In this document: in pieces, positions 1-64,000 of the stretch
Numbering within the stretch: position 1 is the first letter of the stretch
Layout of the letters: each line of letters begins with the position of its first letter
NCBI GenBank assembly: GCA_943788175.1
Contig: CALSPG010000003.1
Location: 54,799-118,798 of the forward strand
Reading direction: 5' to 3'
Length of the DNA: 64,000 nt
DNA from: an uncultured bacterium
GTDB taxonomy: Bacteria; Fidelibacterota; Marinisomatia; Marinisomatales; UBA1611
Notes under the pieces: generated by a model
What the model was told of the DNA's origin: nothing
The model's input: the letters and a program-made list of their open reading frames with translations, nothing else
Database searches by the model: none
Made by a program: the position numbers and the translations under genes

Positions 1-960
1 AATACTGATTCTAGAATTAGTGCATTAGCTCAATCAAGTATTGCATATCCAATTAAAACATCAGGCTCTGTCCTTCTTAATCCTTCTTTGTCTATTTCAT
101 ATAATGATAAGATAGGTTTAACTCATCAGTCAAAAATCGCAGGAACTGCGAATAGTGAATTCATAGGGTTTGATAAGTATTTAACTGATAGCTCTTGGAT
201 TAGTTTAGTTTTCCTATATGAAGGAATTAGTGGTATCCCAGATACTAGGGGGCAACTATTGGATTGGGGCATTGATGGAGTATTTGGCACCTTTGATCCT
301 GGAGAGGGAAATGGTATCCTTGATGAAGGGGAACGCCTTAATATCGAAAATGTTAAATATTTCAGTCAAAATATTTTCGGATTATATGCATCTCATAGTC
401 AGATCTTGAAAAAATGGAGATTAGGCATTGGACTTAAGTTTCTAATACATGCTATTGATGATGAATATGGTCTGGGCACCGGGGTAAATGTCGGCTTTTT
501 TAGGCTTTTTGAAAAAACCAGTTTAGGTATTGTCTTTAATAATTTTCCTTCATCTGGTTTAATCTGGAATGATGGTGATATAGAAATCTCTCCTTCTTTT
601 ATATCATTTGGTGTTCACCGTAAATTATTATTTAATAAATACGGATTAGAATTAAATCCTATGATGAAGATAGACATTGTGACATTAGATAAATCTATTG
701 ATTCAAACCTATTATTTGATAAAATCCCAACTAATCTTTCTACAGGATTAGAAATAGTCTATAGAAATAATTTATTTTTTAGATTCGGATCGTATCAAAG
801 AGGTACATTTTCATCTGGTATTGGTCTACATTGGAAAGATATAAGTATTGATTATGCTTTTTTAAATGGAGGGGGTACTAGCGGTATTGACGAAAATCAT
901 TTACTTAGTATAGGTGTTTCAATGGAATGGGTAAAAAAACAATTTTTAAATAAAAACTAA
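1..960 (+). CDS. outer-membrane beta-barrel protein, PorQ/PorV-like (5' end outside window)
   Basis: Frame 1 has no stop between nt 1 and the TTG at 88, so the gene probably starts upstream. It shows an alternating beta-strand pattern, is Gly/aromatic rich, and ends ...HLLSIGVSMEW. The family call rests on remembered family features only. Confidence 0.55.
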   Translation, partial: NTDSRISALAQSSIAYPIKTSGSVLLNPSLSISYNDKIGLTHQSKIAGTANSEFIGFDKYLTDSSWISLVFLYEGISGIPDTRGQLLDWGIDGVFGTFDPGEGNGILDEGERLNIENVKYFSQNIFGLYASHSQILKKWRLGIGLKFLIHAIDDEYGLGTGVNVGFFRLFEKTSLGIVFNNFPSSGLIWNDGDIEISPSFISFGVHRKLLFNKYGLELNPMMKIDIVTLDKSIDSNLLFDKIPTNLSTGLEIVYRNNLFFRFGSYQRGTFSSGIGLHWKDISIDYAFLNGGGTSGIDENHLLSIGVSMEWVKKQFLNKN

Positions 961-972
961 GAAGATAAATAA

Positions 973-1833
973 ATGATAAAAAGCATGACTGGTTATGGTA
1001 GGGCATCTACAAAAATCCAAATTGGAAGCTGTAATATTGAGATAAGATCTTTGAATTCACGAAACCTTGATATAAAGTTTTCTGGTTTAAGTCTTTCTGC
1101 CGAATTAGAGCAAAAAATCAGAACTCTATTATCGGAACAAATTCAGAGAGGTAGCGTAAAAATTTTTATTGACTTTGATAATCATGATGCTGAAAAATTT
1201 AAATCATTTGATGAAGGAAATTTCAATTCAATATTAGAAGTTATTGAACGAGTAGAAGAAAAATATGATCAAAAGTTAGATCTTAGTAGTATTGTCAATT
1301 TAAATGACCTTTTTAAACATAAAGAAATAGAAATTAATGATGATGAAAAAACTATATTGATGTTTTCTGAAGCTTTAAAAAACCTAGATAAAACTCGTTT
1401 GGAGGAAGGTAAGCATATCGAAAAAGATTTTCTTAAAAGATTAGGCCTTATCAAAAAAGAAATTAAAGATATGGAAGTACTCACATTTGAATTGACAAAA
1501 ACAAGAAAAAAGGAAATTTCTGAAAAAATAAGATTTTACACAGGACAGGATTCTATTGATGAAGGCAGATTAATGCAAGAAGTTGCTTATCTAATCGAAA
1601 GGTCAGATATTACAGAAGAAATCGTTCGAGTGAACATTCACATAAATGCATTTACAAATTATTTAAAATTAAATGAACCAGTGGGTAAAAGGTTGGGGTT
1701 CTTAGCTCAAGAGATAAATCGAGAAGTCAATACGATTGGTTCAAAAAGTCCAATTCCATTAATTACGAGTAAAATCGTAGAAGTGAAGAATGAATTAGAA
1801 AAAATTAAAGAGCAAATACAAAACATACTATAA
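973..1833 (+). CDS. yicC: YicC-family stress-induced protein
   Basis: N-terminus MIKSMTGYGRA and C-terminal EINREVNTIGSKS are typical of YicC_N/DUF1732. It sits in the conserved yicC-gmk-rpoZ neighbourhood. Confidence 0.85.
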   Translation: MIKSMTGYGRASTKIQIGSCNIEIRSLNSRNLDIKFSGLSLSAELEQKIRTLLSEQIQRGSVKIFIDFDNHDAEKFKSFDEGNFNSILEVIERVEEKYDQKLDLSSIVNLNDLFKHKEIEINDDEKTILMFSEALKNLDKTRLEEGKHIEKDFLKRLGLIKKEIKDMEVLTFELTKTRKKEISEKIRFYTGQDSIDEGRLMQEVAYLIERSDITEEIVRVNIHINAFTNYLKLNEPVGKRLGFLAQEINREVNTIGSKSPIPLITSKIVEVKNELEKIKEQIQNIL

Positions 1834-2396
1834 TGAAAAATTTAATTTGTGTCTCTGCACCATCTGGATCAGGTAAAACTACATTATGTAAAGTAGTAAG
1901 AAAGATAAGACCTGAGTTTATATGGTCTGTATCTTATACCACTAGAGCTCCTAGAGAAAATGAGATTGATGGGGAAGATTATAATTTTGTAAAACGACAA
2001 GATTTTAAAATATTAATAGATAATGGTGATTTAGCTGAATGGGAGAATGTTCATGGTAACTATTATGGTACCGTGAAAAAAGAATTAGATAATGCGATTT
2101 TGAATGAAAAAATTGTATTGCTTGAATTAGATGTTAATGGGACAAGTTCTATTCAGAAATTATATCCAGACAATTCGCATTCCGTTTTCATTGTTCCACC
2201 AAGTATAGATAGCTTAAGAAAAAGATTGCAAATGAGGGGTAGTGAAACTGAAGCCACTATTAAAAAAAGGTTGGAACGATTTAAAAAAGAAATGGCTTAT
2301 AAAGATCGGTTTGATTCTCTATTAATAAATGATAATATTGAAGTTGCAAAAAATGATTTTTTAATAAAATTAGATGAAGTAATAAAAGGAGTGTAA
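1833..2396 (+). CDS. gmk: guanylate kinase
   Basis: P-loop SAPSGSGKTTL and the YTTRAPRENEIDGEDYNFV motif; the start overlaps the yicC stop (TAATG). Confidence 0.95.
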   Translation: MKNLICVSAPSGSGKTTLCKVVRKIRPEFIWSVSYTTRAPRENEIDGEDYNFVKRQDFKILIDNGDLAEWENVHGNYYGTVKKELDNAILNEKIVLLELDVNGTSSIQKLYPDNSHSVFIVPPSIDSLRKRLQMRGSETEATIKKRLERFKKEMAYKDRFDSLLINDNIEVAKNDFLIKLDEVIKGV

Positions 2397-2398
2397 TA

Positions 2399-2677
2399 AT
2401 GGGAATCAAAACTATTCCATTGAGAAATATTGAAGAAAAAACAGATAATATTTACGAAGCTGTTGTCGTAATGTCTGGTCAAGCTAAAATAGTCCTTGAT
2501 GAACGTATTGTTCAAAAATCAATAAAAGAGGCAGAAGAAGAAGATTACGGTGTGTTTGATGAGATTGAAGAGAAGTCTCCTGAAGATTACATTGAGTTAG
2601 AAAAAACTACTAGTATTGCTATAAAGCAATTTATGGATGGTGATGTAAAGTGGAGTAAAAAGGAGAAGATTTTATAG
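2399..2677 (+). CDS. rpoZ: DNA-directed RNA polymerase subunit omega (FCB-type, putative)
   Basis: Lies immediately after gmk. The core NIYEAVVVMSGQAKIV resembles the omega signature, and it has the acidic C-terminal half seen in Bacteroidota-type omega. Confidence 0.55.
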   Translation: MGIKTIPLRNIEEKTDNIYEAVVVMSGQAKIVLDERIVQKSIKEAEEEDYGVFDEIEEKSPEDYIELEKTTSIAIKQFMDGDVKWSKKEKIL

Positions 2678-2684
2678 ACAATGT

Positions 2685-3344
2685 ATGAACATCGTCAATA
2701 AAAATAAGTTCATAAAACAGCACATTGAACTTTATGGAAATGAATTGTTTTTTGATTCACCTTCTACTTTTAGTATAAAAAGCGATTTATTAAATAATAG
2801 TGTTTTAAGTATTTTTGAATCTTCTGTTGAAGGTTGTATGAAATGCGAATTGGGTACCTCAAGAAAAAAAATTGTTTTTGGTAGCGGAGACAAAAATGCT
2901 GATTTGTTAATTGTTGGTGAGGCTCCAAATGAATATGAAGACGAAAAAGGAAGACCATTTGTTGGCAAAGCTGGAAAACTTTTAGATAAAATACTAAAAG
3001 CAATTGGTTTAAGTCGGACAAATAATGTTTACCTCACAAATGTTTTAAAGTGTAAGACACCAAGGAATAGAGATCCATTACTATCTGAAATAAACAACTG
3101 TCATTCTTACTTATTGAAGCAAATCGAAATAATCCAACCAAAAATTATTGTTGCCCTTGGGAAAGTAGCTGGAAAGTCATTATTGAATAAAGACTTATCT
3201 TTAAAAGAATTTAGATCTCAGTTTTACGAGTTTAACTCCATCCCGTTAAAAGTGACTTACCATCCTCAAACGTTATTAAATGACCCTGCTTTTAAAAAAA
3301 ATGCTTGGGAAGATTTTCAGGTTGTGCGTGACTTTATTAATTAA
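2685..3344 (+). CDS. uracil-DNA glycosylase, family 4
   Basis: GEAPNEYEDEKGRPFVGKAGKLLDKIL motif, Cys residues for an Fe-S cluster (CMKC...C...C), and a C-terminal YHPQ motif. Confidence 0.85.
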   Translation: MNIVNKNKFIKQHIELYGNELFFDSPSTFSIKSDLLNNSVLSIFESSVEGCMKCELGTSRKKIVFGSGDKNADLLIVGEAPNEYEDEKGRPFVGKAGKLLDKILKAIGLSRTNNVYLTNVLKCKTPRNRDPLLSEINNCHSYLLKQIEIIQPKIIVALGKVAGKSLLNKDLSLKEFRSQFYEFNSIPLKVTYHPQTLLNDPAFKKNAWEDFQVVRDFIN

Positions 3345-3355
3345 TTTTAAAAAAT

Positions 3356-4714
3356 ATGACAAATAAAAAAAATGAAATATTAAATGTTCAGCCTCATTCT
3401 GACGAAGCTGAACAGGCAGTATTAGGTTCAATGCTTTCTGATAAAGAGGCAGTAAACAAAGCGTTTGAAAAAAAACTTGATGCGGTTCATTTTTACAAAA
3501 AAAACCATTCGCTAATTTTTGCGGCAATGTCAATTCTTGACAAAAAAAACGAGCCAATTGATACGGTTTCTGTAGTTGATGTTTTAACAAAGAACAATGA
3601 CTTAGAAACAGTCGGAGGTGCTTTTTATATCAGCGGTCTGGTTGATTTAGTCCCCACAACTGCACATGTTGCTCGCTACATAAAAATTGTTATGGAAAAA
3701 GCTATTTTAAGAAACTTGATTTACTTGTCAAATGATATTTCTAAAGAAGCTTTTGATGATAGTAAGGACGTTGATGATATTTTGGAGTCAGTACAGAAAT
3801 CAATTTTTAACATTACTCAAGATAGACTACAAAAAGGGTTTGAGAAAATTGACCCAGTTTTACATAAAACTTTTGAAGATATTGATAGGATAGCTTCACA
3901 TAAAGGTTCAGTAATTGGTGTTCCGACTGGTTTTAGTGATTTAGATGCTAAGACTACGGGCTTCCAAGCGGGTGATTTAGTCATAATCGCTGGTAGACCT
4001 GGTATGGGAAAAACATCATTTGCCTTAAACATGATGCGTAATGCTGCAATTGATGCAAATAAGAAGATTGGTTTCTTTAGCTTGGAAATGGCAAATAATC
4101 AATTAGCTATGCGACTTTTATGTGCAGAGGCGCGTGTAGATAGTAACCTTGTAAGGTCCGGAACATTGCCTAAATCACAATATCGAAATTTAAGTCTGGC
4201 TGTTGGTCCTTTATCAAAAGCGGAAATTCATTTAGATGATACTCCCGCTTTAAGTATTCTAGAATTAAGAGCGAAGGCTAGAAGGATAAAAAATGATATA
4301 GATATTGATATGATAATTGTTGACTATTTGCAGCTTATGCAAGGTCCTAAAGGCGTAGAAAGTAGACAACAAGAGATCGCAACAATCTCTAGATCTATGA
4401 AAGCATTAGCAAAAGAATTAGACATACCAATAGTTGCTCTATCTCAATTATCTAGAGCAGTTGAACAAAGAACAGGCTCTAAAAGACCGCAGTTGTCAGA
4501 TTTAAGGGAAAGCGGTGCGATAGAACAGGATGCAGACGTTGTGCTCTTTCTTTTTAGACCATGGGTTTATTCTAGAGATGATGAAGATGAAGGAAAAGCA
4601 GAAATAATTATTGCTAAGCAACGTAATGGCCCTACGGGAATCATTGAGGCTACATATATAAATAGATACACAAGGTTTGAAAATTTAGCCCATAATCCTG
4701 ATGCTCCTTTTTAA
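3356..4714 (+). CDS. dnaB: replicative DNA helicase DnaB
   Basis: Walker A GRPGMGKTSFALN, IIVDYLQLM, SQLSRAVEQR and the arginine-finger region; 452 aa, no intein. Confidence 0.97.
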   Translation: MTNKKNEILNVQPHSDEAEQAVLGSMLSDKEAVNKAFEKKLDAVHFYKKNHSLIFAAMSILDKKNEPIDTVSVVDVLTKNNDLETVGGAFYISGLVDLVPTTAHVARYIKIVMEKAILRNLIYLSNDISKEAFDDSKDVDDILESVQKSIFNITQDRLQKGFEKIDPVLHKTFEDIDRIASHKGSVIGVPTGFSDLDAKTTGFQAGDLVIIAGRPGMGKTSFALNMMRNAAIDANKKIGFFSLEMANNQLAMRLLCAEARVDSNLVRSGTLPKSQYRNLSLAVGPLSKAEIHLDDTPALSILELRAKARRIKNDIDIDMIIVDYLQLMQGPKGVESRQQEIATISRSMKALAKELDIPIVALSQLSRAVEQRTGSKRPQLSDLRESGAIEQDADVVLFLFRPWVYSRDDEDEGKAEIIIAKQRNGPTGIIEATYINRYTRFENLAHNPDAPF

Positions 4715-6906
4715 TGGAAAACCCATTAGTAAAATTAGCACCTCAATTATTCGGGGATTATCCAAAAGCTTTCATTTCTTTATATAATCAAGTTTTTATA
4801 TCGCCTGAGTCAGATAAGGCGTTTCTAAAAGAAAAATTATGGAAAGCTTACGATTACGGTAGCAGATATCATGAGGGCCAGAAAAGACAATCAGGAGAGC
4901 CTTATTTTAATCATTGCATAGAGGTAGCTAGTACTTTAGCATCTTGGAATATGGATTATACAACTATTATGGCAGGCTTGTTACATGATGTTGTTGAGGA
5001 TACAAAATTAACTGTTGATGATATAGAAAAAGAATTTGGTGAAGATCTTGCTAATCTAGTAGATGGTTTAACAAAAATTAGTGGAATAGAGTTTAGTACA
5101 AGAAAAGAAAAACAAGCAGGTAATTTTATGAAAATGTTATTATCTGTAGCAAAAGACATACGTGTTATAATAATTAAGTTTGCTGATAGAATGCATAATA
5201 TGAAAACTATAAGCTACCTTCCTAGAATTAAGCAGCACCGGATTGCAACAGAAACACGAGATGTTTATTCTCCTTTAGCACATCGTTTGGGTATGTCTAG
5301 TGTGAAATCACAATTAGATGATCTCACTTTTCAGGTATTAAATAAAGATGAATATGATTCTATATCTTCTAAAATTAAAACAACAAATAAACAAAGAAGA
5401 AAATTAATAAATAGTTACATTGAACCAATTAATGCTGGTTTGAAGAATTATAATATTACTAGCGAGATTTTTGGAAGATCGAAATCCTTTTCCTCCATTT
5501 ATGGAAAAATGATTAATAGAAAAAAATCTTTTGAAGATATTTATGACTTATATGCTATCAGAATTATCGTAAATAAAATTGAAGAGTGCTACTCTGCTCT
5601 AGGTGTTGTGCATAGTGTTTTTACTCCTGTACAAGAAAGGTTTAAAGATTTTATAGCAACACCAAAAACGAATGGCTATCAATCTATTCATACTACGATA
5701 ATTGGAACCGATGGTAAAATGGTAGAAATTCAAATAAGAACTCGTACGATGAATGAAACAGCTGAAATTGGTATCGCTTCTCATTGGATTTATAAGGAAG
5801 GTAAAACCAGTGTGAACGATTTAGGTTCAGATATTAAATGGCTTAGAGAGTTGATTGATATTTTAAAAAACGAATCTAGTAATCCTAAAGAATTTATGGA
5901 TTTATTAAAAATTGATTTATTTGATAGAGAGATTTATGTTTTTACCCCTGCAGGAGATTTAGTTCAATTACCAGCTGGTTCAACGCCTGTTGACTTTGCA
6001 TTTGAAGTTCATACACAAGTAGGTATGCATTGCCTGGGTGCTAAAGTAAATCATCAATTAGTTACTCTAAATGTTGAGTTGAGAAGTGGTGATGTAGTAG
6101 AGATAATTACTGGCAAAAGTCAAACGCCGAGTATCAATTGGAAAAAATTTGTTATTACTAGTAAAGCAAGGAATTCAATAAATAAATATTTAAAAAACAC
6201 TAGCCGTTTAGAAAGTATCAAACTGGGTAAAGAAATCGTACTAAAAACGCTCAGAAGATTAAAAATATATGGGCAAAAAAATATTTATTTAAATGCCTAC
6301 GGTAGTTTTGGGTTTAGTGACGAAGATTCATACTTTGCCTCTATTGGGCGAGGAAAAACTTCGTTTAGAGAAATTCATAAAAAATTAAGTACTAATCAAA
6401 CTGATAAGGACAATTCTTCATATGGTAAACTTGGGGATGCAATTGAAAATATTTTTCGTCCAGCAGATGGAATAATCCTAGATGGGATTAATAACCTTAT
6501 GATTAAATATGGGAAATGTTGTAATCCGATACCTGGTGATGATGTAGTTGGTTTTGTCACTAGAGGAAGGGGTTTAACTGTACATAAAGCTGGGTGCCAT
6601 AGTTTACCCCTGGTTACTAATGATGAAGACCGTTTGGTTGATGTTGATTGGAATCTCCCGAAAGATGCATTTTTTAATTCTAGATTAAAAATTATAGGTC
6701 TGGATTATAAAGGTTTGCTTAAAGATTTATCAGAATGTATCGGAAGTCAAAATATTAATATTTCCAGTGTTGATATAAAAGTAAATGGAGCCATTGCAAC
6801 TGCCCATTTTATTGTGCAGGTAAAAAATAAGCGGCAATTGGATAGGTTAATTAAGAAAATATATAACGTTAAGCATGTTGACAGTGTGGAGAGAATAGGG
6901 AAATAA
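4714..6906 (+). CDS. rel: bifunctional (p)ppGpp synthetase/hydrolase (RelA/SpoT family)
   Basis: HD hydrolase motif HDVVEDT, synthetase motif FIATPKTNGYQSIHTTI, and TGS and C-terminal ACT-like regions; 730 aa. Confidence 0.95.
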   Translation: MENPLVKLAPQLFGDYPKAFISLYNQVFISPESDKAFLKEKLWKAYDYGSRYHEGQKRQSGEPYFNHCIEVASTLASWNMDYTTIMAGLLHDVVEDTKLTVDDIEKEFGEDLANLVDGLTKISGIEFSTRKEKQAGNFMKMLLSVAKDIRVIIIKFADRMHNMKTISYLPRIKQHRIATETRDVYSPLAHRLGMSSVKSQLDDLTFQVLNKDEYDSISSKIKTTNKQRRKLINSYIEPINAGLKNYNITSEIFGRSKSFSSIYGKMINRKKSFEDIYDLYAIRIIVNKIEECYSALGVVHSVFTPVQERFKDFIATPKTNGYQSIHTTIIGTDGKMVEIQIRTRTMNETAEIGIASHWIYKEGKTSVNDLGSDIKWLRELIDILKNESSNPKEFMDLLKIDLFDREIYVFTPAGDLVQLPAGSTPVDFAFEVHTQVGMHCLGAKVNHQLVTLNVELRSGDVVEIITGKSQTPSINWKKFVITSKARNSINKYLKNTSRLESIKLGKEIVLKTLRRLKIYGQKNIYLNAYGSFGFSDEDSYFASIGRGKTSFREIHKKLSTNQTDKDNSSYGKLGDAIENIFRPADGIILDGINNLMIKYGKCCNPIPGDDVVGFVTRGRGLTVHKAGCHSLPLVTNDEDRLVDVDWNLPKDAFFNSRLKIIGLDYKGLLKDLSECIGSQNINISSVDIKVNGAIATAHFIVQVKNKRQLDRLIKKIYNVKHVDSVERIGK

Positions 6907-6907
6907 A

Positions 6908-7216
6908 ATGGAGGTAAAAACTTTTACTAAGCGAGATATAGCAATTAAGGTTGGAAAAAATCTTAATATGAGCATACGTAAATCAATTATATATACAGAT
7001 GAAGTTTTTAAGGCTGTTCGTGAACTATTGTGTGAAGATAATGATTATATAAGAGTTGAAATAAGAAACTTTGGAGTTTTAGAAAGTAAACCTGCAAAAG
7101 CAAAACCAAAGGCAAGAAATCCAAAGACTAATGAAGAAATATTTGTCCCGGCACACAAGAAAACACATTTTAAGCCTGGTAAAATATTAAAAAATCATTT
7201 AAAAAAACCTATATAA
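6908..7216 (+). CDS. HU/IHF-family DNA-binding protein
   Basis: DNA-binding arm RNPKTNEEIFVPAHKKTHFKPGK with an HU-like fold pattern; 102 aa. Confidence 0.85.
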   Translation: MEVKTFTKRDIAIKVGKNLNMSIRKSIIYTDEVFKAVRELLCEDNDYIRVEIRNFGVLESKPAKAKPKARNPKTNEEIFVPAHKKTHFKPGKILKNHLKKPI

Positions 7217-7220
7217 AAAT

Positions 7221-7631
7221 ATGGGTAGGTGTATTGGGATAGACCTAGGAACTAAAAGAGTGGGTCTTGCTCTTTCAGATTCTTTAAATATTATAGCTTC
7301 ACCATTTAAAACTTTAACATTTATAGATAACGATGATTTAGTATCGAAACTGAGCGATATTATTAATGATAATAATGTTAAAACTATTATTTTAGGATTG
7401 CCTTTGAATATGAGTGGCGTGGATACGGAACAGACAAAAAAAGTAAGAACCTTTAAGGCTTCGCTTGCAAAATTAAATATACCGATACTTTACGAGGACG
7501 AAAGGCTTAGTTCCGTAAGTGCTAAAAAGTCACTTGTGATGCAAAATGTAAAAACAGGACATAATAAAGCGGAAATTGATAGAACTGCAGCGGCAATTAT
7601 TTTGCAACAATTTCTAGATAAGAAGGTTTAG
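7221..7631 (+). CDS. ruvX: Holliday-junction resolvase-like nuclease RuvX/YqgF
   Basis: N-terminus GIDLGTKRVGLALSD and LPLNMSG...DERLSS motifs. Confidence 0.9.
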   Translation: MGRCIGIDLGTKRVGLALSDSLNIIASPFKTLTFIDNDDLVSKLSDIINDNNVKTIILGLPLNMSGVDTEQTKKVRTFKASLAKLNIPILYEDERLSSVSAKKSLVMQNVKTGHNKAEIDRTAAAIILQQFLDKKV

Positions 7632-9134
7632 TTGAATTCATTTTTCAGTTTAAAACCCTGGATTCAGGTGACTTTTGCTGGAATAGCAACAGGATTAGCA
7701 TTTTTTCCGTTAAATCTTGGCTTTTTGGCATGGGTATCTTTCATACCCTTGTTTCATCTGTTTATGAGCTCAAGTTTAAAAAAGAATTTGATTTATGGCT
7801 ATATTTTTGGATTTACATTTAATATCACAGCCTTTTACTGGATTGGGTCCAATTCAGGTGCTGACAAACTTACTGTAATTGGTAGTCTAGTAGCTGCAGC
7901 AGGTTATCTATCTATATTTTATGCATTAGCTGGCATATTATTTTCTCTTCTATCTAAAAAACATAAAACTCGTTTTGGCGGTGTTCTTTTTCCATTCCTC
8001 ATTGTTTTTATTGAATGGATTAGAAGCTTTGGTGCGATGGGTTTTCCTTGGTCAAATATTGCACTCTCTCAATCAAAATATATTTATTTTATTCAATTCA
8101 TTGACATCACGGGTACTTATGGTGTTTCATTTATTATAATTAGTTTTAATGTGATACTTTATAATGGAATCAAAAATAAAATAGATTTAAAGTATGCACT
8201 ATCATTTATTTTATTTGTCTTTATAAGCTTATCATTAACAGGATGGAGCAAAATAAAATCACTTTCAAGTTTTGATAAAATAATCAAAACAGCAATTGTT
8301 CAACCTAATATAGATCCAAATACTAAATGGGCGAATAAAAACAAAATTATTGCTATTATGGACTCACTACATTTTGAATCAAATAAATTTAAACCTGACT
8401 TAGTTATATTTCCTGAAACTGCTTTACCATCTTACCTTGTAAAGGATAATTATACTAGGCAAAACCTACAAGAGACCGTTGATAGCTCTAATATTCCGCT
8501 TTTGACGGGGACTATTCACGCTTCTAACTATAACGGTTCAAGATACTACTTTAATAGCGCTATGTTTTTAAAGCCACATTCTGATTATGAGCTCTATTCA
8601 AAAATACATTTAGTCCCTTTTGCTGAATATGATCTATTGCCTGCAATTTTTCATCCGTTGACAAAATTAAATATAAATATTGACAGAGGCCGTTTTAAGT
8701 CAGGCGAAGAGTTTATTGTTTTTAATTGGAAAAATTTTTTGTTTTCTGATTTAATTTGTTACGAGTCTTCCATTCCTCGAATTGCAAGAAAATTTGTTTC
8801 TATGGGCGCGCAGTTTTTAGTAATTCAAGCAAATGATGGTTGGTTAGGGAATTCTTATGGTCCCTATCAACATTTTGAGCTTGCTCGTTTGAGAGCAATT
8901 GAGAATCGTGTTCCAGTCGTTAGATGTGCAAATACTGGAATATCAGGTATAATTAAACCTGATGGTACTGTACAAAATATAATTGATCTAAATCAAAAAG
9001 GTATCATATCTGAAAGCGTAAATATTGGCTTTAAAAGTAGTTTTTACACAAAGTATGGTGATATGTTTGCGTTTAGTTGTTTTATTATAACATTAGTTTT
9101 TATTTTCTATTCATGTATAAAACAATTTTTTTAA
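7632..9134 (+). CDS. lnt: apolipoprotein N-acyltransferase
   Basis: Multi-TM N-terminal half plus a CN-hydrolase domain (FPETALP, KIHLVPFAEY, LICYES). TTG start, with no in-frame ATG that keeps the N-terminal TMs. Confidence 0.88.
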   Translation: MNSFFSLKPWIQVTFAGIATGLAFFPLNLGFLAWVSFIPLFHLFMSSSLKKNLIYGYIFGFTFNITAFYWIGSNSGADKLTVIGSLVAAAGYLSIFYALAGILFSLLSKKHKTRFGGVLFPFLIVFIEWIRSFGAMGFPWSNIALSQSKYIYFIQFIDITGTYGVSFIIISFNVILYNGIKNKIDLKYALSFILFVFISLSLTGWSKIKSLSSFDKIIKTAIVQPNIDPNTKWANKNKIIAIMDSLHFESNKFKPDLVIFPETALPSYLVKDNYTRQNLQETVDSSNIPLLTGTIHASNYNGSRYYFNSAMFLKPHSDYELYSKIHLVPFAEYDLLPAIFHPLTKLNINIDRGRFKSGEEFIVFNWKNFLFSDLICYESSIPRIARKFVSMGAQFLVIQANDGWLGNSYGPYQHFELARLRAIENRVPVVRCANTGISGIIKPDGTVQNIIDLNQKGIISESVNIGFKSSFYTKYGDMFAFSCFIITLVFIFYSCIKQFF

Positions 9135-9715
9135 CATTATTTTATTTAAATCTTGGTTTTGGTGCTTCGCCTATTAATTCCATGGCTAAATCATTTTTAA
9201 TTCCCGGTTGGGGCGAAATGGATTTTGGATATAAAAAATCATCAAAGTTTTTTATTCAATCTGAAATAATATTATTAACTGGATGTTTTTCTGCATTCAA
9301 AATTTCAAACCTGATAGAAAAGAAATATATAACTTATGCTAATGATCACGCTGGTGCTAGCAGCGCGAGCGATGATAGATATTGGGTTGATATAGGAAAT
9401 TATAATACTAATTTAAATTTTGATTCTGAACATCTCCGAATGCGAGACAATAAAGAAGGTCAATGGGGAAATTTTCCATGGGATTGGGATAATAATGATG
9501 ATAAGCGCAAAAAATTTGAAAATATGAGAATTGCCAGCGACAAGTATTACCTAGGCGGAAAATTTTTAATCGGGGGTATTATTATGAATCATATTATTTC
9601 AACAATTAATACATTGTACATTTTCAGATTAAATGAAGATAAAAAATTATCATTAAAATCCTCAATTAATTATAATCAGAAAAACCTTCAATATATTGTT
9701 ACAATGGAATTTTAA
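9113..9715 (+). CDS. hypothetical membrane protein (DUF5683-like?)
   Basis: Signal/TM N-terminus MYKTIFLTLFYLNLGFG and an LIPGWGE motif. The ATG at 9113 is preferred over the ORF-track start at 9077; it overlaps the lnt 3' end by 22 nt. Confidence 0.5.
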   Translation: MYKTIFLTLFYLNLGFGASPINSMAKSFLIPGWGEMDFGYKKSSKFFIQSEIILLTGCFSAFKISNLIEKKYITYANDHAGASSASDDRYWVDIGNYNTNLNFDSEHLRMRDNKEGQWGNFPWDWDNNDDKRKKFENMRIASDKYYLGGKFLIGGIIMNHIISTINTLYIFRLNEDKKLSLKSSINYNQKNLQYIVTMEF

Positions 9716-9748
9716 TAATATTTAATTAAATCACAAAATTTAAAATTT

Positions 9749-10483
9749 TTGCGAAGATATAAAATTATTATTCAATATGATGGTTCATTTTTTAATGGAT
9801 GGCAATTGCAGAATGAAAAAAAAACAGTTCAAGGTGAAATTGAGAATGCTCTCAAGGTTATAACAAAATCAAAAAATCGCTTTCCGATTAAAGGGTCTGG
9901 GCGTACAGATTCTGGAGTGCATGCTTTAGGGCAAGTAGCACATTTTGATATTGATACTAGATTAACTGATTTAGAATTAAAAAATGCAATTAATTTTTAC
10001 ACATCAAAACATTGTAAAATTATGTCTTTGTGTAAAATATCTAGTGATTTTAATTCAAGGCATGATGCTTTAAAAAGGACCTATATATATCAGCTATACC
10101 TGGGGTCATCAATATTATATAATAATCAGGCATGGCTAGTAGACAATATTGATTTAATAGTTTTAAAGCAGTTGTCTAAATTTATAATTGGGGAACATGA
10201 TTTTTTATCATTTTCAAAATTTGATCCATTAAAAAAACATACGTTATCAATTATCTATGCTTCGGACTGGATAAAAAATGGAGATTTATTGACGTACTCT
10301 ATATCAGCTAATAGATTTTTACATCATATGATTAGGTATATTGTTGGTACGATGGTAGAAGTGTCACGAAAAAATTTTTCAGAAGATCAATTCAAATCAC
10401 TATTGCAAACACCGAGAAAAAATGTACAAATTCATAAAGCGCCAGCGTGCGGACTTCAATTATTAAAAGTAGAATATGTATAA
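9749..10483 (+). CDS. truA: tRNA pseudouridine(38-40) synthase TruA
   Basis: IQYDGSFFNGWQLQ and the catalytic GSGRTDSGVHALGQVAHF motif; TTG start. Confidence 0.93.
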   Translation: MRRYKIIIQYDGSFFNGWQLQNEKKTVQGEIENALKVITKSKNRFPIKGSGRTDSGVHALGQVAHFDIDTRLTDLELKNAINFYTSKHCKIMSLCKISSDFNSRHDALKRTYIYQLYLGSSILYNNQAWLVDNIDLIVLKQLSKFIIGEHDFLSFSKFDPLKKHTLSIIYASDWIKNGDLLTYSISANRFLHHMIRYIVGTMVEVSRKNFSEDQFKSLLQTPRKNVQIHKAPACGLQLLKVEYV

Positions 10484-11561
10484 AAACACAAAAATAATCA
10501 CTGTTGGTCTATTTTTTATAGTTTCTTCTGCATTAACCCAGCAGTCAATAAATGAATCAAGAAAAACAGCAATAACTAAAGCCATTGAAGTAGTGGGGCC
10601 TGCGGTTGCTTGCATAAATGTAGAACAAAATGTTAGCGCTTATTCTTCACCCGATCCCTTCTTTCGTTATTTTTTTCCACCTGAAATTTATCCAATGAAA
10701 AGTTCTGGTAGTGGAGTAGTGATTAGTCCCGATGGTTATGTACTAACTAACACCCATGTTGTGGAAAAAGCATCTAAAATCACGGTCACGTTATCAGGAG
10801 GTGATGAGTATAATGCAGAAGTGGTTGGTATCGATAAAACCTCAGACTTAGCCTTACTGCTTTTAGATGGATCAGATTTCCCATTTGTAGTACTAGGAGA
10901 TTCTGATGACTTGATTGTGGGGGAATGGGTAATTGCTCTTGGTAATCCTTTTGAGTTGTTCAGTATTAGTAATCAACCCACTGCAAGCATAGGTATAATT
11001 AGTGCAAATCATATGGACTTTGGTATTCAAAAAGAATCAGGCCGCGTTTTACAAAACATGATCCAAACTGATGCTGCAATTAACCCTGGAAATTCTGGTG
11101 GGCCATTAGTTAATGCTAATGGCGAAGTAATTGGAATAAATACATTTATTTTTACAGGCTCAAATCAAAATAGGGGCTCGATTGGTATTGGTTTTGCAAT
11201 CCCAATAAATGCTGCAAAGAGAATAGCAAAAGAATTAAAAATATCAGGGAGTATAGATCGTAGCTTTACAACAGGTTTAGTTGTTCAGCCAATTACAAGG
11301 AGTATGATTAGACATTTAAACATTCCTTTTCGTGATGGTGTAATAGTGGTCCATGTAGATAAAAATAGTCCTGCTCAAAAAGCGGGTATCTCAATTGGGG
11401 ATATTATTGTCACGACTGCAAACAAAAAGGTAAATTCACCTTCGGATATTAGAGATATTATTACCGAAAAAGATTTAAGGTCTGGTGATAGAATTGCATT
11501 TAAAATATATCGTGATGGTGTATATTTAAATATTAAACTTAGGTTAGGAACATATAAATGA
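10476..11561 (+). CDS. HtrA/DegP-family serine protease with one PDZ domain
   Basis: Catalytic triad context TNTHVV / DLALL / GNSGGPLVN, N-terminal signal anchor, and a C-terminal PDZ (PAQKAGISIGDII). Confidence 0.9.
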   Translation: MYKNTKIITVGLFFIVSSALTQQSINESRKTAITKAIEVVGPAVACINVEQNVSAYSSPDPFFRYFFPPEIYPMKSSGSGVVISPDGYVLTNTHVVEKASKITVTLSGGDEYNAEVVGIDKTSDLALLLLDGSDFPFVVLGDSDDLIVGEWVIALGNPFELFSISNQPTASIGIISANHMDFGIQKESGRVLQNMIQTDAAINPGNSGGPLVNANGEVIGINTFIFTGSNQNRGSIGIGFAIPINAAKRIAKELKISGSIDRSFTTGLVVQPITRSMIRHLNIPFRDGVIVVHVDKNSPAQKAGISIGDIIVTTANKKVNSPSDIRDIITEKDLRSGDRIAFKIYRDGVYLNIKLRLGTYK

Positions 11562-12202
11562 GATTAGCTTCTGAAGGCAATATAATAGTTTATCCTTTAA
11601 TTGTTATTTTTGGAATCACTTCTGCTTTTAATTATTTAACTGAATTTGACATCCTTTTTGTTCAAATAACAATTTTTGTAGTATTACTTTTTTGTCTAAA
11701 TTTTTTTAGAGATCCATCAAGAGTTATACCAAAAAATAAAAATAAAATAATATCGCCTGCAGATGGCAAAATAATCAAAATTAAAGAATTTGAAGATCCT
11801 AAAAGTGGAAAGAAATTAAAACTTATTTCTATCTTTCTAAGCGTTTTTAATGTTCATGCCAATAGAATGCCTGTTGATGGTAAATTTATTAATGTTAAAT
11901 ACGTTAAGGGAGATTTTTTAGCTGCTTTTGATCATAGAGCCTCCGATAAAAATGAAAGAATGGAAATTTCGATAGATACTGAATTTGGGATTATTGTAGT
12001 TAAGCAAATTGCAGGCTTAGTTGCTAGAAGAATATTGTGTTATGCAAAAGAAGGTAAAAAAATGTTAGCAGGTGATAGACTGGGGTTTATTAGATTTGGC
12101 TCAAGAACCGATATCATTCTTCCTCATAACATTAATTTAAATATTGAGCTAAATCAGAAAGTATATGGAGGAGAGACAATTTTAGGCACCTATGAAAGTT
12201 AA
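11558..12202 (+). CDS. psd: phosphatidylserine decarboxylase (short, membrane-anchored type)
   Basis: Self-cleavage region GFIRFGSRTDIILP; paired with and overlapping pssA. Confidence 0.85.
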   Translation: MRLASEGNIIVYPLIVIFGITSAFNYLTEFDILFVQITIFVVLLFCLNFFRDPSRVIPKNKNKIISPADGKIIKIKEFEDPKSGKKLKLISIFLSVFNVHANRMPVDGKFINVKYVKGDFLAAFDHRASDKNERMEISIDTEFGIIVVKQIAGLVARRILCYAKEGKKMLAGDRLGFIRFGSRTDIILPHNINLNIELNQKVYGGETILGTYES

Positions 12203-12917
12203 AATTTCGAAAAAAAGATTTTTCCCTAACACCCTTACTATATTAAATATGTTTTTGGGTTTTTCATCTATATTACTTATAATGAACGGGAAATACATAG
12301 AGGCAGGTTTTTTAATATTGCTTGCTGGGCTAATGGATATTTTTGATGGAAAAATTGCAAGGTTATTAGGAATTTCTTCAAAGTTTGGTGTTGAGTTTGA
12401 TTCGTTAGCTGATGTCGTATCATTCTGTGTCGCACCTTCAGTTTTAGTATATAATATTTACTGTAGTGAATTAAATACAATAGTTGGTTCTATTTTTAGC
12501 TTCATTCCTCTAGTCGCAGGCACTGTTAGATTAGCAAAGTATAATTTAGTAAGTGATGAAGATAACCCTAAAAGTTATTTTATTGGATTATCTACACCAA
12601 TATCCACCGTAACTATTCTAGCGTTTATGTATTTTAATAACAAAATTGTTGGAGGTGGCTTTTATGGCGATCCAAGACTAGGCCTGTCGCTAGTTGGCGT
12701 TTTGGGATTATTAATGCTTAGTCCAATTCATTTTCCAAAAGCACCATTAATTACTTTTAAATCTAGTCATTCTAATTCATTATTATTAATAATTTTGATA
12801 GTCTCATCATTTTCTTTAATTATTTGGAAGGGTTTTGCGCTCTTACCTATATGCATGGGTTACATCATAACTAATACCGTTTTATGGGCATATAGACTTA
12901 GAACAACCAATCTTTAA
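12192..12917 (+). CDS. pssA: CDP-diacylglycerol--serine O-phosphatidyltransferase
   Basis: CDP-alcohol phosphatidyltransferase motif DGKIARLLGISSKFGVEFDSLADVVSF; polytopic membrane protein. Confidence 0.85.
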   Translation: MKVKISKKRFFPNTLTILNMFLGFSSILLIMNGKYIEAGFLILLAGLMDIFDGKIARLLGISSKFGVEFDSLADVVSFCVAPSVLVYNIYCSELNTIVGSIFSFIPLVAGTVRLAKYNLVSDEDNPKSYFIGLSTPISTVTILAFMYFNNKIVGGGFYGDPRLGLSLVGVLGLLMLSPIHFPKAPLITFKSSHSNSLLLIILIVSSFSLIIWKGFALLPICMGYIITNTVLWAYRLRTTNL

Positions 12918-12960
12918 GTATTCTTAATATGATACGATATTAAAATGAAAAAAGTAGATA

Positions 12961-13248
12961 GTGCAAAAACGTAAAGTTAACATAATAGTCATTTCACTTT
13001 TTATAGGTGCGATTTTTGGAAGCGTTTTTGGCAACGTATTTTCTCTCATGCTTCCTGAAAGTGTGGTGAAAGATTTTTTTCTTACTTCAATAAATTTTGA
13101 TTTGGGTGGATTAGTTGGTAATGATTTAGGAGTGATTGTTATAGATTTAAATGTTATTGTTCTGAAATTTGGGTTATCTATGAGTTTTAATTTTACTAGT
13201 GTAATTGGTATAACAATTGCTTACTATATATTGAGATACCTTCGATAA
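12961..13248 (+). CDS. small membrane protein, DUF4321-like
   Basis: 95 aa, GTG start, two hydrophobic segments. LPESVVKDFF resembles the remembered DUF4321 pattern. Confidence 0.5.
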   Translation: MQKRKVNIIVISLFIGAIFGSVFGNVFSLMLPESVVKDFFLTSINFDLGGLVGNDLGVIVIDLNVIVLKFGLSMSFNFTSVIGITIAYYILRYLR

Positions 13249-13265
13249 ATTAATATGGGGATTCT

Positions 13266-13496
13266 ATGATGTCATCACAATTTCAATTAGCATTTTTTAA
13301 TTTAGGGCCATGGGAAATTTTATTGGTTCTTGTTGTCGTGCTCGTTTTATTTGGAGCAAAAAGGTTGCCTGAGCTTGCTAGAGGGTTAGGACTAGGAATT
13401 AATGAGTTCAGAGAGGCTGTAGACTCTAGTAAAAAAGAAATAATGGATGTTATTGAATCTGAAGATAAAAATAAGAGCAGCGACTCGGAAGAGTAG
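13266..13496 (+). CDS. tatA: twin-arginine translocase subunit TatA/E
   Basis: GPWEILLVLVVVLVLFGAKRLPELARGLG followed by an amphipathic helix and an acidic tail. Confidence 0.9.
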   Translation: MMSSQFQLAFFNLGPWEILLVLVVVLVLFGAKRLPELARGLGLGINEFREAVDSSKKEIMDVIESEDKNKSSDSEE

Positions 13497-13604
13497 CCTC
13501 TATTATAATTATTTAATTTTTTTAAATATTATCTTTTAAACATTATTTTTGAACAATACCTACGTTGGTACGTTTATTTTTTAGATAATTAAATAAAAAT
13601 AATC

Positions 13605-14573
13605 TTGAATTTTCAAAACCCTTTATTTCTACTTTTTTTATTATTAGTTCCCCTTATAGTGTATTATTACAAGTACTATAGTAATAAATTTGAGGGAACA
13701 GTTTTATTCTCTTCTGAGCATTTTTTTACGAGCAATGTTAAAACTAATGGAGAGTATAAGAATAAAATTCTAAAAATAATTGAAGTTACGATTTTAGCAC
13801 TGATTATAGTAGCCATTGCAAGACCTCAAAAAATTGATGAATTAGTTAAGTCTAAGGTTGAAATCATTGACATCTTACTTGTTCTAGATATCTCAAGTAG
13901 TATGTTAGCAGATGACTTCTCTCCAAATCGCTTAGAGGTAGTTAAAAAAACAGCTAAAGAATTCATCGAATCAAGAGAAGGTGATAGGTTGGGTATATTG
14001 GTTTTCGCTGGTCAATCATTCATTCAATGTCCACTTACAACTGATATAAATGTTCTATCCAAGCTAGTTGATGAAATTAGTGTTGCTAGTAAAGATTATG
14101 ACGGCACAGCCATAGGAATGGCAATTGCTAATGCTACAAATAGGCTAAGAGATAGTCAATCTAAAAGTAAACTAATGATTCTGTTATCAGATGGAAGTAA
14201 TAATAGTGGTGAAATAGACCCCACTACAGCATCAAATTTAGCAAGTGAGTTCGGGATAAAAATTTATACGATTGCCGCAGGGACCGATAACTCTGTTTCT
14301 CGCATACCGGGTAGAGGATTAATTCGAAATGAAATAGATATAGAAACATTAAAAATGATTTCAAAAGAAACAGGTGGTAAGTTTTTTAGAGCCACTGATA
14401 AAGAAGCCTTATCAGCAATATATGATGAAATAAGTATTTTAGAGAGATCTGAGATCGAAATAAAAAGTTTTACAACATATTATGAGCTATTCAGATGGTT
14501 CTTAGTACCTGCATTAATATTGTCTTTTTTCTATTTATTTTTAAAAAGATATTTTTTCAAGGTTGCGACTTAA
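13605..14573 (+). CDS. batA: vWA-domain aerotolerance protein BatA
   Basis: N-terminal TM (F.NP..LLLLL.VP), vWA MIDAS DILLVLDISSSM, C-terminal TM. TTG start; gene order batA-E. Confidence 0.85.
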   Translation: MNFQNPLFLLFLLLVPLIVYYYKYYSNKFEGTVLFSSEHFFTSNVKTNGEYKNKILKIIEVTILALIIVAIARPQKIDELVKSKVEIIDILLVLDISSSMLADDFSPNRLEVVKKTAKEFIESREGDRLGILVFAGQSFIQCPLTTDINVLSKLVDEISVASKDYDGTAIGMAIANATNRLRDSQSKSKLMILLSDGSNNSGEIDPTTASNLASEFGIKIYTIAAGTDNSVSRIPGRGLIRNEIDIETLKMISKETGGKFFRATDKEALSAIYDEISILERSEIEIKSFTTYYELFRWFLVPALILSFFYLFLKRYFFKVAT

Positions 14574-15565
14574 TGAATTTTAGTAATCCTTGGCTTTTTT
14601 TACTTCTGATTCCGTTACTTGTTCAATTTATTTTAGAATTATACCCGAATTTTAAAAAAGATATTTTCCCTTACGCTAAGCAAAACATAAAAGACATTAA
14701 TTACAAAAATATTAACTTTAGAAACCAAAAAACAGTTAGGTATTTAATTTTATTTGGAATTTTTTGTCTAATATTATCTACAGCAGGTCCTCAATTTGGA
14801 GCTAAAGTGAAAAAAGTTGAAAGGCAAGGTGTTGATTTAGTTATCGCATTTGATACATCCATAAGTATGAATGCATCAGACGTTAAGCCGTCGAGGATAG
14901 AAAAAGCGAAATATGAAATTGGTAAACTAATTCAAAAATTAAAAGGAGATAGAGTTTCGATAATAGTTTTTGCAGGAACTAGTCATTTATATCTTCCTCT
15001 TACAACAGATTATGAGGCTGCATTATTGTTTTTATCTGCAATTGATACGGAAATGATTCCAAATCAGGGTACCTCTATTAGCTCTGCTATGGAATTATCC
15101 ATTACTACAGTTAAAAAAGATCAAAATAATTATAAAGTTATGCTTCTAGTAACTGATGGTGAAGACCATGAAGGTAACGCAATAAATTTGGCAAAAAAAG
15201 CTTATGAAGCAGGGGTTGAAATTCATACAATAGGGGTTGGCTCTAAAATTGGTAGTTTGATACCAATAAAACAAAAACAGAGCGATGACATTGAATACAA
15301 AAGGGATAAAAATGGTAAGCTTATAAATTCAATTCTTAATATAAAAATGCTTGAAGATATCGCACTAGCTGGAGGTGGTCGTTTTTTTCACTTTTCAAAC
15401 GAAGGGGATAATTATTCGGATTTAAATAATGTTATCGATGCAATGGAGAAGAGGCAAATTAATTCGCATGAATATTCTCAATTTGAAGAGCGTTTTCAAC
15501 CTTTGGCATTTATTTCGTTTTTGTTCTTTTTTATGGCATTCTTATTACCAACAAGGAAACTGTAA
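14573..15565 (+). CDS. batB: vWA-domain aerotolerance protein BatB
   Basis: The start ATG at 14573 overlaps the batA stop (TAATG). N-terminus MNFSNPWLFLLLIPLL, MIDAS DLVIAFDTSISM, C-terminal TM. Confidence 0.85.
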   Translation: MNFSNPWLFLLLIPLLVQFILELYPNFKKDIFPYAKQNIKDINYKNINFRNQKTVRYLILFGIFCLILSTAGPQFGAKVKKVERQGVDLVIAFDTSISMNASDVKPSRIEKAKYEIGKLIQKLKGDRVSIIVFAGTSHLYLPLTTDYEAALLFLSAIDTEMIPNQGTSISSAMELSITTVKKDQNNYKVMLLVTDGEDHEGNAINLAKKAYEAGVEIHTIGVGSKIGSLIPIKQKQSDDIEYKRDKNGKLINSILNIKMLEDIALAGGGRFFHFSNEGDNYSDLNNVIDAMEKRQINSHEYSQFEERFQPLAFISFLFFFMAFLLPTRKL

Positions 15566-15575
15566 GTTTATCAAA

Positions 15576-16445
15576 ATGTCTAGATTAACTATTTATGTTT
15601 TATCCTTTCTTTTTTCTTTTTCTTTTGCACAAGATAAAGGAATAGAGCTTTTTAATGATAAAAAATACAGTGAAGCAATTGAATATTATAAAAAAGTACT
15701 CAAAAAGAGAAAAGGTGATGCCGCTGCTGAATTGGGATTGGGTTCAAGCGCTTATTACAATGATAACATCGACCTTGCCTTGAAAAGCTTTGAAGACGCT
15801 TCTAAATCAGATAACGATATCATTCAATCCAAAGCTTTATATAATATTGCTCGAATTTTGCAGGATAAAGATGAAATAAGTAAGAGTTTGAAATTATATA
15901 AAAAAGCTTTAGAGTTAAATCCAAGTGATGTTGATACAAAAATCAATTATGAAATATTAAAAAAAATGAAAAACGAAGAACAGCAAGAGAATCAAGACCA
16001 AGAGGGTAGCCAAGAACAGCAAGAGAATCAAGACCAAGAGGGTAGCCAAGAACAGCAAGAGAATCAAGACCAAGAGGGTAGCCAAGAACAGCAAGAGAAT
16101 CAAGACCAAGAGGGTAGCCAAGAACAGCAAGAGAATCAAGACCAAGAGGGTAGCCAAGAACAGCAAGAGAATCAAGACCAAGAGGGTAGCCAAGAACAGC
16201 AAGAGAATCAAGACCAAGAGGGTAGCCAAGAACAGCAAGAGAATCAAGACCAAGAGGGTAGCCAAGAGCAGCAAGAGAATCAAGACCAAGAGGGTAGCAG
16301 TAGTGCTGATAATATTGAAAAAGAAAAATCTGACCAGATGATTCAAGCAGAGGCGATTTTAAATGCTCTTAAAGGTCAAGAAGAGATTAATCAAAAACAA
16401 AAAATTTTAAAATCAAAGATATTAAGATATGAAAAAGATTGGTAA
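15576..16445 (+). CDS. batC: TPR-repeat protein BatC with Gln/Glu-rich repeat tail
   Basis: ATG at 15576 gives the signal peptide MSRLTIYVLSFLFSFSFAQ. TPR motifs (YYKKVL, ALYNIARIL, KKALELNP); position between batB and batD. Confidence 0.7.
   Translation: MSRLTIYVLSFLFSFSFAQDKGIELFNDKKYSEAIEYYKKVLKKRKGDAAAELGLGSSAYYNDNIDLALKSFEDASKSDNDIIQSKALYNIARILQDKDEISKSLKLYKKALELNPSDVDTKINYEILKKMKNEEQQENQDQEGSQEQQENQDQEGSQEQQENQDQEGSQEQQENQDQEGSQEQQENQDQEGSQEQQENQDQEGSQEQQENQDQEGSQEQQENQDQEGSQEQQENQDQEGSSSADNIEKEKSDQMIQAEAILNALKGQEEINQKQKILKSKILRYEKDW
15981..16298. repeat. 36-bp tandem repeat, about 8.8 copies, in frame within batC
   Basis: The unit CAGCAAGAGAATCAAGACCAAGAGGGTAGCCAAGAA starts every 36 nt from 15981 to 16269. 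I saw only one substitution (GAA to GAG near 16266). It encodes (QQENQDQEGSQE)n. Confidence 0.97.
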
Positions 16446-18157
16446 TAAGATGATAAAAATTTGTTTTATATTAATTTTTAAATCGTCTTTTATATTTGGT
16501 TTTCAGGCTAAAGCAATTGTTGATAAGAATAATGTTACTCTTGACGATGTTATAAATTTTAAAATTGAATTAGAAAGTACAATTTCGTTTGGAGATCTCA
16601 ATGCCAGTAGTATCTTTAAAGATTTTGATATAATTAGTGGCCCGAGTCAGCAAACCACTATGCAGTGGATTAATGGTCGAATGACCAATTCAAAAATCAT
16701 GTCTTGGATGATTTCTCCAAAAAAAGTAGGCAGGTTAATAATACCTTCTTTAAATATATCGATTGGAGGTGACAAAAATATCCACAAATAAAATTATAAT
16801 CCTGGTGGAAAAATCTAAATTAAGTAAGAAAGACTTAGACGTTTTTATTTCAGCAGAATTAAATAAAGATAAAGTGTATCTGGGAGAGCAAATTATACTG
16901 ACTTATAAAATATACAGGAAAGTGGAGTGTTCAATTGAGCCATTTGAAATTCCGAAATTTGCAGGGTTTTGGGCTGAAGAAATTTTTAGGCCAAATCAGA
17001 TCAAGTTTAAAAATATTTCTCTTAACGGAGTTAACTATCAGGAGGGTACTTTATATAAGGTAGCATTATTTCCTATTTCAGGTAAAGAGCATGTTTTACA
17101 ACCTTTATCTGTAAAAGTGAAAAAACAAAAAAATAAAAAAAGAAACAATAGAGACCCATTTTTCAATCCTTTTTTTGACTCTTTTTTTACAGAAACCGAA
17201 ACGAAAATATTAAAGACCCAGGAGAATAAAGTGGCTATTAAAAAATATCCGGGTCTAAGGCCTAGTGGGTTTACTGGTGGAGTTGGGAGTTTTAAAATTT
17301 TCACTGAAACTGACGTTGATTCGACTATCGTAAATGAAGCCATAACATTTAAAATATCAATTAATGGAACTGGTAATATGGGTTTGTTTACTCTACCTGA
17401 AATTAAATTTTCTGACGAAATCGATCAATTTTCACCCAAGGAGCGATTTGAGAAAAATGTATTTAGAGATGAATTTTCTGGTAAAATGACATGGGAATAC
17501 ATCTTGGTTCCTAGGCTACCAGGGAAATTAACTATCCCTCCAATAGCACTTACTTATTTTAATCCTAAACTTGAAAAATGGCAAAGGTTGACATCAAAAC
17601 CACAGTCTGTTTTTGTTAAAAAACTAAGTAAGAACTATTTAGTAAATAATGGACTTACCAAGAGAGATATTGAAGTGATTGGCAAAGATATTAAATACAT
17701 CCACATGGGTAACGTTCAGTTCTCTCCAATAATTCCGCATTCCTTTTCTTATGCCTTTTATATCTACATATTAAGTGTCTTGATTTTAATTTCACCTTTA
17801 TTAGCTAAATATGTAATTGGTTATAATCTAGATAGATTGCCTGGAAAAATAAAAAATAGTGCATTGAAAAAAGCTATTAGATCTATTGAAAATTATTCTT
17901 ATGATGATTCTTTTGATAATTCAAAAATTATTTATGTTTTTTTAAAAGATAGATTTCAACTTTCCAATGCTAACCTTGATACTATGTCTATCAGCGACCT
18001 CCTTAAAGATTTTATACCTAAAGAACTATTAAACGAGCTTATTGAAGTAGTAAAAATTTGCGATAGAATGTCTTATGGGTTTGCATCGATTGACGATAAG
18101 AAAATAGTAAGCCAAAATATTTCTAAAATACTTAAAAAAATTGATGAAACATGTTAA
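16429..18157 (+). pseudogene. batD: BatD (oxygen-tolerance protein), interrupted as sequenced by an apparent +1 frameshift in an A5 run
   Basis: ORFs 16429..16791 (signal peptide plus N-terminal domain) and 16763..18157 together make about 584 aa, a BatD-like size. Removing one A from 16774-16778 reads ...SIGGDKISTNKIIILVEKS... continuously. There is a C-terminal TM segment. Alternative start ATG at 16450. Confidence 0.75.
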
Positions 18158-18900
18158 TAATTAAAACTTTTATATACATCACAATTATCTCAATCGTTAC
18201 AGCAAATAACGAATTTGGAATATTTGAAGCTGCAAATTCACATTATAATGAAGGTAATTATGGTGATTCAATTGAGCTTTATGAAAAGATTATTTTGGAT
18301 GGTCTTCATAGTAGTGATCTATATTATAATCTCGGAAATGCCTATTATAGACAAGGGTTTGTTGGGCAATCTATTTGGGCATATAACAAAGCAATCTTGC
18401 TTAATCCAAGATTGGGTGATGCAAAGTATAATTTAGAAATAGCAATGGCATCTATGAAAGACCGAATAGTATTACCATCGGAGTTTTTACCTGTTCAAAC
18501 ATATATAAGCATTAAATCAAATTATACTTTTAATGAATGGCTTCTTATTGGAAGTTTAGTTGTTCTATTCACAGTTTGTTTTTTTGTGGCATCAAAATTT
18601 TTTATATTAAGTAATGGAATTGTGCAAAAATCTCTTTTCATGCTTGTTATTTTAATCACCGTATTACATTTGATTTTAATTGACTTATTTTTTGAACAAA
18701 ATACACAGCAACCTGGAATTATTATTTCAAATGAGGTTAATGCATATTCCGGTCCTTTTGTTGGGGAAAACACAATGCTTTTTACTATTAATGAAGGTAC
18801 CAGAGCAAAAATTTATCAAAGGCAAGGAGATTGGATTGAAATAGCTATTATTAATGGCGATAAAGCTTGGGTTCCTTCAAATACTCTTCGAAAACTATGA
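18151..18900 (+). CDS. batE: TPR plus SH3b-domain protein BatE
   Basis: TPR motifs (YYNLGNAYYRQG, AYNKAILLNP), two TM segments, and a C-terminal SH3b-like GTRAKIYQRQGDWIEIAIINGDKAWVPSNTL; last gene of the bat order. Confidence 0.65.
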   Translation: MLIIKTFIYITIISIVTANNEFGIFEAANSHYNEGNYGDSIELYEKIILDGLHSSDLYYNLGNAYYRQGFVGQSIWAYNKAILLNPRLGDAKYNLEIAMASMKDRIVLPSEFLPVQTYISIKSNYTFNEWLLIGSLVVLFTVCFFVASKFFILSNGIVQKSLFMLVILITVLHLILIDLFFEQNTQQPGIIISNEVNAYSGPFVGENTMLFTINEGTRAKIYQRQGDWIEIAIINGDKAWVPSNTLRKL

Positions 18901-19331
18901 TAAAAAAAAATATACTAATTATTTTTCTTCATATTTATGCTTTTCCTCAATCAGGTGACTCTTTATTTTGGTTTAATCAAAATGATTTACATGAAAAATT
19001 ACCCGAGTTTCCATTAATTATTAATAGAGTGTTAACTGGGTATCATATCCCCTTAATTGACTCTATGAATAACATAAAAATTGGAACATTCGAAGTTTAT
19101 CGAATTCAAATTTTTGAGTCCTCAATTGCTTCAATTGCTAGAGCAGAAGCAAAAAGGTTTCAAAATATTTTGGGCGATACAGTTTATATAGATTTTGAAA
19201 CCCCTCTTTATAAACTTCGAATTGGAAACTATACGGTTAGAAAAAATGCTGAAAAAGCAATTAAATCTATGTCTAGATTGGGTGTAAAAGATTCATGGAT
19301 TATAAGAACAAAAACAACCATTGAGGACTGA
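18897..19331 (+). CDS. SPOR-domain (peptidoglycan-binding) protein
   Basis: The ATG at 18897 overlaps the batE stop (ATGA). Signal peptide MIKKNILIIFLHIYAF; SPOR-like YRIQIFESS...YKLRIGNYTVRKNAEKAIKSMSRLGVKDSWII. Confidence 0.7.
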   Translation: MIKKNILIIFLHIYAFPQSGDSLFWFNQNDLHEKLPEFPLIINRVLTGYHIPLIDSMNNIKIGTFEVYRIQIFESSIASIARAEAKRFQNILGDTVYIDFETPLYKLRIGNYTVRKNAEKAIKSMSRLGVKDSWIIRTKTTIED

Positions 19332-19336
19332 AAATA

Positions 19337-20062
19337 ATGGCAGGGCATAGCAAGTGGGCAAATATTAAACATCGTAAAGGAGCCCAAGATGCAAAAAGGG
19401 GGAAAGTATTCACAAAAATAATTAAAGAAATCACAGTTGCGGCTAGATTGAATGGTGGTGATTTAGAAGCAAATCCGCGGCTAAGAAGAGCAGTATCTAA
19501 TGCTCGGTCCAATAATATGCCTCAAGATAATATTTTGAGAGCAATTAAAAAAGGCACTGGAGAGCTTGAAGGAGTTAATTATGAGGAAATGATTTATGAA
19601 GCATATGGTCCGATTGGTATAGCAATATATATGGAAGTCATAACAGATAATAAAAACCGAACTGTATCTGAGCTTAGGAATATCCTAAATAAAAATAATG
19701 GTAGCTTAGCTGAGCCAGGTAGTGTTTCTTGGATATTTAAAAGGGTAGGAATGATAATATTGGTATCAAGTTTACCGAATGAAGATACTTTGTTAAATGA
19801 TATTTTAGAAAGTGGCGCTAATGACTTTGAGATAAATGAAAATGAGGCTTATGTCTCGACAGAGCAAAATGAGTTGATGGTGGTTAAAGAGAATCTTGAG
19901 AAAAGAGGATATAATATTAAATCATCAGAACTTATAATGTCCCCGAATTCTTTACAAAGTGTTGATATTGAAGATGCTGATAAAGTCTTGGATTTGATGG
20001 AAATTATTGATAATCATGATGATGTAAATCAAGTGTATTCTAACTTTTTCGTAAAAGACTAA
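19337..20062 (+). CDS. yebC: YebC/PmpR-family DNA-binding transcriptional regulator
   Basis: N-terminus MAGHSKWANIKHRKGAQDAKRGKVFTK; conserved position upstream of ruvC. Confidence 0.95.
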   Translation: MAGHSKWANIKHRKGAQDAKRGKVFTKIIKEITVAARLNGGDLEANPRLRRAVSNARSNNMPQDNILRAIKKGTGELEGVNYEEMIYEAYGPIGIAIYMEVITDNKNRTVSELRNILNKNNGSLAEPGSVSWIFKRVGMIILVSSLPNEDTLLNDILESGANDFEINENEAYVSTEQNELMVVKENLEKRGYNIKSSELIMSPNSLQSVDIEDADKVLDLMEIIDNHDDVNQVYSNFFVKD

Positions 20063-20063
20063 G

Positions 20064-20549
20064 TTGAGTATAAATAGAATTATATCCATTGACCCAGGAA
20101 TTAATATTACGGGCTTTAGCATAATCGACTTTCAAAAATCGCATATTAAGCTTGCTGCTTATGGTGTAATAAAGCCAAATAAAAAAGAGCGTCTTGAAAA
20201 ACGATTGTTGCATTTACATGATGAAACTCATTCTATAATAAATAAATTCAATCCAAGTATTATGGCCATTGAAGATAGCTTCTACAGCAAAAATGTAAAA
20301 TCTGCTGTAGTTTTAGGCCAGTCGCGTGCTTCAATGATGTTAGCTGGAGCTAAACTAGATCTTGATATTTTTCAATTTGCACCTAGGAAAGTAAAACAGT
20401 CCTTATGTGGTAATGGATCAGCAACAAAAGAGCAAGTGCAGTTTATGGTAGCAAGTATTTTAAAGTTAGATGCGCTTCCCCATCCAATAGATATAACAGA
20501 TGCTATGGCAGTTGGGATTTGTTTTGTAAATAATTATAACACTATATAG
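20064..20549 (+). CDS. ruvC: crossover junction endodeoxyribonuclease RuvC
   Basis: IISIDPGINITGFSII and AIEDSFYSKNVKSAV...DITDAMAV catalytic-acid context; TTG start. Confidence 0.9.
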   Translation: MSINRIISIDPGINITGFSIIDFQKSHIKLAAYGVIKPNKKERLEKRLLHLHDETHSIINKFNPSIMAIEDSFYSKNVKSAVVLGQSRASMMLAGAKLDLDIFQFAPRKVKQSLCGNGSATKEQVQFMVASILKLDALPHPIDITDAMAVGICFVNNYNTI

Positions 20550-20566
20550 AATAAAAGAGCACAAGA

Positions 20567-21166
20567 ATGATATCACAAATTACCGGAAAACTAATTTCTT
20601 TAAATGAGGGGTTTGTAATTATAGAATTGAGCGGTTTAGGATTAAAAGTCAATATGTCGACAACTGCCATTAGAAATTTTAAATTAAATGAAATTATATC
20701 TCTTGTTACGCACATGCATGTAAGAGAGGATGCCTTAGATTTATTTGGTTTTATTAATGAATCAGGGAAAAAACTCTTTTTAATGTTAATTTCCATTAGT
20801 GGAATTGGCCCGAAGCTTGGGATGACAATATTAAGTGGAATCGAGCCTGAAAAATTAAAAAACTGTATAATTGCAGGTGATGTAAAAACATTGACTTCTA
20901 TTTCTGGAGTTGGTGCTAAGACTGCTAAACGGATTATTATTGAGTTGAAGGATAAATTTTCTAAAGTTGATGATGAAAATTTAGGTTTCAATGATGATAA
21001 AAATTCTGAAATTATTAATAATATTTTGAATGCATTGATTAGTCTTGGTTATAGCGAAATCGAGTCAAAAAAAGTAATTGAGAAGTTAAGTTTATTGAAT
21101 TCTGACCAGAATAATAAAAGAATTGAAACTTTAATTAAAGAAGCCTTAGATCTACTAAATGCCTAA
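20567..21166 (+). CDS. ruvA: Holliday junction DNA helicase subunit RuvA
   Basis: N-terminus MISQITGKL and two HhH motifs (ISGIGPKLGMTILSG, ISGVGAKTAKRIIIELKDK). Confidence 0.9.
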   Translation: MISQITGKLISLNEGFVIIELSGLGLKVNMSTTAIRNFKLNEIISLVTHMHVREDALDLFGFINESGKKLFLMLISISGIGPKLGMTILSGIEPEKLKNCIIAGDVKTLTSISGVGAKTAKRIIIELKDKFSKVDDENLGFNDDKNSEIINNILNALISLGYSEIESKKVIEKLSLLNSDQNNKRIETLIKEALDLLNA

Positions 21167-22262
21167 TAAACCTAAAAAAACAGCGCTTTATGACTATCAT
21201 ATTGCAAACAGTAATAATGTTGTAGATTTTTCCGGATTTTATCTTCCTGTTTTCTACAGTGGTATAATAGATGAGCACCGCGCAGTAAGAAAAAAAGCAG
21301 CCCTTTTTGATGTTAGTCATATGGGTCAATTAATAATAAGTGGAAAAGAATCTGAAAAATTTGTTCAAACAGTCACAACAAATGATGTCAGTAAACTGAA
21401 TTTTGGACAGGCTCAATATTCTGCAATATGTAATGAATTAGGCGGGTTGATTGATGATGTTATTGTCTATAAACGTAAATCAGATTATATGATAGTAGTT
21501 AATGCTTCAGGCATTGAAAAAAAATACAAGTGGCTCAAATCAGCTTCAACAAAAAGTGTCCAAATTGAAAACAGAAGTAATGAGCTTTCAATGATTGCAA
21601 TACAAGGACCTTTGTCGCGTAAAATTATTCAGGCTAATACATCGGTTGATATTTCAAAATTAAAGTTCTATAATTTTATTGAAAGTATTGATTTTCTTGG
21701 TTTTACCATTTTATTGTCGAGGACTGGTTATACAGGAGAACTTGGTTTTGAAATTTATTGTTCTAATGAAGCAACTAGTTATATTTGGAATTCCATACTT
21801 GAAGAATATAAGAGCACTGGTGTGAAGCCTGCGGGCTTAGGCTCAAGAGATACTTTAAGGCTAGAAATGGGTTATCTTCTTTATGGAAATGATATGAATA
21901 TTAAAACTAATCCTTTCAACGCTGGTCTTGGATGGATTACAAATCTAAATAAAGGTTTTTTTATTGGTCGCGATGAAATAATATTAAATAGAAAAACCAT
22001 AGATACTGTATTAATATATTTTGTAATGATTGAAAAAGGTATTCCAAGATCTGGGTGTGATATAATCATGAAAGATGAGAGTGTCGGTTATGTTACTAGT
22101 GGTACTATCAGTCCTAGTTTGAATAGAGGTATAGGTATTGGTTATATAAAAGCAGATTATATAGGAAAAGATAAACTGATTTCAATTAGAATTAGAGGTC
22201 GAAATAAAAAAGGGGAGTTGGTAAAGGCTCCTTTTTATAAAAGAGGTAGTTTAAATAGCTAA
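21159..22262 (+). CDS. gcvT: glycine cleavage system aminomethyltransferase GcvT
   Basis: ALFDVSHMGQ, RTGYTGELGFEIY and RDTLRLEMGYLLYGNDM motifs; the start overlaps the ruvA 3' end by 8 nt. Confidence 0.9.
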   Translation: MPNKPKKTALYDYHIANSNNVVDFSGFYLPVFYSGIIDEHRAVRKKAALFDVSHMGQLIISGKESEKFVQTVTTNDVSKLNFGQAQYSAICNELGGLIDDVIVYKRKSDYMIVVNASGIEKKYKWLKSASTKSVQIENRSNELSMIAIQGPLSRKIIQANTSVDISKLKFYNFIESIDFLGFTILLSRTGYTGELGFEIYCSNEATSYIWNSILEEYKSTGVKPAGLGSRDTLRLEMGYLLYGNDMNIKTNPFNAGLGWITNLNKGFFIGRDEIILNRKTIDTVLIYFVMIEKGIPRSGCDIIMKDESVGYVTSGTISPSLNRGIGIGYIKADYIGKDKLISIRIRGRNKKGELVKAPFYKRGSLNS

Positions 22263-22323
22263 TTATTGATCATAATTATATATATAATTTAAATTATTAT
22301 ACTTATTTTTAAATCAGCCCAAT

Positions 22324-24786
22324 ATGCCTAAGAAAACTTCCAATAAAAATCATAAACGCCTTGAAATTCTTGGTGTTTTAATTTTGGCTGTTTCTACATT
22401 TATTGTTGTTAGCCTTATTGGACATGATTCCAGCGAAGAATTAGTTATAAGTCCAGATGCTCAAATTAATAATCCTATGGGTATTTTAGGTGTTATTGTA
22501 TCACATTTATTAATCAAACTTGGTTTTGGTTATGTTGCATTAGCGATGCCTGTTTTGGGGATTTATTGGGGATGGGTCTTTTTTTCTAAAAAAGACAAAA
22601 AGCAGCCCCTTAGGCTTTCTTTTTATGGTTTGCTTACTATGCTGCTGCTATCCATTAATGTAGGGGTGGCTTCAATATATTTAAGTCTAGGGCCTTCTAA
22701 ATTTTATTATTCTGGATTTTTTTCAGGCATGCTTGCTGATTTTTTTTTGGATATGTTTAGTGTTTATGGTTGTATAATATTCATCATAGCTGGTTATGTA
22801 ATGTTGGTTAGAGCATATTTCGATCTTGATTTATATAAGCCAATATTGATTTTAAAAGAAAAAATGTTATCAACGTGGAATGATTATTTAGAAAACCGTG
22901 AATTAATTGCAAAAGAAAATGAAAAAAGAAATCATACAAATGAACTAAAATCTAAAATTAATTTAGTTGATGATGTAAACAATAAATCAATAATTGAAGA
23001 ATCTATAGATGTTTTAGAACTTAGTTCAACTGAGGAACATTCAACTGAGGAACATTCAACTGAGGAACATTCAACTGAGGAACATTCAACTGAGGAACAT
23101 TCAACTGAGGAACATTCAACTGAGGAACATTCAACTGAGGAACATTCAACTGAGGAACATTCAACTGAGGAACATTCAACTGAGGAACATTCAACTGAGG
23201 AACATTCAACTGAGGAACATTCAACTGAGTTGGACGATATTGCTCAAAAAATAGCTGAAGATTTAAATATCGAAGAAATGGCAAAAAACGCGGAGGTTGA
23301 TATTGATGATATCGAAGATAGAAAAAAACCAAAACGTAAATATATACTACCTTCATCGGATTTGCTGATAGACCCGGTAAGTATATCAGATTCTTTGAGT
23401 AGAGATGAATTAGTCGAAAGAGCAAATTACTTAACTCAGTCTCTTTCTACTTATGGGGTAGAAGGTAAAGTTGTCAATGTCCATCCGGGCCCTGTTATTA
23501 CCTTATTTGAAGTTGAGCCTGCCGAAGGCGTAAGAGTAAATAAATTTGTCCAGCTATCTGATGATTTAGCAAGAGTTATGGAAGCTAGTAGTGTTAGGGT
23601 TATTGCACCAATTCCTGGGAGGTCTTCTGTGGGTATTGAAATACCTAATCGGAATCCAGCAACTGTTTATTTTAAATCGGTTGTTAATAGTCCTGAATTT
23701 GCTGAATCTGATTCAATGCTCACGTTAGCTATTGGTAAAACAACATCTGGAGAAATTGCAACTCTTGATTTAGGGAAAATGCCGCACTTATTAATTGCTG
23801 GTACAACTGGTTCAGGTAAATCTGTATGTATTAATACTATTATATGCAGCATTCTTTACCATGCGAGCCCAGATGAAGTAAAATTTGTAATGATTGACCC
23901 TAAAAAAGTTGAAATGACTTTATATAAAAAGTTAGAAGGCTATCATTTATTAAAAATGGCGGATATTGACGAGCCAATTGTAACCTCAGTAGACAATGCT
24001 ATCCTTTCGTTAAGGGCACTTGAAAAGGAAATGGATAGACGTTATAACGTTCTTGCTGAGGCTGTTGTAAGAAATATTTCTGAATATAATAATAAGATGA
24101 AAAAAGCCGATCAGTTAATTATGCCTTATATCGTTCTCGTTATAGATGAGTTAGCTGATTTAATGATGTTATCTGCAAAAGATGTTGAGGCTCCTATAGC
24201 AAGGCTTGCTCAGTTAGCTAGGGCCGTAGGTATTCATTTAGTTATTGCGACGCAGAGACCTTCAGTCGATGTCATTACTGGTGTTATTAAAGCAAATTTT
24301 CCTTCAAGAATCGCATTCCAAGTTGCTAGTAAAATTGATTCAAGAACTATTATTGACCAACCTGGAGCAGATAAATTAATTGGCAGGGGTGATATGTTGC
24401 ACCTTGGAACTGGTAGTTCTGATGTTTTTAGAATGCATAATGCATTTTTAACCTTAGAAGAGATAGAAGCAATTATGGGGCATGTTATTGAACAGCCTAA
24501 ATCTGAAAGTAATATTCTGCCATCTGTTCGCGAATCTCTCCACAATGAATATGGAGGTAGCGATGATGGTTCCAATGATGAATTATTTAATGATGCCATA
24601 GCTCTTGTTGTAACGCACCAACAAGGTTCAATATCCCTTTTACAGCGACGGTTAAAAGTAGGCTATTCAAGAGCAGCACGATTAATTGATGAAATGGAAC
24701 AGTCGGGTATTGTTGGGCCTTTTACTGGAAGTAAAGCGAGAGAAGTCCTTGTTGATGAGTCCTATTTAGAAATAATAAAAGACTGA
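22324..24786 (+). CDS. ftsK: DNA translocase FtsK/SpoIIIE
   Basis: N-terminal TM domain, repeat linker, motor domain with Walker A AGTTGSGKSVCIN and Walker B VLVIDELADL, and a C-terminal gamma winged helix (LLQRRLKVGYSRAARLIDEMEQSGIVGP). Confidence 0.95.
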   Translation: MPKKTSNKNHKRLEILGVLILAVSTFIVVSLIGHDSSEELVISPDAQINNPMGILGVIVSHLLIKLGFGYVALAMPVLGIYWGWVFFSKKDKKQPLRLSFYGLLTMLLLSINVGVASIYLSLGPSKFYYSGFFSGMLADFFLDMFSVYGCIIFIIAGYVMLVRAYFDLDLYKPILILKEKMLSTWNDYLENRELIAKENEKRNHTNELKSKINLVDDVNNKSIIEESIDVLELSSTEEHSTEEHSTEEHSTEEHSTEEHSTEEHSTEEHSTEEHSTEEHSTEEHSTEEHSTEEHSTEEHSTELDDIAQKIAEDLNIEEMAKNAEVDIDDIEDRKKPKRKYILPSSDLLIDPVSISDSLSRDELVERANYLTQSLSTYGVEGKVVNVHPGPVITLFEVEPAEGVRVNKFVQLSDDLARVMEASSVRVIAPIPGRSSVGIEIPNRNPATVYFKSVVNSPEFAESDSMLTLAIGKTTSGEIATLDLGKMPHLLIAGTTGSGKSVCINTIICSILYHASPDEVKFVMIDPKKVEMTLYKKLEGYHLLKMADIDEPIVTSVDNAILSLRALEKEMDRRYNVLAEAVVRNISEYNNKMKKADQLIMPYIVLVIDELADLMMLSAKDVEAPIARLAQLARAVGIHLVIATQRPSVDVITGVIKANFPSRIAFQVASKIDSRTIIDQPGADKLIGRGDMLHLGTGSSDVFRMHNAFLTLEEIEAIMGHVIEQPKSESNILPSVRESLHNEYGGSDDGSNDELFNDAIALVVTHQQGSISLLQRRLKVGYSRAARLIDEMEQSGIVGPFTGSKAREVLVDESYLEIIKD
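23026..23229. repeat. 15-bp perfect tandem repeat, 13 full copies plus 9 nt, in frame within the ftsK linker
   Basis: TCAACTGAGGAACAT is repeated head-to-tail from 23026 to 23220 with no substitution I could see, then TCAACTGAG. It encodes (STEEH)13-STE. Confidence 0.98.
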
Positions 24787-24791
24787 TTTTC

Positions 24792-25364
24792 TTGAAAGTA
24801 GTTGTCCGTTTTTTAGTAATTTTTAATTTATTTCATATTGCAATGGCAAATCACGTAGATGATTTTTACAAGATGTTAGTAAATTCTGACGTAGCTGCAT
24901 TTAAAATAAAGTATTCTCAGAACCAATTTGATAGTGTTTTTGAATCTGTTGGTACTTGTTATTTTATTGGTCCAGGTGAGTATTTTTATCAATCCGAAGA
25001 TATAGAAATATATGCTCAAGCTGATCAGATTGTCACCAAAAACTTTAAGACAAAACAAGTACTTTATAACTCAGTAAATAAAGACCATTTTAGTTTAATG
25101 ACTTTATTGTCAGGTAAAAAAAACAAAATTAAATTTTTTGATAAATATGACCGAGATTTTAATTATCATTTTACTGTCCCTCAATTAGGATTTGATGGCT
25201 TTTTTTCCTTCAATAACAAAACTGGCCTTATACAAGGTTTAAATTTAGAGATTGGTCAAAATCAATCAATGTACATTGAAGTTATTTCGATTGAGTTGAT
25301 TGATAATTTTTCTATGCCAAAAATAAATGTTGAAAATTTTGATTTAATTGATTTACGTGGCTAA
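24792..25364 (+). CDS. LolA-like outer-membrane lipoprotein carrier (putative)
   Basis: Signal peptide, about 190 aa, directly after ftsK (the ftsK-lolA order is known from E. coli), with a C-terminal ...FDLIDLR pattern. TTG start. Weak similarity judged from memory only. Confidence 0.4.
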   Translation: MKVVVRFLVIFNLFHIAMANHVDDFYKMLVNSDVAAFKIKYSQNQFDSVFESVGTCYFIGPGEYFYQSEDIEIYAQADQIVTKNFKTKQVLYNSVNKDHFSLMTLLSGKKNKIKFFDKYDRDFNYHFTVPQLGFDGFFSFNNKTGLIQGLNLEIGQNQSMYIEVISIELIDNFSMPKINVENFDLIDLRG

Positions 25365-26334
25365 GTATTATAAAATATTAATTTTAGTTTTTTTAAGCTT
25401 TTTCGGTTTGTATTATGCTTTTGAGAGCATTGAGTTTTCTGAGCTGTATCACCGCATAATTTCTGTTGACCTTTTAAAATTAATATTAGCAATATCGATT
25501 CTTATGTTATCGGCCATTATTAGAGCGAAAAGATTAAAGTATATTATATTGCCATTAGATACTGATATATCTACGCATCATTTATTTGGAGCAACAATGA
25601 TAGGTTATTTTGGTAATGGTATACTTTTTTTTCGATTAGGTGAATTGTTAAAAGCTTTTTCAATTTCTCAAGGCAATAATATTAAAACTGCAGAATCTTT
25701 TGGGGTTGTTATGTTAGAGAGGGTAATGGATGCGCTTACGGTTTTTATTTTAATAGTCTTTTTTCTGCCATTTATTCCTCTTGAAAATCAAACTATCCGA
25801 TACTGGGTTATTGCTTTTGTAGTAGTTACTATTGTTTTTGTAGGCTCTTTGTTTCTAATAAAGTTTATAAACTGGAAGCATATGATTTTATCATTTAGTA
25901 TTCTGAATGAATCATTCAAAAATAAACTTATAACTGTCACAGAAAAAATTTTTAAAGGACTCGAATTAATTTTTAAGACCAAACATAATCTTAAAATCAT
26001 GCTTTGTACTGTATTAATTTGGATATGCTATTTCATAATGACAATGTTGCTAATGGAGTCGTGCCATATTGAGTTAAGTTTAGATAAAGTTTTCATTATG
26101 CTTTTGATAGGTGCGATTATAGTAGCTGTTCCGGCTTTGCCTGGGGGGTTGGGCACTTATGAGGCTGGAATAACATATACAATGACATTGTTGTTTTTTG
26201 TTTCTAAAGATTTATCTTTGACTTATGCGATTGTTTCTCATGCATCTAATTACATACCTTACATGTTGGTAGGGTCATTCTATTTTTTCAAGAGTGGTCT
26301 AAAATTTGGATCAATTAATAAGGCTAATTTTTAG
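25348..26334 (+). CDS. UPF0104 / lysylphosphatidylglycerol-synthase-TM-region family membrane protein
   Basis: Polytopic; motif VPALPGGLGTYEAG. The start is ambiguous (TTG 25348 or GTG 25357). Confidence 0.7.
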   Translation: MIYVAKYYKILILVFLSFFGLYYAFESIEFSELYHRIISVDLLKLILAISILMLSAIIRAKRLKYIILPLDTDISTHHLFGATMIGYFGNGILFFRLGELLKAFSISQGNNIKTAESFGVVMLERVMDALTVFILIVFFLPFIPLENQTIRYWVIAFVVVTIVFVGSLFLIKFINWKHMILSFSILNESFKNKLITVTEKIFKGLELIFKTKHNLKIMLCTVLIWICYFIMTMLLMESCHIELSLDKVFIMLLIGAIIVAVPALPGGLGTYEAGITYTMTLLFFVSKDLSLTYAIVSHASNYIPYMLVGSFYFFKSGLKFGSINKANF

Positions 26335-26336
26335 GA

Positions 26337-26882
26337 GTGAGTAAAAAATATGATTGTATTTTTCTTGATAGAGATGGCACTATAAACATAGACCCTGGAT
26401 ATATTTCTAAATTACAAGATTTTAAATTTTTTGACTTTGCTGTTACGGCTTTAGATATGTTAAAAACATTAACTAATAATTTTATCATTATTACAAATCA
26501 GTCAGGGGTTTCTAGGGGGTTGATTCTTGAAGCAGATTTAATAAAAATAAATGAGTATATTTTTGAAGAATTTTCAAAAAATAACCTCGGATTATTAGAT
26601 ATTTATTATTGTATAGACCACCCAGATAACTCATCAGGAAGGAGAAAGCCAGGTGTCGAAATGTTTGTTGAAGCTTCAGATAAATATTGCCTTGACCTTT
26701 CCAGGTGTTTAATGATTGGTGACTCGAAAACGGATATATTGCCCGCAAAGATTTTGGGTATGGAATCAATGTTGGTTTTGTCAGGGAAGGGCGAAAAATA
26801 TAAAAACAGTTTTCACGAAGAAGAAAAGCCTGATTACATTTTTAAAAATTTAATGTTTGGGGCGATTGAATTGATAAAATGA
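26337..26882 (+). CDS. gmhB: D-glycero-D-manno-heptose 1,7-bisphosphate phosphatase (HAD family)
   Basis: FLDRDGTIN, ITNQSGVSRG, GRRKPGVEMF and MIGDSKTD motifs; GTG start. Confidence 0.8.
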   Translation: MSKKYDCIFLDRDGTINIDPGYISKLQDFKFFDFAVTALDMLKTLTNNFIIITNQSGVSRGLILEADLIKINEYIFEEFSKNNLGLLDIYYCIDHPDNSSGRRKPGVEMFVEASDKYCLDLSRCLMIGDSKTDILPAKILGMESMLVLSGKGEKYKNSFHEEEKPDYIFKNLMFGAIELIK

Positions 26883-27766
26883 AAGTTGCAGTTATAATGG
26901 GCGGCTCTAGTGCTGAAAAAGATGTCTCAATAAAAACAGGTGAAGCCGTTGTCAAAGCATGTTTAGCAAATGGTTTTGAGGTCTATCCTATAGTTTTTGA
27001 TGATAATTACAAGGATTCCTTCCAGTTGTTAAAAGGCGTTGACATAGTGTTTAATGGGTTGCATGGGACTTTTGGTGAGGATGGAGCAATCCAAAAATGG
27101 TTTGAGCAAAATAATATTTTATTTACAGGGTCGGATTCATTTTCTTCACAAATTTGCATGGATAAAATAAAAAGTAAAAAAATAGTTGGTGAAAATAATA
27201 TTCGCACTCCTGACTGGATTGAAACCAAAAAGGATATGGTCGTCAATCCAGCTTTTTACCCTTGCATAGTCAAGCCAAATGCGCAAGGAAGTACTTTTGG
27301 TCTTTCATTTGTTAAAGAACCGGGTTTGTTGGAGAACGCAATAAATCATAGTCTTGCATTTGATTCAAATGTATTGATTGAGGAATATATTGGGGGTCGG
27401 GAGATTACGGTTGGAGTTTTAGACAATGAAGTATTGCCAATTGTAGAAATTCTCCCAAAGCATAAGCTCTATGATTATGAGTGCAAATACACGCCTGGAA
27501 TGACTAATTATAAATGCCCCATAGAGCTTGATAATAGTTTAAAAGAAAAAATTAATATTGATACAATCAAAATATTTGAATTGCTTGGTTGTCGAGGTTA
27601 TGGAAGAGTCGATTATATAATCGACAATAATAATAATCATTATTTTTTAGAGATAAATACTCTCCCTGGAATGACATCTACTAGCTTGCTTCCGATAGCT
27701 GCAGAAAGCTCAGGCATATCATTTGACGATTTAATAAAAAAGATTATATACTTAGGTCTAAAGTAG
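26879..27766 (+). CDS. ddl: D-alanine--D-alanine ligase
   Basis: N-terminus VAVIMGGSSAEKDVSIKTG, ATP-grasp core, and C-terminal LEINTLPGMTSTSLLP. Confidence 0.92.
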   Translation: MKVAVIMGGSSAEKDVSIKTGEAVVKACLANGFEVYPIVFDDNYKDSFQLLKGVDIVFNGLHGTFGEDGAIQKWFEQNNILFTGSDSFSSQICMDKIKSKKIVGENNIRTPDWIETKKDMVVNPAFYPCIVKPNAQGSTFGLSFVKEPGLLENAINHSLAFDSNVLIEEYIGGREITVGVLDNEVLPIVEILPKHKLYDYECKYTPGMTNYKCPIELDNSLKEKINIDTIKIFELLGCRGYGRVDYIIDNNNNHYFLEINTLPGMTSTSLLPIAAESSGISFDDLIKKIIYLGLK

Positions 27767-27789
27767 TGATAATATGAGGTTGAAAATTT

Positions 27790-27818
27790 TTGACAAAAAT
27801 AATTGTAAATAGTAAATA
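27790..27818 (+). promoter_or_regulatory. candidate sigma70-type promoter for the tRNA-tuf operon
   Basis: TTGACA (27790-27795), a 17-nt spacer, then TAAATA (27813-27818), about 114 nt upstream of tRNA-Thr. This is weak evidence in an AT-rich genome, and FCB-type promoters differ. Confidence 0.25.
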
Positions 27819-27931
27819 CTTATCTGTAAGTTATGAGGCTGTAGGTCTATTTTAATAATAAAATTGTACCGTTTATGTCTTTAAACATAAGAATCAGTGT
27901 AGCTAATTGATAATTATCAAAGAATTGAATT

Positions 27932-28004
27932 GCCACCGTAGCTCAGCTGGTAGAGCAACTGATTTGTAATCAGTCGGTCGGAGGTTCGAGTCCTCTCGGT
28001 GGCT
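27932..28004 (+). tRNA. tRNA-Thr (anticodon UGU)
   Basis: Cloverleaf folded by hand: acceptor GCCACCG/CGGTGGC, D arm GCTC..GAGC, anticodon loop TTTGTAA, T arm GGAGG-TTCGAGT-CCTCT. Confidence 0.93.
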
Positions 28005-28055
28005 CGTAAGTTTGCGTTTTTTTACGGTTTGAATAATGCATGAGTTAAGTTTATC

Positions 28056-28138
28056 GGGGATATGCCCGAGCGGCCAAAGGGAGCAGACTGTAAATCTGCC
28101 GGCGTATGCCTTCGGAGGTTCGAATCCTTCTGTCCCCA
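28056..28138 (+). tRNA. tRNA-Tyr (anticodon GUA), long variable arm
   Basis: Acceptor GGGGATA/TGTCCCC, anticodon loop with GTA (CTGTAAA), long extra arm, T arm GGAGG-TTCGAAT-CCTTC. Confidence 0.92.
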
Positions 28139-28142
28139 CTTT

Positions 28143-28213
28143 GCGAGTGTAGTTCAATGGTAGAACCCCAGCCTTCCAAGCTGGTGATGTGGGTTCGATC
28201 CCCATCACTCGCT
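28143..28213 (+). tRNA. tRNA-Gly (anticodon UCC)
   Basis: Acceptor GCGAGTG/CACTCGC, anticodon stem CCAGC/GCTGG with loop CTTCCAA, T loop TTCGATC. Confidence 0.92.
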
Positions 28214-28219
28214 CTTTCC

Positions 28220-28291
<72 letters not shown>

Positions 28292-28311
28292 CTATGATTC
28301 TTTGGTTTAGT

Positions 28312-29549
28312 GTTTGATTTTTTTAAATAAGGAGTAAAGTAACAATGTCAAAAGCAAAATTTGAAAGAACAAAACCCCATGTAAATATTGGGACTATTGG
28401 TCACGTTGATCATGGTAAAACAACGCTTACTGCTGCTATTACAATGCACCAAGGCGCTCATGGTTTAGCCGAGGTTCGTTCTTTTGATAGTATTGATAAT
28501 GCTCCTGAAGAAAGAGAGCGTGGTATTACGATTCAGACTGCTCATGTAGAATATGAGACTGAGAACCGTCACTATGCTCATGTTGATTGTCCTGGTCACG
28601 CTGATTATATTAAAAATATGATTACCGGCGCAGCGCAAATGGATGGTGGTATTTTAGTTGTATCTGCTGCTGATGGTCCAATGCCTCAGACTAGAGAGCA
28701 CGTTTTATTAGCGAGGCAGGTAAATGTTCCAAGTCTTGTTGTATTTATGAATAAGGTTGATCAAGTAGATGACCCTGAGCTTTTAGAACTTGTTGAGATG
28801 GAATTGCGTGATCTTCTTAATGAGTACGAATTTCCTGGCGATGACACTCCTATTATTATGGGTAGTGCGCTCAATGCCTTGAACGATTCAAATGATGAAG
28901 TTGCTAACAAGTGTATTGTTGACTTGATGGACGCTTGTGATAACTTTATTCCTGAGCCAAAAAGAGACATTGACAAACCTTTTCTTATGCCTGTTGAGGA
29001 TGTTTTTAGTATTACTGGTCGTGGTACTGTCGGTACTGGTCGCATTGAAAGAGGAATCATTAAAGTTGGTGATGAGATAGAAGTCGTCGGTATGGGTACT
29101 CTAACGAAGACAACTGTTACAGGTGTTGAAATGTTTCGTAAGTTATTAGATCAAGGTCAGGCTGGAGATAACGCCGGGCTCTTACTGCGCGGTATTGATA
29201 AAGAAGATTTAAGTAGGGGGCAAGTATTGGCCCTGCCTGGCAGTATTACTCCACACACGAAGTTTAAAGCGAGTGTTTACATTTTGAAAAAAGAAGAGGG
29301 TGGTCGTCATACTCCGTTTTTTAATGGTTACAGACCGCAGTTCTATTTTAGGACAACAGATGTAACGGGAGTGGTTACATTGCCAGAAGGTACTGAAATG
29401 GTTATGCCTGGTGACAATGTAGAATTTGAAGTTTCATTAATTACATCAGTAGCGATGGATAAAGAACTTAGGTTTGCCATTCGTGAAGGTGGGCATACTG
29501 TTGGTGCAGGTGTCGTAACAGAGATTGTTGAGTAGGGTATAATATGGCT
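28312..29549 (+). repeat. 1,238-bp direct repeat, copy 1 (tuf plus 33 nt upstream and 14 nt downstream)
   Basis: Matches 43734..44971 at a constant offset of 15,422 nt, with 6 substitutions found by eye. Confidence 0.95.
28345..29535 (+). CDS. tuf: elongation factor Tu (copy 1, tRNA-linked tufB-like position)
   Basis: [18 protein letters not shown] and NKVD motifs; 396 aa; AAGGAG RBS 9 nt upstream. Confidence 0.98.
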
Positions 29550-29708
29550 GGTAATAGTAAAAGAAATATAATTCAGTTAGAAAGTACTGCGGGAACAGGA
29601 TTTCGATATACTGTGACCAAAAGTAGAAAGCTACACCCTGAGCGTATTGAGTTTAAAAAATATGATCCAGTCATTCGTAAGCATGTGATCTTTAAAGAGA
29701 CTAAATAG
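29544..29708 (+). CDS. rpmG: 50S ribosomal protein L33
   Basis: A 54-aa ORF too short for the supplied track: [54 protein letters not shown]. It has the L33 pattern (..Y.T.KN......KLE.KKY.P..RKH..F.E.K) and the tuf-rpmG-tRNA-Trp-secE context. Confidence 0.85.
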
Positions 29709-29739
29709 GTAGTTAGGGGTGATTTTATAGATATTGCAT

Positions 29740-29812
29740 AGGAGAGTAGCTCAACTGGTAGAGCACCGGTCTCCAACACCGGGGGTTGCGGGTTCGAGCC
29801 CTGCCTCTCCTG
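29740..29812 (+). tRNA. tRNA-Trp (anticodon CCA)
   Basis: Acceptor AGGAGAG/CTCTCCT, anticodon stem CCGGT/ACCGG with loop CTCCAAC, T arm GCGGG-TTCGAGC-CCTGC. Confidence 0.92.
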
Positions 29813-29846
29813 CATAAAATTAATCTAAAAATTTAAATAATATAAA

Positions 29847-30029
29847 ATGATAAAAAAAGTTCAGCAGTTTGGGGTAGATGTTAAGTTTGAGATGAGTAAA
29901 GTTTCATGGCCTGATTGGGATAGTTTAAAAGGGTCTACTTATGTGGTTCTGATTTTGTCTTTAATTTTAACAATTTTTTTATTTATTGTGGATTTGTTTC
30001 TTTCTAAATCTATTTCAACAATTATGTAA
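29847..30029 (+). CDS. secE: preprotein translocase subunit SecE
   Basis: 60 aa with a single C-terminal TM, E.KKV.WP-like motif (EMSKVSWP), immediately upstream of nusG. Confidence 0.85.
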   Translation: MIKKVQQFGVDVKFEMSKVSWPDWDSLKGSTYVVLILSLILTIFLFIVDLFLSKSISTIM

Positions 30030-30033
30030 TTTT

Positions 30034-30567
30034 ATGAATTGGTATACACTAAGAGTTATTTCAGGAAAAGAAAAAAAGATAAGAGAAAGTATTCTCTTTG
30101 ATGTAGAAACAGCAAATTTACAAGATCATATTGAAAATATTTTAGTTCCGACTGAGAATGTTTTGGAAATGCGTGATGGTAAAAAAAAGATTAAAGAGAA
30201 GGTCTTTTTCCCTGGTTATTTACTGATCCATATTGAAATGAATAAAGAAACAAAATATGTTGTAGAGAACGTTAATGGTGTGATTAGTTTTGTTGGTTCT
30301 AGTGGTAAGCCAGAAGCTTTGAAGCCCGATGAAGTGAAAAGATTTCTAGGTGATCATGATGGTGCGGACGGGCCAATTGTGGTTACAGAGGCGGCTCCAT
30401 TCAAGGTAGGCGATTCAGTCAATGTAAAGGATGGTCCTTTTGTAGATTTTTCTGGTGTCGTTCAAGAGGTTAGTCATGAGAAGCAAAAGTTAAAAGTTTC
30501 GGTAAGTATTTTTGGGCGTTCAACTCCAGTTGAGTTAGATTATCTGCAAGTCGCACTTGACAATTAA
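30034..30567 (+). CDS. nusG: transcription termination/antitermination factor NusG
   Basis: The ATG at 30034 gives MNWYTLRVISGKEKK. It has an NGN domain plus a C-terminal KOW (GDSVNVKDGPFVDFSGVVQEV). Confidence 0.93.
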   Translation: MNWYTLRVISGKEKKIRESILFDVETANLQDHIENILVPTENVLEMRDGKKKIKEKVFFPGYLLIHIEMNKETKYVVENVNGVISFVGSSGKPEALKPDEVKRFLGDHDGADGPIVVTEAAPFKVGDSVNVKDGPFVDFSGVVQEVSHEKQKLKVSVSIFGRSTPVELDYLQVALDN

Positions 30568-30582
30568 ATAAGGGTTTTATTG

Positions 30583-31008
30583 ATGGCGAAGAAAATTATA
30601 GGTTTTATTAAGTTGCAAATTCCTGCGGGTCAAGCGAATCCTGCTCCCCCTGTTGGGCCTGCGCTTGGTCAGCAAGGTGTTAATATCATGGATTTTTGCA
30701 AGTCATTTAATGCTAAGACTCAAGATAAGGCCGGTGATGTAATTCCTGTTGAAATTACTGTTTATGCTGATAGGAGTTTTACGTTTGTGACAAAAACTCC
30801 CCCCGCTTCAAGACTGATTTTAAAATCGGCTAAGTTAAGTAAAGGTTCTAGTGAGCCTAATAAAGAAAAAGTCGGGGCTATAAGTGAGTCTGAATTAGAA
30901 AAAATTGCCGGAGTTAAAATGGCTGATTTAAATGCTAATTCTGTTGAACAAGCCAAAGAAATGATAAGAGGGACTGCTAAGTCTATGGGTATTGAGGTGA
31001 AAGGTTAA
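30583..31008 (+). CDS. rplK: 50S ribosomal protein L11
   Basis: [35 protein letters not shown]; the ATG at 30583 is preferred over the adjacent in-frame TTG at 30580. Confidence 0.97.
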
Positions 31009-31013
31009 ATAAG

Positions 31014-31700
31014 ATGGCTAAAATCAAACAAAAATCAATTGATGAATTTTATGATAAAGAAGTTGTTTACGATTTAAGTGATGCCGTTGAGATTGTGAAA
31101 AAAGTATCTTCTGTCAAATTTGATGAGACAATTGATTTGGCGATAAATCTAAATGTTGATCCGCGTCATGCTGAAGAGAATATTAGAATTAGCACATCTC
31201 TTCCTAATGGCACTGGTAAAAAAGTTGTCTTGTTGGTTCTTGCTCAAGGGCCGAAGGTCCAAGAAGCCTTAGACGCTGGTGCTGATTATTGTGGCAATAA
31301 AGACTATTTAGATAAAATTAAAGCTGGATGGGTTGATGTTGATAAGATTATAGCAACACCTGATATGATGGCTGAACTTGGTAAGCTTGGTAAAATTTTA
31401 GGTCCAAAAGGTTTGATGCCTAATCCAAAAAGTGGTACAGTTACTATGGATGTTGCCAAGGCTGTTTCTGACCAAAAAGCTGGTATGGTTGAGCTTCGTG
31501 TTGAAAAAACAGGTATCGTTCATACTGTTTGCGGAAAAGTTTCATTTGACAGTTCGGCTCTAGTTGAGAATATTTCTGTAATTTATAATTCTTTACTAAA
31601 GTCGAGGCCTCCATCGGTAAAGGGTCAATATTTTGTGAAGATGTCTATGTCTTCGACCATGGGTCCTAGTGTAAAAATAAATATTAATTCTATAGGGTAA
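31014..31700 (+). CDS. rplA: 50S ribosomal protein L1
   Basis: L1 pattern ([35 protein letters not shown]); follows rplK. Confidence 0.96.
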
Positions 31701-31707
31701 ATAAACT

Positions 31708-32232
31708 ATGCCTAATCAAAAAAATATTAAAAATCTTGAGCAGTTAACAGATAAGTTGTCCAAGGCAAAATCTATTTATTTTACAGATTATTTAGGCTTA
31801 AATGTTTCTGACGTTACTGCACTTAGGAAAAAGTTTTTTGAAAAAAATGTTGAATACTTAGTGGTTAAAAATACATTGTTGAAAATTGCTTCGCAAAAAA
31901 ATGATATTAACCTTTCCAGTGATTTGTTTGTTGGATCGACTGCTATTGCGTTGTCATATGATGAGCCTGTTGCAGCTGCAAAGGTAATTAAGGGTTTTCT
32001 TAAGGAGCATGATTTACCAACTGTTAAAGGTCTGGTTTTTGAAGGCGCCTATCATGAAGCTAATCAGTTTGAAAAAATTGCAAATTTACCTAGTAAAGAA
32101 GAGTCTCTTGCGATTCTTGCGATTATGTTAAATAGTCCAATGCAAAATCTTGTGAATGTTCTCAATTCATCAATGGTGAAAGTCGTTAATGTTCTTGAAG
32201 CTGTTAAGAATAATAAAAATATTGAAAATTAA
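31708..32232 (+). CDS. rplJ: 50S ribosomal protein L10
   Basis: Position between rplA and rplL, with L10-like N-terminal region (YFTDYLGLNVSDVTALRKK). Confidence 0.93.
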   Translation: MPNQKNIKNLEQLTDKLSKAKSIYFTDYLGLNVSDVTALRKKFFEKNVEYLVVKNTLLKIASQKNDINLSSDLFVGSTAIALSYDEPVAAAKVIKGFLKEHDLPTVKGLVFEGAYHEANQFEKIANLPSKEESLAILAIMLNSPMQNLVNVLNSSMVKVVNVLEAVKNNKNIEN

Positions 32233-32249
32233 AATAAGGAGTTAATAAA

Positions 32250-32624
32250 ATGGCTGTAAAAAAAGAAGATGTATTAGCATATCTAGAAAATGCGAATATG
32301 ATGGAAGTTTCTGAGCTAATATCTGAAATCGAAGAGAAATTTGGTGTCTCTGCTGCTGCCCCTGTTGCTGTAGCTGCTGCCCCTGCTGGTGATGCTGGCG
32401 GTGATGTTGCGCAAACTGAGTTTGATGTAGTTTTGAAGGCTGCTGGTCAGCAAAAGATAAACGTTATTAAAGCTGTTAGGGCAATTACTGATCTAGGTTT
32501 AAAGGAAGCTAAAGAGTTAGTTGATTCAGCTCCAAAGGCTATTAAAGAGGGTGTCTCTGAATCTGAAGCAAATGAAATCAAGACCCAGCTTGAAGATGCT
32601 GGTGCAGAGGTTGAATTAAAATAA
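32250..32624 (+). CDS. rplL: 50S ribosomal protein L7/L12
   Basis: Ala-rich hinge [17 protein letters not shown] and C-terminal domain [24 protein letters not shown]. Confidence 0.97.
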
Positions 32625-32668
32625 TTTTTTATTTAGCTTTTTTATTAAACATTACATCGGAGGATTAA

Positions 32669-35600
32669 TTGGAATCTTTTAACGTTTCAAAAAACAATAG
32701 GGTTACTTTTACCCATATACAAGAACTATTAGAAATACCTGATTTGCTATCTATTCAAACAAAAGCATATCAGCAATTTTTGCAAGAATATGAAGCTCCT
32801 GAAGCTAGAAAAGATTTAGGTCTGCAAGCAGTCTTGAATAGCGTCTTTCCGATTGAAGATTCTCATAGAAATTATATCCTTGAGTTTAATGCTTACTATT
32901 TAGGACAGCCCAAATATACCGGTGATGAATGCATTGATAGGGGTGTGACCTTTTCAGTGCCGCTTCGTGTTAAACTTTCTCTTCACATTACAGACGAAAG
33001 CAATAAAAATGAGTATGCTCAGAGCATTGAGCAGGATGTTTATTTTGGAAATATACCTTATATGACTGAAAAAGGCACATTTATTATTAATGGTGCCGAA
33101 AGAGTTATTGTTTCTCAATTGCAGCGTTCTCCAGGTGTCTTCTTTGATGAGTCGACCCACCCGAATGGAACTAAATTATTTCAAGCTAGAATTATTCCAG
33201 CTAGGGGTTCGTGGGTTGATTTTACTACTGACATAAATGATTGTCTCTTCGTCATTATTGATCGGAGGAGAAAGTTCCCAGTTACGATGTTACTTCGCGC
33301 TCTTGGTTATTCTTCAAATAGCGATATATGTAAAGCTTTTGGTAATTTAATAACTAAGAAAGTAAAGGGTAAAGGTCTTGAAAAATATATTGGTGCTACT
33401 ATAACTGAGGATGTAATTGATACAAAAACTGGTGAGATATTTTTTGAAAGTGGTACGGAATTATCTGGCGATATAATAGAAAAACTCAAAGAAAATGGTG
33501 TTGATGAAATTAATCTTGTTGATGGTAATAAAGATTTTTCATCTATGTTGCTATTAAATACTATTAGCAAAGACCCTACCCGCGATACTGAAGGTGCACT
33601 TCAAGTTGTTTATCAATTGTTGCGAACTAGTGAGCCGCCTAATCTTGAGACAGCTCAAAAGTTTATTGAACGTATCTTTTTCAGTCCTAAAAAATATGAT
33701 TTAGGTCAGGTTGGGAGATATCGTTTAAATCAACAATTTAATCTTGATGTTCCTGTTGAAGAAACTGTCCTTACCATGGAAGACATTATTCAGGTTCTTG
33801 TCACTCTAATAGATATGAGAAGAGGTGATAGAGGTGTTGATGATATTGATCACTTGGGTAATAGAAGAGTTAAGACTATTGGTGAACAATTAACTAATCA
33901 ATTTAGTATTGCTTTGAGTAGAATGATAAGAACGATTCATGAACGTATGAATCTCAGAGAATCTGAGAGTATTACGCCTCAAGATTTAATCAATTCTAGA
34001 GTTGTGACTACTGTTATTAATACTTTCTTCGGTACTTCTCAGTTATCCCAGTTTGGTGATCAAACAAATCCGCTTGCTGAAATTACTCACAAACGAAGAA
34101 TATCTGCGTTGGGTCCTGGTGGTTTAACCAGGGAAAGAGCTGGTTTTGAAGTTAGGGATGTTCATTATACTCATTATGGGCGATTGTGTCCAATTGAAAC
34201 TCCTGAAGGTCCAAATATTGGTTTAATATCTTCTCTTGCTATGTTCGCTGAAGTCAACAATCACGGTTTTATTGAATCTCCTTACAGGGAGGTTGTAAAG
34301 TCTAAAGGGAAGTCGAGAGTTACTGATAATATCAAATACTTATCTGCAGATGACGAAGATCGTGTTATGGTAGCGCAAGCCAGTACAGAGTTGGATTCTG
34401 AAAAAAACATTACTGAAAAAAACATAAGAACTCGTGTTAAAGGTGATTTTCCAATAGTTGGCCCTGAGAGTGTAGATTATGTAGAGGTTTCCCCAACTCA
34501 GATTTTAAGTGTTGCTGCAGCCTTGATTCCTTTTCTAGATCATGATGATGCTAACAGAGCCCTGATGGGTTCTAATATGCAACGACAAGCTGTTCCTTTA
34601 ATGTATCCTCAGTCACCAATTGTTGGTACTGGAATGGAAAGTCGTGTCGCTAAAGATTCAAGGTCATGTGTTGTTTCTCCTGTTTCTGGGCGTGTTGTTT
34701 ATGTTGATGCAGAAACAATTCATATAAAAAGGAAAGATGTTCAAGATAGTCTAACTCTTTTTGAAGGTGAAGCTATTCATGAGATAAAATTAAAAAAATA
34801 TTTCAGAACAAATCAAAATACAGTTCATAATCAACGACCTCTCGTTACCGAAGGTCAGAAAATTGAAGCTGGAGATGTTGTTGCTGATGGTGCGGCTACA
34901 GAAATGGGTGAGTTGGCTCTTGGTTCAAATGTCCATGTTGCTTATATGGCATGGCGTGGCTATAATTTTGAAGATGCTATCGTTGTAAGCGAGCGTCTAG
35001 TCAAAGATGATACTTTTAGTTCTGTTCACTGTAATGAGATTGAAGTTGAGGTTAGGGATACCAAGCGAGGTCAAGAAGAGCTTACACCTGAAATTCCAAA
35101 TGTAAGTGAAGATGCTACGAAGGATTTAGATGAGGAAGGTATTGTTCGAGAAGGTGCGCGTGTAAAAGAAGGTGACATTCTTATTGGTAAGGTTACCCCT
35201 AAGGGTGAGTCAGACCCAACTCCTGAAGAAAAATTGCTTCGAGCTATTTTTGGTGAAAAAGCTGGTGAGGTAAAAGATGCATCTAAGAGGGCTGAACCAG
35301 GTATTAAAGGTTGCGTGATTCGAACAAAATTATTTGAAAAACAGGCGAAGAGAACAAAAGCAGAAGAGAGAGAGCAGATTCGAGAATATCAGAGGAAAGC
35401 GTCCGAAGATAAGAAAAATTTAAAAATTTCCCGAGATGAAAAGTTATTAGCTTTAATGTTGGATCAAGTTTCTAATGGAATTCGTAGTGTTTCTAGTAAT
35501 AGGACGCTAATTAAAAAGTCTACAAAGCTTACTTCAAAAAGATTGTCAGGTTTTGATTTAGAGAGATTCGCTCAAGATGTAGCTTGGGTTGAGGATACAA

Positions 35601-36448
35601 GGACATGGAACAAAATTTCTAAAGTTTGGCTTTCTTTTAGAAAAGAATGGTCAAGATTAGAAACTCAGCTTGAGAGGCAAGTATTTAAGTTGAAGATTGG
35701 TGACGAACTGCAACCTGGTATTCTTCGAATGGCAAAAGTTTATGTTGCACAAAAGCGTAAGCTTCAAGTTGGTGACAAAATGGCTGGTAGGCACGGTAAT
35801 AAAGGTATTGTTGCGACTATCGTACCTGAGGAAGATATGCCATTTTTAGAAGATGGTACTCCTGTTGATATTGTTTTAAATCCGCTGGGTGTGCCTTCAA
35901 GGATGAATTTAGGCCAGTTATATGAGGCGATGTTGGGCTGGGCTGGTATGGCTACTGGTAATAAATATTCTACTCCAGTTTTTAACGGTGCTTCGCCTGA
36001 ACAGGTATTAAATGAGTTGAATAGTGCTGGCTTGCCTATTACAGGCAAAACTAAGCTTATTGATGGTGTCACTGGTGAAGCATTTGATAATCCTGTTACT
36101 GTGGGTGTTTCTTATATTATGAAGCTTAGTCATATGGTTGATGATAAAATGCACGCTAGGTCAACAGGTCCGTATTCGCTAATTACTCAGCAGCCATTAG
36201 GAGGGAAAGCTCAGTTTGGTGGACAGCGTTTTGGTGAAATGGAGGTCTGGGCTTTACAAGCATATGGTGCCGCTCATACATTGCATGAGATCTTGACTGT
36301 TAAGTCTGATGATGTAGAAGGTCGGTCTAAAGTTTATAATGCTATTGTAAGAGGCGAGCAAATGCCGGAGTTTTCAGCGCCTGAATCATTTAATGTCATG
36401 ATCAAAGAGCTCCAAGGTCTTTGCATTGATGTAGAACTAGATAATTAA
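32669..36448 (+). CDS. rpoB: DNA-directed RNA polymerase subunit beta
   Basis: 1259 aa; GPNIGLISSLA, NMQRQAVPL and GDKMAGRHGNKG motifs. TTG start 4 nt after GGAGGA. Confidence 0.98.
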   Translation: MESFNVSKNNRVTFTHIQELLEIPDLLSIQTKAYQQFLQEYEAPEARKDLGLQAVLNSVFPIEDSHRNYILEFNAYYLGQPKYTGDECIDRGVTFSVPLRVKLSLHITDESNKNEYAQSIEQDVYFGNIPYMTEKGTFIINGAERVIVSQLQRSPGVFFDESTHPNGTKLFQARIIPARGSWVDFTTDINDCLFVIIDRRRKFPVTMLLRALGYSSNSDICKAFGNLITKKVKGKGLEKYIGATITEDVIDTKTGEIFFESGTELSGDIIEKLKENGVDEINLVDGNKDFSSMLLLNTISKDPTRDTEGALQVVYQLLRTSEPPNLETAQKFIERIFFSPKKYDLGQVGRYRLNQQFNLDVPVEETVLTMEDIIQVLVTLIDMRRGDRGVDDIDHLGNRRVKTIGEQLTNQFSIALSRMIRTIHERMNLRESESITPQDLINSRVVTTVINTFFGTSQLSQFGDQTNPLAEITHKRRISALGPGGLTRERAGFEVRDVHYTHYGRLCPIETPEGPNIGLISSLAMFAEVNNHGFIESPYREVVKSKGKSRVTDNIKYLSADDEDRVMVAQASTELDSEKNITEKNIRTRVKGDFPIVGPESVDYVEVSPTQILSVAAALIPFLDHDDANRALMGSNMQRQAVPLMYPQSPIVGTGMESRVAKDSRSCVVSPVSGRVVYVDAETIHIKRKDVQDSLTLFEGEAIHEIKLKKYFRTNQNTVHNQRPLVTEGQKIEAGDVVADGAATEMGELALGSNVHVAYMAWRGYNFEDAIVVSERLVKDDTFSSVHCNEIEVEVRDTKRGQEELTPEIPNVSEDATKDLDEEGIVREGARVKEGDILIGKVTPKGESDPTPEEKLLRAIFGEKAGEVKDASKRAEPGIKGCVIRTKLFEKQAKRTKAEEREQIREYQRKASEDKKNLKISRDEKLLALMLDQVSNGIRSVSSNRTLIKKSTKLTSKRLSGFDLERFAQDVAWVEDTRTWNKISKVWLSFRKEWSRLETQLERQVFKLKIGDELQPGILRMAKVYVAQKRKLQVGDKMAGRHGNKGIVATIVPEEDMPFLEDGTPVDIVLNPLGVPSRMNLGQLYEAMLGWAGMATGNKYSTPVFNGASPEQVLNELNSAGLPITGKTKLIDGVTGEAFDNPVTVGVSYIMKLSHMVDDKMHARSTGPYSLITQQPLGGKAQFGGQRFGEMEVWALQAYGAAHTLHEILTVKSDDVEGRSKVYNAIVRGEQMPEFSAPESFNVMIKELQGLCIDVELDN

Positions 36449-36459
36449 GAGGAATAAAA

Positions 36460-39400
36460 TTGACTTATATACAATCAAATAACTTAGATACTTCAAAATC
36501 TTACAGTTCGATTACCATTGGTTTGGCCTCTCCTGAGTCTATTTTGGCCAGGTCTTATGGTGAAATTTTAAAGCCCGAGACTATTAATTATAGGTCTTAC
36601 AAGCCTGAAAAGGATGGTCTTTTTTGCGAGAAGATTTTTGGGCCAGTTAAGGACTACGAATGTCACTGCGGTAAATATAAAGGTATTCGCTACCGCGGTA
36701 TTATTTGCGACAGATGTGGTGTCGAGGTTACTAGAAAAAAAGTAAGAAGAGAAAGAATGGGGCATATTACTCTTGCTGTACCGATTGTCCATATTTGGTA
36801 TCTGAGGTCTATTCCAAGTAAGTTGAGTTATTTAGCCGGTAGAAGCACAAAAGAGCTTGAGCGGGTAATTTATTATGAGATGTATATGGTGCTTGATCCT
36901 GCTGATAGTGGTCTTAAGCCTTTTGATCTAATAGAAGAAGAAGATTATCTAGATTACGAGCAAAAATTTGGTTTTTCTGCTGTCAGCGAGGAGCGAAGAG
37001 ATAATGATGATTATTTTTATGCTGCCATGGGTGGGGAAGCAATTAAAGAAATGCTTGCTAGAATAAATATAATGGAGCTCAAAAAAGAGCTTGAAGATAT
37101 TGTTAAAACGTCCAAATCTAAACAAAAAAGGACGGATGCATTAAAAAGGCTGAAGGTTACTTATTCTTTTGTGCCAGACCCAACTAAAAAACGTCTGAAT
37201 AAGCCAGAATGGATGATTGTTTCTATCCTTCCCGTTATTCCTCCGGAGCTTAGGCCATTAGTGCCCTTAGAGGGCGGTAGGTTTGCTGCTAGTGACTTAA
37301 ATGACCTTTATAGAAGGATCATTATTAGGAACAATAGATTAAAGCAGTTGATGGAGATTAAGGCGCCTGATGTAATTTTAAGAAATGAAAAAAGAATGTT
37401 GCAAGAATCAGTAGATGCGCTTTTTGATAATAGTCGAAGAAAGACTGCTATTCGAAGCGGTTCTCGTCGACCTTTAAAATCTCTTTCTGATATGCTCAGA
37501 GGTAAGACTGGTAGATTTAGGCAAAACTTGCTTGGTAAGAGAGTTGATTATTCAGGTAGGTCGGTTATTGTTGTCGGTCCACAGTTAAAATTGCAAGAAT
37601 GTGGATTGCCTAAAAATATGGCTTTAGAGCTGTTTAAACCTCATATGATTCGAGAGTTGATGGGGCGCGGATATACCCAAACTCCTAGGAGCGCAAAATT
37701 GATGATTGAGAATCATGAGCCAGTTGTATACAAAGTTTTAGAATATGTGGTTAAGGATCATCCTGTCATGTTAAATAGGGCTCCAACTCTTCATAGGCTT
37801 GGGATTCAAGCTTTCCAACCGGTGTTGGTTGAAGGTAAGGCTATCCAGTTACATCCACTAGTTTGCTCTGCTTTTAATGCTGATTTTGATGGTGACCAAA
37901 TGGCTGTTCATGTGCCGTTATCTCTTCCTGCTCAGATGGAGGCTAGGATGTTGATGCTCGCAAGTCATAATATTTTGCACCCAGCTAACGGTCAGCCTAT
38001 TGCTGTCCCTTCTCAGGATATGATTCTTGGCTCTTATTATCTGACAAAGTTAAAAAATGGTGATTTAGGCGAAGGTAAACTTTTTGGGTCTATTGATGAG
38101 GTGGTTTTAGCTCATGAAAATAGGGTTGTAGGTATGCATGCCAAAATCTCTGTTAAGCATAAAGGTGTATGGATAAAAGATACTACTGTTGGTAGGGCTA
38201 TTTTCAATTCGATTTTGCCTACTGAAATGGATTTTATTGATGCACTTATTGATAAAAAACTATTAACAGAAGTTGTCAATCAATGTTATCTAGTAGTTGG
38301 TAATTATAAGACAGTAATCTTTTTAGACGACTTAAAAGATTTAGGTTTTAAAATGGCTACACTTAGTGGTCTTTCAATTTCTATTAGTGATGTATTAATA
38401 CCTGGCGAAAAGGATAATATTCTCGCAATTGCTTTTGATAAAGTAAATGATATCAAAAATAAATTTGACAGACATGTTTTAACAGAAGGTGAACGTTATA
38501 ATAAGGTTATCGATGTCTGGACGCACACTACAAACCATGTAGCGCAAGTTATGGAGCAGGAGTTGAGAAAGGACAATCAAGGGTTTAATGCGCTTTCCAT
38601 GATGACAGATTCTGGTGCTAGGGGTAGTAAGGATCAGATAAAGCAGCTAGCGGGAATGCGAGGCCTGATGGCAAAGCCTCAAAAGTCTATGAAAGGTGGT
38701 GTCGGTGAGATTATTGAGTCTCCAATAACATCGAATTTTAAAGAAGGATTGTCTGTTTTTGAGTATTTTATTTCAACTCACGGTGCTAGAAAAGGTCTTG
38801 CTGATACAGCTTTAAAAACTGCTGACGCTGGGTATCTTACTCGGAGGCTAGTCGATGTAGCTCAGGATGTTGTTGTCTATGAAGAGGATTGTGGTACAAT
38901 TAATGGTATTCTTATTTCAGACTTAAAAGAGGGTGAAGAAATTATCGAACCTATTGCTGATCGTATTTTAGGTAGAACTATTCTTGATGATTTTATTGAT
39001 AGAGGTAAGGTTGTTGTGAAGGCTGGTTCTGTTTTATCTGAAAAGGAAGCAGAGTTAATTGGTGATAGCGGTGTTGAGAGTGTTCAGATTAGGTCTGTTC
39101 TGACTTGTGATACTAAAAGAGGTATATGCGCTAAGTGTTATGGTTGGGATTTGTCTCTTCACAAAATTGTTGATATCGGAACATCTGTTGGCATAAGAGC
39201 CGCTCAAAGTATTGGTGAGCCTGGAACTCAGTTAACTCTTCGAACATTTCATATTGGTGGTACTGCTAGTAGAGTCATTGAGCAATCTGAAATGAAAAAT
39301 AAACGCGCTGGAGTTGTTGAATTTTCTGATAATTATGATTATGCTATTACCAGAGATGAGGCTGGTCTGGAGGTTCGTAGATGTATGGTTAGACATGCGA

Positions 39401-40704
39401 AGCTAACTATTACGCAAGGCGAGAAAGAATCAAAAGCTGTTTTTAATGTTCCCTATGGTGCAACAATGTTAGTCGAAGCTGGAGAAAAAATAAAAGCTCA
39501 GACAACGATGTTTCAATGGGATCCCTATACTGATATTATTCTTGCTAGAGAGACTGGTTTGGTTAGTCTGAAAGATTTTGTTGAAGGTGAAACTTATTCT
39601 GTTGAGTCAGTAGAGACTGGGAAAAAGCAAATTGTTGTTATCGAGGCTCGGGATAGAAAGCTAAGTCCTCATTTGGAAATTGTAGATAAAAATGGTGAAA
39701 TAGTAGCGGGTAGTACAATTCTCCCTGTGAAGGCGACGCTAGTTGTCAATGACAAAGAAGAAGTTGAGCGGGGGCAGACTTTGGTAAAAATACCTAAAGA
39801 TATAGGTAAAACTAGAGATATTACTGGTGGCTTGCCTCGAGTAGCTGAATTGTTTGAATCTAGAAAGCCCTCCAATCCGGCTGTGATGACAGAAATTAAT
39901 GGAACTGTTAAGTTTGGTGAAACGCGAAGAGGTATTAGAAAAATTCATGTTGTTGGCTCTGATGGAGATGACAGGTCATATTCTATTCCCTATGGTAAAC
40001 ATGTAATAGTTCATGAAGGTGATTTCATCAATGCTGGTTCTTCTTTATGTGAGGGTGCAATCTCTCCAAGTGACATACTTAGGGTTCTGGGTCCGTCTGC
40101 TGTAGTTGAATATCTAGTAAATGAAATCCAAGAAGTTTACAGGCTTCAAGGTGTAAAAATAAATGACAAGCATATCGAAATTATTGTAAATCAGATGATG
40201 CAAAAAGTTAGTGTAAAAGAAATTGGTGACTCTAGGTTTCTTCAAGAAGATAGGATAAGTAAAAACGATTTTATGATAGAGAATGAAAGATTATCCAAGA
40301 TGGTCGTTGTTACGGTACCTGGCGATACTGGTTTAGATGAAGATGTGATGATTGAAAAATCAGAACTCAATGAGTTAAATAAAGAGGTTAAGGCTGAAGG
40401 AAAAGATGTCGCTAAATATCGGAAAACTATTCCTTCTACATTTGAACCAATACTGATGGGTATTACTAGGGCCTCTCTTAATACCGAAAGTTTTATCAGT
40501 GCCGCTTCTTTTCAAGAAACTACGAGGGTGTTAACAGATGCTGCCACTGCAGGTAAAACTGATTATTTATACGGTTTAAAAGAAAATGTAGCAGTTGGGA
40601 GAATAATTCCGGCTGGAACTGGCACTCCAAAAATAGCGGATGTTCTGGTTGGCGTGGATGGAGTTAACGATTCTTCGATGGATGTTGATGATGCAGTTGC
40701 ATAA
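36460..40704 (+). CDS. rpoC: DNA-directed RNA polymerase subunit beta'
   Basis: 1414 aa; Zn finger [20 protein letters not shown] and catalytic [9 protein letters not shown]. TTG start after an AGAGGAA RBS. Confidence 0.98.
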   Translation: [1414 protein letters not shown]

Positions 40705-40779
40705 TAATTAAAATTAGATGAAAATCATTGTTATGTATTCAAATATTAGATTAACTTACGAGGCTGTGGAGAAATATAT

Positions 40780-41157
40780 ATGCCAACAATAAATCAATTA
40801 GTGCGAAAAGGTAGGAAGAGAATCTTGAAAAAGACCTCTACTCCTGCACTTATGAGTAATCCTCAAAAAAGGGGTGTTTGCACACGCGTATATACTACGA
40901 CACCAAAAAAACCAAATTCAGCATTACGAAAAGTTGCTAGGGTAAGACTTACAAATTCTACAGAAGTAACTGCGTACATTCCTGGCGAGGGCCATAATCT
41001 TCAAGAGCACTCAATTGTGTTGATTGAAGGTGGTCGTGTAAAGGATTTACCTGGTGTGCGTTATCACATTGTTAGGGGTACCTTGGATACTGCTGGTGTT
41101 GACGATAGAAGGACTAGTCGCAGTAGATATGGTGCAAAAAAACCAAAAGCTAGTTAA
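40780..41157 (+). CDS. rpsL: 30S ribosomal protein S12
   Basis: [13 protein letters not shown]...[15 protein letters not shown]. Confidence 0.98.
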
Positions 41158-41163
41158 AATATT

Positions 41164-41628
41164 ATGAGAAGAAGAAGACCAGAAAAAAGAACGATTTTGC
41201 CTGATACGAAGTATGATGATCTTTCTGTCGCAAAATTCATTAATTATATCATGGAAAGTGGAAAAAAAGGTGTAGCTGAAAAGATTTTTTATGGTGCTAT
41301 GGATATTATTCAGAACAAGACTAAAACTGATGGTCTAAAGATATTTAAAAAAGGTATTGAGAATACTTCTCCAAGCGTAGAGGTTAAGTCAAGAAGAATT
41401 GGTGGCGCTACTTACCAAGTCCCAATTGAAGTGCCAAGAAAGAGGGGGTTTTATCTCGCTTCTCTCTGGATTATTAAGGCTTCAAATAATTCATCTGGAA
41501 AGCCTATGGCTGATAAGCTGGCAAGTGAATTAATTGCTGCTGCTAATGGCGATGGTAACGCTATTAAAAAGAAAGAAGATGTTCACAGGATGGCTGATGC
41601 AAATAAAGCATTCGCTCATTTTAGATAA
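41164..41628 (+). CDS. rpsG: 30S ribosomal protein S7
   Basis: S7 pattern (RRIGGATYQVPIEV, ...AFAHFR terminus); str operon order. Confidence 0.97.
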   Translation: MRRRRPEKRTILPDTKYDDLSVAKFINYIMESGKKGVAEKIFYGAMDIIQNKTKTDGLKIFKKGIENTSPSVEVKSRRIGGATYQVPIEVPRKRGFYLASLWIIKASNNSSGKPMADKLASELIAAANGDGNAIKKKEDVHRMADANKAFAHFR

Positions 41629-41648
41629 TTTAAGGTCTGGATTTTAAT

Positions 41649-43739
41649 TTGAAGAGCAATGATTTAAATAGTTTTAGGAATATCGGCATTATGGCTCATA
41701 TAGATGCTGGAAAAACCACCCTTACTGAAAGAATTTTGTATTACACTGGTGTTACGCACCGTATCGGTGAAGTTCACGATGGTGCTGCAACAATGGATTG
41801 GATGGAGCAGGAGCAAGAAAGAGGTATTACCATTACTTCTGCTGCGACTACATGTAACTGGGATGATCATAGGATAAATATTATTGATACGCCAGGGCAC
41901 GTCGATTTCACTGTAGAGGTTGAGAGGTCCTTAAGAGTTTTGGATAGTGCTGTTGCAGTGTTCTGTGCTGTTGGCGGTGTTGAGCCTCAGAGTGAGACAG
42001 TATGGAGGCAGGCTGATAAATATGATGTCCCAAGAATTGCTTTTGTTAATAAAATGGATAGAGTAGGCGCAGATTTCTTCAATGTTATGGAAATGGTTAA
42101 GGATAGGCTTGGAGCGAATCCTCTTCCGGTTGTTATTCCAATTGGTACTGGTGAGACCTTTACCGGTATTATTGATCTTATTTCTATGAAAGCTATTTTG
42201 TACAACGAATCTACGATGGGTTCTAGATTTGAAGAAGCTGATATACCTTCTGATATGGTTGAGGTTGCAGATAAATGGAGAAAGCATTTGATTGAGGAAA
42301 CGGCCTCTTATGATGAAAATCTCTTAGAAAAGTTCGTTTCTGATGAAGATATTTCTGCTGATGAGTTAAAGGCAGCGATAAGAAAGGGCTGTTTAGATAA
42401 TACTTTTATCCCGATGTTTTGTGGTTCTGCTTTTAAGAATAAGGGAGTTCAAAGACTTCTAGATGCTGTAGTTGACTTCTTACCTTCTCCTGTTGATATT
42501 GGTGAAGTTGTAGGTACCGACCCTAGGGATTCTGACCTTGAATTGAAGAGGCAGCCTGATGTAGATGCTCCCTTTAGTGCATTGGCCTTTAAAATAATGA
42601 CTGATCCTTATGTTGGCAAATTAACCTACATGCGTGTTTATTCAGGTAGCTTAGATGCGGGTTCTTATGTCTATAATGCTAATAATGGTAAAAAAGAAAG
42701 AATTAGTAGGGTGCTTTTAATGCATTCAAATAAAAGAGAAGACCGTGACGGGGTTGTTGCTGGAGAGATAGTAGCTGCCGTCGGTTTAAAAAATGTAAAA
42801 ACCGGTAATACTCTATGTAATCAATCTGATCAGATTGTTCTAGAGTCAATGGATTTTCCAGAGCCTGTTGTTGCTGTTTCTGTCGAGCCTGTTAGTAAGG
42901 CTGATCAAGATTCACTGTCAAAATCTTTGGCTAAATTGGGTGAAGAGGATCCCACCTTTAGAGTTTCAACTGATGAGGAAACTGGGCAAACTATTATAGC
43001 TGGTATGGGTGAGCTTCATCTTGAGATTTTGGTTGATAGATTAAAAAGAGAATTTAAGGTTAAGGCTAACATTGGTAAGCCTATCGTAGCTTACAGAGAG
43101 TCTATTACTGAGGCTATTAGTGATGTCGAAACAAAATTTGTCCGCCAGTCTGGTGGTAAGGGTCAATATGGTCATGTCGTTATTAACGTGGAGCCTAACG
43201 AACCTGGTAAAGGGTATCATTTTGAAAATAAAATTACGGGTGGTGTTATTCCTCGAGAATATATTCCCTCAGTTGATAAAGGTATGCAAGAGGCGCTGAA
43301 AAATGGTGTTATTGCTGGATATCCTATTGAAGATATTAGAGTTGAGCTCATATTTGGTTCTTATCATGATGTAGACTCTTCGGAAATGGCATTTAAAATT
43401 GCCGGTTCTATGGCAATTCAATCAGCTTGTAAAAAAGCTAGTCCTAAGTTAATGGAACCAATTATGGCTGTAGAGGTAATCACGCCAGATGAGTACTTAG
43501 GAGATGTTATGGGAGATATTAGTTCTAGGCGCGGTAAAATTGATGGTATGAGCCAAAGAAATGAGGCTCAGGTAATTAAAGCTAATGTTCCATTGAGTAA
43601 TATGTTTGGTTATGTAACTGATTTGAGATCTGTTACTCAAGGTAGAGCGGTCTTTCACATGCAGTTTGCGCACTACAGTATTGTGCCTTCTTCTGTAGAA
43701 GCTGAAATTATGGAAAGAGTTCATGGCAAAGCCGTTTGA
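41649..43739 (+). CDS. fusA: elongation factor G
   Basis: [23 protein letters not shown] and NKMDR motifs; 696 aa. The TTG start is the only start codon that retains the G1 region. Confidence 0.97.
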
Positions 43740-44971
43740 TTTTTTTAAATAAGGAGTAAAGTAACAATGTCAAAAGCAAAATTTGAAAGAACAAAACCCC
43801 ATGTAAACATTGGGACTATTGGTCACGTTGATCATGGTAAAACAACGCTTACTGCTGCTATTACAATGCACCAAGGCGCTCATGGTTTAGCCGAGGTTCG
43901 TTCTTTTGATAGTATTGATAATGCTCCTGAAGAAAGAGAGCGTGGTATTACGATTCAGACTGCTCATGTAGAATATGAGACTGAGAACCGTCACTATGCT
44001 CATGTTGATTGTCCTGGTCACGCTGATTATATTAAAAATATGATTACCGGCGCAGCGCAAATGGATGGTGGTATTTTAGTTGTATCTGCTGCTGATGGTC
44101 CAATGCCTCAGACTAGAGAGCACGTTTTATTAGCGAGGCAGGTAAATGTTCCAAGTCTTGTTGTATTTATGAATAAGGTTGATCAAGTAGATGACCCTGA
44201 GCTTTTAGAACTTGTTGAGATGGAATTGCGTGATCTTCTTAATGAGTACGAATTTCCTGGCGATGACACTCCTATTATTATGGGTAGTGCGCTCAATGCC
44301 TTGAACGATTCAAATGATGAAGTTGCTAACAAGTGCATTGTTGAATTGATGGACGCTTGTGATAACTTTATTCCTGAGCCAAAAAGAGACATTGACAAGC
44401 CTTTTCTTATGCCTGTTGAGGATGTTTTTAGTATTACTGGTCGTGGTACTGTCGGTACTGGTCGCATTGAAAGAGGAATCATTAAAGTTGGTGATGAGAT
44501 AGAAGTCGTCGGTATGGGTACTCTAACGAAGACAACTGTTACAGGTGTTGAAATGTTTCGTAAGTTATTAGATCAAGGTCAGGCTGGAGATAACGCCGGG
44601 CTCTTACTGCGCGGTATTGATAAAGAAGATTTAAGTAGGGGGCAAGTATTGGCCCTGCCTGGCAGTATTACTCCACACACGAAGTTTAAAGCGAGTGTTT
44701 ACATTTTGAAAAAAGAAGAGGGTGGTCGTCATACTCCGTTTTTTAATGGTTATAGACCGCAGTTCTATTTTAGGACAACAGATGTAACGGGAGTGGTTAC
44801 ATTGCCAGAAGGTACTGAAATGGTTATGCCTGGTGACAATGTAGAATTTGAAGTTTCATTAATTACATCAGTAGCGATGGATAAAGAACTTAGGTTCGCC
44901 ATTCGTGAAGGTGGGCATACTGTTGGTGCAGGTGTCGTAACAGAGATTGTTGAGTAGGGTATAATATGGCT
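43734..44971 (+). repeat. 1,238-bp direct repeat, copy 2 (tuf plus flanks)
   Basis: Matches 28312..29549. Its left end includes the last codon and stop of fusA (GTT TGA); its right end includes ATG GCT of rpsJ. Confidence 0.95.
43767..44957 (+). CDS. tuf: elongation factor Tu (copy 2, str-operon tufA-like position)
   Basis: 396 aa, differing from copy 1 at one residue (Glu193 vs Asp193) and five synonymous sites. Confidence 0.98.
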
Positions 44972-45274
44972 AACCAGTCAATAAGAATAAGTTTAAGAGC
45001 GTATGACCATATTTTGCTAGATAAGTCTACAGATAAAATTGTAAAAACAGCCAAGTCTACAGGTGCTATCATATCTGGTCCTATTCCTCTTCCTACTAAG
45101 CGTTCTATTTATACAGTTCTTCGTTCGCCTCATGTAGACAAAAAATCCAGAGAGCAATTTCAGACAAAAATTCATAAAAGAATGATTGATATAATTAATT
45201 CTACGCCAAAGACTGTTGAGTCTCTTATGAAGTTAGATCTTCCTGCTGGTGTTGATATTGAGATAAAGGTTTAG
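44966..45274 (+). CDS. rpsJ: 30S ribosomal protein S10
   Basis: [14 protein letters not shown]...SGPIPLPT pattern. Confidence 0.97.
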
Positions 45275-45280
45275 CTGTTT

Positions 45281-45898
45281 ATGCGAGGATTAATAGGAAA
45301 AAAAATTGGTATGACAAGGGTCTTCAATTCAGGCGGCCGTGCAATTCCAGTCACTGTTTTGGAAGTTGGTCCTTGTTATGTTACGCAGGTAAAAACCATT
45401 GAAAATGATGGTTATGATTCTGTTCAAATTGGTTATATTGAAGCAAAGAGTAAGCATGTGAACAAACCTAGTGCGGGGCATTTTTTAAAAAACAATGTAA
45501 AGCCAACTAAGGTTCTAGCTGAATTTCAAAAAGTTCCAAAGTTTGACTATAAACCTGGGCAAGTATTTAATGTGAGCCTCTTCAATGAGGGAGATTTTGT
45601 CAGTGTATCTGGTAAGTCGAAAGGTCATGGGTTTTCAGGTACTGTTAAGAAGTATAATTTTAGTACTCAAAGAAAGACTCATGGTCAGGGAGATACATAT
45701 AGACATGTAGGTTCGATTGGTAATGCCTCTGACCCTTCGCGTGTATTCCCCGGGAAAAAAATGCCAGGTAGGTATGGTAATAAAACTGTGAGTGTTAAAT
45801 CTCTTGAAGTTATTAAAGTAAATGAGCTAAAAAACCAATTGTTAGTTAAAGGTAGTGTACCTGGGTCAACTAACGGCATCGTTGTTATTACGAGATAA
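45281..45898 (+). CDS. rplC: 50S ribosomal protein L3
   Basis: MRGLIGKKIGMTRVF...; S10 operon order. Confidence 0.97.
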   Translation: MRGLIGKKIGMTRVFNSGGRAIPVTVLEVGPCYVTQVKTIENDGYDSVQIGYIEAKSKHVNKPSAGHFLKNNVKPTKVLAEFQKVPKFDYKPGQVFNVSLFNEGDFVSVSGKSKGHGFSGTVKKYNFSTQRKTHGQGDTYRHVGSIGNASDPSRVFPGKKMPGRYGNKTVSVKSLEVIKVNELKNQLLVKGSVPGSTNGIVVITR

Positions 45899-45900
45899 AT

Positions 45901-46524
45901 ATGAAAATAGAAGTACATAATAATTCAGGTAAAGTTGTTGATAGTATTGATATTGACAATAATGTTTTTGATGTTGAATTGAATCCATCTGTGATAAGGC
46001 AAGCTGTTCTTGCAGAGTTGACTAACTTAAGACAAGGCACTCATAGTACTAAAAATCGTTCTGCTGTCAGGGGCGGTGGTAAAAAGCCGTTTAAGCAGAA
46101 GGGTCGTGGTGTTGCTAGGGCTGGCACCATTCGTTCTCCATTATGGAAAGGTGGTGGTGTTGTTTTCGGTCCTGAACCTCATGGATATAGTCATAAAATG
46201 CCAAAAAAAATGAGCAAATTGGCCCGTAAATCAGTGATTTCAAAAAGAATAAAAGATGGTGAAGTTGTGATTTTAGATATCATTGATATAGAATCTAAAA
46301 AAACTTCTAATTTTATATCTTTTTTAAAAGATATAAAGGTTAATCAAAAAAAGACCTTAATTTTAGTGGACTCATTCCAAGAAAATTTAGTTTTAGCTTC
46401 AAGAAATATTCGAAATGTTTTCATTGAAAATGCTAGAAGTGTAAGTGTTTATGACCTGCTTGACTCAGAGATTATTTTAATCGACAAAGTGGGTGTTAAA
46501 ATCTTATCGGAGGTTCTAGCTTAG
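45901..46524 (+). CDS. rplD: 50S ribosomal protein L4
   Basis: RGGGKKPFKQKGRGVARAGTIRSPLWKGGGVVFGP. Confidence 0.97.
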   Translation: MKIEVHNNSGKVVDSIDIDNNVFDVELNPSVIRQAVLAELTNLRQGTHSTKNRSAVRGGGKKPFKQKGRGVARAGTIRSPLWKGGGVVFGPEPHGYSHKMPKKMSKLARKSVISKRIKDGEVVILDIIDIESKKTSNFISFLKDIKVNQKKTLILVDSFQENLVLASRNIRNVFIENARSVSVYDLLDSEIILIDKVGVKILSEVLA

Positions 46525-46528
46525 TATT

Positions 46529-46846
46529 ATGTATCAAAAAATAATTATTCGTCCAATATTAACAGAAAAAATGGCAATAATGCAGGAGCGTCAAAATAAA
46601 TATGCTTTTATAGTTTCTGCGGACTCTAACAAAATTCAAATCAAATCTGCCGTTGAAAGTAAGTTCGATGTTTCTGTGTCAAAAGTTGCTACTATGAACA
46701 TAGACGGCAAGCTAAAGCAGATGACTACTCGAAGCAACGGAAAATCTATTAGAACTCAAGGAAAGAGGTCTAGCTATAAAAAAGCAATTGTTACTCTTAT
46801 TGATGGTGATGCAATTGATTATGTGAACAGTGGAGCAGAGGACTAG
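46529..46846 (+). CDS. rplW: 50S ribosomal protein L23
   Basis: IIRPILTEK...YAFIV pattern; between rplD and rplB. Confidence 0.93.
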
Positions 46847-46847
46847 G

Positions 46848-47672
46848 ATGGGTGTAAGAAATTTAAAACCAGTTACGCCAGGAAGTAGATTTGCTTCGAG
46901 AGCTGATTTTTCTGAACTAACTACAGATAAACCAGAAAAGTCCCTTACTGTTGCGCTTAGAAAAAAAGGTGGTAGGAACAATACTGGCAGAATTACTGTT
47001 CGTAGAAGAGGTGGTGGTCATAGAAGAAGATACAGAATTGTAGATTACAAGAGAGATAAATTTGATGTGAAAGGTAAAGTAGCTACTATTGAATATGATC
47101 CGAATAGGTCTGCTTATATTTCGCTAATTCATTATGAAGATGGGGAAAAAAGATATATCATTGCTCCTTCAGATCTTCCTGTTGGCTCTCACATTGTTTC
47201 TGGAGAAAAAGTTCCTTTAAAAGTTGGTAACGCTTTAAAATTATTTAATATTCCTACAGGTCTTCTGGTTCATAATGTTGAAATGATACCTGGTAAAGGT
47301 GGTCAAATGGTTCGCTCTGCTGGCGGATATGCTCAAATAATGGCCCATGACAATGGTTTTACTACTCTTAAGCTCCCCTCTGGGGAAATCCGTCTTGTTT
47401 CGGAGAAGTGCATGGCAACTATTGGACAAGTCGGTAATAGGACATTTGAACAAATTGTTTCTGGTAAAGCCGGTCGCTCTCGTTGGCTTGGTAAACGTCC
47501 GAAAGTAAGAGGCGTTGTTATGAACCCTGTTGATCATCCGCATGGTGGCGGTGAAGGTAAAACTTCAGGTGGTCGTCATCCTGTTACTCCTTGGGGTAAG
47601 CCAACAAAAGGATTTAAGACTAGAAAGAAAAACAAAAAATCAAATAGTATGATAATCAAGAGGCGTAAATAG
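46848..47672 (+). CDS. rplB: 50S ribosomal protein L2
   Basis: The ATG at 46848 gives [15 protein letters not shown]; it also has [27 protein letters not shown]. Confidence 0.97.
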
Positions 47673-47674
47673 CG

Positions 47675-47941
47675 ATGGCTAGATCATTAAAAAAGGGTCC
47701 ATTTGTTGATCAAAAACTAATGGGAAAAGTTTTGAAGAATAATGAGAACGGTAAGAAGACTGTTATTAAAACCTGGTCTCGTAGATCAATGATAATTCCT
47801 GATTTTGTTGGGCATACTTTTGCTGTACATAATGGTAATAAGTTTATTCCTGTTTTCGTTTCTGAAAATATGGTTGGGCATAAATTAGGTGAGTTTTCTC
47901 CCACAAGGACATTTAGAATGCACTCTGGTGATAGGAAATAA
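47675..47941 (+). CDS. rpsS: 30S ribosomal protein S19
   Basis: [12 protein letters not shown]...[17 protein letters not shown]. Confidence 0.97.
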
Positions 47942-47946
47942 GTATT

Positions 47947-48288
47947 ATGGAAGCTAGAGCTACACTAAGGTATAATCGCCAGTCTCCTCGGAAGGTTAGA
48001 AAAGTATTAAATCAAGTACGTGGATTTAATGTTGGTAATGCGATAAATTATCTTCATTTTTCATCTGAAAAAGCTTCGGTTGCTATTGAAAAGACTATTC
48101 GATCTGCAGTAGCGAACTTGTTACAATTAGATGGAAATAATGATATTGATACAGACCTTATTAGGATTAAAGAAGCGTATGTGAATCAAGGCCCTGTCAT
48201 GAAACGTTTTCGTGCTGCATCAATGGGGAGAGCATCTAAACTTCGTAGGCCTTCTAGTCACTTAACTATAATTTTAACTACAGAATAG
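47947..48288 (+). CDS. rplV: 50S ribosomal protein L22
   Basis: MEARA...RQSPRKVRKVLNQVRG; operon order. Confidence 0.95.
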   Translation: MEARATLRYNRQSPRKVRKVLNQVRGFNVGNAINYLHFSSEKASVAIEKTIRSAVANLLQLDGNNDIDTDLIRIKEAYVNQGPVMKRFRAASMGRASKLRRPSSHLTIILTTE

Positions 48289-48304
48289 TCAACGAGGAAA
48301 AGAA

Positions 48305-48925
48305 TTGGGACAAAAAACACATCCAGTAGGTTTTAGATTAAATGTAAACAAAGGTTGGAAATCAACCTGGTTTGCTGATAAAAATAATTTTTCAGAGCCG
48401 TTAGAAGAAGATGTTAAAATTCGTAATTATATCTCTTACAGGCTTCCAAACGCTGGTATATCCAGTGTGGAGATAAATAGAACATCAAAAAAAGTTTCAG
48501 TTACTATTCATACTGCTAGACCTGGTATTGTGATTGGTCGAGGTGGCGAAGAAGTTAATAAACTAAAAAAAGAGCTTAGGCAATTAACTAATAAAAAAGA
48601 TGCTCAAATTAATATTTCAGAGGTTAAAAGGCCTGAGCTAGATGCTGCTCTAGTTGGTTCAAATATAGGCCAACAGCTCAAAAAGAAAATCTCTTATCGC
48701 AGAGTTATTAATAAATCAATGCAGGCGACTATGCGAATGGGTGCTAATGGTATTAGAATCAATGTTGCTGGTAGGCTCGGTGGTGTTGAAATTGCTAGAA
48801 GCGAAAAATATTCTGATGGTAGTGTTCCTTTGCATACTTTGAGAGCAAATATAGATTATGCTCTCACTGAAGTTCATACAGCATACGGAATAATCGGTGT
48901 AAAAGTCTGGATTTGTAAACCTTAA
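48305..48925 (+). CDS. rpsC: 30S ribosomal protein S3
   Basis: MGQKTHPVGFRL with a KH domain (ARPGIVIGRGGEEVNKLKKEL). TTG start after a GAGGAA RBS. Confidence 0.96.
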   Translation: MGQKTHPVGFRLNVNKGWKSTWFADKNNFSEPLEEDVKIRNYISYRLPNAGISSVEINRTSKKVSVTIHTARPGIVIGRGGEEVNKLKKELRQLTNKKDAQINISEVKRPELDAALVGSNIGQQLKKKISYRRVINKSMQATMRMGANGIRINVAGRLGGVEIARSEKYSDGSVPLHTLRANIDYALTEVHTAYGIIGVKVWICKP

Positions 48926-48939
48926 AAAATAATTAGATT

Positions 48940-49353
48940 ATGCTTGAACCAAAAAAAATAAAATATAGACGCCATCATCGTGGTAACAGGCGTGGAATGT
49001 CTGCACGTGGTAATCATGTTGCCTTTGGAACCTACGGACTTAAAGCGCTAGAAGCTGGTTGGGTTACAGCCAGACAAATTGAAGCGTCTCGTATTGTGAT
49101 TTCTAGAATAGTTCGAAAAGTTGGTAAAATGTGGATTCGCATATTTCCTGATAAGCCTATTACTGCTAAGCCTGCGGAAACTAGGATGGGTAAGGGAAAA
49201 GGCTCTCTTGATCATTGGGTTTCTGTAGTTAAGCCTGGAAGAATTCTCTTTGAAATAGAGGGTATTGATAAGGAAATGGCTGAGGAAGCATTTAGGAATG
49301 CTGGTCACAAACTGCCTATCAAGACAAAATTAGTTGAAAGGAGGCCAATGTAA
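48940..49353 (+). CDS. rplP: 50S ribosomal protein L16
   Basis: [15 protein letters not shown]...RMGKGKGS. Confidence 0.97.
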
Positions 49354-49554
49354 ATGGCTGAAAAACAAAAATTGCTTAGCTCATTAAAAGATCTTAATTC
49401 TAGCCTAGTTGACTATCAAGAATCTTTGCAAAATTTAATATTTCAAAAAACTATGCAACAGTTAGAGGATTTGTCTCAAATTAAAAAAACTAGAAAAAAG
49501 ATTGCAAGAATAAAGACTCTTTTAAATGAGAATCTTTTATCGAATAACAACTAA
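49354..49554 (+). CDS. rpmC: 50S ribosomal protein L29
   Basis: 66 aa, helical, between rplP and rpsQ; the start abuts the rplP stop. Confidence 0.85.
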   Translation: MAEKQKLLSSLKDLNSSLVDYQESLQNLIFQKTMQQLEDLSQIKKTRKKIARIKTLLNENLLSNNN

Positions 49555-49567
49555 ACAACGATATAAT

Positions 49568-49834
49568 ATGATTGAAAATAAAAGTATACAAAGTCTCATA
49601 GGAAAAGTAGTATCTACAAAAATGGATAGTACTGTCAGTGTAGAGGTTACTAGGGTCGTTGCTCACCCTGTTTATCAAAAAAGAATTAAGAAGCATAAAA
49701 AATTCTTATCTCATGTTGCTAAAGTGGTCCCTAAAGAAGGCGATGTGGTGAAAATAGTATCCACAAAACCGATTAGTAAGAATAAAAGGTGGCGTGTAAG
49801 TGAAATCATACAAGAATCAAAAAAATTAGGTTAA
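49568..49834 (+). CDS. rpsQ: 30S ribosomal protein S17
   Basis: The ATG at 49568 gives MIENKSIQSLIGKVVSTKMDSTVSVEV...HPVYQK; also ...PISKNKRWRV. Confidence 0.93.
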   Translation: MIENKSIQSLIGKVVSTKMDSTVSVEVTRVVAHPVYQKRIKKHKKFLSHVAKVVPKEGDVVKIVSTKPISKNKRWRVSEIIQESKKLG

Positions 49835-49837
49835 AAA

Positions 49838-50206
49838 TTGATACAACAAGAAACTAGATTAAAAGTAGCCGATAATACTGGAGCGAAGGAAGTTTTATGT
49901 TTTAAAGTTTTAGGCGGTTCTGGTCGCAAGTACGCTAGTGTAGGTGACCAAATTGTCATAACTGTTAAGAAGGCTATTCCTGGTGGTATGGTTAGTAAGG
50001 GAGAAGTCCATCGTGCTGTTGTTGTTAGGACAAAAAAAGAGTACGGTCGCAATGATGGGAGTGTGATTAGGTTTGATGAAAATGCTGCTGTTTTGCTCAA
50101 CTCTCAGGGAGAGCCAAGAGGAACAAGAATTTTTGGCCCTGTCGGTAGGGAATTGCGTGATTCTGGTTTTATGAGGATTATATCATTAGCACCGGAGGTT
50201 TTATAA
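49838..50206 (+). CDS. rplN: 50S ribosomal protein L14
   Basis: [17 protein letters not shown]...; TTG start. Confidence 0.97.
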
Positions 50207-50518
50207 ATGTTGATTAAAAAAGGTATGAAAGTCCGCGTTATCAGTGGTGCTCATAAAGGTTCAGAGGGTAAAGTTTTATTTACCTCTCCCAAAAAACAAA
50301 GAATTATCGTTGAAGGTGTTAATTTTATCAAAAAATCAACTAGGCCGTCTCAAGAAAATCCAAATGGTGGATTAGTGGAAAAAGAGGCTGCCCTGCACGT
50401 ATCCAATGTTATGGTTGTTCAAGGGGGTACGGTTTCTAGACTGGGTTATAAATTTTTAGATGATGGTTCTAAAGTTAGGGTCATTAAAAAAACTAATGAA
50501 GAATCTGAGATACAATGA
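50207..50518 (+). CDS. rplX: 50S ribosomal protein L24
   Basis: KOW motif KKGMKVRVISGAHKGSEGKVL. Confidence 0.95.
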   Translation: MLIKKGMKVRVISGAHKGSEGKVLFTSPKKQRIIVEGVNFIKKSTRPSQENPNGGLVEKEAALHVSNVMVVQGGTVSRLGYKFLDDGSKVRVIKKTNEESEIQ

Positions 50519-51141
50519 ATAAGAAAATAGATACTAAGTCAAAAAACAATATTGAAAGCTCTTCTCGTGTTCCAAATATGTTGAATCTTTATAGGACTCA
50601 AGTTATTTCTAGCATGGTTACTAGATTTAATTACAAAAATTCAATGCAGGTTCCAAAAATACGTTCAATTTCTTTGAACATGGGTATAGGTGATGCAAAA
50701 GCCAACAGTAAAAAACTCGATAGTGCGATTAAGGAAATGGGTCTTATTACTGGACAGAAACCATTAGTAACAAAATCAAAATCTGATATTTCTAATTTTA
50801 AAATTAGAAAAGGTTATCCCGTCGGTTGTAAAGTAACCTTGAGATCTACCAAAATGTATGAATTTTTCGAACGTTTAACCTGTGTCGCTCTTCCAAGGAG
50901 TAGAGATTTTCGTGGTCTGTCATTTAAATCATTTGATGGGCGTGGCAACTACAACTTTGGGATAAAAGAGCAGATCGTGTTTGCAGAAATTAATTATGAT
51001 GATATTGATTCTGTTCGTGGCCTTAATGTTACAATAAGTACTTCGGCTAAAACTGATGACGAGGCATATTGGCTTTTAAAAGAATTTGGTTTTCCTCTAA
51101 GAGAAAAACCCACAACAAAAACAATTGATGAGGCTGCGTAA
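50515..51141 (+). CDS. rplE: 50S ribosomal protein L5
   Basis: [12 protein letters not shown]...GITGQKP...[11 protein letters not shown]. The start at 50515 (ATGA overlap with rplX) implies a 21-aa N-terminal extension; the alternative ATG at 50578 would leave a 59-nt gap. Confidence 0.9.
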
Positions 51142-51446
51142 TGGCAAAAAAATCTAAAGTAGTACGTGAGAAAAAATTAATTAAGAATGTTGAAAAATAT
51201 GCAACTGTTAGAGCAGAATTAAAAGCAGTAATTAAAAATTCAGATACTTCCTATGAGGATAGAGAAGCTGCAGTAGCAAAATTAGATAATTTGCCAAAGA
51301 CTTCAAGCCGAATTAGGATTAGAAATAGATGTTTTAAAACTGGCAGGCCAAGAGGTGTTATTAGAAGATTTAAATTATCTAGGCTTTGTTTTAGAGAAAT
51401 GGCTTTAAAGGGTGAAATTCCTGGTGTAACAAAAGCAAGTTGGTAA
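51141..51446 (+). CDS. rpsN: 30S ribosomal protein S14 (long form)
   Basis: [41 protein letters not shown]; 101 aa. Confidence 0.96.
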
Positions 51447-51458
51447 GGAAATAATAAA

Positions 51459-51857
51459 ATGACCATGACAGATCCGATAGCAGATTTTTTAACAAGAATA
51501 AGAAATGCTTTTAGAACAGATAAGCGTTGGGTAGATATACCTTCCTCAAATATGAAAAAAAGAATGGCTTATATTTTGAAAGAAGAAAAATACATTAAAG
51601 ATTTCTTCTTTATTAATGACGGCAATTTTCAAACTATTAGAATTTTTCTTAAATATGACTTCAACGGTGGTTCAGTCATCGAAAGTATTCAAAGGCGTAG
51701 TAGGCCTGGACAGCGTATTTATGTTGGAAGTGGTGAAGTTCCGAGAGTATTAGATGGGTTAGGGATTTCTATCCTTTCTACTTCGAAAGGTGTTATCAGT
51801 AACAAAACTGCATCTAAGTTAGGTGTTGGCGGTGAATTGCTCTGTGAGGTATTTTAG
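51459..51857 (+). CDS. rpsH: 30S ribosomal protein S8
   Basis: MTMTDPIADFLTRIRNA...GGELLCEVF. Confidence 0.97.
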   Translation: MTMTDPIADFLTRIRNAFRTDKRWVDIPSSNMKKRMAYILKEEKYIKDFFFINDGNFQTIRIFLKYDFNGGSVIESIQRRSRPGQRIYVGSGEVPRVLDGLGISILSTSKGVISNKTASKLGVGGELLCEVF

Positions 51858-51858
51858 G

Positions 51859-52395
51859 ATGTCTAGAATAGGAAATAACCCGATAAGTATTCCAGATGGT
51901 ATTAATGTCAAAGTTGAAAATAAAAAAATTGAAGTTTCTGGTAAAAAGGGTTCTCAAATAGTAGTTATTCATGAGAATATTAAAGTAGTTAATGAAGACA
52001 ATACTTTAACATTTTCTCGAATTGATGATAGTGCGGTTAGTAGATCTATGCATGGTACGACAAGGCAAATTGTTAATAATATGATTGTAGGTATTTCGGA
52101 AGGTTTTAGAAAAGATCTTGAAATTGTTGGTGTTGGTTACCAAGCTTCTATTCAAGGTTCTAGGTTGAAGCTTCAATTAGGGTATTCCCATGATATTTTC
52201 TTTGATCTGCCAGATGGTGTTAATATTTCTGCAGAAAGAACTTCTATATCTATTGAAGGTAGTAATAAGCAACTTGTAGGTTCTGTTGCTTCAAAAATAA
52301 GATCTTTTAGAAAACCAGAGCCATATAAAGGTAAAGGTATTCGATATAAAGGCGAAAATATTAGGATTAAGCAAGGTAAAACGGTTGGTGAATAA
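51859..52395 (+). CDS. rplF: 50S ribosomal protein L6
   Basis: The ATG at 51859 gives MSRIGNNPISIPDGI; also ...EPYKGKGIRYKGE. Confidence 0.96.
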   Translation: MSRIGNNPISIPDGINVKVENKKIEVSGKKGSQIVVIHENIKVVNEDNTLTFSRIDDSAVSRSMHGTTRQIVNNMIVGISEGFRKDLEIVGVGYQASIQGSRLKLQLGYSHDIFFDLPDGVNISAERTSISIEGSNKQLVGSVASKIRSFRKPEPYKGKGIRYKGENIRIKQGKTVGE

Positions 52396-52766
52396 TGGGA
52401 ATTTTAAACAATAATATAAAAAGAAAAAGTCGCAGAAGAAATAGAAGTAAGTCTACATCAATGTTTCATTCTAAGTATCCTCGACTTGTTATATATCGAA
52501 GTAATAAACATTTCGAAGGTCAGATTATCAACGATTTTGAGTCAAATACTTTAGCTTCTTCTTCTTCGAAAGATAGTAGCTTGAAGAAAGAAATTAAAAG
52601 CTCTAAAAGTAAAACTGACGTTTCCATTATAGTTGGAAAAACTATTGCTGAAAAAGCTATCAAGAAAAAAATCAAAAACGTAGTTTTTGATAGAAATGGT
52701 TATCCTTTTCACGGTCGCGTCAAAGCATTTGCTGATGCTGCACGTGAAGCTGGATTAGAATTTTAA
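52395..52766 (+). CDS. rplR: 50S ribosomal protein L18
   Basis: PRLVIYRSNKHFEGQII...DRNGYPFHGRVKAFADAAREAGLEF. Confidence 0.96.
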   Translation: MGILNNNIKRKSRRRNRSKSTSMFHSKYPRLVIYRSNKHFEGQIINDFESNTLASSSSKDSSLKKEIKSSKSKTDVSIIVGKTIAEKAIKKKIKNVVFDRNGYPFHGRVKAFADAAREAGLEF

Positions 52767-52777
52767 AGGAGTCGAAA

Positions 52778-53281
52778 TTGACAACAATCAACCCATCTGA
52801 ATTAGATTTATTAGAAGAATCTGTTATAAAGATTAATAGGACTGCGAAAGTTACCTCTAGGGGCAAAAGATTTAGATTTTCAGCTCTTGTCGCTGTGGGA
52901 GATGGTAAAGGACATATTGGTATTGGTCTAGGTAAGGCAAATGAAGTTATTGTTTGTATTCAAAAAGGAAAGGAAATTGCGAAGAGGAATCTCTTTAAAA
53001 TACCAATAATAAATGGTACGATTCCTCATAAAATCATTGGTAAACATGGTGCGAGCAGGGTAATGTTAAAACCTGCTGCTCCGGGAACTGGTATTATTGC
53101 CGGAGGTCCGGTAAGGTTTGTTATGGAGCAAGTTGGGATTCATAATATATTAACGAAAAGATATGGTTCAAAAAATGCTATGAATCTTGTTTTTGCAACA
53201 CTAGATGGCTTACTGAATCTTAAAGATGCGGTTGCTATAGCGAATAAAAGGCAGATAACTATTAGAGAGGTTTTTAATTAA
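52778..53281 (+). CDS. rpsE: 30S ribosomal protein S5
   Basis: [39 protein letters not shown]; TTG start. Confidence 0.96.
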
Positions 53282-53285
53282 AGCT

Positions 53286-53465
53286 ATGTTAGAAATCACA
53301 TTAGTAAAAAGTACTATTGGTTACAAGCCCAAAGCGAAGCTTACTGTTGCCGCTCTTGGTTTAAAAAAGCTCAATCAATGTGTTGTGAAATCTGATACTC
53401 CCCAGATTAGAGGTATGATTAATAAAGTTAATTACCTTTTAAAAGTTACAGAGGTGAAGAAATGA
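53286..53465 (+). CDS. rpmD: 50S ribosomal protein L30
   Basis: A 59-aa ORF not in the supplied track: [59 protein letters not shown]. It lies between rpsE and rplO, and its stop overlaps the rplO ATG. Confidence 0.88.
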
Positions 53466-53903
53466 ATTTAGAATCATTAGTTCCTATTAAAGGTTCAACA
53501 TCTAAAAGAAAAAGAATTGGAAGGGGTCATGGTTCTGGTCTAGGTAAAACTGCAGGGCGAGGACACAAGGGCGCTGGGCAACGTTCGGGTAATAAAAAAA
53601 GAGCATGGTTTGAAGGTGGTCAAATGCCTCTGGCTAGGAGATTACCTAGAAGAGGTTTTACAAATATTTTTAAGAGAAAAATATCAGGTCGTTAATATCG
53701 GTGATTTAAATGAGATTAAATCTAGCGTTCATGTTGATCCTTCTTATCTTGAAGATAACGGTCACATAAGATCTTCACTTAAACCTGTTAAAATATTAGG
53801 TAATGGCGAAATTGGTAAAAAAATTAAATTTAGTGCTTCTGCTTTTAGTGCTTCTGCGCAAGAAAAAATTGAAAAAGCTGGTGGAGAAATAATCATTTTA
53901 TGA
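53462..53903 (+). pseudogene. rplO: 50S ribosomal protein L15, interrupted as sequenced by an apparent +1 frameshift in an A5 run (probably intact in vivo)
   Basis: ORF 53462..53695 carries the L15 N-terminal half ([18 protein letters not shown]...[12 protein letters not shown]). ORF 53610..53903 carries the C-terminal half (YQVVNIGDL...KILGNGE...AQEKIEKAGGEIIIL). Removing one A from 53677-53681 gives [17 protein letters not shown]. Confidence 0.9.
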
Positions 53904-55213
53904 TTGACAAAATTAGAACAATTTTTAGTATTCCTGAATTGAGGGCTAAGATTTTGTACACACTGGCAATTTTAATTGTTGTTAGAATTGGTGCTCATAT
54001 ACCGATACCTGGTGTTGATGCTAATGCTCTAGCTGGTGCCTTTGATAGATTGCAAGATACGTTGTTTGGTTTATTTAATATGTTTGTTGGTGGTGCTTTT
54101 GAAAAAGCTTCTCTTTTTTCTCTTGGTATTATGCCGTATATATCATCTTCTATTATTATTCAGCTCATGGGCTCTGTTCTTCCTTATTTTCAGCGATTAC
54201 AAAAAGAGGGTGAAGCTGGTAGAAAAAAAATCACTCAAATCACTCGTTATGGAACAGTGCTGATTGCTACAATGCAATCTTATGGGGTCACAGTCTTTCT
54301 TGAAAAAGAACTTCAAGTGGTAATTAATCCTGGCGCTCTTTTTGTTTTTACGGCTGTAGTTAGTATGGTTACAGGGACAATTTTGCTCATGTGGATGGGT
54401 GAAAAAGTTACTGAGCGTGGTATTGGAAATGGTATATCCTTGATAATCATGGTCGGTATAATATCACGTCTTCCTTTTGTTGTTGGTAATGAGATTAGAG
54501 CAGTTCTAGCAGGTGAAAAACTTTTTATTTCAGAATTAGTTCTGATGGGTATCATGTTCCTTGTTATTTGTTTTGTTGTACTATTAACTCAAGGAACCAG
54601 AAAAATTCCAGTTCAATACGCGAAGCGTGTTGTTGGACGTAAAGTTTATGGTGGTCAAAATACTCATATTCCACTAAAAGTGAATACAGCGGGTGTAATG
54701 CCTATTATTTTTGCTCAATCAATCATGTTTATACCAAGTACTGTATCAACTTTCTTTTCTGATAGTGAGTTTTCTGCAAGTATTATGAGATGGTTTTCAT
54801 TTGAGCACCCAGTTTACTGGGTAGTTTTTGGTTTGATGATAGTTTTCTTCACCTATTTTTATACTGCAATTGCTTTTGACCCTATTCAGGTTAGTTCTCA
54901 AATGAAACAGCAAGGTGGATTTATCCCTGGTGTAAGACCAGGTAAAAAAACATCAGAATACATAGATAATATTCTATCAAAGGTGACTTTCCCTGGATCG
55001 GTGGCTCTGGCTGTAGTTGCAATATTTCCATACATACTTATGCAGGCAATGGATGTCGAGTATGATTTGGCTTCTTTTTTTGGCGGAACTAGTTTATTAA
55101 TTATTGTAGGCGTTGCTCTTGATACTCTTCAACAGCTTGAATCTCATTTAATGATGCGTCATTATGATGGTTTTCTTACAAAAGGTAAGATACGTGGGCG
55201 GAGGAGAATGTAA
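53900..55213 (+). CDS. secY: preprotein translocase subunit SecY
   Basis: 10-TM pattern; LFSLGIMPYISSSIIIQL and GNGISLIIMVGI motifs; 437 aa. Confidence 0.97.
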   Translation: MIDKIRTIFSIPELRAKILYTLAILIVVRIGAHIPIPGVDANALAGAFDRLQDTLFGLFNMFVGGAFEKASLFSLGIMPYISSSIIIQLMGSVLPYFQRLQKEGEAGRKKITQITRYGTVLIATMQSYGVTVFLEKELQVVINPGALFVFTAVVSMVTGTILLMWMGEKVTERGIGNGISLIIMVGIISRLPFVVGNEIRAVLAGEKLFISELVLMGIMFLVICFVVLLTQGTRKIPVQYAKRVVGRKVYGGQNTHIPLKVNTAGVMPIIFAQSIMFIPSTVSTFFSDSEFSASIMRWFSFEHPVYWVVFGLMIVFFTYFYTAIAFDPIQVSSQMKQQGGFIPGVRPGKKTSEYIDNILSKVTFPGSVALAVVAIFPYILMQAMDVEYDLASFFGGTSLLIIVGVALDTLQQLESHLMMRHYDGFLTKGKIRGRRRM

Positions 55214-55962
55214 TGGTATACACGCGTTCAAACAATGAAATCGAGATGATTTCTAAAAGCTGTCAAATTGTAGCAAATACACTTGAAATGATTTCTGAAT
55301 TTGTTGTCCCTGGTGCCTTACTATCTGATTTAGATAAAAAAGCAGAAAACTTTATTGTTTCAGCTGGTGCTCGGCCTGCTTTTAAAGGCTATATGGGGTT
55401 TCCCTCTACTTTGTGTATATCAATTGAAGATGCTGTTGTGCACGGTATTCCTCATGATATTGAACTTGAAGAAGGTCAAATAGTGGGTATCGATTGCGGT
55501 GCGGAATTGAATGGCTATTATGGAGATCATGCTAAAACTTTTGCTGTCGGCAATATTAGCGCTGAAAAAGAGAAATTAATGATGATTACTGAAGAATCAT
55601 TAAACAAGGGTATTGAAATGGCTATTCCTGGAAATTGTGTTGGCGATATTGGTCATGCTGTACAAACACATGCAGAATCTAATGGGTATTCAGTGGTTAG
55701 AGAGTTAGTTGGTCATGGCATTGGTCAAAATTTACATGAAGAGCCTCAGGTTCCAAATTACGGTCGACCAAAAGAGGGCTATAAATTACACGCTGGAATG
55801 TGTATTGCAATAGAGCCGATGATTAATCTTGGAAAAAAAGAAGTATATACATCTGAAGATGGGTGGACTATTTTAACAGTTGATGGAAAAGCTTCTGCTC
55901 ATTTTGAGCATACAATCGCTATTATGGAAGATGGTCCTAGAATTTTAAGCACGACAAGGTAA
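55213..55962 (+). CDS. map: type I methionine aminopeptidase
   Basis: [22 protein letters not shown] and AIEPM...EHT metal-ligand contexts. It directly follows secY, with no adk. Confidence 0.95.
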
Positions 55963-55964
55963 AA

Positions 55965-56192
55965 ATGGCTAAAGAAAAACCAATAACTATTGATGGTACG
56001 ATTAAAGAAACTTTGCCCAATGCAATGTTTCGTGTTGAGGTAGAAATCGGAGGCGACAGTCATATTGTTTTAGCTCATGTAAGTGGAAAAATGAGGATGC
56101 ATTTTATTAAAATATTACCTGGTGATATAGTGACTCTTGAAATGAGTCCTTATGATTTAAATAGAGCCAGAATAGTATATAGGAAAAAATAA
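55965..56192 (+). CDS. infA: translation initiation factor IF-1
   Basis: [25 protein letters not shown]...[17 protein letters not shown]. Confidence 0.97.
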
Positions 56193-56195
56193 TTT

Positions 56196-56309
56196 ATGAA
56201 AGTTAGAGCTTCGGTAAGAAAAATGTGTGCTAAATGTAAAGTGGTGAAGCGTAAAGGAAAACTGCTTGTCATTTGCGAAATTCCTAAGCATAAACAAAGG
56301 CAAGGATAA
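56196..56309 (+). CDS. rpmJ: 50S ribosomal protein L36
   Basis: A 37-aa ORF too short for the supplied track: [37 protein letters not shown]. Confidence 0.92.
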
Positions 56310-56313
56310 TAGA

Positions 56314-56691
56314 ATGGCTAGAATAGTTGGTGTAGATATACCTAGAAATAAAAAAATTGCTTTTTCTCTGTGCTATATTCACGGCATTGGGTTATCAACA
56401 GCTTTGAAAATATGCGAGAAAGCTAAAGTAGATACAGCAAAAAGGGTTCAAGAATTAACTGAAAAGCAAGTCAGTAAGATTCGTGAGATTATCAGTTCCT
56501 TAGAAATCAATGTTGAAGGTGAACTTAGATCTTTTAATGCAATGAATATCAAGCGCCTTAAAGATGTAGGTGCCTATAAAGGCATAAGACATAGAAGAGG
56601 TTTACCTGCTAATGGTCAAAGAACGAAGACCAATTCAAGGACAAGAAAAGGTAAAAAACGAACAATTGGTTTAGGTAAAAAAGCTATTTAA
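56314..56691 (+). CDS. rpsM: 30S ribosomal protein S13
   Basis: The ATG at 56314 gives [14 protein letters not shown]; also ...[18 protein letters not shown]. Confidence 0.97.
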
Positions 56692-56711
56692 TTAAAAATT
56701 GAGGTAAAGTT

Positions 56712-57095
56712 TTGGCTGAAAGCAAACAGAAAAAAAAGAAAAAAGTCGTTGATCCAAATGCCATCGCGCATATTAAATCAACTTTCAATAATACACACGT
56801 TACGATATCTGATAAATTTGGAAACGTTCTCATATGGCAAAAGGCGGGTTCATCTGGTTTTAGAGGTTCTAGAAAAAGCACAGCATATGCTGCTACTCTT
56901 ACAGCTCAAAAGGTAGCTGAGACTGCTCTTTCTATGGGCATTGTTAGTATATCTGTTGAGGTTAAAGGGCCTGGGGCCGGTCGAGAATCTGCAATAAGAG
57001 CATTAGCAGTCTCTGGTTTACAAATAACATCCATCAAAGATGTTACTCCGCTACCCCATAATGGTTGTCGTCCGCCAAAGAGAAGACGTGTATAA
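56712..57095 (+). CDS. rpsK: 30S ribosomal protein S11
   Basis: [16 protein letters not shown]...[13 protein letters not shown]...[21 protein letters not shown] start after a GAGGT RBS. Confidence 0.96.
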
Positions 57096-57120
57096 CAAAA
57101 AATAAACGAGAATATTTAAT

Positions 57121-57738
57121 ATGGCAAAAACAAATCAGGCTAGAGGGAAATTGGTTCGAAAATTCGGCGAGAATATCTTTGGCAATCCAAAATATGATAG
57201 GTTGTTAAACCGTAAACCTTATGGCCCCGGTCAGCATGCTCAAACTAGAAGAGGAAAAATATCTAACTATGGGACCCAGCTAAAGGAAAAGCAAAAAATA
57301 AAATTCATGTATGGTTTGTTAGAAAAACAATTTAAAATTACTTTTAAAAAAGCTGAAAAACTTAAAGGAGAAACCGGTACTAATATGCTGCAACTCCTTG
57401 AGAGTAGATTGGATAATGTGGTTTTCAGGCTCGGTTTTGCTCCAACGAGGCCGGCTGCTAGACAGTTAGTAAATCACAAGCATTTTTTAGTGAACAATAT
57501 TGCAGTTAATATACCTTCCTATGTGCTTAAAATTGGAGATAAAATATCTGTTCGCAACAAAAGTAAGAAGATGGATATAATTCTGAATTCAATTAGAACC
57601 ATTAAAGGCGATATAGATCTAGCTTGGCTTGATCTAGATAAAGCTAAAATGACTGGAACTTTTTTAAGTGTTCCAGAAAGAGATCAAATGAATTTGACAG
57701 TTAATGAGCAGCTAGTTGTTGAACTGTACTCAAAATAA
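57121..57738 (+). CDS. rpsD: 30S ribosomal protein S4
   Basis: S4 domain LESRLDNVVFRLGFAPTRPAARQLVNHKHFLVN. Confidence 0.96.
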   Translation: MAKTNQARGKLVRKFGENIFGNPKYDRLLNRKPYGPGQHAQTRRGKISNYGTQLKEKQKIKFMYGLLEKQFKITFKKAEKLKGETGTNMLQLLESRLDNVVFRLGFAPTRPAARQLVNHKHFLVNNIAVNIPSYVLKIGDKISVRNKSKKMDIILNSIRTIKGDIDLAWLDLDKAKMTGTFLSVPERDQMNLTVNEQLVVELYSK

Positions 57739-57768
57739 ATTAAGATAATAAAAAAGGATAAATTTTCA

Positions 57769-58740
57769 ATGGATAAATCATTTAATTTAATAGTTCAAAC
57801 TGATGAAAAGTCTTTATCAAAAACGGATGGTCAATTTACAATTGAACCGCTAAGTAGGGGTTACGGTATTACATTAGGTAATGCTATGAGAAGAGTTTTG
57901 CTTACTAGTATACCTGGTGCGGCTATTACTCATCTGCAAATCGAAGGTGTCGATCACGAATTTTCTACTCTTAAAGGTGTTAAGGATGATGTTGCTGACA
58001 TCATAATGAATTTAAAGAAAGTTAGATTTAAGTTAATGGATAATAATCCTGACAAAATAAACCTTACTTTTAAGGGTAAAAGTATTGTAACTGCAAAAGA
58101 TTTACAAAATGCTAGCAACCAATTTAAAATTTTAAATCCAAAACAGTATATTACTGAAGTAAACTCAAGTGGTAAACTTGAGATGGAGATTAGAATTGGT
58201 ATTGGTATGGGTTATGTGCCCTCTGAGGAAAACGATTTACCTAATTTGCCGCTTGGAACTCTATCCATTGATAGTATATTTAATCCTGTTACAAAAGTTA
58301 CTTATGACGTTAAACCTGTTCCAGGTGCAAAAGAACCTATTGAGATTTTGACTATGAATGTACAAACAGATGGTTCAATTTCGCCTAAGGATGCTATTAG
58401 CTACTCTGCTACATACATAAGAGAACATTTAAAATTCGTTGAAGCAATTGCAAATCCGGAAATTTTAGAAATTTCAAAAGGTGTTTCTGATGAAACATTA
58501 GCATTACGTAATCTATTAAATCAGGCAATTGATGAAATGGAGTTATCAGTTAGAAGTTTTAATTGTTTGCAGGCAGCTGGTATCAAATATATTCATGAAT
58601 TAGTGAGTAAGGAAGAAAACCAAATGTTGAAATATAAAAACTTCGGAAGGAAATCCCTTACTGAGTTAGTTGATAAACTCAGTTCGATGGGGCTTCATTT
58701 TGGTATGGATATAAGCAAAATTATGGCAGAAGAGGGTTAA
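57769..58740 (+). CDS. rpoA: DNA-directed RNA polymerase subunit alpha
   Basis: GYGITLGNAMRRVLLTSIPGAA and C-terminal-domain ELSVRSFNCLQAAGIKYIHELV. Confidence 0.97.
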   Translation: MDKSFNLIVQTDEKSLSKTDGQFTIEPLSRGYGITLGNAMRRVLLTSIPGAAITHLQIEGVDHEFSTLKGVKDDVADIIMNLKKVRFKLMDNNPDKINLTFKGKSIVTAKDLQNASNQFKILNPKQYITEVNSSGKLEMEIRIGIGMGYVPSEENDLPNLPLGTLSIDSIFNPVTKVTYDVKPVPGAKEPIEILTMNVQTDGSISPKDAISYSATYIREHLKFVEAIANPEILEISKGVSDETLALRNLLNQAIDEMELSVRSFNCLQAAGIKYIHELVSKEENQMLKYKNFGRKSLTELVDKLSSMGLHFGMDISKIMAEEG

Positions 58741-58744
58741 TCAA

Positions 58745-59149
58745 ATGCGCCACAAGAAAAAAGGACGCAAATTAGGCAGGAAGGTTGGTAATCGCAGGGC
58801 ATTACTAATGAATTTAGCATGCCAGTTGATAGTTCATAAAAAAATTAAAACTACAGATCCAAAGGCAAAAGAACTTAGATCATATATTGAGCCTTTAATT
58901 ACTTTAGCAAAAAAAAATAGTCTTCATTCAAGAAGGTTAGTAATAAAGAAGATTCCTAAAAAGAATATTGTACGAATTCTTTTCGAAGAAATTGCACCGA
59001 TATTTTCTGATAGACCTGGTGGGTACACTCGGATTACTAAACTTGGTTATCGGGATAATGATAGAGCACCTGTATCGGTCATAGAATTCGTTGAATCATT
59101 CGAAACTGTGGCAGTTGAAAATTTATCTTCTGAAAAATCTGAAAAGTAA
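58745..59149 (+). CDS. rplQ: 50S ribosomal protein L17
   Basis: MRHKKKGRKLGR...GGYTRITKLGYRDNDRAPV. Confidence 0.96.
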   Translation: MRHKKKGRKLGRKVGNRRALLMNLACQLIVHKKIKTTDPKAKELRSYIEPLITLAKKNSLHSRRLVIKKIPKKNIVRILFEEIAPIFSDRPGGYTRITKLGYRDNDRAPVSVIEFVESFETVAVENLSSEKSEK

Positions 59150-59176
59150 ATTTTAAAGATAGCTTATCGTTTTCTT

Positions 59177-60283
59177 TTGCGTCAAAAGTATCTTCTTCTT
59201 TTTTTTTTAAATTGCATTCTCATATCTTCAGATAACAGTCCCTCTGTAAAAGCACTTTGGGTAGTGCGAGATCATATGGTTAGTAAGGACCTAATTGATA
59301 ACGTACTAGATTTTGCTGAAACTAATGGTTTCAATCATATTTTTGCGCAAGTAAGAGGACGAGGTGATGCTTATTATAATTCAAGTTTTGTTCCAAAATC
59401 ACACCTTGTTGATGCTGATTTTGATCCGTTAGAATATTTAATAACTTCTAACAAAAGTAGTAGTATTAAAATTCATGCATGGATCAATATTTATTATTTA
59501 TGGTCTTCAAAAACATTACCTAAACAAAAAAAGCATCTTTTACTCAAAAATCCTGAATGGTTAGATAGATCTAATAAAGATAAATATATAAAAACCGCTC
59601 AATATCTTAGTGATAAAAACTCTATGAAAATAGATGGAGAAGGTTTCTATTTAGCACCTACAAATTCATCTGTTAAAGATTATTTGTTAAATGTTATATC
59701 TGAATTATCTGAAAAATACTTACTTGATGGAATTCATTATGACTATATAAGATTTCATAATACAAAATATGGATTTAATGAAACAGGATTAACTGAGTAT
59801 AGGGCATTAAATAAAATAAATGCTATTAATTATGGTGAAGATGATAGTGTTATTTTTTCTGAATTTAAGAGAAGTTCGATAACTAGGTTTGTTAAAGAAG
59901 CCAAAGAATTAATAAAGCAAAATTTGCCAAATTCAATTATTTCCGCTGCTGTAAAGCCTAATATTTATGATGCTAAATTACTATTCTTTCAAGAATGGGA
60001 TTTATGGCTATCTGCTGGTTATTTAGATTGGGCTGTCCCCATGAATTATGTAGTGGATAATGATAAATTCGTTCAAAATATGTATATGGTGAAAGATAAC
60101 ATTCCTTCTCAATATCATAAAAAAATCATTGTTGGTATTTCTACATATAATCAAAGCGCTAGAATAGTTGGAAAAAAAATAAAAAGGTTAAGGAATATGA
60201 GGTTTAATAATATATCTATATTCTCCTATAATGTTTTTGTCGATAATCCTTACTATTGGAAAAAATTAAAAAAATATTTTTAA
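59177..60283 (+). CDS. glycoside-hydrolase-like family 10 (GHL10/DUF187, YddW/DigH-like) protein
   Basis: Signal peptide, then [29 protein letters not shown] and [11 protein letters not shown] motifs typical of the family as I remember it. TTG start. Confidence 0.65.
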
Positions 60284-60291
60284 TAAAAACT

Positions 60292-61938
60292 ATGAAAAGA
60301 AATATTATACCGCCTGTTGGATCAAAACTAAATTGTAAAAATTGGCAAATCGAAGCTGCTTATCGAATGATTCAGCATAATTTAGATAAAGATGTTGCTG
60401 AAGATCCTGACGAATTAATTGTTTATGGAGGTAAAGGTAAAGCTGCTCGTGATTGGAAAAGCTTTGATTTAATATTAGAAACATTAAAAAGGCTAAATCA
60501 TGACGAAACATTAATAATACAGTCTGGAAAGCCTGTAGCTGTTTTAAAAACTCATTCATATTCACCTCGTGTTTTAATTGCAAATTCAAATCTAGTTCCA
60601 AATTGGGCTAATTGGGAACATTTTGATAAGCTTGAAGCCGAAGGTTTAATGATGTATGGACAAATGACTGCAGGAAGTTGGATCTACATTGGTACGCAGG
60701 GAATTCTTCAAGGTACATATGAAACTTTCATTGCAGCAGCCAAAAAACATTTTGGTTTAGAAAATCTAGCTGGAAAACTAGTACTGACATCAGGTCTTGG
60801 AGGCATGGGCGGTGCTCAACCTTTGTCTGTAACAATGGCTGGAGGTGTAGCAATTTGTATTGAAATAGATGAAAACAGGGTAAAACGCCGTCTTGAGACT
60901 AAATACCTTGATAAAGCAACAAACAACCTTGATGAAGCTCTAAAATGGGCAAAATCAGCTGTAAATAATAAAAAGCCACTAAGTATCGGTCTTATTGGTA
61001 ATGCTGCTGAAGTCGTGCCTTTATTTGCTAAAAGAAAGGTGATTCCTGACCTTGTTACTGATCAAACTTCTGCGCACGATGAATTAGTGGGTTATATACC
61101 TGCAGGTTATAGTATTGATGAAGCAAAAAATCTTCGAGAAAAAAATAAAACTTTATATATAGAAAAGTCCATACAGTCTATGGGAATTCATGTCGAAGCT
61201 CTTTTAGAATTGAAGTATCTTGGATCTATTGTTTTTGATTATGGTAATAATATTCGAGCACAAGCAAAAAAAGCAGGTGTTAAGAATGCATTTGACATAC
61301 CAGGTTTTGTACCTGAATACATCCGACCTCTTTTTTGTGAAGGGAAGGGGCCATTTAGGTGGGTAGCTTTATCTGGGGACAAAAATGATATATATAAAAC
61401 TGATGAAGTTGCTTTAAAAATGTTTTCTAAAGACAAAGCTCTATGTCATTGGATAAAAATGGCAAATCAAAAAGTTTCATTTCAAGGATTTCCATCAAGA
61501 ATTTGCTGGTTGGGCTATAAAGACCGTGTACGGTTTGGTCTAAAATTGAATGAGATGGTTAAAAAAGGTGAATTATCAGCACCAATAGTAATTGGACGAG
61601 ATCATTTGGATTGTGGATCTGTAGCTTCTCCAAACCGAGAAACAGAGGCAATGAAAGATGGCTCTGATGCTGTAGCTGATTGGCCTCTTTTAAACGCCTT
61701 AATAAATACTGCTAGTGGTGCGACATGGGTATCAATTCATCATGGTGGTGGAGTTGGAATGGGATATTCGGTTCATGCTGGTCAGGTCATTGTAGCTGAT
61801 GGAACAGAAGAAATGGATAAAAGAATTTCTAGGGTTTTGACAAATGATCCAGGTATTGGAGTTGTTCGCCATGCTGATGCTGGTTATTCTGATGCTATAA
61901 CTAACGCTGAGGATTGGTCGATAGATATTCCTAAATAA
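60292..61938 (+). CDS. hutU: urocanate hydratase
   Basis: The ATG at 60292 is preferred over 60256. Motifs: [60 protein letters not shown]. Confidence 0.95.
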
Positions 61939-61939
61939 A

Positions 61940-63148
61940 ATGAATAATAACTCTTTAAAGTTAATGAATGTTGGTACTTTGGTTTCTTATGATTCTGAAC
62001 AGGATTCTATGGTGTCAAGCAAGAACCTAGAAATAGTCATTGAGGGCGGGAAAATAAAAGAAATAGGTAGAAATTTGAATTCAGCGGATGACATATATGA
62101 CTGTAAAAATAAATTATTAACGCCTGGGTTTGTTGATTGCCATACTCATCCAGTTTTTTTTGAAGATAGGCACAGAGAATTTAAAATGAGAGTTGATGGT
62201 TTATCATATGATGAAATTGCTGAAAGTGGAGGAGGTATTAATAGTAGCGTCAGTAGTTTAAGGTCAGCCTCAGAAATAAATTTAAAAAATAGAGTTCAGA
62301 CTAGAATGGATAACTTTCTGAAACTAGGTACAACAACAATTGAGGCAAAAAGTGGATATGGCTTAAATCTTGATAGTGAATTAAAATCTTTGAAAGTCTT
62401 AAATGACCTTAAATCAACTCATTTGATTGATATTGTTCCTACTTTTATGGGAGCTCATGCAATCCCAAAAGAGTATAAAAAAAAGCCCGATGAATATGTT
62501 GATTATCTGTGTGAAGTCGTTATTCCAGAAATAGCAAAACAAGGGATAGCAGAGTATAATGATGTCTTTTGTGAAGAAGGATATTTTAATCTAGAGCAAA
62601 CAAAGAGAATTTTAGAGATGGGTTGTGAATATGGACTAATTCCAAGAATTCACGCTGATGAATTTAAAAACATTGGTGGCTCCAGTATTGCTGGAATCTT
62701 AAAATGCGTCTCCGCAGATCATTTAATGAAAATTAATGATGAAGATATAGCGCATATGCTAGAGTCAAATGTAACAGCAGTATTATTACCTGGGACTACA
62801 TTTTTCCTTGGGGAAAAAGCGTATGCACCTTATGAAAAACTTAAAAATACGGGGTTAGATGTTGCTATAGCAACAGATTATAATCCTGGCAGTTGTAATA
62901 TTCAATCAATGACCTTTATTATCATGCTATCGGTTTTATATATGAAAATGAATATTTCTGATGCAATCTATTCCAGTACATACATTCCTGCAAAAGTATT
63001 AAATAGGCATAAAACAAGCGGTTCAATAGAGGTTGGCAAAATTGCAGATATAATTATATGGGATGTTTTAGAACTTATTGAGATTCCTTATAACTTTTCA
63101 ATAAACCCTATACGCGACGTAATAAAATCTGGAAATTTTGTATTTTAA
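61940..63148 (+). CDS. hutI: imidazolonepropionase
   Basis: Amidohydrolase metal motifs GFVDCHTHPVF, RIHADE and ATDYNPGS; directly downstream of hutU. Confidence 0.92.
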   Translation: MNNNSLKLMNVGTLVSYDSEQDSMVSSKNLEIVIEGGKIKEIGRNLNSADDIYDCKNKLLTPGFVDCHTHPVFFEDRHREFKMRVDGLSYDEIAESGGGINSSVSSLRSASEINLKNRVQTRMDNFLKLGTTTIEAKSGYGLNLDSELKSLKVLNDLKSTHLIDIVPTFMGAHAIPKEYKKKPDEYVDYLCEVVIPEIAKQGIAEYNDVFCEEGYFNLEQTKRILEMGCEYGLIPRIHADEFKNIGGSSIAGILKCVSADHLMKINDEDIAHMLESNVTAVLLPGTTFFLGEKAYAPYEKLKNTGLDVAIATDYNPGSCNIQSMTFIIMLSVLYMKMNISDAIYSSTYIPAKVLNRHKTSGSIEVGKIADIIIWDVLELIEIPYNFSINPIRDVIKSGNFVF

Positions 63149-63158
63149 TATTTGTTAG

Positions 63159-63180
63159 AAACTCTCAAGAGTTTAATTTT
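63159..63180 (+). terminator. weak candidate hairpin after hutI
   Basis: AAACTC-TCAA-GAGTTT followed by AATTTT. The 6-bp stem is AT-rich, so support is weak. Confidence 0.25.
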
Positions 63181-63189
63181 AAGAATCAA

Positions 63190-63639
63190 ATGAACAAAAT
63201 ATATCACAAAACAGCTAAGTATATTTCAATTCTAACTTGTTTATCACTTCTAGTTTTTAACTATACTTTTGCTAATTATGCATTTAAAAAGAAAATAAAA
63301 AGTGTATGCTCCTCATACAGAGTCTCGGTTAATGCATCCGCTATGGATTTTGACAGTAACTTATTTTCTTTAACATTAGAAAGTAATAGAAATAATTTTG
63401 AAATGGTTATGTTAGTAGGGTTTGCCTCTGCTGGGCAAGCTGTATCACATCAAAATAGCTTGGGACTTTCCAATGCGTATGTTCCACAAGAAATAAGTAT
63501 TAGAGTAAATGTACCTTCATCAAAGGGTGAAACGATGGTTTTTGAAGCAACGTGTTCATCCAATGATGCTATTCAGCTCGCTGCAGGTACATTAGACTCT
63601 TCAGAGTTTATGCAAAAAATTGATTTACAAACTTCATAA
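63190..63639 (+). CDS. hypothetical secreted/periplasmic protein
   Basis: 149 aa with an N-terminal hydrophobic signal-like segment (ISILTCLSLLVFNYTFA). I recognise no family. Confidence 0.5.
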   Translation: MNKIYHKTAKYISILTCLSLLVFNYTFANYAFKKKIKSVCSSYRVSVNASAMDFDSNLFSLTLESNRNNFEMVMLVGFASAGQAVSHQNSLGLSNAYVPQEISIRVNVPSSKGETMVFEATCSSNDAIQLAAGTLDSSEFMQKIDLQTS

Positions 63640-63648
63640 GGAGAAATT

Positions 63649-63882
63649 ATGATTGGCTTAGGATTAGAAGAAACTTTATTACAGTATGTGCGTGCCGTAG
63701 GCTGGTCTGTTACAGCAGCAGTCGGTTTTGCATTTGGGGTAGGAATTGCTTTGAAAGTTTTTGACTGGTTATCAACAGACATAGATGAATGGGAAGAAAT
63801 AAAAAAAGGGAATATAGGCGTCTCTTTAATATTTATTTCTTTAATCGTTATGGTTGGGTTACTGGTTTATAAAGTGATTTAA
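63649..63882 (+). CDS. DUF350-like small membrane protein
   Basis: 77 aa with two TM segments flanking DIDEWEEIKKGN, a pattern I remember from DUF350. AGGAGA RBS upstream. Confidence 0.55.
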   Translation: MIGLGLEETLLQYVRAVGWSVTAAVGFAFGVGIALKVFDWLSTDIDEWEEIKKGNIGVSLIFISLIVMVGLLVYKVI

Positions 63883-63908
63883 GCATTATTTAGAAATTAT
63901 TATTATCT

Positions 63909-63939
63909 AAAAGAGCCTTATCTTAGGCTCTTTTTTTTA
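63909..63939 (+). terminator. Rho-independent terminator
   Basis: AAAAGAGCCT-TATCTT-AGGCTCTTTT (10-bp stem, 6-nt loop) running into a T-tract, 27 nt after the stop at 63882. Confidence 0.65.
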
Positions 63940-64000
63940 TAAAACTGTGTCGATAGTAATTAAAAATAAAGGTGATGAAACTGTACAAAGAAAGTTGACG

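Follow-up and report, generated by a model that had tools for sequence, protein, structure and literature searches.

The concerted evolution of tuf, the gene encoding elongation factor EF-Tu, is said to be long-lasting and recurrent across bacteria, as Lathe and Bork reportedly found in 2001, and the tufA/tufB pair of Salmonella enterica and E. coli was reportedly treated by Abdulkarim and Hughes in 1996. The two Salmonella genes differ at 12 positions in 1,185 nt and lie 762 kb apart in inverted orientation, and gene conversion between them has been measured and found to be RecA dependent (PMC5485169). The tufB terminator of Salmonella overlaps the secE promoter (PMC6735719), and a supercluster with the gene order tufB-secE-rpoBC-str-S10 has been described (PMC6735719; Brandis 2021, PMC8046335). 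Concertedly evolving tuf pairs are known from 6 phyla and 29 orders (Wang and Chen 2018, PMC6053082), so that a preliminary description of the present locus went too far in stating that a single tuf is kept by most non-proteobacterial lineages. Marinimicrobia are not listed in that survey (PMC6053082), and a full-text search of the literature on elongation factor Tu in Marinimicrobia returned no papers. The phenomenon itself is well known and ordinary; its occurrence in Marinimicrobia/SAR406 is, as far as we found, new.

The pair described here was found in the window, by which we mean the whole 64-kb stretch of Marinimicrobia DNA that was analyzed. As in Salmonella and E. coli, EF-Tu is encoded by two full-length genes, of which one closes the str operon and the other is located after tRNA-Thr/Tyr/Gly/Thr and before secE-nusG-rplKAJL-rpoBC. 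This tRNA cluster matches thrU-tyrU-glyT-thrT of E. coli. The features of the locus, with the evidence for each in brackets, are as follows.

27932 to 28292, + strand: cluster of tRNA-Thr(tgt), tRNA-Tyr, tRNA-Gly(tcc) and tRNA-Thr(ggt), upstream of tuf copy 1 (ARAGORN, Rfam)
28312 to 28344, + strand: shared 33-nt 5′ flank of copy 1, GTTTGATTTTTTTAAATAAGGAGTAAAGTAACA, with an AAGGAG ribosome-binding site (identical to 43734-43766)
28345 to 29535, + strand: tuf copy 1, in the tufB-type position, encoding an EF-Tu of 396 aa with D193 (ORF, profile match, alignment)
29536 to 29549, + strand: shared 14-nt 3′ flank of copy 1, an 8-nt spacer followed by ATGGCT, codons 1-2 of rpmG (identity)
29544 to 29708, + strand: rpmG, ribosomal protein L33 (TIGR01023)
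29740 to 29813, + strand: tRNA-Trp (ARAGORN)
29847 to 30567, + strand: secE, 29847-30029, and nusG, about 30034-30567 (profiles; gene calls in the near-identical locus L082)
30583 to 32624, + strand: rplK, rplA, rplJ and rplL (ORFs; Pfam on the near-identical locus L082)
32669 to 40704, + strand: rpoB, 32669-36448, and rpoC, 36460-40704 (TIGR02013, TIGR02386)
40780 to 43739, + strand: str operon genes rpsL, rpsG and fusA, the fusA stop lying within the repeat (ORFs, profiles)
43734 to 43766, + strand: shared 33-nt 5′ flank of copy 2, comprising the last fusA codon, the stop and the entire 27-nt fusA-tuf spacer (identity)
43767 to 44957, + strand: tuf copy 2, in the tufA-type position at the end of the str operon, encoding an EF-Tu of 396 aa with E193 (ORF, profile match, alignment)
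44958 to 44971, + strand: shared 14-nt 3′ flank of copy 2, an 8-nt spacer followed by ATGGCT, codons 1-2 of rpsJ (identity)
44966 to 45274, + strand: rpsJ, first gene of the S10 operon (NF001861)

A base-by-base comparison reveals that positions 28312-29549 and 43734-44971 of this metagenome-assembled contig align at a constant offset of 15,422 with six mismatches, thus forming direct repeats of 1,238 nt, 99.5% identical and 15.4 kb apart. The offset and all six substitutions listed in the preliminary description (copy 1/copy 2: 28386 T/C, 28914 T/C, 28923 C/A, 28977 A/G, 29331 C/T and 29475 T/C) were reproduced exactly. Nei-Gojobori counts and translation bear out its tally of five synonymous substitutions and one non-synonymous one, the latter (Asp193 to Glu193) being the sole residue that distinguishes the two EF-Tu proteins. 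Both ORFs are intact and match the EF-Tu model over its whole length (TIGR00485, 723 bits for a cut-off of 522.4). Identity between the copies is exact from 33 nt 5′ of the ATG to 14 nt 3′ of the stop codon, with unrelated sequence outside. As had been noted, the first six bases of the upstream flank at locus 2 (GTTTGA, 43734-43739) are the final codon and stop of the fusA ORF, which terminates at 43739, and the downstream flank runs into the ATGGCT that opens rpmG at 29544 and rpsJ at 44966. The same 33-nt 5′ boundary of copy 1 is repeated in 21 loci of the population, a term that we use for ~99%-identical genomes from many ocean metagenomes. A repeat search of the window returned no long dispersed repeat other than the tuf pair, and chance cannot explain a match of 1,238 nt at 99.5% identity.

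The genes of the window are contiguous and collinear in the order tRNAs-tuf-rpmG-secE-nusG-rplKAJL-rpoBC-rpsL-rpsG-fusA-tuf-rpsJ, and in the near-identical loci L084 and L097 the gene lists run on from rpsJ to secY. Order, orientation and contiguity are those of the described supercluster, with the two tuf genes as direct repeats. In contrast to that supercluster, however, the window belongs to Marinimicrobia (FCB group), rpmG and tRNA-Trp are inserted after tuf, and the region upstream of copy 1 contains ddl and a hydrolase gene rather than an rrn operon. An rrn operon directly upstream of the tufB operon is a feature of the gammaproteobacterial ancestor; Rfam detected no rRNA in the whole 64-kb window, and thus no rrn operon upstream of copy 1. 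Unlike in Salmonella, rpmG is located between tuf and secE, only 8 nt past tuf, and a scan of positions 27700-30100 for sigma-70-type promoters and simple intrinsic terminators found no terminator-like site, nor any terminator-promoter overlap joining the tufB-type copy to the next operon. A TATAAT in the shared 3′ flank is a 10-of-12 sigma-70-like match, but since it ends one base before the ATG of rpmG or rpsJ, it is unable to serve those genes. A 5-bp stem followed by a T-run at the end of fusA was discarded as a signal, such sites occurring at chance level (2 found, 3.3 expected). Elsewhere in the window, a 13-unit perfect tandem repeat in ftsK is resolved, where short-read scaffolds have 100-N gaps.

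The preliminary description had left the choice between recent duplication and ongoing conversion, and had proposed that tuf genes be counted in relatives and dS between the copies be compared with dS to orthologs. Five other Marinimicrobia genomes (L003, L008, L012, L017 and L046) also carry a tuf gene at each of these two positions, and RpoB identity to the window among two-copy genomes is as low as 58%. Within these six genomes the tuf copies are 98.4-100% identical at the nucleotide level, a closeness that in L003, L008 and L017 is perhaps partly assembler consensus, versus 66-80% between genomes. The dS between the paralogs of the window is 0.019, against 0.98 for L001, the nearest ortholog available, and saturation for the other orthologs; more generally, dS is 0-0.07 for paralogs within a genome and at least 1 between genomes. 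The anatomy of the repeat, the shared synteny and the clustering of paralogs by genome are direct observations. This clustering, seen in six genomes, supports ongoing conversion, whereas the presence of both copies at the same positions in the deepest branch (L046) and in the crown group speaks against recent duplication. As in the concerted evolution of tuf elsewhere, paralogs group by species, two contexts are conserved, and some lineages are without one copy.

Paralog identity extends beyond the genes in relatives too, covering the fusA-tuf spacer in L003 and L008 and, at the 3′ end, reaching or entering the start of the next gene in L003, L008 and L017. These spacers, identical between paralogs, differ completely between genomes. 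Since the identity extends into non-coding flanks, selection at the coding level cannot account for the pattern. Flank identity has decayed in L012, where 17 of the 19 mismatches are packed into 115 nt, which indicates that homogenization has been neither uniform nor constant; in this patch, copy 1 is slightly nearer L007/L008 and copy 2 slightly nearer the window/L006, and metagenome assembly may have created or blurred the patch. In several relatives (L001, L002, L007, L011 and L013), short-read contigs terminate within tuf or at its border, which is how a genuine near-identical repeat should behave.

Two Marinimicrobia genomes, L006 and L015, have a single tuf, the str copy being missing, and in one-copy relatives rpsJ directly follows fusA after a spacer of 6-30 nt. 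On an RpoB tree, which is a simple neighbor-joining tree without bootstrap support, the basal L046 and L017 share the two-copy state with the crown group, contrary to a single shallow clade of two-copy genomes, and L006 and L015 are nested among two-copy lineages, which points to an ancestral pair and at least two losses. The sampled Bacteroidota outgroups, which also belong to the FCB group, carry only the tuf of the tRNA locus, and their fusA lies next to rpsJ. The single-copy state in these Bacteroidota and in the two Marinimicrobia lineages is best read as loss of the str-operon copy.

It is very probable that the pair results from long-running concerted evolution by gene conversion and is ancestral to the sampled Marinimicrobia. 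Two tuf genes would already have been present in their common ancestor and, by analogy with Salmonella, non-reciprocal homologous recombination would repeatedly write stretches of one copy over the other. Conversion tracts may extend to the end of the sequence that tolerates replacement, so that the whole fusA-tuf spacer with its ribosome-binding site, as well as the tuf-rpsJ and tuf-rpmG spacers, would be homogenized. They would stop at constrained neighbors: on the 5′ side tRNA-Thr or the coding part of fusA, on the 3′ side the third codon of rpmG or rpsJ. We infer this molecular mechanism, and likewise that it is selection that sets the tract boundaries. Near-identity is common to both systems (6 differences in 1,191 nt in the window, for the 12 of Salmonella), but the two differ in arrangement. 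Since the Salmonella copies are inverted, crossover between them gives a viable inversion; in the window, where direct repeats surround essential genes, reciprocal crossover would produce either a deletion of essential genes, which is lethal, or a tandem duplication, which is unstable, and thus only the products of conversion would persist.

The 0.5% divergence between the copies and their identity into the flanks could also reflect a recent lineage-specific duplication into the second position, too young for the copies to have diverged, and the lone tRNA-linked tuf of the Bacteroidota outgroups and of two Marinimicrobia lineages, in which fusA is adjacent to rpsJ, is in keeping with this. However, six genomes spanning the sampled phylum share the exact fusA/rpsJ position and have near-identical copies, which would take at least six independent identical events, and one-copy genomes are nested among two-copy ones, making such a duplication exceedingly unlikely. 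That the similarity is due to selection alone, with purifying selection and the codon bias of high expression acting and no exchange between loci, has a practically negligible probability: orthologs under the same selection show dS of at least 1 while paralogs show 0-0.07, and the identity spans non-coding spacers that are wholly different between genomes. This is despite tuf being highly expressed and slow evolving, and despite the comparison of L081 with the window, in which tuf has 4 differences in 1,191 nt and the flanks 46 in 3,916 nt.

The metagenomic origin of the material raises the question of an assembly artefact, in which a single tuf was placed twice or the six differences are strain variants arbitrarily assigned to the copies. 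All six variant sites are indeed polymorphic at either locus in the population, and the chimeric fusA-tuf-rpmG contigs L020 and L089 show that assemblers mis-thread the repeat. We nevertheless consider this explanation very unlikely. All four junctions (tRNA-tuf, tuf-rpmG, fusA-tuf and tuf-rpsJ) were recovered independently in more than 20 assemblies, among which are L093 and L099, probably long-read assemblies to judge from their naming and from frameshifts in their gene calls, the single-cell genome L046 and the 541-kb contig L012. True one-copy relatives look different, with rpsJ following fusA at the short distance given above, and the resolution of the ftsK tandem repeat suggests that the window itself is a high-quality or long-read assembly. 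The six substitutions themselves may still be mis-phased between the copies.

In the population, both loci carry each of the six variant alleles. The four possible allele combinations all occur as well, although assembly may create or blur them, and a G/A polymorphism in the 3′ spacer is likewise shared by the two loci. Strain mixing in assembly may inflate this sharing of alleles between loci, and the 100% copy identity in short-read scaffolds L083/84, L085/86, L087/88, L096/97 and L100/101 may partly be assembler consensus. Given the occurrence of each allele at both loci, the comparison of L081 with the window does not serve as proof that the six differences are locus specific; this occurrence suggests transfer in both directions. 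The preliminary description had taken GTTTGA upstream of copy 1 as a weak sign that the str copy was the donor. This was not supported by a comparison of fusA 3′ ends and tRNA-tuf spacers in 12 relatives (the region upstream of copy 1 being absent from L001 because of a contig break), the fusA terminus being equally explicable by overwriting from locus 1. Most relatives have FusA ending in HGKAS followed by TAA or TAG, whereas the window has KAV followed by TGA and L001 has KTG followed by TGA. The deviation of the window from the common KAS-TAA/TAG ending fits overwriting from locus 1, but L001 has TGA too, and either locus may have been the donor.

The argument of the preliminary description that crossover between the direct repeats would delete or amplify rpoBC is sound in its logic. 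The fusA-tuf-rpmG join that would be diagnostic of such an event is present in two independent assemblies, L020, from a distant Marinimicrobia lineage, and L089, which at 14,999 bp is almost exactly one 15.4-kb repeat unit; such a join is also produced by a collapsed repeat in the assembly graph. It is very improbable that these joins are real products of unequal crossover between the two tuf copies, with the 15.4-kb segment that holds rpoBC, the L7/L12 cluster, nusG and fusA amplified in tandem or excised as a circle in some SAR406 cells in nature. If true, core transcription and translation genes would be naturally polymorphic in copy number.

With a tuf pair maintained by concerted evolution, Marinimicrobia/SAR406, and hence the FCB group, would join the phyla in which such a pair survives, an addition of modest value. 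In short-read assemblies of SAR406, the 1.24-kb repeat causes breaks or mis-threading precisely at the rpoBC/ribosomal-protein marker block, which results in orphan contigs of 14-15 kb and in chimeric fusA-tuf-rpmG joins. This should be borne in mind when the completeness of metagenome-assembled genomes is estimated, when phylogenies are built from marker genes and when this lineage, abundant in the ocean, is typed by tuf.

Base-by-base comparison bore out the preliminary description of the repeat in every detail. Window positions 28312-29549 and 43734-44971 align with one offset throughout, 15,422 nt, and with just six mismatches (28386, 28914, 28923, 28977, 29331 and 29475), the identity starting 33 nt 5' of each ATG and ending 14 nt 3' of each stop codon, with unrelated flanks beyond these limits. 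A repeat search found no other long dispersed repeat in the 64-kb window. The two genes in the repeat are the following.

28345-29535: tuf copy 1, at the tRNA locus before rpmG; 396 codons, full-length EF-Tu (NCBIfam TIGR00485, 723 bits)
43767-44957: tuf copy 2, in the str operon between fusA and rpsJ; 396 codons, full-length EF-Tu (NCBIfam TIGR00485, 723 bits)

Five of the six differences are synonymous, and the sixth replaces D193 (copy 1) by E193 (copy 2), E being usual in relatives. At the second locus the repeat opens with GTTTGA, the final codon and stop of fusA, and the six bases that close it, ATGGCT, are codons 1-2 of both rpmG and rpsJ. Both copies carry at their 3' end a sigma-70-like match (GTAACA, 17 nt, TATAAT; 29515-29543 and 44937-44965), which has only one base between its -10 box and the ATG of rpmG or rpsJ, too little for a promoter of these genes, and which may simply reflect an A/T-rich translation-initiation region. 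Copy 2 is followed by S10 and spc genes as far as secY. The gene order agrees with the described tufB-secE-rpoBC-str-S10 supercluster (PMC6735719, PMC8046335), with three differences: the window has no upstream rrn operon, a scan for simple intrinsic terminators found none between tuf and the next gene, and rpmG and tRNA-Trp come after tuf. The window has a G+C content of 34%, and a scan with one genome per species placed its RpoC N terminus in Marinimicrobia (SAR406/Neomarinimicrobiota), the best match being the MAG MED-G177 (94% identity) and the next group Bacteroidota (about 60%).

The duplicate is not peculiar to one assembly, since all four junctions are seen independently in more than 20. 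Among them are the 541-kb contig L012, the single-cell genome L046, and L093 and L099, which look like long-read assemblies judging by their names and frameshifted gene calls. Short-read contigs of relatives break off within tuf or at its margin (L001, L002, L013, L007 and L011), leaving 14- to 15-kb orphan contigs, and two contigs from different Marinimicrobia lineages (L020, 1-3219; L089, 875-4314) run fusA-tuf-rpmG, joining the flank 5' of copy 2 to the flank 3' of copy 1. Such breaks and joins are the expected behavior of a true near-identical repeat. Since fusA-tuf-rpmG is also the junction expected of tandem amplification or circular excision, the joins could stem from a natural amplification of the rpoBC segment, which we regard as very improbable; most likely they represent an assembly-graph cycle, and L089, at 14,999 bp, is about the size of one 15.4-kb repeat unit. 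A tandem repeat bears on the quality of the window itself.

23025-23244: tandem repeat in the ftsK ORF (22324-24786); 15-nt perfect unit TTCAACTGAGGAACA, 13 exact units

This array encodes (STEEH)n in the FtsK linker. Short-read scaffolds of the same population have 100-N gaps there and the window resolves all 13 units, which suggests, without proving it, a long-read or otherwise high-quality assembly that has the six tuf differences correctly phased. The unit number probably varies, since the window's FtsK has 820 aa and the one called in L093 has 815 aa. ORF 15429-16445 contains another highly regular in-frame array (15976-16335), where about 10 perfect 36-nt units encode (QEQQENQDQEGS)n in a TPR-like protein.

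Relatives differ in whether they have one or two tuf genes, a point raised in the preliminary description. Among genomes whose contigs cover both positions, five further Marinimicrobia carry tuf at the same two places, with within-genome nucleotide identities of 100% (L003, L008 and L017), 99.9% (L046) and 98.4% (L012); between genomes, identity is only 66-80%. Similarly, dS between the window copies is 0.019, compared with 0.98 against L001, whose partial sequence is the nearest ortholog available, and saturation against all others. Lineage-specific non-coding sequence is also identical between copies in relatives, as in the fusA-tuf spacer of L003 and L008, and in L003, L008 and L017 the identity reaches or enters the start codon of the downstream gene. 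Selection on protein or codon usage therefore cannot account for it. In L012 (copies at 1887-3077 and 17295-18485), 17 of 19 differences, all 17 synonymous, fall within 115 nt (gene positions 309-423), a cluster that is either an island left unconverted or a patch brought in by recombination; set against relatives, neither copy stood out as the odd one. In L046 (1254-1396 and 2587-2736), the most divergent two-copy relative, the recovered stretch of about 1.4 kb ahead of copy 1 yielded only one tRNA (Thr-ggt), versus four in the window, so the tRNA cluster is variable within the phylum; the rpmG match after tuf in L046 is weak (44%).

Two genomes whose contigs are long and credible have only the tRNA-locus tuf: the single-cell genome L015 and L006, a MAG with a contig of 1.2 Mb. 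In both (L006 17294-17306; L015 17279-17310) fusA is followed directly by rpsJ across a 6- to 30-nt spacer that holds no tuf remnant, and the str copy has therefore been cleanly removed, as in the sampled Bacteroidota. The recovered Bacteroidota loci have a single tuf, at the tRNA locus, and the 10 kb recovered 3' of the rpoC match holds no second one. On a neighbor-joining tree of RpoB (1,238 ungapped columns, without bootstrap support and thus indicative only), the two-copy state occupies the deepest sampled branch (L046), L017 and the crown group, with the one-copy genomes nested. The most economical reading is an ancestral tuf pair, continuously homogenized, of which the str-operon copy was lost at least twice.

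The preliminary description had allowed for either a recent duplication or conversion. Shared positions and the RpoB tree speak against the former, and together with the dS contrast and spacer identity they favor the latter; we are highly confident that the best explanation is gene conversion that continues between a pair of ancient positional paralogs. In Salmonella, tufA and tufB (1,185 nt each, 12 differing sites) are converted by a RecA-dependent, processive mechanism that aborts at the end of homology, the rate in repair-proficient cells being about 1e-8 to 1e-5 per generation (PMC5485169). The homogenized block in the window fills all sequence between neighboring constrained elements, and its boundaries would be set by selection against altering tRNA-Thr, FusA, L33 or S10. 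Since rpoBC, nusG, the L7/L12 cluster and fusA lie between the copies, which form direct repeats, reciprocal crossover would give a lethal deletion or a tandem duplication, and only non-reciprocal products would be expected to persist.

Exact-protein look-ups recovered 21 population loci from many ocean metagenomes, about 0.2-1% from the window, and the 33- and 14-nt boundaries are unchanged in all of them. All six copy-distinguishing sites segregate, each locus carrying both alleles. At the tRNA locus, L082, L083, L085 and L088 have the D193 haplotype and L093, L096 and L101 the E193 haplotype; at the str locus, D193 is found in L084, L086, L087 and L091, and E193 in many other assemblies. 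Several site pairs show all four allele combinations, and both loci share a G/A polymorphism in the 3' spacer. Recurrent two-way exchange between loci, together with recombination among strains, would produce this pattern; strain mixing in metagenome assembly can also shift alleles between copies. The copies are 100% identical in five short-read scaffolds containing both, which may be due in part to the assembler duplicating one consensus. The between-species evidence is free of this weakness, because copies more than a few percent apart would assemble separately. The proposal that the str copy was the donor, drawn from GTTTGA upstream of copy 1, proved undecidable. FusA ends in ...HGKAS followed by TAA or TAG in most relatives, in ...HGKAV-TGA in the window and in ...HGKTG-TGA in L001, whose region upstream of copy 1 is lost to a contig break. 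Overwriting from locus 1 fits this odd end at least as well as export of fusA sequence to locus 1 does and, with alleles moving in both directions in the population, it probably makes no sense to speak of a single donor.

Concerted tuf evolution is documented in 221 species, 29 orders and 6 phyla (PMC6053082), so that the earlier statement that most non-proteobacterial lineages keep a single tuf was too strong. That study, citing Lathe & Bork 2001, reads such pairs as ancient duplication followed by conversion and differential loss. A full-text search found no literature tying Marinimicrobia to EF-Tu. The main practical point is that the tuf repeat fragments and mis-joins short-read SAR406 assemblies within a block of core marker genes. 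The process itself is textbook concerted evolution of tuf, here in Marinimicrobia, a phylum outside the six in which it has been reported (PMC6053082).
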